Shown in pieces: positions 1 through 64,000 of a stretch of 64,000 nucleotides of DNA (its first letter is position 1; each line of letters opens with the position of its first letter). A model generated the notes under the pieces. That model was not told the DNA's origin. It searched no databases and saw nothing but the letters and a program-made list of their open reading frames with translations. The stretch comes from Trichoplax adhaerens (lineage: Eukaryota > Animalia > Placozoa): NCBI RefSeq assembly GCF_000150275.1, contig NW_002060948.1, forward strand, positions 4,634,336 to 4,698,335, read 5' to 3'. A program made the translations under genes and the position numbers.

Positions 1-306
1 TTCTACTGCGGGCCATCATTAATCCAATATGGATACGACTACAGTACTTACGTAGACATTATTCACACCAGCCAAAGTACAATGAATTAACCATATCCTA
101 ATATATGATTTACAGCTCTATTTTTACCTATAGCCTTTTTAGTAACTCAGCAGCTTACTGTATATAGTCATCTGTACTCTAGCATAGAGTCTCTACCACT
201 ACAGTCTATAGTTATAGCTACCAAATATCTCTTAGGATAAATATCTACCGTACATTATATTGAACATGGCCAAACAGTCTACAATCACAATACTAGTTAC
301 ATTACA
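1..306 (-). mobile_element. Solo-LTR family A copy, 5' part, truncated by the window edge
   Basis: Reverse complement closely matches the first ~300 bp of the copy starting at 7588. On the minus strand it begins TGTAATGTAACTAGTATTGTG at 306, as does the 7588 copy. Confidence 0.85.
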
Positions 307-363
307 TTTGGGTAGTTTTGAAAATCCATTGGTAGCGATATTGTCAGAGTTTAAATAATAACT

Positions 364-400
364 ACTAGTGCAAACTCCCGTCGCTTTGCTGACGGTTTAT
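364..400 (-). mobile_element. Helitron-like 3' terminus (GC hairpin followed by CTAG|T)
   Basis: Minus strand reads TAAACCGTCAGCAAAGCGACGGGAGTTTGCACTAG|T. A near-identical motif lies at 34475-34510 (+) and a decayed one near 56714. Confidence 0.55.
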
Positions 401-1949
401 CACAGTACATCTACTTTAACATATTTCATACACTTCCTCTTATTGCAAGATATATGATTATAAGTTGGTGATTTCTTTCAAGAACAAAAATTTAAAATTT
501 AAAATCTTCAAATTAATTTCAATAAATGACAAATTAAGACTGAATTTAAAATATAAATGATTGTTAAACAATACATTACTGCAATTGGTGAACACAAGCA
601 GTAACACAATCTAAGAATGAAATTAGTAGATTAAACTATTAAAACAGCCTATGCAGTTAATTTAAAAAGAAAGCTTCACTTCATTATTTAATAATGAACG
701 GTGTACTATGTAACTTTACAAATGATGTTCTGTAGCAACAAACCATTATTTATTTTAGTATTATATTCAAATTTCTAGTTTGGTCTATTATAGTATTCTT
801 TATCCTAGAAAAGTCAGTCCAACTGTAGGTTTCTATGGTATCAATAGTAAACATGATGAACTATAAGGATTAAGAATTGCTTGACTTAATGTCAATTTAT
901 CATTAATTTTATTAGAAATACCTTCAAAACAAAGTATGAATGTATATTTTTGTTTCTATAACTAATTTTTGATTTTTGTTTCATCAAAATTAAAGCAAAT
1001 AAAAGTCGGTATATAAAGTAAAATCATTTACAATAATTATGATTGACAATAGTCATTAAATACGAACAGGTTAATTAGTTATTGGGGTATTTCTAGAGAT
1101 TTTGTGACATCACTAAGATCCACAGAAGCATGTAGTAAATGGTAACATTGTAATACACATATTTAATATTGTGAATACAAAATACTTTATGAATCCAGAG
1201 CAAGACTTCGTTAAACATTAATCTAATCATATCAAATTCTTAAAGCAGCTGTCAATTCCACTTATTTTAACTAGAGAAACCACTATAGTACATAATAATA
1301 TTCGTTCAACTTACACTGATGTTTTCATTTTATAGTAAGGTTATCATTATTTATACTTTAGCGTTAACAATATACAACTTGATACATTGCACATTTTCTG
1401 TCAATTTAAATCAGTCCTTTTCTTAAAAACAAAAGGAGAAGCTCTTAAATTATAAATGGAAGGAAAATTTGTCACGAATTTCATATATTATTAATTTCTT
1501 TATGATCATAGCAACATACAATATGATGTCGACGAAAGTTATGGTATGAAATAATAATGCTTTAAAAGATTGTTATGTCAACTTGAGAACTTAAAATGTT
1601 CCACTTTGACGTTTAAAGGTAGATAAATTTTCATGATAATTATCTAGAATTAGAAGTGACCCATACTACGCACATCTGCTCATACTATTAATGGTATAAA
1701 TAAAACTTTAGCGTTTATGTACACTATGAACTGTGATACAGCTGTCTAATTAACGATTTGCGATTGCGAAGGAATGATATTTGTATGCCTTTACGGTGGC
1801 TAATGACAGCTTTTAAATTTTTGTACTCAGGGTAAAAATTTTAGCTTATTCACTAAAAGGTCGCTAACTACGCAAGATATACTATTCTATGATTAATTTG
1901 ATGCTTATACAAATATATCATACAGCTATCTTTCATCTTTTAGGATAAA

Positions 1950-3536
1950 TTAATAATTATTAACGACTACAGCACCAGTACTACACGCGGATATAATTAA
2001 CGCTTGTGTAGCCATCTGACTAGGTCGGATATAACGGAGGCTATTGTGTGGACTTTGACCACCAGACTGATTTACCGTCGCTCGACGATTTCTCTGTATT
2101 GCCTTAACAAGATTGTCGCGGTACTTTCTGTGATTGAAAAAATAAATTAAAGGATTGGTAAAGGCGTTGATATTGCCAGAAATAGAAGTAACTATTCGTA
2201 TTATAACTGTTGGCGTTGAATTCTGTTCACCACCAATGATTCGTATAATTGCTGAAGGAAAATAGCTTATGAAAAACGTTCCTACTACTAGAGTACCAAT
2301 CTAGAATTAAATGAAATTTAGCATTAAACTTTCAAGCGTGCAATGACCATTCATATATGGGATCACTAATTCAACATTTTACGTTAATCGGCATGAAATA
2401 TAATTTACCAAAATATTCACCAATATGAAAAAAGGATGATAATTTATTTTTTGTATTACACTATTTTATACCAGATTTACCTTGGTAATATTTCTTTCGA
2501 GTACCCGATTATTGCCGTTTACATTCTGTAAATCTGTTTGAATTTTATTTTTAACACGAATAAATGAACCTATTGCCAATAATATAGCTACCGATAGCAA
2601 AAGCACATTCCATATAATCATCGGTAAGGATGTATAGGTAATTGCATCGGTAATCTTTGGATTGGCTTCCACTTCTTTTGACTGTAAGCATAAAATATTA
2701 CAAAGCAATTATGATTGAATATTCTTAATTGAAAGTTTCACAAACTGTGTCTTTTATAAGTTCAAATAATGCATAATTATATAATATTTATATGGAACGA
2801 TCCCCATCCTAATTTTTTTAACAAAAATTGGCCATTGTAATTATGTATCGAAGAGTAAAGATAATTTGAAACTAAAAATACTAACAATTGTATTTTTAAA
2901 TATCTCTAACATACTCATTTGCTGCATAAGTCAAGTGAAAATATTGGACTGAATTTACGCCTTTATCATTTATGCCATAGAATGATAATAGACTTATAGT
3001 TTCCAAGACTTTACCTTAATATTGAAACAAGAGAAATATCGAACGGAATAGCGAAATTTTGTCAGATTGATTACCGCAGCGATAATGGTAATAGACCATG
3101 TTCCGACCAACACCAAATGATAAACGCTTCGTCGTCTAGCAGGAGTTAATCGGCTACTTAATTGTCTTCGAGATATTGCAACCATCCTTTCTATACTCAG
3201 CATGCTTAAAATGACACAATTCATCGATGCAGCTGTAATAGAAACTGTTTGAGCAATACTACATGCAATTTGTCGAATGTTACCAGTTGCAACGATAGCT
3301 ACTGTTAATGACGGAATATTGGTAATACAACTTATTAAATCGATGAACGCCAGCTGATATAGTAGTACATCATAAGCAACTTCATTGCTAGCCCGCCGGC
3401 TTGGCTTAAGCAGCATTATAACTGTAATATTGCCAACTACGCCCAAAAACATGAAAACGCTTAAAAACATGGACGAAATTGACACTACAATATTAGATAA
3501 AGCAATATTATATAGATCGATAGCTGAATTGTTCAT
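1950..3536 (-). CDS. Orphan class A GPCR 1, 357 aa; exons 3536-3015, 2681-2481, 2300-1950
   Basis: Both introns are GT-AG, phase 0, with a continuous frame. Motifs: TM1 GN, TM2 LAFID, TM3 Cys and ERM (DRY site), ECL2 FSCF, TM6 FFISYFP, TM7 NPLIY, helix 8 HRKYR. Exon 3 is missing from the ORF track and was translated by hand (IGTLVVGTFFISYFP...VVVNNY*). Confidence 0.9.
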
Positions 3537-4189
3537 GGTAACTTTTTCAAGTCTATTATTTAATGATAGAGATTAATCAGTGCTGAGAGAATTCAAGATT
3601 TAAAAATTCAATTCTTTGTTGATTTTGTCGTCCAGTATATAAATTTTAAATACCAAAACCAACTTGAGTAACTATCTTCTTCGTACTTAAAATCGACGTT
3701 TGCGTACATTTACTAGGCCTCTAACTTGATAATATTGAAAAGGTCGATAAAGCTTAAGAATTATGCCCAAAAATATTTTTACCTGCCTTCAAATCACATA
3801 TATGCCTTTGTTCATAGAAGTAGAGAGATACTCTTTTTATGGAAGCATAAAAAATAGGGAGCTGTAAATTATTGTAAAGTTATATTATGATATAATGGTA
3901 ACTAAATAATATAATCATTATAAAACGATTTGAATAGGAGTAAGTCACAATATTTCTCTTCTATCAATTATTGTTTATTCTCTATATAATTTACTGCAAT
4001 CGTACTAAAAATATGTCAAGTATTCCAGCTAAAAGTGTAATATATATCTAGTCCCTAATGATAACTAAGATATTTTAAATCATCGTCTATTATGTAACTT
4101 ATTAAATTGCGAACAATACCAAAGAGAATAAAAATTATTGTACAATTATTTTGCAGTTAATTTTATCACAATTTTGAGAGAAAAATTAA

Positions 4190-6010
4190 TAATTTAGCAA
4201 TGGGTACAAGTGCAAACTTATAGTTACGAAGCCCAATGTCTTAGGCTCTTAATAATTAAAAATTTTACAGTATGTTTACGAATTATTAACATTGAAAAAT
4301 GTATAGCTAAGATACCGAAGTTTTGTTAAAGAAAAGGCTAAATAAGTTCTAAATTCTATTATAAAAGTGATGTACAGCTACATAAGGCAAATAATAAGAG
4401 CCATTCGCGATTTCTGCTACAAAAGGAAACAATTATAACAATTAAGGTAGAAAGAAAATTTTTACCCGTTTGACAGTATTTCGTAAGCAAATTTATGCAT
4501 AGGAATAAAACCTGTACTGTCATAGAAATAATGGAATTTACAAAAATTTAAAGGTAAGTCAGTCAACATATAATGACGAGTGACATATTCTAAATCGCAA
4601 AATCAATCTTATTCTATTCAAAAATTCTTCATTCAAATTTATCGTTACTTTAAAAGACAACAAAAACAGAAGGCCAAATAATGTCTCAATTTCTTAAATT
4701 CCAGATGATGCCGAAAAGGCTATGACTATGATACGATTAACGAAATTCTCAAATCAACGGTTACAATGTCATTGCAACAGATTAAATTAAAAGAGTGGTT
4801 TTCAATAGATAATAAAATCTTATTAACATTTAAGAATGAAGGAAAAATCGATGTAAATAATTATTATGGGTCGATCATAATGTGCATTTCAAATTGAGAT
4901 TATGTCCTTAATGGCCATCATTACATTGTGTTGTAGCAGATCATAATTTTAGAGCTGCTTTTTGTATTATGTATATTACTTTAGGTGGCATTAAGATCAA
5001 TCTCATCATTCCATTCTAGTTCTCTCTTTAAAGCACCTGACAAAATCGCTGTAGCGATTTCAAAGCTATAAGTCAGAAAGACTTCACTAACAAAGTCTGC
5101 ATTTTATTGCAGGCTCCCGCAACCGAAATACTTGTTCACATACCGCCATCAATTGTATTTATGATAAAAAATCATCTCCTAATTATTTTCACCATTATTA
5201 TGAAATTAGGCAACTCGAAAAAACGTATAAACAAATTCTTAGGCCATATTTTGGATTTAACATTGCAGCTATCTAAAACTATAACCGACATTAAGTATCA
5301 ATTATATTACTGAAAAAATGTTGAACAAAAAATACAGAATAAAATTCTGCTGTTATGAGAGTTACATCATTTCTAGAAAATGATTCAAGATCTCTAAATG
5401 TAGTGGTAATAGAGTAAGGTATATAACAGAGCTTATTGCTAAGTTTCGAATGATCTTCATTGAAGTGAATAAAAATCTATATATTAATTTTTCTAAATTT
5501 CTATTCCTTTGAAAGTAACCTCAAATATTGTATTTCTACTATATCGTTAGATTATTATTAATAAGGTTTGAAAAAATTTCTTATCAAGAGCTTCCTACTT
5601 AATTTCATGGTTCTAGAGACCAATTTGTATAAGACATAAAACATTTTGAATTTTTCCTAATTCTTTTGCAACACAAATATTCAGACTTTGCATAATCAAC
5701 GTTTCTATAGTTAATAATAATAAACCGTTTATTTAATAGTGGCAGTAATTTAATTTATCAATTTAAACAACAATGTAAAGTAACAAATCTGAATGGCAAA
5801 AAATGCACTTGGAAGCTAATGCCTGGTACTGGCTAATACATATTTATCATAGCAAAAAAGTAAACATTACAATCAGCTACATCAAGCTCTAAAAGAATGG
5901 TTCCACAGAAGTTTAAGTAAATATTATCAGTAATTACATTTTGCTTTCAGGTATCGCGAAAGTATTCTAATAGTCAAGAAATCCGGATATTCAGCTATAA
6001 AATTTACGGT
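4190..6010 (+). pseudogene. Possible decayed multi-exon gene, unidentified
   Basis: Exon-like segments with splice-like borders (AAG|GTAAGT near 4553; TTTCAG| 5951-6008 |GTAGGT). A protein-like stretch GYDYDTINEILKSTVTMSLQQIKLKEWFSIDNKILLTFKNEG lies near 4718-4850, and the surrounding frame has stops and frameshifts. Confidence 0.2.
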
Positions 6011-7587
6011 AGGTTGCTGTAACATATCATTTTTCACAGAATGTTATGATTATTACAGGATATCAGTTAATATTCTCTGTTGATCTTTCAAGTAATAAAT
6101 AGATAGTTTAAGATTAAATATTGCCGTTACTTGGTAAAAAATTATGTCGATTTATTTTAGTTATAATTATTTCAATTCTTTATATTTCAAAATAGCAAAG
6201 CATAGCGTGAAGTAGAATATTGGTTTAAGTTAAAATCATACATATATAGATGGATCTGGAACAGCCTCAGCACGTCTAGCGCCTAGTGATTTATTGTCAT
6301 AATGTCAACTCTGCCACAAGGTAAGGTACAATAAAAATCTAACAGTAGCGACTGAGTTAAACGCCCTTTTACTTAACGTTAAACACGCACAGCAAATTAC
6401 GGTAAAGATAAAACTTTTATTAGCAAAGATACATCCACAACTTTCATCACACACTACTCAACCCAAATATTCCCGTTTATATTGGAACCGCCTAATTTGT
6501 AAACAAGAACAGTATTATTATGCTTTATTAGGAGAAACAACTCGAACTGAGATGTCCTTTACATTGCCTTTCTATCAGTTAATATTTTGAATCTTTTACT
6601 AATAATTAATCTTAATCTAAGCACGTAGGTTGTCTAAATCAACTATCATCAACTAGAACTTGAATCATCTTACTAGCATCTATCACACAATAACAATCAA
6701 TATCAAATATGTAATAAACTATCACAAACAATATCCACGGTAAGGCATTACTTATCTTACCTAGCACTGCAAATATGGATATTTCCCATATTAGCTACTA
6801 CTGTACTTACTAAACTATCCTAACAGCAAGGCAATATCGTATCACTTATGCAAATGTCATTACTGTTAGGATCCATTCTGCATACTTTTACTTTGACATA
6901 AGGAGCAAATTTGCCGTTAAATCATCACTCAACTCTATTATCCTTATTATTTACATTGATAGCAATTATAGAAACTATTGAATACAGTTATGTATATGCT
7001 CAATAATATTATCAGCATATCGAGCTTAAGCAAACTGACAAAGATTTCTAGATCATTCTACTGGGAAGAGTTGAGTGATAGTTGTCAAGTCAATTTCTGC
7101 ATGATAATAGCTACCATATAGTTAGATATGACAGCATTTTTTAAAGATATTTCCAAGATCGTCAATAATAATGAAATTAAATCTTTAAGATATCATACTT
7201 TATGTCGATATTACGACAATATAATAATCATCATAAATTTTAAATGTAATCCAATAGGTCAAAACTAATTAATGATTCCTATAAATTTAATACAATAAAG
7301 GCATCATTTACCGTAATTAAACCAAAATTGAAAATTATCGTAATAACTTTATTTTGCGTAAGCATAAATTTAACAAAGATATATCACGCATACGAGTGCG
7401 AATAAGTAACAGCAATTTGCAGAAGTCGAGTCTTTGTATCAAAAATATTTTATATATAATAGTGTTCATTTATATCTGGATGAAGTAGAATAGTTTAATA
7501 ATAAATACTCCTTTCACCTCAATAAATAATATCGCTTGCAACAATAATTGTTAACGACGTAAATTAAGCTGAAACCCAATAACCGGG

Positions 7588-8136
7588 TGTAATGTAACTA
7601 GTATTGTGATTGTAGACTGTTAGCCATCTTTAGTATAATGTACGGTAGATATTTATCCTAAGAGATATTTGGTAGCTATAACTATAGACTGTAGTGGTAG
7701 AGACTCTATGCTAGAGTATAGATGACTATATACAGTAAGGTGGTGAGTTACTAATAAGGCTATAGGTAAAAATAGAACTGTAAATCATATATTAGGATAT
7801 GGTTAATTCATTGTACTTTGGCTGGTGTGAATAATGTCTACGTAAGTACTGTAGCCGTATCCATATTGGATTAATGATGGTCCGCAGCAGAATAGTGTTA
7901 CTAAGAATAATTTTACTATGTGTAATATAAGGTAAAAGGTTGCCATGCGGATTGTAGCTGCGAATACTACGGAAAGTATAAAAGCATGCAACTTTAGATT
8001 ATTCAGTTAGTTCGTTGTAGAAGTCTTTAGTAGTAGTGTTCGGCTAGAGTAGAGCTGTGTAGTTAATCTTTGTATAAGATTCAATAAAGCCCTTATTTTT
8101 CTAAAATTTGGAATCTCGTGATTGGTATATATCACA
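7588..8136 (+). mobile_element. Solo LTR, family A (549 bp), TSD CCGGG
   Basis: TGTAAT...ATCACA termini with exact CCGGG on both sides (7583-7587, 8137-8141). TATAAAA at 7977 and AATAAA at 8083. Multicopy within the window. Confidence 0.9.
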
Positions 8137-11100
8137 CCGGGACAGGATGGTACCAAAATGAATAACGGGCGTTATTTAATTAATATGACCTAGTATCCCA
8201 GTTTAGCTAATTAAATAAAATCTATATTAGTATACACTATACTCAAAAAAATAGCAAAATTGAAATGATAGTAAAACCAAGCACGAAAGGCGTATCCATT
8301 TGAAACGCAATCAGGTTTACAGTAATCAGATCAAGTAGATATTTATTTATCTCATTAAGACATTTTCTATAATCTTTACAAATCAATTCTCTTTCGGATA
8401 AATTATACTGTTATAGACAAATCTATTCAAATCGGAACTACATTAGACTATTTCTAGAGTATTTTGTAGCGTATTTTCTATACAGTAATTGCTGGACACT
8501 CACTTTGTTTCACACGCACTGAAATTATCTTAATTTAAAACAGCAATCAGATACCGTAATATTTCCACTCTCAATGAGACTGTCATTTAAAATTCAAGTA
8601 TTGTTCATTTAAATACTTACTATGCCAGCAAAATACTTTGATAACCAGCTGCATTAGCAAATCAGATCAGATCATGTTTCAAATACATTACTTCAATGTT
8701 TAGTAAAGACTACTGAGGACATTAAAATTTCCTTCGATTACCAAAATGCTGCCCCATAAAACTGTACAGTACTGACTATAATATAAATGATTCGCTGACA
8801 GAAAGTAACAAATCCCCCTAATTTATTTCTTTTATTATGCAATATGTCTTCACTCTACACTATAATTATCTTCACGTGCAAAAAGAATAGAGGATGAATA
8901 TATAATGCACCGGAAAAACTGCATGATAATAACGGAATGGACTTAAAAACACTAGCCTGATTAAAATAATGACCATTACTTTTCTAATCTTTCAAATAAA
9001 AGTTTCTTGACTTAAGATTCTAATGTCATTCTGGACTAATACAAAGATAGAGTAAACTACACCTAACGAATCTTCAAGCTATGAATTAGTTCCATATTTA
9101 CGGAATCCTACAAATAAAACCAGCAATAGCCTGTCACCATTAAGCTAACAGTAACTCATATTCACTTAAAAATTATTGAGATCGTTACCAAAGCGTTCCA
9201 TATCACTTTAGTATCAATAAATAGTGAGAAATAAATCTACCAGATATGATCTAAAATCTAAACGAGAGACCAAAAGATCTTTGATGTGTTGCTTGCAATA
9301 TAGTGTTTAAGAGAAACTTATTCGGCATAAACAATGAAATAATAGCACTTAGGATATAATAGCTATTGCAACATATACACATTTTTAATTGAAAGAAAAC
9401 TAAAAAGTGGCTATACGATATTGCTTTGATTTCTTCTCTAAAATTCAAATTAGGATTATATGAAGTTTAGTGCGGCACGTTCGATAAGATCAGAAACAAG
9501 TAAGTAGTCTTGCTGTCTTCTAATGAAGTACCGTATTAGTGCGTTACCTGGTGAAAGTTATATAATTACCCATGCATAAATGTATTAAAAGCAAATTTTG
9601 AGTTAACTGGATATGAGATAAAGTAAAGTTTCAAAAAAGATTTGATAAGACTTCTTTACTTATTAAAATGCGTACAGCTATATAAATTAATCTTTCTATA
9701 TCTAGTTGCTTGCATAATCTTTTATTCTTATCTACAAGTATAGGGTATTTGGAGTGTACAATACAAAATTATACATTCGAACTTAACCTTATGATAGCAA
9801 TGACAAAATTTTTGGTTGTAAAAATATGTATCATAACTTATACAGCGCTTACTTAAGAAATCTCTCGTTTTATGCCTGAAATATAACAGAATTAATTAAT
9901 GGAAGATATTAAAGCACAACCATCTAAATCTAAAATTTTGTATTTCTCTGTACGTTAAATATTTCCTAAATTTTTAGATATTTTTATCTTAATACAACTT
10001 ATAATCTGACTGCCATGGTCAACCAATTAGCTTACATGAACTTAGGTCATTATATTGCCGTTAAAAGATTTTACACCAAGTATTTGTTTAGCTATCAGTA
10101 GCTTCAGATAAGGGCGTATTTTTGAAGAAATTATTAGCTAGCATTTTATTTTGTAATAAATTTAACAAAAGTATATTAGAATATGAAATCTACGGTTATA
10201 GAGCTTTAAGTATGCCATTTCGCTAACACGTTTGATTACAGCATGTTTTGACTTTGTAACGTATTTATACTATTGCAGTAGTATTTCGGTTACAACAGCC
10301 TAAAAAATCATTTTCTATTCATTCGTTTATTTTATGTTAGCGAATAAAATAAATTTTTAAGAAAGTATTTGAATCTTGACAACCACGTGTAAGAAATGAT
10401 TCAAACTGTTTTATTTTAAATTAAATATAAACAAAATTTCCATTACACAGTTTTAGTAATCTTACTAATGTTAGTAACAAGACAATTTCATATAAAATTA
10501 AATATTTTATACGCTGAACAAAAAGGTCTAATTTATTTCTCCATACGATTACTTTGATCGTAAATTATTCGTTTAAAATATGTGATACAGCATCTTGTGA
10601 TCTTAAGGTTAATTTTGGCTAGCACCGGGATCGAAGATATCTAGAACACTGATTATGTGAAGGAAAGCACCAAAAATATCTAAGGTCTATCATTTTTAAT
10701 GTGGAATTTAATATCTTTCAACTAAGTAATAGCTAGTTAATTAACCTGATTCATATTTTACTTCTTTATAGCCACTAATCAAGACTTTAATAAACTAAAA
10801 TAGCCAAGGTATATAACAGTAATAACGTAATCAATAACAATTTAGATGTAAATCTATCTTGGCATTCGATTAATTTAAGATTCACTTGCAAAATTGCAAT
10901 AAATTCATCCTGATAACAGCATAGCTTTTAATGCCGTCAATACTTGAACTATTATCGTTTTCAGCAACTTAGAATGTTTTACTGTTAAAAGTGTCCTTAC
11001 GTACCATAACTTTTCATCCGCCCATCAGATCTCAAAATCTCTCTAGTAAATGTAAACGTTGACTTCAATATTGCTATGATAAGTAAGAAGTATTCTATAA

Positions 11101-13276
11101 AGATTTTAATCATTTGTTATAGCATGATGAGGGGCATATTTATAACCAAATAGCATTTTTACAATTCGCTTCTCTTTAAAACAACAGTTTTTGAAATTTA
11201 TCTTTTTTATAACAAATTATGTTAATGTATTCAAAATCTGAAAACATCAATAATTCATGATTTTATGGTTGATTATCGCATCCGTCTGACTCATGACGAT
11301 TTAGAAAAGTCATTTAGAAAGATTTTATAACTTTATATCAAAACGGTCCAATGCGACTTACAAGTAGTCTGAAAGTTTATATGTTATTCGACGAAATGAT
11401 TTTACTTGCATGCAAGAATATCATGCTTTTCAGATCATAATTGCCCCCAAAAATTGACAGTTTTCAATAAATTTTAATGGTAAGAAATTTCGACTCGCTT
11501 AACGTGTTAGTTCTTAATCCATCGCCATTTTAAGTCTTAGTGCTACGGTATTAAACCCTACATACCTGTAATTAATGCCCTACTTTCATCTAGTTTTAAT
11601 AGTCAACAATATCGCTTGCCGAAAATTAGCTATTATTAATTCGTAGCTCATTAATTTTATGTATACCACCTTATAACAGACTATTTTCCTGACAAAGGAT
11701 CAAGCAAAGTATTTTGCTCTTCTAATTTACTACCGTTAGAAACTATCCTAGTTTCGGCCTGGAATTACTATTCTAGACTGAAGTCACCCAGGCAATCTTT
11801 ACAACATCAAGCTACTTTAAATTTAATCCAACTAATTCGACCAAAGATATTTTACTGGTGAAAACTATAAAATAGCAACTACAAGTCAATAACAAAAGTA
11901 TGATCAGCCTAACCTATACAAGTAAAAATCTACTACATGACAATTGTGTAATTTATACCACTATTCACGGTGTATTTGCTCTTTGACACATCTGTCATAT
12001 TGTCTCTTACGGACAGTTGGCATATTGTTTATCTAAATTTTATATGATTACAATTTTTTGTGTACAGTGAGCAGCCGAGCGAAAACATATAATAGACGTC
12101 TCTATATTATGATTTATTTTTAGTAAGATTTCTTATAACACTGTTCGAAGATATCACTAGAGCTTGAGCGCTGAACTGGATGTTATCGTAGATATTAGAA
12201 ACGTTGTAAGTAAGAAACCACTTTAATTTTATTGCTGTAACAGTAAACCATAAATATTAATAGGCATCTTATCACATCAATCGATTAAATAATTAAGTTT
12301 ATAAAGAATTGTAAGAGATAAGAAAGCATTGTCTTAACAGTATTATCTAAGCCCTAATCTCATAGATTACAGTTCCGAAATGAAAAACTTGTCTGCAATT
12401 GAGGTATCAAATAACAGACTTTATGAATTATAATTATGAGTTCAACATAGCAAATTAATTGCGAAATTTCCACTTCATATCACGCAATAATTATTCTATT
12501 GTTCATTTATTGTTTGTTTCTCAGCATTGTGCTGCGTACATCCCAGAATTGGATTTCAAGACTAACTAGTGAGATCCTCTAATAAGGCAGTTCAACACTA
12601 TACCTTTGCAAATGTTATTTAGTTAGTTAAAAACTTGTGGCTAAATTACATTAATAATTACCGTAGACTTTTTAAGTTAGATTCGACTGTATCCGATTTA
12701 CAATAGGCATTGCGAAGCTACTTCTGTAATTCATTGAAATTATTACATTCTTATTACAAGTTGTTAAAACATCTTGAACAGATTCTAAAGCTATTAATTT
12801 ACCTGTCGTTGATTATAATTACCGAGTGTAGTGCAAATCTAAATTTGGCAAAGATGAAGATTGTAAGATTGAGTTAAACTATTCTCGTATAGCCTTAGAA
12901 TCTTAATCTTGACAATATTTGGGGTTGCACCATACCGAGCAAGCGATCATTCCAATCTATTAATCAGTTTAGAAATCACTGCAATGCATAGAAAGAAAGA
13001 GTCTGGGCAAAGACATCTGGATTATTTAACAAATGAAATAAAAATAGTCCTTGACAATAAGGTAAAGAAACATTGATTCGACTTTAACTGATGGTGCAAC
13101 CAGCAAACTCGCACTGATAATTCAATTGAAATATTTACTTTTGAGTGCAATAAATTCTTATACTTTAAATCAGATTATTAAGCATTGATATTACTTTAAT
13201 TTTACTGCATCTTTTAAACGTTATCAATATTGAGCCGGTGATGTAAATTAATTAATATACGATAATAGTCTAGCAT

Positions 13277-15002
13277 CTACTTCGGAGCTGTTAAGTTTGG
13301 CAGGACAGTAATAGCACTGACAGTGTTACGAACTACCATACGTTTAATATTAGCATTATCATCATTATATGTACCAAATGAATCATTATATCTCCTTATT
13401 AGAGTTTGTAGAATTTGCTGACGATATTTTTTGTGATTAAAAAGATATATTAATGGGTTAGCAAAAGCGCTAATACTTGCAGTAGTTGCAGCAATTATTC
13501 GCGTGACAGTAATATATAATCGATTATTTTCATCGCCAAGCAAACCTATACCAATAGCAAGAGACGGAATATAGCTAATAAAGAATGTTCCTATGACCAT
13601 AGTGCCATTCTAGTCAAGATAATAAGGAAGAAATTATGAAGAAAGACCATTGGTTTATAAAAAAATAGCATCTAAAACATTATTTATAGCTAACTTCTGC
13701 TTAGTACTAATAAATAAATTTTTCTAATATTCCGATTTATATTACTTATCAAAAATTCATATGTAAATTATTAAATATATGGTGCTTACTCTTAAAATGC
13801 TCCTGTGGAGAGATTTATTGGATCCAGTAGTAAAGGCAGTTGCACGAGAACTAACTTTGTTCCTTACAACAAAATATGAAGATATAGCCAAAATCGCTGC
13901 TAAAAATACTAGGAAAGCATTCCATGTAACCATTGGAACAGTTATTAGATTAATTATTCGCATAGAATTTGACTCAAACCCTGCATTGGCCTACAGTTAA
14001 AAATATTTGGTAATCTTATATTTAGCTAGGGGTGCAGTAATAGTGGTTGTAAAGGTTAAAAGTGCGATAAAAAATTAAATAGTTTATGCACAGCCAAATA
14101 TTAATTATATTATTTATACAAATGGTTGTAATTTATCATTTTATAATCACTTTTGCTAGTTAAATGTGAATCTAAAAAGTTTTTAATTATAATATCTAGT
14201 ATATAGTGATTTTAGCATTAAAGAAACTTTGAAATTATTCTATTTTTTAAATCTGATGTTAAAAAAATCTAATGTAAAATAAAGTCATTGCAGCTTAGCG
14301 TGTATATAGATAACCCTATGAAGTCGGTAAATAGGGCAATTTTTACTTCTTAATATCGGATTAATTTAGAACTAAAAATGATTATAAATCTATAACTAGA
14401 TTATTTTTAAGTCATAATGAGTAATTGCAATTCAAGCTCTCTAAGTTTAACTTTAAAATATCCATTTAAACTTTACTAGTTACCTGAATTCCGAAGCAGC
14501 TAAAGTTCAGTGGTATAAACTGATATTTAAGAAAGTTAGGGAACATAAAGCACACCGTCACAATAGAAATAAAAAGTGATGCTATATTGTAATATTTTTT
14601 CCTTCTTCTTGGCAATAATTTACGGATAATCTGCCTTTGAGATACAGCGACAACCCTTTCAGTACTTAGCATGCATAAGAAACCACAATTCAAGGATGCA
14701 GATGATGTTGCCAACATTTGGGTTAAGATGCACGCGTATTGTCGAAAATGACTCGTTGCCACGATAGTAATTATCAATGACGGCATATAACAGCAGCATG
14801 TTATTAAATCAGTAATAGCTAGATAGTAGAGTAATAAGTTGTAAACAGATTCATTAGAAATACTGTAGCATTTCGGTTTTAATAGTTTAATAACGGTGAT
14901 GTTGCCAGCTATACCCAGAAACATGAATAAGCAAAGTACCATGGATACAAGAGATACCAAAACGTTGGGCAATGGCAGGTAATATAAACTAGTAGAATTC
15001 AT
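13277..15002 (-). CDS. Orphan class A GPCR 2, 350 aa; exons 15002-14484, 13990-13790, 13609-13277
   Basis: GT-AG phase-0 introns at the same positions as GPCR 1. Motifs: GN, LAITD, ERV, FSCF, FFISYIP, NPLIY, HKKYR. Confidence 0.9.
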
Positions 15003-15006
15003 TTTA

Positions 15007-15032
15007 CAACTTTGTAATGCAACTTTGTAATG
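15007..15032. repeat. 13-bp tandem duplication (CAACTTTGTAATG x2) immediately upstream of the GPCR 2 ATG
   Basis: Read directly from the sequence. Confidence 0.8.
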
Positions 15033-18000
15033 CCTACCACGGCACCGCGCATAACCAAAGATCGAAATGTATTTGCACGCAATAGAATTTTCTCAGCAGG
15101 TAGTGAACTATTGACTAAGTCCTATAAAATTAAACATAAAGATTCTTATGACGATACCAGTCTCTCCTTTACAGCATGAACTAATAAAATTATTTAAAAG
15201 TAAAGCTATTTCAGCAATATGATAAAGAAGTTTAAAATAACGGCATTAACTGATCTTGTATTACTTAAATACTTAAAGTAATTCAATTGATGAAATATCA
15301 TTACTAAAATAGGCTGTAAATAATTTTAAGCTATCCTATAGAAACAATGTGTTTATTCGAACATCTTAAGTAATTGGATTGGTTAGAATATTTAAATATC
15401 CTACCGATAATGACGTAGATAATATTAATAACTGTACTCTCTCCGGCTTCTTGATGGATCCGAATAAGTTAATAATGGATCAATACGTTCAGTATTATCT
15501 GATTATTAAGAAGCTATTCTAGAATGATTCGAAACAGGATTTGCCACAGGCAGTAATTAATTCATTGTTTATTATTGAAGAATGGAAAAATTATCTATCC
15601 AAAAATATAATAATGTAAAATAGAATGGAAAAATTAAAGATAAAGCTGTTGATTAATAATATAATACAATAATGTCAAAACTTAATTGCAGTAACCTTGA
15701 TATAGTATAAGATTGCTCAGAATTATTTTTAATGACAATGGCTCTATGCATGCCATCTTATCCTCCAAATATAATTTTCACATCATAATACTTTCTGACA
15801 AATAACATAATGGAGTCAGCCTACTTCTAATTAAAAATTTAAAATACTGCTAAGATATACAGCCAAAACTTTTAATAAAATATGGGGGTATTTTTTTGCT
15901 CTTACGTTGAATATCGCTGCTCGAGACTTGGCATACCACGGCAAAAATTTTAAATAGCGTAAAAATTATCCCATTCCGTATACAGCTGTGCCAAATATAA
16001 AAAGTATCCGCCCTAAAGTAGTCAGACTATGAAAATATGCGTTTAGTATAGATTTCGTAATAAGATAATCGTGTAAGATTTTAAATAGGGGTTGATCTAA
16101 GATCTTTGATTAACCCTATAAATAGTAATTACGAATCTACAGAAGAAATTATTTAGCACCATATATGCTGTAAATTATACATTAACTTCGAAAGAATGTA
16201 ACCAAAAGACTTCTTGCATTACATTAATACACTTGTTTAAGAAAGTATTTTATCTAATGAGTGTTATCTCATTACATTGATTCAGACGAAATGATTATTT
16301 AACTCTATGACTAATAGCCATGTTGATGAACGTAATATTGCGGAAATATTTAAATACATGGGCCTAGATACCCTCTGGGCTAATTTACAAATTGCTTGTT
16401 ATTAAAGAAACATCATAAAAAGAATATTCATAACAGGAAATTTTCGAGATATTTTTGGAAATTGAGATGATAAATATAATTCGCGTCACTAACACTTCAG
16501 TTCAATGGATCAGCTTTATACATAACGGGTGTTAAAAATCAGTCAATACAACCAAATCTTCCTTAGTCCTACATATAACATTATACTGTGGTCATAAATC
16601 CTAATTTGCAACATGAAAAAATGCAATAAAGGAACTACACTTTCTTAATTCGAAAGCTTTTTACTTAGTGACTTTACTCTTCACTCTATTACTACACTCT
16701 CTACGCTGTTATTTAAAATGTAAATTAATTATTAGGCATTTACGGTGACATATTATCCTGTCCATATAGTGTACAGCTGATTCATTTAATAGGACTGCTG
16801 TATTACTTTATCTGTTAGCTAGATTTATACGACTGAATCATGTGATTGTAACGGAATAAACGTAATTTTTTGCCGTAAGAAATACGATTTCATGTGTGCA
16901 TTAAACCCTTTGAAGTTCTAGAATAATTCTCGTATATGTCAAATATCATTACTATGTGCCTTTAGAACTAACAGTTATATAATAAAATATCTTTAAAATT
17001 TTGTATTCAAAACAACGATCTCAAGTAAAACTTTATATCATTAGATAGTGCATATTTCAGATTTATAGTATGATACGCTTGGAACATTTTAGAGGAGTTC
17101 TCGCTTTATTACCAAACAAAATATAAAATTTGTTTTAATTCTAGCTCGGTTTAGAAGAAGAAGAATCTTAAAACATATATCTTACAAAAATATTGTAAGG
17201 GAATTTGCAAGATTTTCTTAAGTGAAATAATTTAATGTTTATTAGCATTAAGCCTGTAATATTTTAATCTTGACATCTATCATTATATAGTACGCGTATA
17301 AGAGGATTTTACTCCAATTTATAATTTCTGTAATTAAATTATGTATCGATGAAAGAGGGCATATAAATATCTAATATAATTATATGTAGTATATGAAAAC
17401 ATCGACTGTGCCTTAAATGGTAGGATTTCAGAGTGTTGTATTATTTGTGAAACTTACGTTTGGATATAAACAATTGCCTCTAAATTGCGATGATCGACAA
17501 TCAATAGCATTTATTATATTTACTTACTGTAGTACGAGTTTATATCTTCCTAAATATGATAGAAAAGTTGATCATGGTATTTAAATTCCTCATTAAACTT
17601 TAATGACATCCAATTCGTTACTATTCTAAAAAATATAGAAGGATTTTTATTTATTATGTTATATATGCAAATACTCTAATCATGTTATCTAGAAATATTG
17701 TTACCTAGATTAAAAATGTATATGTAAAATTTCCTGGGGCTTAGAATACTGTCAGGTGAGCCATAATTATATTTCGCAAAATTTATTGAATTCTGCAATC
17801 TTTCCAAATGTAGCGCTGACTGACTGCAAAGCGTAATCGTACAATACTGATCAATTTCGAAGTCTATGTAACTTTTTATTCGTTCCATTCGCGATTAAGT
17901 AAGTCTATTTACAACAATCTATTCTTTAATACCTTGATAAAATGTCAAAATATTTCTTAATGTTTACTTGCAAAGATTTTTAATTGATACAGTGATTGCT

Positions 18001-18445
18001 GAGCGTGCAGTGCTAGATAGAATATATATATTTAGCATAGATTTTTCTATGTGAATAACTTGACTTCATATACGTCTACAGCAAAACAGTAGTAAATTGT
18101 ATGTTCAACAATAGGGGCAAAAGTTTATTAACTTTAGGAATATAGAACTGATATTACGTTTATAATAGCTGTTATACTAGCACAACGATAAATATAATAG
18201 ATTAGGCAAAATACTAAACTACCGGATGTAAGAAAGTCGTAATTTGCAATTCGAAGCTCATTTACTCTAAAATAATTTCAACTTTAATTATTCTAGCAAC
18301 CCCAACAGCATTCATTAACGATGTAATAATAACTCTTTAATTTCAATTCTATTAATAAATATAAGAATTTCAAAATCTCTAAGCTATACTGGTTCAAGTT
18401 AACAAATATCAAAACAAATAGATGATAGCTATAATCACGTACAAT

Positions 18446-19027
18446 TATCACAATCCTCGCTTATGGTATAGATTTCGTAAAGAAACTCTCGTGCAAGTGT
18501 TATATTATAACTCGGGCTACTTCCTAGTGTTTTCAGTCTCTATGCGATAGATATATGAGAACTCGTTTTCTCGGCTGTACTCCACAGATGATTGATAAAC
18601 TATTACTCTTTTCTTTACGTTACGACTCCAGAACGCTTCTTAAGCAACTGCCACTTTTATTTTACAACCACGCACGCTTGAACAGATTTCTACGGTAAAT
18701 GCTTGTGTTGACTGGCTTGAATACATATTTTTACAAATTATATTAACGGATTTATACAATTACTAAATTGATGCGAGCAGGTAGATATTCTGGAAGTTAA
18801 GGTACTGAAATACTCTTCCTCCGTCCATAATTCCATATATGGCTTGATTATAATATTACAGCCTAGCACACCTTTTAGTCTTCAGTAAATTAACTTGCAA
18901 TAGTTCTATATCATGATTCTACTACTAAAGAATTTACTTGTACCAGCCTAGCAAAACTAAACATGACCTTATCTAGATTATTCTTAAGTATTAATAAGCA
19001 ATTAGCCGGTAACGCAGTACCGTAACA
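18446..19027 (-). mobile_element. Diverged solo-LTR-like element, TSD ACAAT
   Basis: ACAAT|TATCACA (TG changed to TA) ... CGTAACA|ACAAT. Minus-strand AATAAA near 18657 and TATAAA near 18751. The right-hand terminal motif resembles that of 22039-22480. Confidence 0.5.
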
Positions 19028-19666
19028 ACAATACATCACAATTTACAAGGAACAGAAACATCATTACGTAAGGAAAGCTGCAGCAGTCTTGTGTGACATA
19101 TATGCCAATTTTGCCGGTAAATAACATTCATGACCAACGTTATTCCATAAGAGACTATTTCATCAAGAATTTCTGCCCAGTAGTGTTGGAAAACAACATT
19201 CATCACCACTGTTATTCTATATCAAGCTATTTATCAGTAGAATTTTACCAATTTTGAAATTAGTAATACTAAATTGTATCCAGTATGATTAAATTATATT
19301 TACCTAACATGTACCAATATTACATTCATACCTTTTAATAGTTTGAGAGACGGTCAGGTCTAGAGAGACCACACCAGAAAAACTTATACGAACTTGTTTT
19401 GTTTTTGCTAGGCAACGGTTTTCTTAATAACAATAATTACTAAATAAAATTCCTTATTACAATAAGATAGTATTTAATACTAAACATTGGAATTATCTAA
19501 TTGTTAAAATACTGTATCTCGAACTGTACATAAATTAAATTGCACCATAAAGCTGTAACGATAGCATGGGGAGAAAATAATAAACACAATTCAATTTCGA
19601 GATAAACACTAAAAATGTGTCACCGGGAAGTGAATTGGCAAATGTCGAATGAAAAATATTACTAGG

Positions 19667-20216
19667 AGTAATATAACTTAGTATTGTGATTGTAGACTGT
19701 TAGCCATCTTTAGTATAATGTACGGTAGATATTTATCCTAAGAGATATTTGGTAGCCATAACTATAGACTGTAGTAGTATAGACTCTGTGCTAGAGTATA
19801 GATGACTATATACGGTAAGGTGGTGAGTTACTAATAAGGCTATAGGTAAAAATAGAACTGTAAATCATATATTAGGATATGGTTAATTCATTGTACTTTG
19901 GCTGGTGTGAATAATGTCTACGTAAGTACTGTAGTCGTATCCATATTGGATTAATGATGGTCCGCAGCAGAATAGTGTTACTAAGAATAATTTTACTATG
20001 TGTAATATAAGGTAAAAGGTTGCCATGCGGATTGTAGCTGCGAATACTACGGAAAGTATAAAAGCATGCAACTTTAGATTATTCAGTTAGTTCGTTGTAG
20101 AAGTCTTTAGTAGTAGTGTTCGGCTAGAGTAGAGCTGTGTAGTTAATCTTTGTATAAGATTCAATAAAGCCCTTATTTTTCTAAAATTTGGAATTTCGTG
20201 ATTGGTATATATCACA
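19667..20216 (+). mobile_element. Solo LTR, family A, second full copy (no matching TSD)
   Basis: Roughly ten differences from 7588-8136; ends ATCACA; flanks CTAGG and GCCCT do not match. Confidence 0.88.
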
Positions 20217-22038
20217 GCCCTAATAAAATATTTTATTTCTAATAGTAGTTAAAAACTGATTATTAATTATTTTTATTAAATATTATGGTAGCCAAATTAG
20301 ATTATGAAATATTTATATAACTAGATTAACGGCTGGACTCCCTCTAAAAATGCCACCCATCGAGGTACCTCACATTTCCATTTAGCATATGATACCGTCA
20401 CTGGAAACTTTGCGAAGTGTACAATAACGAACAACATAATGCAACGTAACTCTCACCACTTTTCATCGATCATTATCCTACTCATATACTCTATCAGCCA
20501 TTTTAAACTTATTACTACGCTATCAGTATATTTTTAATAATTAAGATGTTCATATAATTAAATTATTATATAAAGACATTTAAAGTAATAAACAATTTCT
20601 TATATAATGTTATCACGATTACGGCCTCTATCTAGCTTCTATATTTCAAATACCTATTGGCAAAATATTACTATTCAGCCATTATATCATAACAATTTAT
20701 TTTATCACTAACAACAGTAATTCCTAAAGTAGTGCTTTATATTTCTTAGGTGTTCAAAATAAAATGTTATCGTAATCTTATTACGGTTTCAGGTTTACCG
20801 TAAATAAAATATTGTAGCATAGATAATATCAAAATATTTAGATTAAATATTATCATATGATGTAAAATTGTGTAGTTAACTTGCTAATGGGTTTCCTTTA
20901 GCGACTATGAAAACTCAATTTGTTTAGTAGGTGTAAAAGCGTAATAATTTACAGTAGATATGATCACACGTATTGGTGTGAGATGTTATATATTAAATCG
21001 TACTAAGTTGCTAATTGCAGCAAGAGTAATAAACGTTCAATATTATTTAACACACATTGGTTTAATATTAATTAATATGAAGTATACTTTATAGAAAATT
21101 GGAAAATTATAGAGTTACATAGGTGAAATTTTGAATAACTATATAAGGGATTATCTTAATATTTAAAAAGAAGAATAAATCTCAGTTGCTTAGTGGAGCA
21201 CGATCCTATTCAAATAAATAAACTATTTTTATATATCTGCTAAAGCTTCCTGAAAATGTGTACTGTTGATTAAGGTCTCATGCTGATTATGTAAAACTAG
21301 TGATGCTCAATAGCAGCAGTACATTACAATGAAAGTTTAACGCACAGTTAAACCAGAAAGAGTTAATCATATCACAAGCACGATTATTATAACTACATAT
21401 CTAAGTTACTTTAATGACTGTGATAAAGCTATAAAAAATTAAATGTCTAGCCGATAAGTATTATTAACTAGTTGAGTTTAGATTAAAATTATATCATGTT
21501 TGCCTATTAGGTCTAAATGGGTAAGAATAAATAATAATATTCTTAAATAATGGTGAATTAATTATTTAATTATGGTAAACAAGAATATTTTTTAAATGCA
21601 GTCGTACAGTAATTAAACATGTTGCAATGATCTATCCGGCTTAACTAGGATGAATGTAAAGAGAAGAAAATGAACTAGTTATGATCTAGTGGACAATATA
21701 ATCATTAAAGTCTGATTACCGTTGATCTATAGACACTAATGGATAAGATTAATGCGATAGTATTTCCTAAAAGGATAATATAGCTTTCAACAATGACACT
21801 AGACGTGACTTTCTAAGCGTATAATAGTTGGTAATGACGACTGAGCAAAGATTAATATTCAAAAATAATTGCAATAACCGCTATTTATTAAGCCGTTTTA
21901 AATAATAAAATCAAAACTAATATGTTACAGACAAAAATGGCCTCCAAATGTGCAAGTCTGGATGACTTCTTTAACATAATTTTAAGGCTTAGCTAACAGA
22001 ATGAAGAGTAGCGATAGAGTACGTTCACAGAGAGTAGG

Positions 22039-22480
22039 TGTCACAAACCAGCTTCGTGACAAGGATAACGTAAAACAAATCTCTAAATTACTATAGTCTC
22101 CGGGAATCAGTATCCCTTAACTACCTCACTAGAACTTAGACGCCTTTGATTCTACGTTAAACTCAACTAGACAATTGAGAACTGCTTTATTCAACTATCT
22201 GACGGGCTTATATACCCTTCTACAGCAGCTAACATTCACAAGTCATCTTATAAAAATACTTGGGTGAGAACATCTACTAACCAGTTTTTCACAGTCGGAC
22301 TACAATATGTCCATTCACATAATCATTTCAGCACACATTACAGCACAGCAATAAATTTACTGTAACACATTTATAATTAGAGTAATTCCTATTGTAAGGA
22401 ACTAGATGTAATATATTATCACTATATTATATTAACCAAATTTAGATAACTATTTCTTCACGGTAGTTCGTACCGTGACA
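22039..22480 (-). mobile_element. Solo LTR related to family B (442 bp)
   Basis: TGTCAC...GTGACA inverted termini; flanks GTAGG/GTATG match 4 of 5. Shares the ACTTAGACGCCT..TACGTTAAAC block with family B. Confidence 0.6.
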
Positions 22481-23334
22481 GTATGATATAAATTTTAAGT
22501 TTTTTGTAATTGAAGGTGCGGAAATTAATAGAGGAGACTGAAAAGCTTTCACCATTTGATTAAATTAATTACCAGTGAAATTGGATTTTAATTAATCGTT
22601 TCAGAATTTATTAATAGTTAGTAAAGAAAGTAGAATAAATAGCATTATTGTAATTTTTACGGCCAAGCTATCGAGAAATTCTGTTTAACCAAATTTTATG
22701 CCCAGGCTTTCATTTCAATAGTAATCAAAAATGTCAATGTAGAACTAACTATCAGTGCAGTAGTCTTTCAAGTTTCATGAATTTTACAATACCAAAGTAA
22801 TATAGCGTAATAGTGTATTAAAAATAATATTAAATTCCTGTGAATATATTTGTTGTTATATTAGCTCCAGTATCAAATTTTACACGCCCTTTCAGCTTAT
22901 TCTAATCAATTACAATTTTTACAACATAGTATAGAATATATTTGTAACAATACTAAAGAAAAAAATGAATAAGACCACGAAATAGTTAGATCAAAACTAA
23001 GGAAATCTTGCTGCTCCATGTAAAAAAATCATTGCTCATAGGTATGTCTTCCATTGGCTCGATTCATGACAGAAAAGTCAATCTGTATACAGTCTAACAT
23101 TTATAGTGATGAGCGCTGTAAAACAGTTCTTAAATTCATGATTATTGTAACAGACTTATTAGAATATAATAATCTTAATGAAATAGTGCGACAGATTTAA
23201 ATACGGTATTAGAGTAGAAATATCTATGCTAAAATAATTTTGTTAGCCTATCCTTATTTAGTTAACTTCCAATTTAGATATGCAGTACTGTGTTTGAATA
23301 TAGCTCAGGCTTTTTATGACAGTGACATATATAC

Positions 23335-23964
23335 TGTGACAGTGCTATATACTATATTAGAGTAGAAATATCTATGTTAGGATAATTCTGTTGGCCTATC
23401 CTTATTTAGTTAAATTCTAATTTGGAAATACTGTGTTTTAATATAGCACTGACTTTTTATGACAGTGACACTTATACACATACTGAAATTAATAGTTATA
23501 ATAGGGAACGCAAATCATCTACTTACAGTTTGAATCATTGTGATTGTAACTTACTTATGGTAGATTGTAAATTATCGTGAAAATGTTCCGTGATAAGACA
23601 TATCGTAATCTGACTATTCTGTATTAGTCATCAGATGTCTATGTTCGTAAATACTGTTGTCTGCATTAAGGGAGCAGTAGCTAAAATTAACATCTAATTC
23701 AGTAAATGATTCCAAAGTTAATCGTACTAACTATGACTCTTGAACTATTGAGGAATAGTATATAGATGCAGTATATCGTGTAATAAAGTAGATTCTGAAA
23801 CTTAGTGTTTAACGTAAAATACGAGGCGTCTAAGTCTTTGTGTAGTCTGCTAGTAGAGCAAAAGTGTTTGTGATAGTGCAGATATCGTTTCTTGATACGT
23901 GGTTCAAGGAATTGACTTATTGATCGTACATTACGTTATCTTGTTGCAAAGCTGTTTTGTGACA
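23335..23964 (+). mobile_element. Complete family B solo LTR nested inside another family B copy
   Basis: TGTGACAGTG...TTTTGTGACA; colinear with 44190-44822. Confidence 0.85.
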
Positions 23965-23985
23965 TATGAATATACTGAAGTTAAT

Positions 23986-24244
23986 GCCTATCTTAAATAT
24001 AGAAAATGATTAGAGCTCAGTTTGTTAGAATGCACCAGCGGCCGTTCCCAGAGAGTATAAAAGGAGCGAGCTCACAACGACTAGTTGTTCCAAAATTTAG
24101 TAGTCAAAAAGGCTCGTCGAGCAAGATAATGAACTTTTCAACTGGATACTTTTCGAGTAATTGATTACCTATACATACCCCGAGTGCACTAGGATATTAG
24201 TTACTAGAGGAGTGAACCATTCACAACGAAGAAAATTTGTGACA
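23986..24244 (+). mobile_element. 3' fragment of a different LTR family nested in the outer B copy
   Basis: GC-richer segment with GTATAAAAGG near 24055. It ends TGTGACA exactly where the family B sequence resumes. Confidence 0.5.
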
Positions 24245-25290
24245 TCTACTTGCAGTTCGAATCATTGTGATTATAACTTACTTATGATAGATTGTAAATT
24301 ATCGTGGAAATATCCCGTGATAGAACATATCGCAATCTGACTATTCTGTATTAGTCATAAGATGGCTATGTTCGTAAATACTATTGTCTGCATTAGGGAG
24401 CAGTAGCTAAAATTAATGTCTAATTCAGTGAATGATTCCAAAATTAATCGTACTAAGTATGACTCATGAACTATTAGGGAAGAGTATATAAATGCAGTAT
24501 ATCGCGTATTAAAGTCAATTCTTACACTTAGTGTTCAACGTAAAATACGAGGCGTCTAGGTTTTTGTATAGTCTGCTAGTAGAGTAAAAGTGTTCCTGAT
24601 AGTGAAGATATCGTTCCTTGATACATGATCCAAGGAATTGGCTTGTTAATCGTACATTACGTTATCTTGTTGCAAAACTGTTTGTAACAAACAGCAAATT
24701 ACACTAAGTACACTTGAGGATAAAGTGATTATGGTAAATCTTATTACAGGTAATTATAATCATAAAATGAGACAATATTTCGTTTATCACCTGATTAAAA
24801 TTATATTCTCATATTGAATTAGCTTTGAACAGCAAAATAATACAGATAAACAAACGATTTAAACATGGAGTTATAAAGGAAATAATGAAAAGAAATAATT
24901 ATATGATTATCAAACACGGAAATGATCTTTTCCAGTAAAAGAAACTGTTAATAAAATTAATATTTTTAATGATCATGATCGCGCATTGAAAATGTTCGAT
25001 CGTTGACCTTTCGAATGCCAAAAGAATATTTTTCTACAATTGAGATACATTTACGTCTGTCTTACGCCTTAATTAAATTTATATATTGAAACAATTCGTG
25101 AAGGTTACGAAATTTTCTACACTAGACTAAAATATTTTGACTATTACAAGCATTATAGAGATGATCAAATTAAAGAAACCGGCAAAATATGTCTTTGATC
25201 ATAATAATCTATCTCAATGATAAGGTTTCAACAACTAAGTTAATCTCCTAAAACTAAATATTAGCATGAAGATGATAAATAATCTAACTG

Positions 25291-27582
25291 CTATTCGCAA
25301 GTAGACAAATATGATTCAATGACAATTACATTTGCTGTTTGCTCATAAAATAGTCCGCTTGTATGACTAATCTCGGGCATAACTTGTTTTTCTCTACTAC
25401 GAAGAAGCTTACGTATCTTATCACGGAATTTTCGATGCTTGTAAAAATAAACTATAGGATTAGTAAAGCTTCTAATATTGGTTGCGGAGACAGAAATAGA
25501 TCGAATTATTGCCGAATTTAAGCTATTATATTTCTGTGGAAATGATCCCATTAAAAATACCGGTCCATAGCTTAGAAGGAATACTCCAATAACGACTGAT
25601 GCGACCTTTATTAATTCGATATTAACAATAAATATTATCAGCTAATATCATATTTTACTCGTAATAATTGCTATGATTTTTATAAATCTAATAATGTCGT
25701 AATAATAAAAAATATGCGCAACTTTGAAGATCGTATAATTCGGCCTGATTTAATATCTATTCTAGTTGTAAATTATCATACGAAATACGGTACCTGAAGA
25801 ACGCTTTTTTGCAATAATTGGGTAGATTGTCGCTGTTCTTGTTTAGAAATAATCAGCCTAATATAAGTAAAGGATGTTATTGCAGCTACAAATGTAGCAA
25901 AAAATAAGAATGTATTCCAAGCTATTGATGGAATTGAATACATTCGAATTCGCGATGAAATAAGGTCGTAGGGATCACCAGGCTAGATTAATACCGAAAA
26001 AAAATTACAGATTGTCAGGCAATTTTTATTTCTGTAGAGATGGATCTAGCAAAGGGCTAAGTTGCACTGAAATTAAGATTTACTTGAGTAAGGTAAAATA
26101 TTTTCTGAGTCTTTTCATCTCTAATGATAAATATTTTTATTGTATATCATTTCTGTTACTGTAGTATTTTTATGCAGATATCTTGACGGAAGTATAGATG
26201 AGAAATAGATTCATATTAGATAATAATGAACTATAATTAAGATCTCTTGAATCAAGTTCTCTGAAGCCTCTAATTAATTTTTAAAATCTTAAGATGCTAC
26301 TTGTCGGTTATAGCTACTTCGGGTATCGAATAATCGATTAAGGCTTTTAATACTGGGTAAGCAAGTTTTGCAATCATCAAATTAACTTCGAGTTGCTTAA
26401 AAAATATAATTAAAGGCATTTCACTGCCGTTTCCTACATATCCTAAAGATATGTGATTTAAATAAAATTTTAATATTTATTTATTAAGTTTGATAAATAG
26501 ACTAATCTCCTTTTGCGATTAAAGTGATCTTAACAATAAATTATGAAAATTTTTATCCTTGTAGAATTTAGCATCGACTTAGTCCATCTAAAATTCTTAA
26601 CTACGCAAGAAAGAATACTTTGAATAGGCAGTTTCTAGAAGATAGTTAAGTAGTAAGTATTTATTCATCTTAACCGAAATTAATAACTGGTTTTGCACTT
26701 AGCTTTCAAATAATGCCTAATTACTTTAGTGCTGATTAAAAATTTAATGTATTCAGTCGGATAAGATAATGATAAATGGTACTATAATCAGAGTTATGAA
26801 AATCAATTGTAGACTTGCAATACATGGAGAACAGTAAATCTCACGAAGAAAACTCAATATCAATCGACTATTGACTCTATAATGACATACAAACTTTGTC
26901 CAGTTTTGATATGTAATATAAGTTTAACAACATTCAGTAACAAAATAATAAAGTTATTTCATTCTAGAGTAGAATTAAAGCCTATTTACTTATATTTACT
27001 ATTTAATCGCCAATAATTATTCAATCTTACCTGAATTGATAAACAGGAGAAATATCTGGGTTGATATTGTAATTTTAACAATGTTACAGCGCTAATGGCA
27101 CAGGATAAAATCCAGCAAGAAATAACGCTGAAATAATAAATCTTCCACCTTCTTCTTGGATGTAATGGATTGGAATTGATAATAAGGGGTTTACGACGAA
27201 CAGCTAAGTATCTTTCGAAACTAAGTAATATCATGAGATAGCAGTTTATGGATTCACATACCATAGATATTGCCATTACAACTTGACAGGTGTAATGTCG
27301 CACTTGACCGTACGTATTAAATTCAATAATTTCTGCAGGTATACATAAGAGACAGTTGACCAAATCAGCAATGGCTAAATGGTAAAGGAGCAAATTATTA
27401 ACTGTCTCATTTGTGGTTATTGGCATTCGATTAGGTTTAAATATAATAGTAACGCAGGTATTTCCCAGAATACCCATGACCATTATCAAAGTTAGAAAAA
27501 TGGTTATAGGAATCGACAGGAATGATGGTAAGTAGTTGTTATACATTTCATAGCCAGTTAAATTGGATAAATCTGAATCCAT
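25291..27582 (-). CDS. Orphan class A GPCR 3, 351 aa; exons 27582-27031, 25982-25794, 25605-25291
   Basis: Same two phase-0 introns. Motifs: GN, LAIAD, ERY, FSCL, TM5 SIPSIAWN (exon 2 translated by hand), FLLSYGP, NPIVY, HRKFR. The exon 3 acceptor is AAG. Confidence 0.88.
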
Positions 27583-28499
27583 CTCAAATATAATTTCTGT
27601 TCTTACCGCTGTCGCTGTTGAAGCTATGATTAGAAAATACTTGGTATTCTGCGGTTTTTAAATAGTAAAAAATAAATGGATGTTAATTTTAGCTAGAGTC
27701 GTCAGTATACAATAGATGAAAAGATGATGCTATTTAAAAGGTTAAAAATTTTTAACTTTCTATTAGAAATAGTACCAAAAATTAGAATGCTAATTCATTA
27801 CAGTAATCGATAATAATATCAATACTATTTATAATCTTGAATTATTTAACAAAAAATATAAAGAAGCTATGGTGTGAAGATTATTTGTGAAATTATATCC
27901 TATGCAGGTGTTTCATTTATTCTTCTGTTTAATTTAATCAATTCGAATAATTAGACAGACCTATAACTTAATTCTATTTTATCTTCTAAAAGTAATTTAT
28001 ATTAGAGGGCAATATTTAATATTACCAGTAGACATACAATAATATAAGTTTTAAAGATGCTAACTCATGTATTCGCATAAATTTAGTATCTACCCATCTC
28101 GATATTAATGTTCTGTTGCTTCATCCAAAATTGTCAAGATACAAGTTAACTACGAGATAAGAGTATTTAACATCGATTACGCAAAAAATATGCTACAGTT
28201 TTTGAGTATACAGTATAGAATAAATATCACGCGTTAAATTGATCTAATTCATCTTTTTATTTAGCTCGTCTAATAATTAATTATACTATCAAGAAACCAT
28301 TGTCTTTCTCTACATCTACATATCTGTGTACAGGCATACAGACACAGACATAGACAACACACAAAAATTACAAATAATATCCTACTTGACTACGTCTTTC
28401 CGATTAATAATAGATTAATCTTATAATAGCTTTAAATGATTGTTTGCTCGGTTTATTTTGTTTTAGTTTTAATAAAGTCAATTCAACAACTAAAGTAGA

Positions 28500-31200
28500 T
28501 CATTGTTTTCCTTTAACGTTGTCAACAATTCATGAAATTTTCGAGATTTGTTTCCGAGCTACTTTTCGAAATTGAAAGATGTATTTTAGAATAATAAATA
28601 ATTTTGACTTAAAGTCGACAATCATTAAAGAGTCAATTCACCGTTAGTAGAAAAGTTCAGGAACGGCCATTAGTTTAAGGACTAAACCGCAATGAATATG
28701 CCCTCAACGTATAACAATAACCAAATGATCTCTTTAGCTCCTTGCAAATCCATAATTTATTACAAAACATCCTGTCTCGACAAAATAGTGCGGCAATTTA
28801 AATTAAAAGTTCTAAAAAGCAGGGAAGTCAACAATTAAAATTTAATCCTATAAATTAATTAATATTTTTACATATTGTCAATTCCATTTTGTATTATCCA
28901 TCTATTTATGCTTCATCTTTCATAAATTATTCAAATATTATATTTCGCTGGCTTTCTTTAAAAATGAATATCGTACTTTTGATTTTCATTGTAGTTGTGA
29001 TAAATTATTAGGATTAGAGACTAACAGTAGCTAATTTTTCGTTAATAAGTTTGAAAAGAAACTACAGTTTTGCTTAAATGCAGTAAATCCCAGATTTACA
29101 TCCTCAATTTCTTAGTCAAGTCGAATTTTCGCTATATTTACTAAAAGCTAATTTATGGCTTAATTAGGATCAATTCATGATTCACGACTATCGCTCTTTG
29201 ATAATATCTCAATTGATTAAGTGGATATTACTAAGGTTTGAATGTATATTCAATAATAACTGCAATATCAGTATTGTCTGTAGCAACATACCTTGAGTAG
29301 CCTTGATGAATTTACGATTTGAAAGTAAATTTTCGTTTTCTACAACTGATAATGTCAATTTCATCTTCAGATTTTTCATCACTCTTTCAGTTCTATGATG
29401 CTTCAATTTTTAGTTGAATAACGATAATTCTTGAGAATCTTGCTCTTAATTACAATTATTTTCTTTCTTTCATCATTAGCTACAAATAATAGCAAACAAT
29501 CCCTTTGCTTATTTTAAATTGTAAAAATTAATATGGGAGATAAACGCATAAATTTAATGTAAACAAATTTGCAGCTTGGAGATCTAAATCAATGATTATT
29601 ATAACAGAAACCTTGAAGAGCCACCAATACAACTCAATTAAGTGAAAAGTATTGTGCATATTTATCTATATATAGTTAGTATAATATGAGCTGCGCTCAA
29701 TAACTCTTGCAATAACTATAGTATACTAATAACAATGGATATTAATTTAAAATCAAATAAATTAACCAGCTAAAGTTTGATTTAGTACATTAAATATATG
29801 TAGTAGGATAAATTATGCAGACTTCAAATTTCTGATAATAATAATTAATATACCAGATCAGCCTTATTCTTTTTAGCTAATTGCAAGGCACCCTAAATAC
29901 AAGACTTATTATTGAAATGATTAATTTGGGAAATGTATTGTTTAAGATTCTACCATTAATAGAAATTCAATGCTTTCATTTTCTATAATCTGTTTAACAG
30001 TTTGCATGCAAGTAATTATGAATTACTCACTAGATCAATTTCATTTTTACATAATCCGTCTAAATTACTTTTATCATTTATCGCCCGCATTTTTGTTGCC
30101 TCTAAGCCCCAGACAATAAGCAATCTCTGCGTTTAAACTTTGTATCTGGATTTAAAACTAGATAAATTCGATCATGCTAATGAAAATAAATTAGAAAAAT
30201 CTAGAATTCCTATTATTAATAATTAATTTTAGTATCCTAAATAACGACAATAACTGGATAAACAATATCATTTAGCTCAATTCTTCAATTTCAATTTCTG
30301 ATCAAATTATATTCTTTAGTAGCTGTAAGCAAGAGTTTTCTTAATTAAAATTTAAAAGGTCAAATTATTTTCATGTTGGGTAATCTTTGTAAAGCGAACA
30401 CAATTATTTTACATTGTATGATTCATCAATTAAATATACATGAACGATGCCTGCTAACCTTTGACGTATTAATTACTAGAAATATTGTTAGTTGTTCCTA
30501 AATGCCTTGATTCATAGATTAATGGCTCGAATAGGATATTTTCTTAATTAATATCAAATATTATCCAAAATCTAAGAAGATACGGGTATTTATTTCTTTG
30601 GGGTAGCTACAGTACGTTTATCATCATAGTTATTATGTTTACATTTGTTAAGAAATTTATGGGGAGAAATATTGATAAAATCTATGGTAAACTATATTTA
30701 AAATATGATTTAATGCTCATGCAACCTTCTGCTTAAATATTCTATAATCGTAACCCTTAAAATATGAATACAGTAGCATTTATTTATCCGTTACTAATGA
30801 ATTATAGATATTGTTAACTATATTTAAATTATTTGTTCTTACATACCAAAATCAGCTGTATTATTTTAGTTTCTCTGCAATTTTCTTATCCAGTTTAAAT
30901 ATTCAATACTATATAATTGTCCACCAGATTAACGCCAAACGTAATCTAAATCCATGAAATCAGCTATTTTCCTATTCATACAGGATCGGATGTTGCCAAT
31001 AATTTGCACCAAGATTTTCGTAAATATTGAAATACTGTTTATAAAGATTTCCCCTCCTTATTTCATTCAGCAATCTCATTGAATAGTAAGTTAGTTTATC
31101 TGCTAAAACTTTTACCTTTTAATAACTGGTAAATTTCAAAATCTCAACATATCCAAACTTTTTAGTATTCTTAAGTTCAATAATATATTAAAAAGTTTAT
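28500..31200 (-). pseudogene. Possible decayed multi-exon gene, unidentified
   Basis: Minus-strand exon-like blocks (TTTGTAG| near 29480 to AAG|GTATGT near 29291; CTA|GTGAGT near 30030) with protein-like fragments SDEKSEDEIDIISCRKRK and KFGYVEILKF, all broken by stops. Boundaries are approximate. Confidence 0.2.
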
Positions 31201-31558
31201 TTAAATATGCTAGCAAATTAATGTACTGTAGAAATTTTCGTTGATCTTATACTATTATAGATAAGACTCTATACTTTGTCAATTAATACCAGGTTTTTAT
31301 GAATTAAATGTACTAACCAATGGCTGAAATAAATCACAAGGTTCGGGAGTAACCGTTTGCTAATCTAATCGCCTTATATAAATGTAAATTTGAAGTTTGA
31401 ATAAATTTTTAAATCAAGTAGAATAATTTCTGGTATTATCTATCAGGATAAAAATTTACGAAATATGTCCTGATATATTTTCTATAAGCTTACTGTAAAT
31501 CTTTCAGTAGAAAATATTATAATTATTAATTTTTTAATAAACTCGTAGTATTGCTATC

Positions 31559-31588
31559 GTGCGGCTTCGAGTCGGCACCAACACTAGT
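31559..31588 (+). mobile_element. Helitron-like 3' terminus, second type
   Basis: GTGCGGC-TTCGA-GTCGGCAC imperfect hairpin followed by CAACA-CTAG|T; isolated GC-rich spot in AT-rich DNA. Confidence 0.45.
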
Positions 31589-32185
31589 AGAATTTGAAAA
31601 GAAACTTTCAGAAAACTAATTTTGATAGTGATTCTGTACATCTTGACACTCACTAAAACATGTAAACAAAATCCAGAGCGTATATGAGTGATAATGAAAA
31701 TTTTAATACATGGTATAGTTTAAGTTATATAACTGGATGTATAAATTTGAAAGATATCATCCTTAATTATCTTTATGAAATCTTAAGGTGAATAGCTGCG
31801 GCCTTTAAACGGATTGATCTTTGCTGGAAGCATTGCATACTATAAATGACTGTGTTTTAGTGCAGGAATTACTAGAATCTATTGTCGTCTTTAACACTAA
31901 TTAATTTTCTCTCGTCAATTTAGTAAGTCTAATATAATTAAGATCTTAATTCATATTTTAATAATAGCTCAAACAATTGAAGTTTGCAGTTTGCAAGGGC
32001 AATGAATGATAATCATTAATTATCTAAATGGAAAATGGATTACAAAAATTACTAAGCATCAATCTTGATTCAAAATCAACTTGATGAGAAGGTTTACTCA
32101 TTTAATCCTAAACTCTATCGTATTTAGTCCTTGTCTATCACTTCAAGAAGTTAATATAATAACATTCAAAATTCGAGTGATTGAT

Positions 32186-32827
32186 TGTGACAGTGTTGTA
32201 TGCTGTACTGAATTTGAGTAGAAATATCTATGTTAGAATAATTTTGTCAGAATATTTTTATTAAGTTAACTTCTAATTTGGATATGAAATACTGCGTTTA
32301 AATATAGTATTGGCTTTTTATGACAGTAGCATATATACAGTACATATACTGAAGTTAATAGTTATATTAGGGAAAGCGAATCATCTACTTACAGTTCAAA
32401 TCATTGTGATTGTAACTTACTTATGATAGATTGTAAATATCGTAGAAATATCCCGTGATAGAACATATCGTAATCTAACTATTCTGTATTAGTTATCAGA
32501 TATCTATGCTCATAAATACTATTCTCTGCATTGGAGAGCGGTAGCTAAAATGAATGTCTAATTCAGTGAATGATTCCAAAGTTAATCATTTTAAGTATGT
32601 CTCATGAACTATTGAGAAAGAGTATATAAACGCAATATATCGTGTAATAAATTTAATTCTAAAATTTAGTTTCCAACGTAAAATACGAGGCGTCTAAGTT
32701 TTTATGTAGTCTGCTAGTAGAGAAAAGTGTTCCTGATAGTGCAGATATCGTTCCTTGTTAGGTAGTCCAAGGAATTGACTTATTGATCGTGCTTTACGTT
32801 ATCTTTTTGCACAACTGTTTTGTGACA
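32186..32827 (+). mobile_element. Solo LTR, family B (older copy)
   Basis: TGTGACA...TGTGACA; flanks TTGAT/TTGAA match 4 of 5; colinear with 44190-44822. Confidence 0.85.
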
Positions 32828-33232
32828 TTGAATATCAGTAACAAGGATTAATGAGAATAAGATACCCACATGCCTTCAAACTTACTGTAGTTAAGATAAG
32901 ATAATACTAATAATTTACTGAAAATTTTTGACAACCGTTATTTATCATGCAGTCAGCTATCTTGACCAAAATTGAATTAATGCTATAATTATTATATCCT
33001 GTTTTCTACTTTTCGCTAAAGATTTAAACAAAGATTACAAAGCAGAAAATTGTGAGGAAACATTTATTATTAATTACATTATGTTATGATGTTGCACGTA
33101 TATATTAATATTTGCAATGAAAGTGGGAGATACATTAGACGTTTAGGCTTCAAAGCTTGACTTTGCTAAAATAGATAGTATTTACTGCCATTGGGTACCG
33201 CATCCTTTCTTATAAGATCCATACATATCTGC

Positions 33233-33590
33233 TGTAATAGTATCTTCTTTAAGTAGCGTAAAGTATTTTAAGGTAGACGATGATAGAAGGTATAAAGGAT
33301 TTTATTGAGATACAAGTTACAGGCTAACAATGATATGGTTGTTATAGATAACGTATTCGAGATAGCAGGAACGTAGGAACTGACTAACGAGTTAACGTAC
33401 AAGGGTATTTATAGGTTTTAGATGGGATTGAGATAATGTCTTTATATGTATAGCATGTCGTCTATATGTGGTCATGATGTCGTACATTATGAATGTAATA
33501 CAATACAGTACTTAAACGGTATATGATAAGTATTCGTATATTAGGATATTACTATACTAGGCATCTTCTATATAAGATCATAGTGTTACA
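33233..33590 (-). mobile_element. Solo LTR, single copy in window (358 bp), TSD TCTGC
   Basis: TCTGC|TGTAA...TTACA|TCTGC exact. Minus-strand TATAAA at 33408-33413 and AATAAA at 33301-33306. Confidence 0.7.
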
Positions 33591-34474
33591 TCTGCCAAAT
33601 CCCATTTTTATCGTAGATCAGTTGTCCGCTATAAAAAGCTGCGATATATTCTACCAGATTGTCATAATCCCGATTCCATTTGTCAGTCGTTTAGACAAAC
33701 AAACAGTGTGTACTGGAAATTAAAAGGATTCCTGAAATTTTAATAATATTTATGATCTAATAAAATAGTGCATTGTGGTAATAAATCCAATCCACCATTT
33801 TAAACGAGCAGCGCAGGGGTATTTATACTACTGTTAGATGACTGTGACTATGGGTTCATTTCGATAGGTCAGTATAAGATTCTTACAGTACTTTTTACCT
33901 CAAGATTTCTTCATGTAAAACGAATAGCTCTAAGGTAGTAATTTCTGCAGAGTACTGATTATTAAAATAGTATTCGTTATATCGCTATGGGTATCCAATG
34001 GGCCTTTAAATTTTGATTTGATGTAATTCTCTGATGAAAATTGAATAAACATAGAATCTTTATAGAGTTTTCTACACAGCCATTATGACTGTTACATTTT
34101 CTTATAACGGTTGTTATCGACAGAGCAAGCTTTGCTTGCATATGCAAGTGATCCTTAGACACATTATAATGATTGGTATAGAATTGACCACTGTACTAAG
34201 GACATTGTACCGCACTGTAGATATCTTACAGTACCTGCTAATCTTAACTTGGTATGTTCATCACCGTATCTTAGTTATCATAATGTGCATTGGACCATTA
34301 ACTAATCTTAATATAGCATTTCATAGCATAGCATTTCATCCGTGAATGAATTATTGAAAAGTAGTATTCTACAAGCATAGCTGTGAATATAGTAGTGCCT
34401 GGCTATTACTGGGATATATATAATGTCAAATGGTAATACTATCTGTTAATTATTAACAAATGGGTACATTATCG

Positions 34475-34510
34475 TAAACCGTCAGCAAAGCGACGTGACT
34501 TTGTACTAGT
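34475..34510 (+). mobile_element. Helitron-like 3' terminus
   Basis: TAAACCGTCAGCAAAGCGACGTGACTTTGTACTAG|T, homologous to 364-400 (-). Confidence 0.55.
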
Positions 34511-34612
34511 TTAATTTAAAATATTCTGTATAGTATAAAATAGCGGGTAGTAAATAAACGTAAAGAACTTGCGATATCAATTAATTAAATTACTTTAATA
34601 ATGATCAGAAAC

Positions 34613-35075
34613 TGTGATGGAGGGTTCGATATTTCGAAGGATTTAGGTTTAGTTGCCATTTACAATTAGTACACCAAAAGTTGTATAAAAGTTATACTTT
34701 ATTTTAAGTAGTAAAGTACAGTGAGGTAGCTACAGTAGATCAGCGTGCAAGCTGTCGTGAGTAACGTGTGAAGATTAACCAGGAAACTAACGATTTCTGA
34801 GGTGGAAATCGGTGGCATTTATAGTTTTAAAGATAGAGCTCATGCCGAGAATAGGATTGTAGAATTAGATACAACATATACCATAACAGGCTACAACATA
34901 GCTGATGATTGTAGTAAACAGCGAGTACTGTAGTAACTAAATACAGTAGCCTATACATGAATGTGAAGTAAGCAGACTGTAGATATGTCTAAATATAAGA
35001 GCAGTACAACACGACTATATTTAAGAGTAGAGTATACTGTAAGTATATTCTACAGTATATTCTAAATATACTATA
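34613..35075 (-). mobile_element. Solo LTR, single copy in window (463 bp), TSD GAAAC
   Basis: GAAAC|TGTGAT...CTATA|GAAAC, with one terminal CA changed to TA. Minus-strand TATAAA at 34818-34823 and AATAAA at 34698-34703. Confidence 0.6.
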
Positions 35076-36302
35076 GAAACTATATAAACTAGACTCGTCT
35101 TTGCGATTTTTAAGCGTTTAATTTTCTTGTAGATGATTATCAAATGAGTTTAACTTGTTTGGTTATAAATAAATTTGAACAACCTTGACTTTTATAATGG
35201 TCTTGATATAAGCGTTAATACGAATGACACATATACAGTTTTGCAGTTATACAATTATAGACGGTAAAAGTATTAATAGAATTGTTTACGCTCTGACAGT
35301 TATAATTAACTTAATTATTAGCTTTAAATGCCATAGCTATACCATAAGTTTTTATATAATAAATATAGTTTTACATGAGTATTTTCTGGTATGTCTGTTG
35401 CCAATCAGTAAAGCCGCTAATACAAAACTGATATCTTCGTCGAATCTTTAATGATATATGTACATAATAAATTTGTTAAACTGTGGATATGTAATTGTTA
35501 GCAAGCATTGCTACATGTTAATAATTTGAAAGACTTCTATCATACCTTTAAGTATTAGTCGGTACTACTCACAGAAGTAGATACGGTTGGTGTTTAATAT
35601 TAATTAATGGCGTTATCTTTTATTTTAATGTGTATTAGATTTAGCTCAAGACAATTACACACTTACACTAATATATTTCATAGTTCACTTATTACTTTTT
35701 CACAACGATAGAAATTAATATCTGCATAATAACAGTTCAAACCAGTGCCATCTATGAATGCATTTATACCTGCAGGAAAAAGCTAACAATTGTAGAACTA
35801 GCTATTATGAAATAAGTAAAAAATACGAAATATTCTCATTTTTTTCTCTGTTCACTTAGAAGTTGGCCTATATCTGCTTAATCTACAGTCATAAGTTATC
35901 CAGTAAAAATGTTTAGAATAAAAGGATAAAATATATCAACTCCACAAACACCCAGGAAATAGTGAGAGTATTATGTACTATATATTTCTGATTAGATGTC
36001 ACTTCAATTGTAGAAACAACCTGTGTCTAACTTAGCGTTACCGATAGTTTAATGAATTTTACAATCAGCTTAAAATAATAAATTGGAGTAATTCTTTGGC
36101 TTCTTCCAACATATGGTAGTGTCGCGTTTTGATGATAGAGGAAGCTGCGCATCAAGAATAAGTGAACATCGACGATTACCACTTGATCGTTTCCACTGAA
36201 TTGGTCTGGACACTGTGGATCGCAATATACATGTGCGATTTACTACACCACCTACGGTAATTAATGTAGATAAACGAATAGTGTGGGTTCCTAATTAGAC
36301 AC

Positions 36303-36933
36303 TGTCACAAAACAGCTTTGCAACAAGATAACGCAATATACGATCAATAAGTCAATTCCTTGAACCACGTATCAAGGAACGATATCTGCACTATCACAAA
36401 CACTTTTGCTCTACTAGCAGACTACACAAAGACTTAAACGCCTCGTATTTTACGTTAAACACTAAGTTGGACAATTCCTCTTTATTTCACGATATACTGC
36501 ATTTATATACTATTCCTCAATAGTTCATGAGTCATAGTTAATACAATTAACATTAGAATCATTTACTGAATTAGATATTAATTTTAGCTACTGCTCCCTT
36601 AATGCAGACAACAGTATTTACGAACATAGACATATAATGACTAATACAGAATAGTCAGATTATGATATGTCCTATCACGGAACATTTCCATGATAATTTA
36701 CAGTCTACCATAAGTAAATTACAATCACAATGATTCGAACTGTAAGCAGATGATTTGCATTCCCTATTATAACTATTAATTTCAGTATGTGTATAAGTGT
36801 CACTGTCATAAAAAGTCAGTGCTATATTAAAATACAGTATATCCAAATTAGAAGTTAACTAAATAAGGATAGTCTAATAGAATTATCCTAACATTGATAT
36901 TTCTACTGTAATACAGTATATAACACTGTAACA
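36303..36933 (-). mobile_element. Solo LTR, family B (631 bp), TSD GACAC
   Basis: GACAC|TGTCACA...TGTAACA|GACAC exact; nearly identical to 44190-44822 in the opposite orientation. Confidence 0.9.
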
Positions 36934-38083
36934 GACACCGATTGCCTAAAGGATAGCAAATTATGTGATAGGCAATACTTAATAGGAATATCTTTAACTT
37001 ATAGATCATTTGCATCCGAGAACGAATATGGATCGATATGCCATTGACGAAAAAAATTAACTAGAAGTCGTAGGTATTATCAATTACTATTAAGTACCTG
37101 AATCTTAATCTATTTATGAGGAATTATAGCTATATTTATCGATGTATTGGATAAATTACTGATTCTATACTTAATCTGATACGTTAATAAAAAGGTTTTA
37201 TACATTTTCATCCGAAAGTAAGAAGACATTTAACCATATAAAAAAACCTTAGTTTTGAAATAAATTATATCATTTTCTTATTTACAATAATTAGTGAGCT
37301 AATGGCTCATAAATTATCTAAATTCGTCTCATAATTCCAATATATAATTTTGCTCATGATAGAGCAGTAATAAAAGTAAGAACACTTCGGAATGCTTAGC
37401 TCGATGTATTATTTATAATCTATTATATAGTATTATTTTGATAAATTCGCTAAGAATATTATATTCGATTAACCTACACAATTATTTTATTTCATAACAA
37501 TAACCTATATCATAACTGCTGTAACAATACTTTCATTAATTTCATTATGATATTATAAGCTAAATTGTCAAACATTCTTTCTAGCAAAGATAAATTCATT
37601 ATTGAGATTATTCATGTTTTATTCAATAATAAACTACCTTTCAATTAATGCCCATATTGTCTACTGCATACGGAATGCATGTTATCGAATTTACAGCTTA
37701 GATAACACTAACCCATTATATCATAACATATCTATTATTGAACTTAAAAAGTGGTGATAATATCGCAGTCCTATAATATTCTTTAATACCCGAGATAAAG
37801 ATGTCATTAACTAACCATATGTTTTCAAATGTAAATACTCTAACCTATTGGCTACTTTTAAATTACATCATTCACTATCTTAGGTAAGCAGTACGGTAAT
37901 AATATTGCACTGGATATCAAGCCGAAAATTTCATCATCTGTGTTTTAGTCACAATAATACATACAACTCATAATTCTCTACATCTGATCTCACGTTTGCG
38001 ATTAAGTTAGAAAATAATATTCGATAACTTTAACTCCTTCTTCGACATTAAATTGGTTACTATTATAATAGAGAAAATCGGTT

Positions 38084-38851
38084 ATGCTAATGGCTGAGTC
38101 CAACTCAAAATTTAGTTCCTTTCTAATATTAATAATAGTGCTAGCTATCCAGTTTGTCTCTATCAACAGCCAAAGCAATATAACGGTCACTTCTAATCCT
38201 CATCGTAGAAGGCAGAATCAAATCAGGAAAGTGAATCGCCCAAACTCCAACAACATCACAATTAATGTTCATTTGGTCAATCCACCGGCTACACAAGGAC
38301 CAACTCGACCTAACAACCCATGTACAAGTAATATTGCTCGAAGTTCTTGCGATCAATGTATTCATCGTAGTAGCCAATGTTATTGGTGCAATTATGATAA
38401 TACATGTCGTAATTTGCCATCAGGCCAAAGCCAACCATTTCGGGGGGATTGTGGTAATGATGCCTGGCATACTGATCAATGCATCATCACAGGAAATGTC
38501 TTACCTATCGTCATACCTGTAACAGCTGGTGTTATAGCGATAGCTGGAACCTCTTTACTTTGTTGTATGTGTTGTAGATATCGATCCAAGCGCCACGTTG
38601 ATCGTCAACTGAGAGAAATTCGTCAAAAACAAGAATCAGAACGAAAAAAGAAGAAAGATAAAGATAAAACAGTCGAACGTGCATTTAAACTGGAAGTAGT
38701 CAGACAGAAATACACAAGTAAAAATAGCAGCAATACTACAGCGTATTCATGGGAAAATACATCTAACAATCATTCAAAGCTTTTTTCCTTTAATCCATTT
38801 AAGTACAGACGTTTAGATGATGCAAATAGTAATACTATCACTGCCGTTTAA
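38084..38851 (+). CDS. PTTG1IP: PTTG1IP/PBF-like type I membrane protein (signal peptide, PSI domain, TM, basic tail), single exon, 255 aa
   Basis: Hydrophobic leader; PSI cysteine pattern C..SCDQC..CYWC..C..C...W...QC; TM followed by CCMCC; charged and basic tail with VRQKY; YRRL (YxxPhi) near the C-terminus. This matches PTTG1IP architecture by recognition, not by a search. Confidence 0.8.
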   Translation: MLMAESNSKFSSFLILIIVLAIQFVSINSQSNITVTSNPHRRRQNQIRKVNRPNSNNITINVHLVNPPATQGPTRPNNPCTSNIARSSCDQCIHRSSQCYWCNYDNTCRNLPSGQSQPFRGDCGNDAWHTDQCIITGNVLPIVIPVTAGVIAIAGTSLLCCMCCRYRSKRHVDRQLREIRQKQESERKKKKDKDKTVERAFKLEVVRQKYTSKNSSNTTAYSWENTSNNHSKLFSFNPFKYRRLDDANSNTITAV

Positions 38852-41824
38852 ATTAATAGGTAATACTATATCGCGACGTAGATAATTATTTCAAAAATTT
38901 CAATTACGTACAAGATATGAGAGCATTCAATGCCTCAACCATTCAACTGTAGCTTGATCCAGATTTAAATAAAGCTCAGCACCTAGATGTAGAATAAAGA
39001 GTTTATTTCTAAAAGATTTACAGAAGCAACCACCTCATTTCTTTTTCTAAACTTTTTAAGCAGCGATCTTATTTTAATTTTTACGTTTAAATGCAGTTAT
39101 AGTCATTCTCCTATTTGTGCCTAAAAGCAATTAATTACTTTGCATACTTGATTATATTTCATGAATTAATTCTGGATATTACTGGTACTTTAATTAAAAG
39201 GCAGTAAAAGGACTAAAAATCTAATTGTTAATGTTATATCGTCTGGTAAACCATTGCATCACGCAATATTGGGTAGTAATGCTATGCGATACAGTTTATA
39301 AACATTCATATCAGTTATATACAGTGATTACTTCACAAATTGCTCCTTTTAAAATATAATATGTCACGATAAAACTAATTGCAACAAAGTTAGCGAAAGA
39401 GCTAATTTTTTTGTCGAGTTACATTCGCATATTGTAAATATGAGGTGGCTAGCTAAGTGTGTAAACACCTGTAAGTAATTTCGCATTTCCGTTTATAATA
39501 TAAGATTTCGTTACTCTATAGAAATCGCCAAGAAATTAATAGTACTTTGAATATAATGTGCCAATCTGCATTTTTCAATAACTAAGCCATTTCTCTTCCT
39601 TTTATATAATTTGATCTAGAAGTTGCTATATTACCATGCTGCAATGCTTTCTAGTGATTGTCTACTAAGGCTGTTATGACCGCTACACGATAGCTTGCTG
39701 GGTATTTTAATTAATATGAATTATATATCACTATTTCATTATCAAATTGTAAAGCCTTTTTGCGTGCTATATAGTACAGCATAATTTCAATATTTTAATC
39801 TTGCGTAAACTTACGAGGAGGAAGAGACAATATAAATTGAGAGCACTACTCAAATTGACGAACTCATACAAAAATGGTCCTTTTTTGCCTGGCTTAGACC
39901 AATTTTATAGTAGGGTACAGTATTAATACTCGAAATAGAAATTCTGTCAGAAAATAAAAGGAGTCTACTCTCGCTGAGGTAGTGTTCAAATTCGTAATAA
40001 GAGTTGATATTATTAAACTGAATTTCTTATCGAGTCAAGTATACTCTGGATTTCTTTCTATGATTCTTGATTTTATTCCTGTGTATAATCTTCGTATACT
40101 GCGAAGATTGTATGAATTTCTGTTGAAATGAACGATTTATCGTTAAGCGCTGTAAGAATTGAAAATTTTCGATACGACTAATACATTTACACTGTTATTA
40201 ATAAAAATTGCAATGAAAATTAGTCAAGACCCTTGTTATCTCGATATTTAAGGAATACAGCATTAGCATTAATCACCATGATACTTACAAAGTAGTTTAT
40301 TAGTGGTATTTGGAGTTTTTTTAGCAAAATCTATTTGAAATTATATTTTCAGGGCTACTGTTAGCAATTAAAATTACGCTTACAAGCTATTACATTATGC
40401 TATCTTTATTAATAGTGTAGAGTTTCTAAACATTATTTGCCATGTATGAGAATCAGAACACGTCATATTGTCAAATTCACAAATTTCAATATTTAAGTAC
40501 TACATTATAAAAAGTTTGAACTGAATTAGCTACAATATACTGTAAATGTTTTGTAATAAAAGTATCAAATAATAATAAGTGCATTAAACATGCAATTTCA
40601 ACTAGCAAAATATATTATTACAGTAAATATAGATCGCCTTTAGAAATGCAACTGTAAAAACAACTCGTGAAATAATTCCATGAAGACGTACACCTCATGA
40701 AAAGTAACAGGCATGACATCATTTTAGATAGGTATCTATTTTTAGTTGTTGGAAAGTTCATAATGACATAAGGTTAGATGTATTATGTGTTATTTGATGA
40801 ACACTATAGTAAGTAATTGCTCTTAATTGAATCAGTTCTAAGTGATAATTGATTCAAGCTAAAGAAAGACGGTAGCAAGCAACATTGAAATATCTTAAAT
40901 TAATCAGACATATCGTAGTTATTGGACCTGCAACATTTTAAGTACATTTGCATTCCATATCGTTGTCTGTCACAGCTCAGTAGTTGGAATAAGAAAAGCA
41001 CAAGCTAACTTGAGACGCAAAGTCAAGTTTTGAACTAAAGTTGTTAACAAAAATTATCTTTATTTTAAGAGAAACTATAGTGATATAGAAAATGTCTATA
41101 GGTAAATATGTTGATATTGCTATCTCTTTCTCTTAATTTAGTGTTCATCAACCTAGTAAATATGTAAATAGATTTTCTTACATTATGCAACTTATTTTAA
41201 GACTCTTACCGGCCAATTACATCAAGAATTAAATACAATTTATCATGTCTATTGCAAGCTCGAAATAGAACTATTGTCACCTACAATAGCAATTGTATTA
41301 CTTTGAATTCAACTAGTAAAGCGTACTGTATGAATACAAAATCTACCCAATTCACTTTGAACGGAACTCTAGGCAGAAAAGCAAACGTGAAATTATGGCA
41401 TGCATTTTTCGTAATTAGATAGGGCGCACTGATTGTTGTTAGACGGCTTTTCATTATAGGATTTTGGTTTATTAAAGAAACAATACAATACGTTGAAATA
41501 AATAACCGATCGCTGTAAGTGTATTTATTTAAGTTCTTCCTTTCTTATTGCTTTGTGTTCTTTATGTTCTTTGCATTAAATATAATTTAATCATAAAGAG
41601 AAGCTAGAGAAGATAATGTAATACTAAATAACATCTATTCTTTTAATTTTACAAGAAAGATAATAAAAATAGTCACATGATGAATCGCATTCCAATCAGA
41701 ATGATGAAACACATGCAATCTAATTGCATTAAGTCACTATGTCTTATATTGCTCCTAATTGCCTGAATCCTATCATTTACGAATCATCAAACTAGCGTGG
41801 AAGACCTACGGAACTGAACTTCAT

Positions 41825-44076
41825 ATGGCGGGACTTCGTGATATTATTCTGATTTTGGGAATATTTCTTCCCGCAATTTTAGCTAGCAATGAAGTCCATA
41901 ATATTTTGGAAATCCTGAGAGTAAGAAGAATAAATATACTTGATCAATTTTATTTTTAAAATCTAATATTTTTCAGGTAGAATAATCATTTACTTATAGA
42001 TTACTACGATCTATCTGCTTAGTTTCAGTAGATATATTCAACACGTATTCCAATTTATTAAATCCAAACACTTGTCAAATTTTAGTGTTTAATTGTTTGG
42101 TGATCAAGTAATTAGCCACATAATTCGCTGGTTATCTGTATTTGCTCCTAAACATAACATAATGAGTTCATGTTCATTAACCATCGTACCTCCTTTTCTA
42201 ATTATGAAACTGATTGTGTTATCTCCTACCTAATCGATGGATTAAGGTATCAATTTAGTACATGTTCGCTGATTTATATCAACTAAATTACAGTTAAACA
42301 TGCGGTTAAATTAGAATGTAATAATCTTATTAGTTCAAATCAGTAGGAAGTGAATCTATTCGTACACAAAGCTAGCATGCCATTTGATAAAACTTACATT
42401 TTAAAGTTTGGAATTAAGACAGAATCTAGCTACAAAAATAGCATGTATTTTAATTGTTCCTTTTTAGACAAGTTCGTTTCATAAAACTAAGCTCTGATGG
42501 AGTAGTGATCCATGCAATTGAACTCAGTTCATCATAAATTATTATACATAATCCTGACAAAAAATCTATCAAGTCTCACTGTTAGTTACCAACCTTTAAT
42601 GCCGCATATACCTGTGTAATAGCTCAGGAAATATGCCCTAAGCCTGGAACATACTATTAATATCGCACCTTATAAATCCATTATGAGAGCTAAGGAAATA
42701 CTGATGTGAGAAAATTTCTGATAGCTGTCTTAACAACTATCGGATTTTCATACCGACATCGAAGATTTAACACTAATTTCGGAAACACTATACTAAAATT
42801 ACTAATCAAAAGTAACAATATTAAAAAGTTACCTTAATGTTAACAAGTTCATTTCTTGATTATTAATATCTAGACTCATATTTATTTAATTATCTGTTGC
42901 ACAAATAATAATTAGTGCTAACATAGATACAATCATAAATGTTTTGATCTAATTTAACATTTTGTGTTTGCTAGTCTGAAAATCGTGCGCATCGTCGTAG
43001 TAAAAGAGCCGCTATGGTGAATGCCTTTTCATTAGGTCCACTAAATTTCTGTGGTGATGTTCTGGCAAGTGCTAAGTCAATATGCGGTATAAATTATAAA
43101 ACCCCAGGAATGATAGCGAAATTTTCTAACCTATTAGCCAATGATGTACAAACATTCACTAATACTGCACTTAACCTGGCACCAGCATCACAAATAAAGA
43201 CTTCATGTAGGGCAGACATTAAAAATTTCTATTGCCGATTATTTTTTCCTTCCTGTAACGCGGCTTCTGAGTTGATATCCTACAATCTTCCAAACTGTAC
43301 TACGTACGGATTATCTTGTCCTAAAAAAGTCTATGATCGAGCCCATGCTTTAAATCTTTGCAAAGTTGTTCCTAATGGTTCATTCAGAACTGATGTATGT
43401 GTTAAGCCGTCGACTGAAGGTACTACGATATGTCCTAAACCACCCTCTAAGCTCTTAGTTCCTCAATGGTTAAAACATGAAGATAGACTTAATGATCGTT
43501 CTGCTCAAGGCATTACCTCGGCACTTAAATTTTATAACGCCTCCACCAGTTGCACAAAAAGGATGCAACAATTTGTATGCGGATCTCAACTATTTTGCTC
43601 ACCAGACAAAACACAACTATTGACCACTGCTACTCAAAGGACATGCATGAACGCATTGAAATGGTAAGTTCTATCGCTCTATGAAATAGTTAATGAGATC
43701 AATACACTTCTCGTACTTTAAATAGATTATTTTAAATAGAGCATTTCTTAAAATTTAACAGTACCGTTAAATAAATGCCATGTAGTCTCCATGCCAACAA
43801 CTAGCGTGCTGCTAATATTCAATTATGGAATTAACATGAGCAACTTACTCTAATGATGATGGTTTACTTTCTTTTGAAAATTTCATTAGTTTGCCTGTGA
43901 AAGCCAAATTAGCATTGGACAAATTCTTCGATTGCAGTCTTCTTCCACATGAAAATACATCAACTCCAATCCGTGTTCCTAATGATGCTGCCTTAATATC
44001 AGGAACAAGTCAATTATGTTACAGGCTGTCAACTATCTGGGTCCTTGTAACATACCTCTTTCTCAGATTTCTGTAA
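41825..44076 (+). CDS. Twin Frizzled-type CRD, putative GPI-anchored protein 1, 323 aa; exons 41825-41920, 42975-43663, 43890-44076
   Basis: Signal peptide MAGLRDIILILGIFLPAILA; phase-0 intron; RRSKR furin site; two 8-Cys domains; phase-2 intron splits a Cys codon (TG|T); C-terminal hydrophobic tail with no cytoplasmic domain. Confidence 0.85.
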
Positions 44077-44189
44077 TACTGTACTATTTTTGTATCATCT
44101 GTTAGCTAACTCATAATGCTAATGATTATAATATAGTACGGTAGCAGACAGATAATATTCTTAAAACTATGCACATCAATGTAACTGTT

Positions 44190-44822
44190 TGTTACAGTGT
44201 TAAATACTGTATTACAGTAGAAATAACTATGTTAGGATAATTCTGTTAGACTATCCTTATTTAGTTAACTTCTAATTTGGATATACTGTATTTTAATATA
44301 GCACTGACTTTTTATGACAGTGACACTTATACACATACTGAAATTATAATAGTTATAATAGGGAATGCAAATCATCTGCTTACAGTTCGAATCATTGTGA
44401 TTGTAATTTACTTATGATAGACTGTAAATTATCATGGAAATGTTCCGTGATAGGACATATCGTAATCTGACTATTCTGTATTAGTCATTATATGTCTATG
44501 TTCGTAAATACTGTTGTCTGCATTAAGGGAGCAGTAGCTAAAATTAATATCTAATTCAGTAAATGATTCTAATGTTAATTGTATTAACTATGACTCATGA
44601 ACTATTGAGGAATAGTATATAAATGCAGTATATCGTGAAATAAAGGAGAATTGTCCAACTTAGTGTTTAACGTAAAATACGAGGCGTTTAAGTCTTTGTG
44701 TAATCTGCTAGTAGAGCAAAAGTGTTTGTGATAGTGCAGATATCGTTCCTTGATACGTGGTTCAAGGAATTGACTTATTGATCGTATATTGCGTTATCTT
44801 GTTGCAAAGCTGTTTTGTGACA
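44190..44822 (+). mobile_element. Solo LTR, family B (633 bp), TSD CTGTT
   Basis: CTGTT|TGTTACA...TGTGACA|CTGTT exact. TGACTCA at 44591, TATATAAA at 44616, AATAAA at 44639. Confidence 0.9.
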
Positions 44823-47193
44823 CTGTTGTTAGCAAATTTTCATAGACTTATAGTATAGACTTATAGTTGATAAATACGTATGAAATGATAGAATTCTTTA
44901 CTATATTTGTTTGTGCTTATCCTTAAAATTATTTTACTAAGTGCGAAGCACTACCACTAGATTATTTCAGTAATCTGCAATTCAATAAAATATTTCAACT
45001 ACGAGTATATAGCCCTCTACTATATGACAATTAGTTTTTTAAAGTATCTAATACAAATTATAGGTTTTTAGGCAATCACATTACGGTATAGCTAGATAAC
45101 AAAATCAACAATCATTTACCCCAAGTGAGTCAAGTTTGCTATTTACCAAATATAATAACTAAAACACTCTGCTGCATCTTACCTCAAATTATTTGGAAAT
45201 AGTGTAAAATTACTAATAAGGTTATCAGACTTTAGCCGGAATCTTATAATGTATTATCAACACACAGTTGGACAGGCGGAGTTGACTAAGTGTTAAAGCA
45301 CAGTATAACTTTGTTAATTTTTATTTGAGGGCAGAAAACTTGCCTACACTCCATTATTTTTATAAGATATACAGTAATTCATAATTCGAGCCATTGTGAT
45401 AAAGTGATCTTCAACAATAAATCAAGAACTACAGTTTGTTGTAAATTTCACGATATTACATAAGTTAGGTTCATCTCACCTCTACCAAGGACTATCTGAC
45501 TATCTGAATTATTACAGCAAAATTCAGGGTTTATATATACAATTTGTTACAGAATTCTTTTTCAGCTACACAATCATACAGTAACTCGCCAATTAAGACG
45601 CAAAAACACTTGATACAATGTTATACCCTAGCGTACAACTTAAACTATTCTCGTACAATCTTGGATGGTAATCTAAGCTATATTGGGCGCTGCACTACAG
45701 CTGCACTGGTTTGAGAGGGCATCCAAAAAAATATGATAAGAGCTACGATATCTAGTAAACCTTATTGACGAGCACAAGTTAGCCTTGTTATTGAAGAGGA
45801 TCTGCAATCATTTCTTTCGTGATAATAGGTACTTGTACAATCAAACATCTAAAGTACAAGCGCGATTTATTTAGGGACTGAATTACAACTTCATTATAAT
45901 GTCGATGTCATGGTCCTTAACTTTTCTACCCATCATCTACTGTACATCTACGCTTTTTTACTGATGGCTAGTACCAAAACAAAACTTTACTCCGTCTTAA
46001 ATTGCATATGATTACCGTTCAATCGATAATATCTGTTGATAGATTGTTGTATATGTATATAATATATAAATATATAAAGATTGACGTTCTCGTTCGAAAA
46101 TCTAGAACGTGTTCAAGGCACTTTTTTACTCTCAAGTGCAGTATCTACAATATCTCTGTTGGCGCAGTGGTTAGAAGATACTTTAAAAATATCTAAGTTA
46201 AGGATACTAAGTATTACTGGAGTGAAAACCCTTCAATTATAATTATCCTATCGTCAGTTCAAGAATAAGCTCGATTTCATTTCAGCTTTTTATGATTGCA
46301 GCCTAGGCTGTATTACAGCATAATAATAGCCAAGGGATTTCGAAACATCAGCGCATGTTCATTAGTGGAGCATTTAATAATAATTCATTGCTCCCTCTCT
46401 CAAGTTCTTGGTAAACTCATATCGATATTAGGACGACAAAGATACCCTTAACTTCCAAATGTAATGTATACGAACATAACCATATGGAGAATCGGTCATT
46501 TTGTAGGCTATCTCAGCTCATCCCTACCAGAATACTACTGGATCATTTTTAGCGGTAATTAGCACATTATTATGGTAACATTTGAAGTAAATTCATGATC
46601 ATCACGTGAATTTGTTTGACATATGTCAAATATTGTAAAACAATTGTTCTCAGCATCATTTGAATATTAGTGCTATTGTGAAATAAAAGTCACGAGTAAT
46701 GCACGATCATCTAGAGTGCTGGAAATATGTGATTGATGAAAAGCAAAGTGCTTACAGCATAAGAAGTATGCATAGTATGGTATATTACTATAGATATATC
46801 TGGCTAGCTATATTAGACTGGAGGTAAGGTTAAAAAATGATATCATTCTAGTTACAGTACTTAACCCTAATTATATTAATTAATTCGATGCCAAATTTTT
46901 GTATTGATATAGTGGTACTGTACGCCGGTGAGATATTGTTATGTTTTGAAGTATTTTACTTCGGATAGTAGGATTACATACGCATTATACCCTATAATAA
47001 GAATACAGTAACAAGGATACTGGTACTAGAGTTATTCATTATAATAATTGTAATTATCAACGTGCCGATAGTATTAATTGGAGATACACGGTAGTACTGT
47101 AGCCATAACGTATTAATAACCGTGTATTAACGTAACGGTCACCAGAAACCGACGATTTCGACTTGATTATTACCAAGATCAGAAGCATTCTCG

Positions 47194-48879
47194 ATGGCTA
47201 CTATTTCTCACAAATTTGTACTTTTTCTCACCGCTATCGCTAGTACATGTCTAGTATTGGGTAATGAGTCTGCCGACTTTCGTCATTTCAAAGAGGTAAT
47301 TTATGGATAGAATAATAAAAAAAGAGCTAATTAGGTCTCCAATTATGTCTTTACTTGGTTTGTATTAATTCAATCATATAGTTTCTCGCCAAAAACAAGG
47401 TAGCAAACACGCTTAGTAAAACAAACCAAAATACGTAGTGTATAGTTTATCGACTTGAGACCATTCAGAAAAACTTCTAAACATCTAATTAATTACTCAT
47501 CAAAAGTAATTTTTAGATCATCAGGAGTTTTAAAGATCACTTTGCTACAAAATTTGGTTATTATGCCAAGACTACTCGTCATTTAATATCTTTATAAAGT
47601 TTCATATTAAAGTTCAATTGAATTAATCATAACAATTTTCTATTTATATTCATTTTAACATTACTTTCTATTATATCTTATATTCAATATCCTAAAAAAC
47701 AGAGAGAATCAGCTACAATATTAATTTAAAAACATATTCTATCTATATTTTACAGGAAATGTCCTTGAAAGAAAGATACAAAAGAGCATCACGTATGGTC
47801 ACTGCTTATTCACTGGGAACGCTTGATGCTTGCCAAGATATCGGTTCCGCAGGTGTTTATTGTGGTTATACTTATAAAATTCCCGCCGTTATCGCTCGTT
47901 TTGCAGGACAGTTAGCAAAGGATGAAAAGATTATAATTAGCGCACTCACAAATAATCCAAAATTGCCTGTGAATCAACAGTGTAAAACAGATATTAAAAA
48001 CTTTCTTTGCAATGCGTTTTATCCTGTATGTAATTCAGCGAATAAAACTGTAACCTACAACTTGCGCGATTGTGCTAAAACTGGTTTAACATGTCCCAAA
48101 TCTATCTACGATGCCTTCCACAGAACGTCTTGCAAAAACATCCCTTCAGGGACATATGCTTCCAATAAGTGTGTAAAACCATTGACAACAGATACAAAAG
48201 TTTGTCGAAAACCGAATGCTAACGCTAAGGTACCACAATGGCTAATTCATGAAGATCAACTGAATGATAATTCAGCGCAAAACCTCCAGAAATCATTAAA
48301 GAAACAAAATGCTTCAGCATCGTGTATACAGAAAATGACCCAGTTTATTTGTGGAGTACAACCGTTTTGTTCAACGGATGAAAAGTATATCTTAACCACT
48401 GGCTATCAACAACAATGTTATGATGCGCTACATTGGTAAGAAGTATTCTAATTCACTAAATTTCTGTAGTACTTTAATTGAATTCCACTACGCCATTAGT
48501 TTGTTATGGTAAAGTAGGTATATGGGATTAAAATGGGTTACAATTTATATAGCCTACATACTTATACAATCTGATTCTCCTAATCTATAGGCCGTAGATA
48601 ACCTGTTAGTATGTAAGATACAGTGAATAAAATGATCGCAAATATAGCTTGACATGTAAGCTAATTTACTTTAATTCTTTCAAATATAGCTTGCCTCCTA
48701 AAGCACAACTATCCTTGAAGAAATTAATTGACTGCACCCTTTTACCTAACGCAACAACAGCAAAGCGATTCCAAATACCTTTTGATTCAGCAATAGTATC
48801 AGGAGCGTATACCTTTTCTTATAATGCTGTGATACTTTGGTCATTAGTTGCATCGCTTGTCCTTCATTTGTTAAATTAA
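47194..48879 (+). CDS. Twin-CRD putative GPI-anchored protein 2, 323 aa; exons 47194-47295, 47756-48435, 48690-48879
   Basis: Signal peptide MATISHKFVLFLTAIASTCLVLG; RYKR furin site; CKTDIKNFLCNAFYPVC is a strong FZ-CRD core; TG|C split Cys codon; hydrophobic C-terminal tail. Confidence 0.87.
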
Positions 48880-51800
48880 CCAAGCTACTGTATAAATGGC
48901 AGTATATACTTAAACTATAGCAGTTTAAGGGTGCACAAAGTTAACGACAGTGTCTGCCCATCGAGAATGTATATTATATTTTTCGCTGGAAAAGTGTCAC
49001 TATTACGTAGGCATTTAAACTTAAAGTTTTTCTAGTAAACTTAATTACACTATCTGTATACTTGCACGTTTTTAATACTATTTAAAAGTAGATTAGATAT
49101 AAAGTATTACCATAGCCAAAGTTCTATTATAACATAAAAAACTGTATTATTTTATAGTCATCGTTTATTGTTATAAGAAATTGGAAGGAATAAGGAATGA
49201 AATCGTTTGCCACTCAGGGTGACAAAGAGAAATCTCTTTGATTTCATGAGGTGGATATTTTAGCCAAAAGAGCTTCTTAATCTCATTAATAAAGTTTTTC
49301 GATAGGGGCTACTCTGGATAAATGTTATTGTGTCTCGCTGAAGTCAATTGTAACATGTTTGTTGTTCTGTCAACTAGAAAAATAATAAACTTAGCAGATA
49401 TAAACAATAACTTTGGAAAAGCTTGTGCTGCACTTTAATTAGAGTGATACCGGTATATTAGAAGAAAGAATCCTTTACTGCGGATTCTATATTTACAGTG
49501 CAACAGGAAGTATACAATAACGCGATATTTCTTTAAAATGTCTTGATAAAGGACATTTTTAGGAATAGTTGGCTTAATATAAAAGAATTTTTAAATATTA
49601 AACTTAAATTTAAAGTAATGAGTGACACCTTAATTAAGTAAACCAATTCAAGGTAAGAGTATAACCTAGTGTGGAATTTATGAATCGCATTACCTTTTAG
49701 TAAAGCATCAAATTAGCTCGATGTGAATATTATTAGTGCTCATAGTCCTTGCTCATCTCCAAGTATATTCTGTTCGAGTGTAAAACTATCAGCTCACTGA
49801 CTAAAAATATTATACTTAGCCTGATAAATTAATCAATAAGTCTCATAGAATTTTAATCCTCGTGATGGCGTGGGAAAGAAATTTATCTGCTATTTGTAAA
49901 CGCAAATACCGTTGTTATAATAACTTTTGCAGTTTGATATGATGCTGATTTAACTTAGCATCGGTTAACGGTATGAGCGTCATTTAGAATATGTCGCAAA
50001 TTGATATACTAAACTAGTTCGCAATAATTGACGGTATCTTATGTCTTTACTATATCAACTGGAACTACACACATCCTGTATACAAAACCAAAAATTTCAT
50101 AATGGATTGCATGAAAGACTGTATCATAAGGCTTTTACCTCGGAATGCTTGAATGACTGAATCACTTTCAAGTAAATTCACATTGAAAGTGGCCCTATAA
50201 TTTGTTCCTATAGTAGCAGCTATCAACTAACATCATCAACAATAATTGTTTCTAATGGCTTTATTTACAAGTATTGATACTTTACTGCTACACATTCAGC
50301 CTTTAGCATAACTTGCACATTGAAAATTCCAGTAGTAATTTCATTGCGGAACAGGATAATATTTCGATCAGAAATGGCCTATATAAATAGTCTTTATAAA
50401 GCTGTGGATAATCACTGACCAAAGATATCTTATAAACTGTATTATTTGTACTTCAATATTGAAACTATTGTAAATAGAACTCAAAGAAGCTGCCCTAAGT
50501 AACTTTTTCAGGGGATACTTATAATCTCTATTTTACCAGAATCTATCAATAACACATGTTCATGCTCAATATTACCGTTCCTACATTCAAGATGAAGTAT
50601 CTATTTCAAGGTCAATATCACATAGCACATTATATTGTAAACTTTCTAAGTAACCGCTTAAAGCAGCACTTAATATGCCGTATCACCATATCATCTTATA
50701 AATTGCCAGTCATAGAATGATTTAATTTTATTGCTGGCAAAGTTTGGCCAAAGCGTGAAAGCAGGATTAGCATTCGATTTTTTACTGGTTGTAACTTCTG
50801 TGAAACGATAATCATATTTCTCTTACCTTTGTCGTTGTTAATTTATTTATTTCTAGAAATAAGTATAAAATAACGTTACAATTTTACATAACAATTAACA
50901 ATTATTACTACGTTAAGTAAAGCAAGTAAAAAGCGGTTGCATACCGTAAACATGTGCACTGGCTATTTCCGCATCCATGAATAATTGTAATTATTTGCTT
51001 TTAAATCGATAAACAGACAGCACTGATGCAAATAAAATGAATAGAAAATTTATAATCAGCTATACATGTAAACAAGTCTTTCACCGTATAATCGAGTTTA
51101 TGGATGTAATGATGTTATGAAGCAAGGGATAGCAGCCGCCTTCTATATAAGATTGCAACTTGTACAATTTCTGATATAGGCATGTATGCTCACATTAGAA
51201 TCCAATTACATAGATTTCAGAATTTGGATTATACCGTATTGACTCCAATATTCAGCACTAAAACGTTTTATACCATATAAATCCTTTCAGTAGTCTAAAA
51301 AAAATACTGTACATTTGCAATCACTCTTATAGCACTTCAGTAGCTTTATTGTACATGGTACCTTTTAAGATAGAAATTTTGTAATCAGTCAAAGTGATAT
51401 TGTTGACGTATTTACCACTGTAATTTGCCTATCACTTTTCTGCGCTTTTTCTCATGCATAAATTCCTCCTTTAGATGGCCGATAATAGAGCGGATTGTTC
51501 CTGGCTTTTATGTAAAGGAGAAACATTTTATACCTAGATGCTACGACTGTCAATTTTACAAAAATGTATAGAACTTAACTTGATATCATCCCTTGCGGGG
51601 CATAAAATTCTGCTCACTTTCAGCAAGATGCAATATCCTATCGACTTAGGGTTTTATGCTTGTTTATTTTTTCTCAGTATTAGAAATTTAATGTTTACCT
51701 TACGATTGTAAACTATAAGATAATGGTAATCTTGAAAAGGACTGCACTCGTGTCTTGTCACTGTTGAAAAGTCATGTATTTCCTAAAATCCATAGACTGC

Positions 51801-52116
51801 TACAGCACTAATTTTAAAATTTGAATAAGTCGCTGAGCTCAAAAAACGAGGTAAACCATAACAAATTCAGTAATTATCATAGGTAAAGCTGTTCCTATAC
51901 ATGATCGGCTATAACTGAACAATATACTGTAGTTTATAGCTGAAACTTGCATGATGCTTTGATGGTAAGCTCCTAATCGTGATAGCATACCATGTAAACG
52001 TTGAATGCATAGAAAATGAAACGTTTACTATAGTTAAATTGGTAATACCCTAATGTACTACTGTATATGACAGCATAGATAAATTAAACAATCTAGAAAT
52101 GATATTTCCTTATGTT

Positions 52117-52142
52117 ACTTATGTTACGTTCGTAACATAAGT
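52117..52142. repeat. Perfect 12-bp inverted repeat ACTTATGTTACG-TT-CGTAACATAAGT
   Basis: Read directly from the sequence. Confidence 0.75.
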
Positions 52143-53078
52143 TACTATGTTTTAATGAGAACGTAGGAATGTGCAGTTCTATACTTAGCGATTAATACGC
52201 AATGGAGTATCGTATTGTAGTATGTTATGATGGTGTGGAACACAGTTGAGAAGTCCGTTCGATTAATTTTACCTACGCATTTTAGATTTTTTACGAGGTC
52301 TACAAACAAGTATACAGCATGTTTACTCGATCACTATTTATTCTTTATCCACAAATACCTTAAAAGTATATTATTCTTAGGTTTCTTAAATCAAATCACG
52401 GATCTCTCGCTCCAAAAGATATAAAATAATTACCGTATCTATCATATTGTTTTTGAAACCTTAAAGCTCTATTTAACTTCATATATACTCGTGAGTATGG
52501 ATAAGTCAGATATGTACGTAATAAAGTTTGGTGCACTGTACATGACTAGATGCTTACGATGTGCAGTATCAATTTTGTAACCGATATTCATCAATTTTCT
52601 ACTGTATAGCGTAATCCTAAGTAGAATACAGTCTTCTTTAACATATATCAAATCAAATTTAAAAGAGTCTATAAAGATACTAGCATCTACTCTCCTAGGA
52701 ATATTAAATTCATTACTAGTATAAAAGAATTAACAATAAGCACTACTGTAGATGCAATAATGCTTATTATAGTATCTGCCCATTCGGCTTCATGTAAACG
52801 AAGCACACGCGTAATAGTCTTGATGATTTATTTACTAGATTCATTATAGATTCCATGTGCAACTAGCATTCAATGCAGGTTACACTAACGGCATAGCTTA
52901 TCTTAATGTTATTAGGATTGCAGTCTCCATTCCTATAAAGACTGCTACGCATACTGTTGTGAGCTTACTGTTGCACAACTTTCGTTAAGTTAAGCGAAGC
53001 TAAACTTAATTACTGAAAGCAGCGCAGCACTGGATCTCTTTTTTTACTAGATATTTGCCACTTTTTCCATAATATAAG

Positions 53079-53814
53079 TGTGACAATCCAAGTTAATACG
53101 GTACACTCTATAATTTTCTCGAAAAGGGATATCCAATCCAGTATCTTTCCACAACCGTCTCACTTTTCGTTGACTTGCTAGACACACAGATCGTAATACC
53201 TCGTATACTTTCTTTGCATTAACGGTTCAAGAGAGGGTGGGACTGTAGGAGGGACTAGTGGATCCACAGATCGTAATACTTTGCATACTTGTTTACCGAC
53301 AATGAGTAGAATGTTTCAGTATATGGTACTACCAGCATACAGTATACAGTACAGTACTGTATTAATACTATTATACAGTCGAAGAGCCAGATGTCACTTA
53401 TCATCGTACGATAGCTTTATAGCTTTAAAGTATTTGCATAACTTCATGCATATGCGAATGTAGATATATATTTACATAAATTCCTGTATAAGCAAGGTTA
53501 TTAATCAATTAGTAGCATATTTCAGTGTGTGGTACTACCAGCATAGAGTCTACTTATGCGAAAACATCTAGCAGATATACAGTAAAATAGCCAGATGTTA
53601 CTTATCATCCTACGATACCTTTAATCCAACCACTTTCAGGTCTATTCCCGAGGCGGTTGATTAATTAGTTAATTAATTCATTGATTACCAACCGTAATTA
53701 GCGTTTTGTGCACGCAGATTGCAGAATCGCTTGCTGCTTATGGGGGCGTAATACCACCTGATAGCGTATAATACTGTGTAGCACAGTATGGTACCGTAAG
53801 TTGTACTCGTAACG
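53079..53814. mobile_element. Diverged LTR-like element with internal duplications
   Basis: ATAAG|TGTGACAATCC...CGTAACG|ATACG (4 of 5). The left end resembles that of 18446. Internal direct repeats with ~80-bp period (CACAGATCGTAATAC at 53185 and 53265) and ~205-bp period (GGTACTACCAGCATA..AGCCAGATGT). Confidence 0.4.
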
Positions 53815-54103
53815 ATACGCAATCGTCATTTACGTCATCATCATATCACGAGTTGATGCTATAATTAATTAACTACAACTACGTTCAACTTGGCATTTAG
53901 CATAATCAAAGATTGGAGTTATAACTAACTACCCATTTATTAACGAAAATTTTCCTCCAATATCAACTAACTTGATACATAGCTGTTCCTGCTATTAGTG
54001 AAATTAAGCCAACGGACATAAATTGCAAGCAAGCAGTTCTTCAAGCCATCAGAGTTATTTATTTCTTTAACATCAACATCGCCGGATTGAAGAATAGGAG
54101 AAA

Positions 54104-55558
54104 ATGCGATTAATACTTAGTCAATTCTATGCCTTCATCGCTATTTTAACCATTTTACGTAATATTAAGGTATAGTAAGGGTTAGCTAAATCACATTGAT
54201 GGCCTTTTATTAATCAATTACTAGCTTACTGTGCAAGATTAAGTGATGACAACTTTAGATCAAGAATAGCATCATCTCATGTTGGAAGATGATGATAATA
54301 CTGTAGCATGAAAATCTGGCACGATTTTAAAGTTCGTTATTCTAATCGTTTTATATCTAGGTCACTGCTTCATCTTCCTTTGAAAAATCAACATCTGGTT
54401 TAGTTTCCATTAATGCATATCCTTTTGGATCGATCGCGTCTTGCAAGCAGATTCCTCAAGCAGCTGTTAATTACTGTGGGCTTAATTATAAAACGGCGGC
54501 GAGTTCTGCCAATCTCGCTCCAGAATTAACCTTAGTTATATACCATATTCTGATGGTTATTACTAATCTTCCTAATATTCAAGCGTCGGATCAATGTGTT
54601 CAAAATGTTAAACATTTGTACTGTGGTTTAGTATTTCCGCGCTGCGATGCCAGTAAAAGTCAAATTACGTTTAATACAACCAACTGTTATGAGGCTACTG
54701 GAGCATGTTCATCGGTAGTTAACAGTGTTATTCGACGAATTAAACTATGTCAGTTTGCTCCACATGGCAATTTTGAATTGGACACCTGCGTGAAACCTCC
54801 TACTATCAGCTATCTTCACTGCCCTAGTAATCCAAATCTTGTTACTGTACCTAAATATCTAATACTGAATCGAATTTTAGTCGATGTAGCCACAACATAT
54901 GATGTGGATCTCCTCAGGGATAAAGGAGCTACAGAGCAATGTATTCAAAATTATGTTAATTTATTATGTCAATCGATACCATTCTGCTCCCCAGATAAGA
55001 AATCATTAATGACAACAGTGACCAAAGAAATGTGCTATAATGCTGTAAACTGGTAAGTCTTTCATAGATTACTTTTTGATTCCACTGGTAAAGTTCCTGC
55101 TTATTCCTTTTCATCCGTATTGATTTTAATTCACTACGTATATACTTAGTTTTAAAGCTTGACAATTTTATTTTAAAATATCTCAATCAATTGCTAAGAA
55201 ATTAACGATAGTTCTTAATAGTGACAAAATGTTGATAAGTATTTCACTTAGCTGACTTATTATATTTAGTTTATACACTTACACTATTTCAGCTTATCAT
55301 TCTTAAAATAAAGTACTTTTATCTATATTAATTTTCACTGAAGAATTTCAATTTTTTATTAGCCTTCCAAAAAGTCTACAAACAGACCTCAAGAGCTTTT
55401 TCAAATGTAATCAATACCCGAATGCTTCCAGTCATCATATCCACATTTCTCACGATTATACATTCGTAGGAAGAGCTCAATTTCTACATTTGAATATAAA
55501 TGCCTTGTTACTCCTTGCAATAACTTTACTGTGTTTCCATACCATTCTTCTGGAGTGA
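54104..55558 (+). CDS. Twin-CRD putative GPI-anchored protein 3, 317 aa; exons 54104-54169, 54361-55052, 55363-55558
   Basis: Signal peptide MRLILSQFYAFIAILTILRNIK|VTA; same intron phases; 16 aligned Cys; exon 3 translated by hand as LPKSLQTDLKSFFKCNQYP...ALLLLAITLLCFHTILLE*; no furin site. Confidence 0.85.
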
Positions 55559-57889
55559 TTAAGTTTATTGGAATGCTTAATATTGAATAGTCTACTATAG
55601 CTAGCTTAGAAATAGAACATTTGAAAGTCAAAATAACTATTAATTTATTCACGATTTTTTCCGATGAAACATTCGGCAACATTTAGGTTAAATAAATACG
55701 AAATCGGTTGCAACTTGATTGCCGAAGGCATCGACAATTTAAACAACTTTTAACTATCCAGATTAATTAACTTTTCGGATTGTAGTCTTTTACAGGATAA
55801 TAGACTTTGAATTCATTCAAAACTGAGAACCAGTATGGTAATGTACAGCAACTTTTATCGAAAATACCGTAAATTGAATTTTAAGGTAGTACTTTTTGAG
55901 TCTTTAAGTTGATAATTCTTCGTCATGTATGATTATAAGCTGTATCACTGTGGGCTTAACAATTTAATTACTGTTACAACTATAACAATATTGCCAATTA
56001 GGTTACGACACAAAAGTGTTAATATGCTTAAACTTGTAAATTTTGTGATTTAGTAGCTTAATTTCACGTTTGTACATAGTTTATTTTGGTAGCTGTAATA
56101 TGAGCATATAATATTTCTAATATCTAAAACTACCATCAGTTTTTTAAATTGTCAGATGTAACATCGAGTAATTTTGTACAAAGCTTGTTTTCATTTAACA
56201 ATTAACTGTTTTTTATAAAGAGTCATCGTTTTCTATACAAAGCTAATAATTTGTAAAGATGCATCCTGTAATTGTACTTCCAATGAAAGATCATCAAGGT
56301 GAATGTCGTCATGACTATAAATTCAAACCTTACTGAAATAAATTTATTAGATATATAAATTGTTAAAATTTAAGTTCGCTTCTTATTTATTCTGAGACTG
56401 CAAACAAATTTATAATTACACCATTTAGAGCTGATATCTAAAATACCGTTATATCATTGTAAATGCATAAGCACACTGGAAACTACAATTTTAGACAAAT
56501 TAACTACATTCCGTTTACTAATTTTCTAATATCAAGAGTCAACTATTAAAAATGATACCGGTAAAGTTTCTAGCGAAAAACATTTTATCTTATTCAAGCA
56601 GGTATTATTAAGTCCATATTAACCAAAAAAACTAATTGCTATATAAGCTACATCTATATATGTATTTAATACCAACTTTATACGTAAAGCCGGCTTCATT
56701 TCATTACTTTACGGCGACGGGAGTTTGTACTAATATATAATTAAACGTGTGCAGGCTAAGGCTAATCATCAGAACTATAATTTGCTTTAACTCCAAAAGA
56801 GAAGGTACTTCAACGGCAATTGTACTTACTGCAAGTTACTAGAAATACTTAACTAATCGCAATATGTGCTGAACACCGAGACTAAATAAATGTAAATATT
56901 CAAAACTTATACGGTAACACATAATTTAAAATGATTTTAAGGTCATAGTATCGTAGCAGAATATGAATGTTAAATATTGCCCGTATTATTTACTCTCAAT
57001 CTCGTACCGACTAAAATTCTAAAAAAGACAGTAAAAATTACTGAAAATTTAAATTATGTCTTTATTGATGTACTGTATCTCTCCAGTTTGTCAATACGTA
57101 AATATAATATTACAGCGAATGAAATCTTAAACATTCAGATACAATTCGGTTATTGCTACAGTCATAAATAATTTATTCAATTACAGGCTTCAGGACATGA
57201 TTAACTCGTGATTTCAGACTGCTCTTTGTAAAGAAATTTTTTTTCTATGAAATAGCAGCTATAGAGCACTTGTACCATATGATACATGCCAGTCACGATG
57301 TTTAAAAATATACTTAACCTATGACCTACAGTATATCTATTTTAGATAGCAATAGTAGCCAACTAAGCATGAAATTAGCTTTCATGAAGCAAATCTAGTC
57401 AAATGAATAAGATAATAAATATTGTTACTTGTAGTAAAGGAACTACTTCAAAATATGATGATATCATTATATTGCAGATGTCAATCATGTAGAGCTGATT
57501 TATTTTGCATTATAAAAACATCCATACTAGATTGCAAAGCACACATAATCTATTACCAATCTTAACATTTGACATGTTACAGTTGAAATCATTACATGCT
57601 AACAAACCTTAGCAAAGTTCTGTTAATACTATATAATCAATGATGATTTATACGACGCCATCGCATAGATGAATAATGTCCCAGCAACACCATTAAGGCA
57701 TTTATGTTAGTGTAATAATCGGGTAGCTGCCAAAATTAAATTAACTTTTAGTACATTGTCGTTTTCTCGCATAATAAGTAGGCTACCTCATTATCATTTT
57801 AATATAATGACAGAAGAAAAGAACGTTACCCGCAATTGTACATCCGCCTACTTATCTAAGTAAAAATTACTTTCAATAACAAATAGTTC

Positions 57890-57950
57890 ATGAATAAGGG
57901 TGCCGTAGTGCACAATGAAAAATGAATAAGGGTGCCATAGTGCATAATGA
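57890..57950. repeat. 32-bp-period tandem duplication (ATGAATAAGGGTGCCRTAGTGCAYAATGA x2) upstream of CRD gene 4
   Basis: Two copies at 57890 and 57922 with 2 mismatches. Confidence 0.8.
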
Positions 57951-58100
57951 GATAACATATAAGCCTTCAGAGAAAAAATATATCTTTCAAATATTTCAGT
58001 TGGGGTACAACTTCAATTACGGAGATTAACATTATACTTTAAAAACCACAGAGTCCGAGTTCGATTTCTCTAATTATAACCATTGTTAGAAAAGATTAAA

Positions 58101-60914
58101 ATGAAGTTTCAACTGCTTTGGATCACGATAATAATGGCTTTCTCGTCCTTAATCCAGGTATCGAAGACAAACTATTCCTTATACTGCTTTGAAAGGTTAT
58201 ACTTATATGTTTAGAAAGATTTCAAGGAGAGTTTTTTCGCTGTTTATATGATAGTACATTGGACTATTTAAATGATAGAATACGGTAGGTTTTGTATCAG
58301 TCTCGAAAGCAATCTAATTTTATAGTTTTGGCTTTCAATTTGTAGTAATTCGTCTAACGATTTTTCACATTTTCAGTAATAAATCCAAATGTCGAGGGTT
58401 AATGGTCAATTGTAATTTATTGCTACCATCTATGGGTCATAAAGTCTTTGATCTCATATTGACCTGTAGACTTTCAAATTTAATTTTTATGGTCTATGAT
58501 AGTCCTGACACAAATTTGTTATACAAGCAAGTATTTTATTTAAAATTGAAGTCAAGTGTAGAACAAAATGCACGCTTGTTAGTTCATTTTAAGTACAAAT
58601 TCAATAGAGATTACTAAAATCTTGTAACAAGATGTTGCTTGAACACACATAGTACTCATATATTTATAGTATCAAATCACTTTATACTATTGCAGTTTCT
58701 ATCTTTCTATTTATTACTTGTCGTTACAAAACAGCTTTACAACAAGATAACTTAATGAACGATCAACCAGTCGATTCCCTGAACGACGTATCAGGGAGCA
58801 GTATCTACTCTATTAGAAACTATTTTCCTATACTAGTAGACTACAAAAAGACTTAGACGCCTCGTATCTTACGTTAAACACTAATCATAAGAAGTAACTA
58901 TATTATACGATTTATCGCATTTATATACTCTTTTACAATAGCAAAGACATCCTAGTTAGTAATATTAATGTTGAAACCTGATAATGAATCAAAAGCTAAT
59001 TGTATCTACTGCTACTTAATGAAGACAATAGCATTTACGAACATAGACATCGAATGGCTGATACAAAATTGTCAGATTATAATATGTCCTATCACGGAAC
59101 ATTTCTACGATAATCTACTATCTACCATAAGTAAATTACAATCACAGTGATTTGAATTGTAAGAAGATTATTCTCGATTCCCTAATTAAATTACTAATTT
59201 CAGTAGGCTGTATATATCATCATAAAAGCTGGTACTATATTTAAATATCACATATCTAAATTAGAAACTCTTCACATAAGGGTAAATTAACAAAATTATC
59301 CTAACATAGATGTTTGTATTATAATCTCGATATTACAGAGTACAGCACTGTAACACTTGCATATTTCATAATGTTTATAAATGTTACTGATGAAATTGAA
59401 CACCGAGCAATCGCTAGCTAAATGCTATCCAAACTAAGATTGGCTAAAAATATGTGCGTTTACTAATTTCTTACGTTTTCTTTGTCGTAAAACATCAACT
59501 GGGTGGGTCATCGACCCTATTCTTGCAATAATTTGCATGTAACTATAATTTTCGAGTTATTCATATGTGTTTCGGCATTACACAAGGTTAATTTTATGTA
59601 TGTGTTAAGGTCAATCCTTAACATATGCATTCATAGAATAGTTGTGATCGTAATGACTTTAATCTTCATCTGTTATTCTAGCTGACTGATTTTGTGTCAT
59701 CTTTAATAAACTGATATTTTTTGTTGATTAATTTAGGATGTTAATACTTTATCACCGACTAAGAGGGGAAAAAGATCAACTGTTAAAGCTTACTCATATA
59801 ATTCATTGACCTCCTGCGCCAATATTGGTAATATTGCTACATATTGTGGTGTGAATTATCCAGTCCCTAATGTTATTAAAACCGACGCCACTCGACTTGT
59901 AGTCGCAGCCAAGGCTTTAGTGAATTACATTAAAAATGGACCACAATTCAATGCTCCTGCTGCTTGTGTCAATGATATCAAAAACACATATTGCAGTATC
60001 CTTTTCCCACGTTGCGATTCTAAACGCAATGAAGTTAGCTTCAATACTAGCAATTGCATCAACTCTTATAATAATTGTCCCGACAGTGTGAAAAAAATCC
60101 TTCCGTCTTACATAAACTGCGACGTAATACCAAAAGGAGCATTCTACCTGAATGATTGCATTAAACCTCCTTCGTTCAATCTAAAAAACTGCCCTAACCC
60201 TCCAAGCAATGTTTTAATACCGAGATATTTAACTATGGATCCCCTCCTAGTAGATACCTCTATACCAAATTTACGATCATTTATGCAGACTCAAGGCAAC
60301 AATAAGCTATGTATCCAAAGTTTTGTTGATTTCCTTTGCGCTGATATTCCATTCTGTTCGCAAGATAGAACTATGTTGTTAACCACAGCTACCACCGGAA
60401 AATGTCAATCCTCATTTTCATGGTAAGTAGAGTTGTAATAGCTTAATTATCAATTTGTAGTTAAGGTCCAATTTACTGAATTATCAATGCTTTGCCCGTA
60501 TCAAAACGCTATCATAAATAGTTATAGTAAAAGGATAAACAATAAAGTTAATCTTTTATTTTACCGTGTGTTTTGTACCTTTAGAGCAAGAGCATATCCT
60601 TTAATTGCTAATGCAAAATATGTATAGTAAAATATGTATAGATATAGTCCACCATGTACAAGTAATTATAAGAATGTTGGGCACGGTACTAATTTGATAT
60701 TATATCTCTTAGTTTACAGCCAATCACACAAGCTGCTATGAAATATAATTTGCAATGCAGCATCTTTCCAGATGCGAATGTCAGCAAGGCTTATAATGTG
60801 CCATCAGGCACAGCTTATACCAGCAAATCATACAATAATAGTCCAAGTCAAATCATTATAGCTACATTAATTACTACTTTTATGATTTTTGTCAATGTAG
60901 TAATCCTATCGTGA
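58101..60914 (+). CDS. Twin-CRD putative GPI-anchored protein 4, 314 aa; exons 58101-58157, 59737-60422, 60713-60914
   Basis: Signal peptide MKFQLLWITIIMAFSSLIQ|; KRGKR furin site; CVNDIKNTYCSILFPRC; TG|T split Cys codon; exon 3 translated by hand as LQPITQAAMKYNLQCSIFP...IIIATLITTFMIFVNVVILS*. Confidence 0.85.
58722..59355 (-). mobile_element. Diverged family B solo LTR in intron 1 of CRD gene 4 (antisense)
   Basis: Colinear with 36303-36933; flanks CTTGT/CTTGC match 4 of 5. Confidence 0.8.
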
Positions 60915-62462
60915 TGGGTGAGTGACCTAAATTTCTATCTTTACGTTTTCCATCGCGAATACTATTCTATTTCTGAAATTTTCGGATAATACGTAACAAT
61001 TATTATAGGTAAATCTTAAAATTTGCTATCTTTAAGAAAGTATGGCAGCTACTCATATTGCGAGTACTGTAATATTTGTTAGTTTGGTACTATAGTTTTG
61101 CTTTAGGTTATTAATTTCTAATACTTAAGTAGCAGATGTAGCTATCTAAGGAAGTTTACATGTTCTATTCACAAAACTGTAACCTTTAGCTATAGTAATA
61201 TAAAAACGACCTGAATCTAACATATATTTCACATAAGTTATATACTAAATCAGCGTAGCTATTAGCAATACTTCATCAACCGATACCCATAGATTATTTT
61301 CTATGTCAGTTGCGAATTAAAAAAAACTCTTCTATTTCTTTAATTTTAAGTATGGTGATAATTTTGTACAGCATTTTTTTAACACTTATTACTTTAACAT
61401 TATCTAAACAGAAAATTTATAATTTACTATGACTTGACCATTGACTTAAATTATCATTTGATACCATTACCAGATCATAAAAATATGCCTGTGACCTTTT
61501 AGTATTGGAGCTTGTATTTACTATTATTACAGATGATGAAATCAACATTTTAACTTCAGTTCTCATTTCTATTACATAAAATCCACTAATTTGTAATGTC
61601 AATATTACGGCCTGCAACTCTCCATTAATGCACGTAAATGTGGAAACTTTCCAATATGACTATTCAGTTTTATGTCAGTTAGTTGATTCTATTTCTAGCC
61701 CCAAAGCTCTCCGATCAACAGTTCTACATAAATTTGTGTCCTAAAAATGCAATCCTTTAGATTATTTCTGCATGAAATCTTGCTCCTTAAAATAACATCA
61801 ACACTTGTTAGGCATCTACTCAAATGTTCCTATAAGCTAGCATTGGGCTATCGTATTTCTTTTACATCATTTCGAATTAACTTGATGCTTACATTGCGAT
61901 GCTTTCCAATCAACAATTCTATTTTAAAATATGAGCTGGAAATCTTTAGTTCGGATTATGTTACATGGCTAAGCTTGTTGGTCTATTTACAACATTAACA
62001 ATAACTAATCAAAAGCTCTTACAGAATGTTATTGCCTTGGCTGAAAACATAACTTTGCGATGACTAATTTCATTCTACAAGATGTGTATGCTTCAACTTT
62101 TTCATTACAGATGCTACCAGAATATTCCTTATTCAATATTTCGTTTGAAATATTGCAAACTAACTAAGCATTATGAAAATAGATACGTATACTAGTCTAT
62201 CTACGTATATCGAAAGTCGAAAGAAAAATAACGCGTAAATCGATTAAGTTTACATAATTACTAAATTATAATTGTTAGTAAGTTGAAACTGGAATTAAAT
62301 TACAAGCATGAAGTGTCGAAATCTAACAGTTCCATATATCTACTCTCAAAAGTGATGAATTTTCTTAATAGCCTGCAAAGCAAATTTCACTACCATTATC
62401 ACGTTATTCAATAGCACAAAATCTAATGTGCTTTAATTAATACTAAATATCGAAAATTATAT

Positions 62463-63107
62463 TGTGATAAAACCGATCACAAAATAACAAAATTTATAGA
62501 AAATCAGAACTTTACTAGATCTTTGTACAAGGATAAATCTACGTACAACTCTACTCTAACCGAATAAAACTACTAAAAAAGACTTCTAGATAGTACTGCT
62601 GCATAATCTAAAGTTGCCTGCTTAAATTTTTTTCGTAGCATTTGCAGCTACAATCCACATAGCAGTATCAATTATGTGCCGTAGTATCACAGTATTCCCT
62701 TACACAAAACTACTGTAATTAGCTGAAATCATTATATACCTTTTTTTACAATTATTCAGATTATTATTGGCAACAACATTTTACAACAGATCATCTAAAA
62801 TTTAATAAGATAACTTCCACAGCATTGACGCCAACATTATTTCTACAGTCCAAAATACGATGAACTACCCATGACCTAATACATGAGTTACATAGCCATT
62901 TTTAACGATAGCTTTCAGTTTAGTATCAATAGTAACTCAACACCCTATCGTACATAGTCATCTGTATTCTAATGCAGAATCTTCCATTATAATTTATGGT
63001 TAAGAATTACTAAATAAGGCTTGTGATAAATACAGAAAGCTACTATACCGTATATTATACTAAACATTGCCGATAGTCTACAATACAATACTATGTTACG
63101 TTCCTCA
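62463..63107 (-). mobile_element. Old diverged relative of family A LTR
   Basis: Both ends align with the reverse complement of 7588-8136 (CTCTACTCTA.CCGAA, ATAATCTAAAGTTGC, GCAGCTACAATCC, AGTCATCTGTA, AGTCTACAAT); the middle is more diverged. Confidence 0.7.
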
Positions 63108-64000
63108 TGTAGAGTAGTGCTGTAGAATATCCCGTAATGCTTCGTGTGAGCTATATTTCATTATATGCATCGTAAACTTTTAATGCTACTTATGTGTAAC
63201 ATTACATATTGTGCATGCATACTGCTGATTTCTATAATTCTGAGGTTAAAGGTAATCATTATTTTGGCCATTAAATAATGCGAAAAATTCTATTACCTAG
63301 CAAAAGTTTTTGCCAGCAATCTAACAGGTTGTCACGAAACAAGTCTTCGAATATCATAAGCTAAAATTCAGCTGATAGTCATAAGACCTCAGAAGGCAAT
63401 TCTATTAAGATTAACGTACTATTAAAGGTCGTAGTAGTTTATGCCTAAAACTTAGTAATAATTTGCCGCTATGTAATCACAAGACAGTTTTAATAGAACC
63501 TTTTATTCTCCCACTGCAAAGGATAATGTATAGTAGGCGGGACAACCAATAATACTTGAATAATATCAGATTACTTGAAGTTGGCATTCAGAGATAATTA
63601 TTCTTAATGCTACGTTTGTTTTATTTAATTAATCATCCTCGTTTGCAATATAATTGGTGTAAAATTGGTTATCACGTCTACATCATGTGATCTATTTCCC
63701 TAATGAAGCTGAGCTAAAGAACGTTATAAATACTTGCGCTTTACTGATGACTTGCAGCAATTTTCTCTTACCAGTTTAAGCCTATTTTCATCAATTACCT
63801 CCACAACTAATCATTATGATGAGAGCTATTACTTCTTCCATATTAGCTGCCTTAATTATCGCGCAGGTAAGTTTCAATAGTGAAATAATTCATAATCAGG
63901 TCTAGCTAGTTTAGCAGAAAGAATAAAGAAAATTATTTAGAAAATGAGAATCATTTAGTTACCGAATAAAACTTCCACTTCTAACATCAAGTGTATAATA

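Follow-up and report, generated by a model that had tools for sequence, protein, structure and literature searches.

Four neighbouring three-exon genes, all on the + strand and encoding proteins of 323, 323, 317, and 314 aa (g1–g4), were found in the window, i.e., the whole 64,000-nucleotide stretch of Trichoplax adhaerens DNA that was analyzed. Their products contain two divergent eight-cysteine repeats, which are supported as Frizzled (Fz)-type cysteine-rich domains (CRDs), followed by a hydrophobic tail. The best overall explanation, which we regard as reasonably likely, is that they are GPI-type tethered double-CRD binding proteins with diversified ligand specificity. The observation underlying an earlier note on this DNA was confirmed, and its interpretation was partly supported. 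The exons are:

g1 exon 1: 41825..41920, + strand; start codon, signal peptide and phase-0 donor GTAAGA (sequence reading)
g1 exon 2: 42975..43663, + strand; RRSKR basic site, CRD1 and most of CRD2, 14 Cys; the 3′ end is the TG of the split Cys codon
g1 exon 3: 43890..44076, + strand; final two CRD2 Cys, small-residue S-G-T site, hydrophobic tail, stop
g2 (TRIADDRAFT_57631) exon 1: 47194..47295, + strand; signal peptide (exact substring of XP_002113444.1)
g2 exon 2: 47756..48435, + strand; RYKR site, CRD1 and most of CRD2 (Pfam Fz 36.2 bits, cut-off 32.1)
g2 exon 3: 48690..48879, + strand; CRD2 end, S-G-A site, hydrophobic tail, stop
g3 exon 1: 54104..54169, + strand; signal peptide
g3 exon 2: 54361..55052, + strand; CRD1 and most of CRD2 (RNA contigs confirm the donor at 55052)
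g3 exon 3: 55363..55558, + strand; CRD2 end, hydrophobic tail, stop (RNA joint 55052>55363)
g4 exon 1: 58101..58157, + strand; 19-aa signal-peptide exon (RNA joint 58157>59737)
g4 exon 2: 59737..60422, + strand; KRGKR site, CRD1 and most of CRD2
g4 exon 3: 60713..60914, + strand; CRD2 end, 20-residue hydrophobic tail, stop (RNA joint 60422>60713)
Fifth tandem paralog, exon 1: 63816..63866, + strand; signal peptide, remaining exons past the window end

All introns of g1–g4 were shown to be of the GT..AG type, with intron 1 in phase 0 and intron 2 in phase 2, and intron 2 splits a TGT or TGC cysteine codon in each gene. The g1 model was based on canonical splice sites and homology; its exon 2 matched Pfam Fz (E 1.4e-6) and showed 69% identity to its ortholog with 14/14 Cys retained, and exon 3 of the ortholog is laid out alike, with the ISGTSQL stretch preserved. 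For g2, which is the annotated TRIADDRAFT_57631 (XP_002113444.1), all exon translations were exact substrings of the annotated protein. In RNA-derived contigs, taken from sequencing runs of three studies, the g3 joint 55052>55363 (runs X7 and X9) and both g4 joints, 58157>59737 and 60422>60713 (runs X6, X7, and X9), were present, which confirms intron 2 of g3 and both introns of g4. The cluster genes are real and expressed, the RNA evidence coming from g3 and g4. Splice sites, phases, the split Cys codon, RNA joints and the g2 annotation all agree with four co-oriented genes of one exon structure, as first described. They are, however, not a set of four: the large exon of the fifth tandem copy lies at contig positions 4698458–4699075, just outside the window, and about 25 paralogs with pairwise identities of 21–47% were found in the T. 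adhaerens genome. Comparisons among g1–g4 by blastp gave E-values of 1e-31 to 1e-68, and the resemblance is thus far beyond chance.

The 16 Cys of the proteins showed identical spacing across g1–g4. Domain 1 follows the pattern C-x9/10-C-x39/40-C-x8-C-x6-C-x13-C-x6-C-x12/13-C-xxx-P and domain 2, after a linker of 12 residues, the pattern C-x10-C-x39-C-x8-C-x5-C-x15-C-x5-C-x14-C-xxx-P. In three of the four genes (g1, RRSKR; g2, RYKR; g4, KRGKR) a basic convertase-type site closes a short pro-region. The equal spacing in four genes bears out the two-unit Cys-rich layout with hydrophobic tail that had been noticed earlier. The Fz core C3-x8-C4-x6-C5 was found in all four proteins, as C-x8-C-x6-C in domain 1 and as C-x8-C-x5-C in domain 2. 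Each domain has eight Cys, whereas canonical Fz has 10 Cys in five disulfides; in an alignment to Frizzled-3 the family Cys fall on C1–C5, C7, and C8, with C9 placed by position only, and the canonical C6 and C10 are missing. The C-terminal part of the protein is the second CRD, where sFRP has an NTR. Pfam searches of the exons and of the full-length g2 ortholog detected neither a 7TM nor an NTR, kinase or protease module, and the stop directly follows the tail, as expected from the claimed absence of 7TM, netrin, kinase and protease modules.

The reading of both repeats as divergent, eight-Cys Frizzled-type CRDs is supported by Pfam, a PDB profile search, structure matches and hhalign. Single exons or database proteins (including XP_002113444.1) were used as search queries. 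Against Pfam Fz (PF01392, gathering score 32.1 bits) the large exons of g2, g4, g1, and g3 scored 36.2, 30.5, 29.3, and 27.9 bits, respectively, with E-values of 1e-6 to 1e-8 and domain 1 alone matched, and the full-length g2 ortholog scored 38.1 bits. In the HMMER check that had been suggested, the g2 exon and the g2 ortholog are thus above the cut-off and the exons of g1, g3, and g4 below it. Among paralogs, 17 of 21 matched Pfam Fz at E<0.01. The PDB profile search matched exclusively the CRDs of Ror2, Frizzled, Smoothened and sFRP (best 2.4e-5), a family profile run against 1.8 billion proteins reached canonical multi-Fz proteins of Asterias, Oculina and Oryzias (E 2e-22 to 2e-13), and comparison of domain 1 with domain 2 by hhalign showed an internal duplication (96% probability, E 2e-9).

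An AF2 model of a family protein (pLDDT 86, pTM 0.77) was compared with 48,161 PDB chains, and Fz-type CRDs made up 12 of the 13 best matches (Z 4.4–6.5 over 95–114 residues), with both domains matched: domain 1 by ROR2 (Z 6.5), Smo (6.1) and sFRP3 (5.0), and domain 2 by MuSK-Fz (Z 6.0) and Sizzled (5.1). Nrk was also among the best (Z 6.0). The mainly helical fold of the model can thus be superposed on solved Fz-type CRDs. Foldseek found no PDB match at E<=0.001, and its top matches, at E 0.3 or worse, were weak alone but were the same proteins as in the full VIA scan; hence the AlphaFold and Foldseek route proposed earlier placed Fz-type proteins on top, but not at a significant E-value. Z-values of 5–6.5 are modest, and the modelled fold argues for an Fz-type CRD through the specificity of the hit list and not through any single strong match. 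ESM Atlas gave leads only, all with scores below 0.9: unnamed clusters labelled ciliate, green alga and oomycete, and a folate-receptor cluster (0.81).

The C-terminal hydrophobic run of g1–g4 is 14–20 residues long, and candidate omega sites (S-G-T, S-G-A, G-R-A, S-K-S or N-N-S) were found 7–11 residues upstream of it. As judged by inspection and a hydropathy script, all four proteins have the layout of a GPI signal, with an N-terminal signal peptide, small residues, a polar spacer and a terminal hydrophobic tail. The ending therefore resembles a GPI signal, as had been proposed, and the signal peptide, small residues and tail suggest that the mature proteins are probably held on the outer leaflet of the plasma membrane by a GPI anchor. 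RNA contigs of g3 and g4 showed no splicing past the stop codon and no joined downstream exon: the g3 transcript is unspliced after the stop to about 56368 (contig contiguous over 55362–56368), which is 3′ UTR, and g4 contigs run unspliced beyond 60999. Splicing into downstream TM exons, which the earlier note had named as evidence against its reading, was thus not seen for these two genes. Alternatively, the hydrophobic C-terminus could be a true TM anchor or simply be removed, giving type I membrane or soluble proteins with no GPI. Most full-length relatives also end in a terminal hydrophobic tail, but a few have a TM helix and cytoplasmic tail instead, and in Oscarella and two unlabelled relatives the helix is followed by a charged cytoplasmic tail. 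This alternative seems unlikely for g1–g4, which end 0–1 residue past the hydrophobic run without cytoplasmic stop-transfer charges and have small S/G/A/N residues 7–11 positions before it, a layout conserved in the g1 ortholog and in octocoral relatives.

The genome search gave 28 exon matches, and 14 Cys and the W/TG|GT end were present in 20 of the 26 large exons read; the others include broken ones, and some were read past the donor. For each of g1–g4, 1:1 orthologs were identified across placozoan lineages, with 57–70% identity and every Cys kept. In ortholog comparisons (62–69% identical), 14/14 Cys were kept and pN was 0.17–0.23 compared to a pS of 0.72–0.75; retention of all Cys together with a pN far below pS indicates, at the level of sequence, that the cluster genes are under purifying selection. 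This agrees with the view that open frames and conserved Cys argue for function, and a pseudogene or annotation artefact was ruled out because of the open frames, spliced RNA and purifying selection. Relatives outside placozoans were found in the octocorals Xenia and Dendronephthya, the hydrozoan Hydractinia and the sponge Oscarella, so that the family is not restricted to placozoans, although a lineage-specific set had first been considered possible; those of Xenia and Dendronephthya, and unlabelled relatives, have length and tail in common with the cluster proteins. A word-indexed homolog search with a 72-sequence profile added nothing beyond placozoan matches. No paper on a double eight-Cys CRD family was found in the searchable literature, the locus tags appear in no paper, and two placozoan cell-atlas papers yielded no usable entry on cell-type expression. 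In that sense the family is one that could not be named, as had been stated, but UniProt already auto-labels members as 'FZ domain-containing protein', and the Fz domain assignment is therefore not new. A paper on the sponge aggregation factor proved irrelevant to the double-CRD family.

A large, tandemly arrayed and fast-diverging family could also serve surface recognition or adhesion, its CRDs binding protein or glycan partners on self cells, prey or microbes, with immune-like tandem diversification; some Fz-type CRDs do bind protein ligands, e.g., Norrin. However, the 1:1 placozoan orthologs and low pN/pS indicate stable paralogs, not rapid birth-and-death or positive selection, and the proteins are without an adhesion-type module, which makes such a role rather improbable.

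For the preferred reading of tethered double-CRD binding proteins, the product would be a small secreted-pathway glycoprotein with a signal peptide, a short pro-region, two CRDs packed together and a GPI-attachment-type signal. Because it is without a signalling module of its own, it may work as a tethered binder that either captures a ligand or hands it on to a signalling receptor located in the same membrane. Other Fz-type CRDs bind Wnt palmitoleate, sterols and fatty acids. By analogy, a hydrophobic or lipid-bearing molecule would be the likeliest ligand class, a tentative assignment that we hold at somewhat below even chances: two of the 10 canonical Cys are missing and the residues that align with the lipid groove of Fz8 showed no obvious conservation by eye, which leaves lipid binding as an analogy. 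If this ligand class holds, the approximately 25 diverged paralogs would represent diversified ligand specificity.

The proteins could also be membrane-tethered Wnt decoys or co-receptors, whose CRDs bind lipidated Wnt and sequester it or pass it to Frizzled/LRP. The fold is of Fz type, and in other animals Wnts are modulated by the GPI-anchored proteins RECK and glypicans. The Wnt system of T. adhaerens is functional but lacks Dkk, WIF-1, and Cerberus and includes a single sFRP (PMC13128682), a gap that additional extracellular modulators would fill. However, ROR, Smo and MuSK are at least as close to the domains as the Frizzled/sFRP clade is, a canonical disulfide has been lost, the Pfam scores are borderline, and about 25 paralogs, 21–47% identical, stand against three Wnts and two Frizzleds (PMC13128682). 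A Wnt-specific role is thus a minority possibility, to which we give a small probability, as we do to decoys or co-receptors as such; the decoy role is possible but not favoured because of the number of genes relative to the three Wnts. Equally small is the probability that these are ancient non-bilaterian (placozoan, cnidarian and sponge) GPI-tethered receptors for lipid or lipoprotein ligands, at least some being the 'missing' extracellular Wnt modulators of placozoans and others capturing sterols or fatty-acylated signals. If true, the Frizzled CRD would have served as an independent surface module earlier than, or in parallel with, its fusion to 7TM and kinase receptors.

The Frizzled CRD is a key ligand-binding module of animal signalling (Wnt lipid, sterols, Norrin). 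About 25 free-standing, putatively membrane-tethered double CRDs in an animal with three Wnts and two Frizzleds, unstudied according to the searchable literature, could lead to new ligands of CRDs or show an early way in which Wnt or lipid was handled. Knock-down by shRNA and electroporation are available for Trichoplax (PMC13128682), which makes the role of the family testable.

Compared to known systems, the cluster proteins share the CRD fold and the C-x8-C-x6-C core with Frizzled, Smoothened, ROR and MuSK, but they stop after the hydrophobic tail, whereas the CRD is joined to a 7TM in Frizzled and Smoothened and to a kinase in ROR and MuSK. Corin likewise has two Fz-type CRDs within one membrane-bound polypeptide, but it is a type II transmembrane serine protease that also contains LDLa and SR domains, and none of its protease, LDLa and SR domains is found in the cluster proteins. 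RECK, glypicans and folate receptors combine a GPI tether with a helical Cys-rich ligand- or lipid-binding module, resembling the predicted layout of the cluster proteins, but showed no sequence or structure match to them: Pfam gave no glypican, Kazal or Folate_rec match, and folate receptor, glypican, NPC1, and RECK were not among the top 50 structural matches. The multi-Fz arrays of Asterias (XP_033633819), Oryzias (XP_036071594) and Oculina, reached by the family profile, also contain tandem Fz CRDs, but differ in having 6–11 canonical CRDs with 48–84 bits per domain in Pfam, a length of 860–2280 aa and, in Asterias, Ig or LDLa. A signal peptide and Fz-type CRD with no 7TM or enzyme, as in the cluster proteins, are found in sFRP, Sizzled, Crescent and Platynereis FzCRD-1 to -3. 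Platynereis FzCRD-1 is a secreted protein with a single 10-Cys CRD (PMC4669655), and sFRPs are soluble, with one 10-Cys CRD and an NTR, whereas the cluster proteins combine two eight-Cys CRDs with a membrane-anchor signal and lack an NTR.

The four tandem genes (g1–g4) that the earlier note had described were confirmed in the window, which consists of AT-rich animal DNA (GC ~30%). By reading of the sequence and scripted exon arithmetic, the three-exon structure on the plus strand, the intron phases, the split cysteine codon and the cysteine spacing were all found to be as described. Every intron of the four genes is of the GT..AG type, intron 1 is in phase 0, and intron 2 interrupts a TGT/TGC cysteine codon after its second base. 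A script located 16 mature cysteines that are spaced identically in the four products, in two units of eight with C-xxx-P after each. The earlier note had described a tandem family of four; the array was shown to hold a fifth paralog (g5), which starts at the window's end.

Genes of the tandem array, with the basis of each model
41825–41920, 42975–43663, 43890–44076, plus strand: g1, 323 aa; canonical splice sites and homology only
47194–47295, 47756–48435, 48690–48879, plus strand: g2, 323 aa; NCBI models in two strains
54104–54169, 54361–55052, 55363–55558, plus strand: g3, 317 aa; intron 2 joint in spliced contigs
58101–58157, 59737–60422, 60713–60914, plus strand: g4, 314 aa; both intron joints in spliced contigs
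63816–63866: g5, exon 1 (signal peptide); large exon past the window end at G000:C1409:4698458-4699075 (same contig); profile search

The exon-by-exon translations of g2 were exact substrings of XP_002113444.1 (TRIADDRAFT_57631, Trichoplax adhaerens), and g2 and TrispH2_004609, its ortholog in Trichoplax sp. H2, are identical except at two residues. As RNA evidence, contigs of four public runs were placed on 55000–60999. Spliced contigs were found in three runs from three studies, one of these runs being declared RNA-Seq, and their joints lay exactly at 55052>55363 (g3 intron 2), 58157>59737 (g4 intron 1) and 60422>60713 (g4 intron 2), which confirmed these three junctions. The last exons continue unspliced in the contigs, to ~56368 for g3 and beyond 60999 for g4, and each coding sequence therefore ends at the stop codon that immediately follows the hydrophobic tail; splicing into downstream transmembrane exons, named in the earlier note as evidence against its reading, was absent for g3 and g4. 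In the g3 3′ UTR, a 5-base insertion (ATACA) relative to the window was present at 55584 in contigs from two runs belonging to separate studies; it is probably a strain polymorphism. Within g4 intron 1, contig depth at 58800–59400 was 270–520 compared to 5–10 nearby in one run of DNA-like appearance (X4), with many base differences; a repeat or a mobile element inside the intron is the probable cause.

Besides the array, the window contains a tandem group of three or more GPCR genes of the rhodopsin family, three of the four exons matching Pfam 7tm_1 (E 1e-5 to 1e-12), and a single-exon ORF that adjoins the array on its upstream side.

Other coding features in the window
2994–3536, minus strand: GPCR exon
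13277–13600, minus strand: C-terminal GPCR exon by eye only, without Pfam match
14466–15002, minus strand: GPCR exon
26986–27582, minus strand: GPCR exon
38084–38851, plus strand: ORF of 255 aa with signal peptide, one transmembrane helix and lysine-rich cytoplasmic tail; its small cysteine-rich region gives a weak PSI/integrin-plexin match (E 8e-4, below cut-off)

With a profile built from the large exons of g1–g4, a search of the 105.6-Mb assembly (1414 contigs) gave 28 exon matches, of which five were in tandem on the contig of the window and the others clustered on contigs C1412, C1404, C1393, C1408 and further contigs. From these matches the family is estimated at about 25 genes in the genome. 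Among the large exons read, 20 of 26 contained 14 cysteines and a terminal W (TG|GT), and most of the other six were broken or read beyond the donor; the split-cysteine intron is therefore family-wide.

The reading of both repeats as Frizzled-type cysteine-rich domains (CRDs) was supported by Pfam, by profile searches and by a PDB-wide structure scan. Pfam Fz (PF01392) matched the large exons of g1–g4 with E-values of 1e-6 to 1e-8, the gathering score being passed among these by g2 only, and 17 of 21 paralogs were matched at E<0.01; the full-length g2 ortholog scored 38.1 bits (cut-off 32.1). The link between the family and canonical Fz domains is significant at sequence level. A 21-paralog profile retrieved only 221 proteins at E<=0.001 from 1.84 billion representatives, and multi-domain proteins of Asterias rubens, Oculina patagonica and Oryzias melastigma, which according to Pfam are arrays of 6–11 canonical Fz domains, were matched at E 2e-22 to 2e-13. 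Searched against all PDB sequences, a 72-sequence profile matched CRDs of Ror2, Frizzled, Smoothened and sFRP only (best 2.4e-5), every match running through domain 1. Aligned with each other, the two domains showed an hhalign probability of 96% (E 2e-9) with cysteines in register, and domain 2 is, as judged from this profile alignment, a homolog of domain 1. Each domain has eight cysteines compared to the canonical ten. Those of the family aligned with C1–C5, C7 and C8 of Frizzled-3, with C9 placed by position only, and the absent canonical pair would by position be C6/C10.

For structure prediction, a g2 ortholog that is the same as g2 over exons 2 and 3 (P0001) was used with a 72-row alignment, giving a model with a mean pLDDT of 86 and a pTM of 0.77. 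Foldseek matches to the PDB were weak (E 0.3 or worse), the top ones being CRDs of Smo, MuSK, Fz8, FZD3 and ROR2. The result of a VIA scan that covered all 48,161 chains was clearer, with Fz-type CRDs making up 12 of the 13 best matches: domain 1 (residues 58–168) matched ROR2 (Z 6.5), Smoothened (6.1), Drosophila Nrk (6.0) and Fz4 (5.6), and domain 2 (residues 170–288) matched MuSK-Fz (Z 6.0), Sizzled (5.1) and Fz7 (5.0). The Z-scores of this predicted model are modest, and the weight of the structural case lies in the specificity of the match list.

For every window gene there is a 1:1 ortholog (57–70% identity; SH-aLRT 98–100 for the pairs) in contigs from other samples, which because of this orthology are taken to represent other placozoan lineages. 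For three pairs, pN was 0.17–0.23 compared to a saturated pS of 0.72–0.75, with 14 of 14 cysteines kept. It follows that the paralogs are old and evolve under purifying selection. In the tree, the local array divides into (g1, g2) and (g3, g4, g5), and the deeper placozoan, cnidarian and sponge branches are poorly supported. Uncharacterised relatives were found in the following species:

Relatives in other animals
Xenia sp., 323 aa: same size and layout
Dendronephthya gigantea, 315 aa: same size and layout
Hydractinia symbiolongicarpus, 357 aa: same size and layout
Oscarella pearsei, 362 aa: transmembrane variant

Many further relatives are unlabelled transcriptome or metagenome contigs, one of them from a Tara metagenome. 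Most matches are unnamed, and the named bilaterian ones are all canonical multi-Fz arrays, not the double-CRD architecture. In many cnidarian-type or unlabelled relatives (P0040–P0149), N-P-F-D-x-G-P is conserved directly before the first CRD cysteine. In these relatives the called ORFs terminate with the W that also closes the placozoan exons; the position of the split-cysteine intron may therefore predate the placozoan–cnidarian split.

Inspection and a script showed a hydrophobic signal sequence at the N-terminus of the g1–g4 products. Their C-terminal hydrophobic tails, which the earlier note had described correctly, are of 14–20 residues and terminal, with at most one residue beyond and no cytoplasmic residues, and small residues (S-G-T, S-G-A, G-R-A, S-K-S or N-N-S) lie 7–11 positions upstream. 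In the g1 ortholog the stretch with the S-G-T site is unchanged and the tail sequence has diverged. The same type of ending was found in most full-length relatives of 300–345 aa, and a few, including Oscarella, have a transmembrane helix and a charged cytoplasmic tail instead; membrane tethering therefore looks like a conserved theme, with GPI by inspection a plausible and the likeliest mode for g1–g4. Basic convertase-type motifs were observed 10–15 residues ahead of the first CRD cysteine in g1 (RRSKR, 42990–43004), g2 (RYKR, 47777–47788) and g4 (KRGKR, 59761–59775), and no such motif precedes this cysteine in g3. RxxR or [KR]R occurs within 25 residues before the first cysteine in 22 of 62 full-length members, compared to a rate of 13% among background windows (binomial p 5e-6), which suggests a cleaved N-terminal propeptide.

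The genes are expressed and conserved, and code for proteins of the secretory pathway in which two Fz-type CRDs are followed by a hydrophobic signal at the C-terminus. The products would be GPI-anchored surface proteins lacking a signalling module of their own, which might bind a ligand and then either retain it at the membrane or transfer it to a receptor. Since hydrophobic or lipid-bearing molecules are the typical ligands of Fz-type CRDs, this ligand class is rated most likely, tentatively and at somewhat below an even chance. Recognition of proteins or glycans is an unlikely role. A Wnt-specific role is more improbable still: about 25 genes would stand against the three Wnts of T. adhaerens (which has two Frizzleds and one sFRP, and no Dkk, WIF-1 or Cerberus; PMC13128682), the paralogs are only 21–47% identical to one another, and the family shows no special affinity to the Frizzled/sFRP clade. 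The family lends itself to testing with the tools now available for Trichoplax.

Literature searches turned up no publication that deals with a GPI-type family of double CRDs or with the locus tags of these genes. UniProt automatically names several members "FZ domain-containing protein", which means that databases already include the domain assignment; the genes form an unnamed family inside the known Fz domain superfamily. A 2012 survey collected 304 Fz-CRD sequences from 11 animal genomes; two-thirds of them did not belong to the Frizzled/sFRP clade and were not considered further (PMC3516229). The CRD-only proteins of Platynereis are secreted and have one 10-cysteine CRD each (PMC4669655), whereas the proteins described here have a double CRD.
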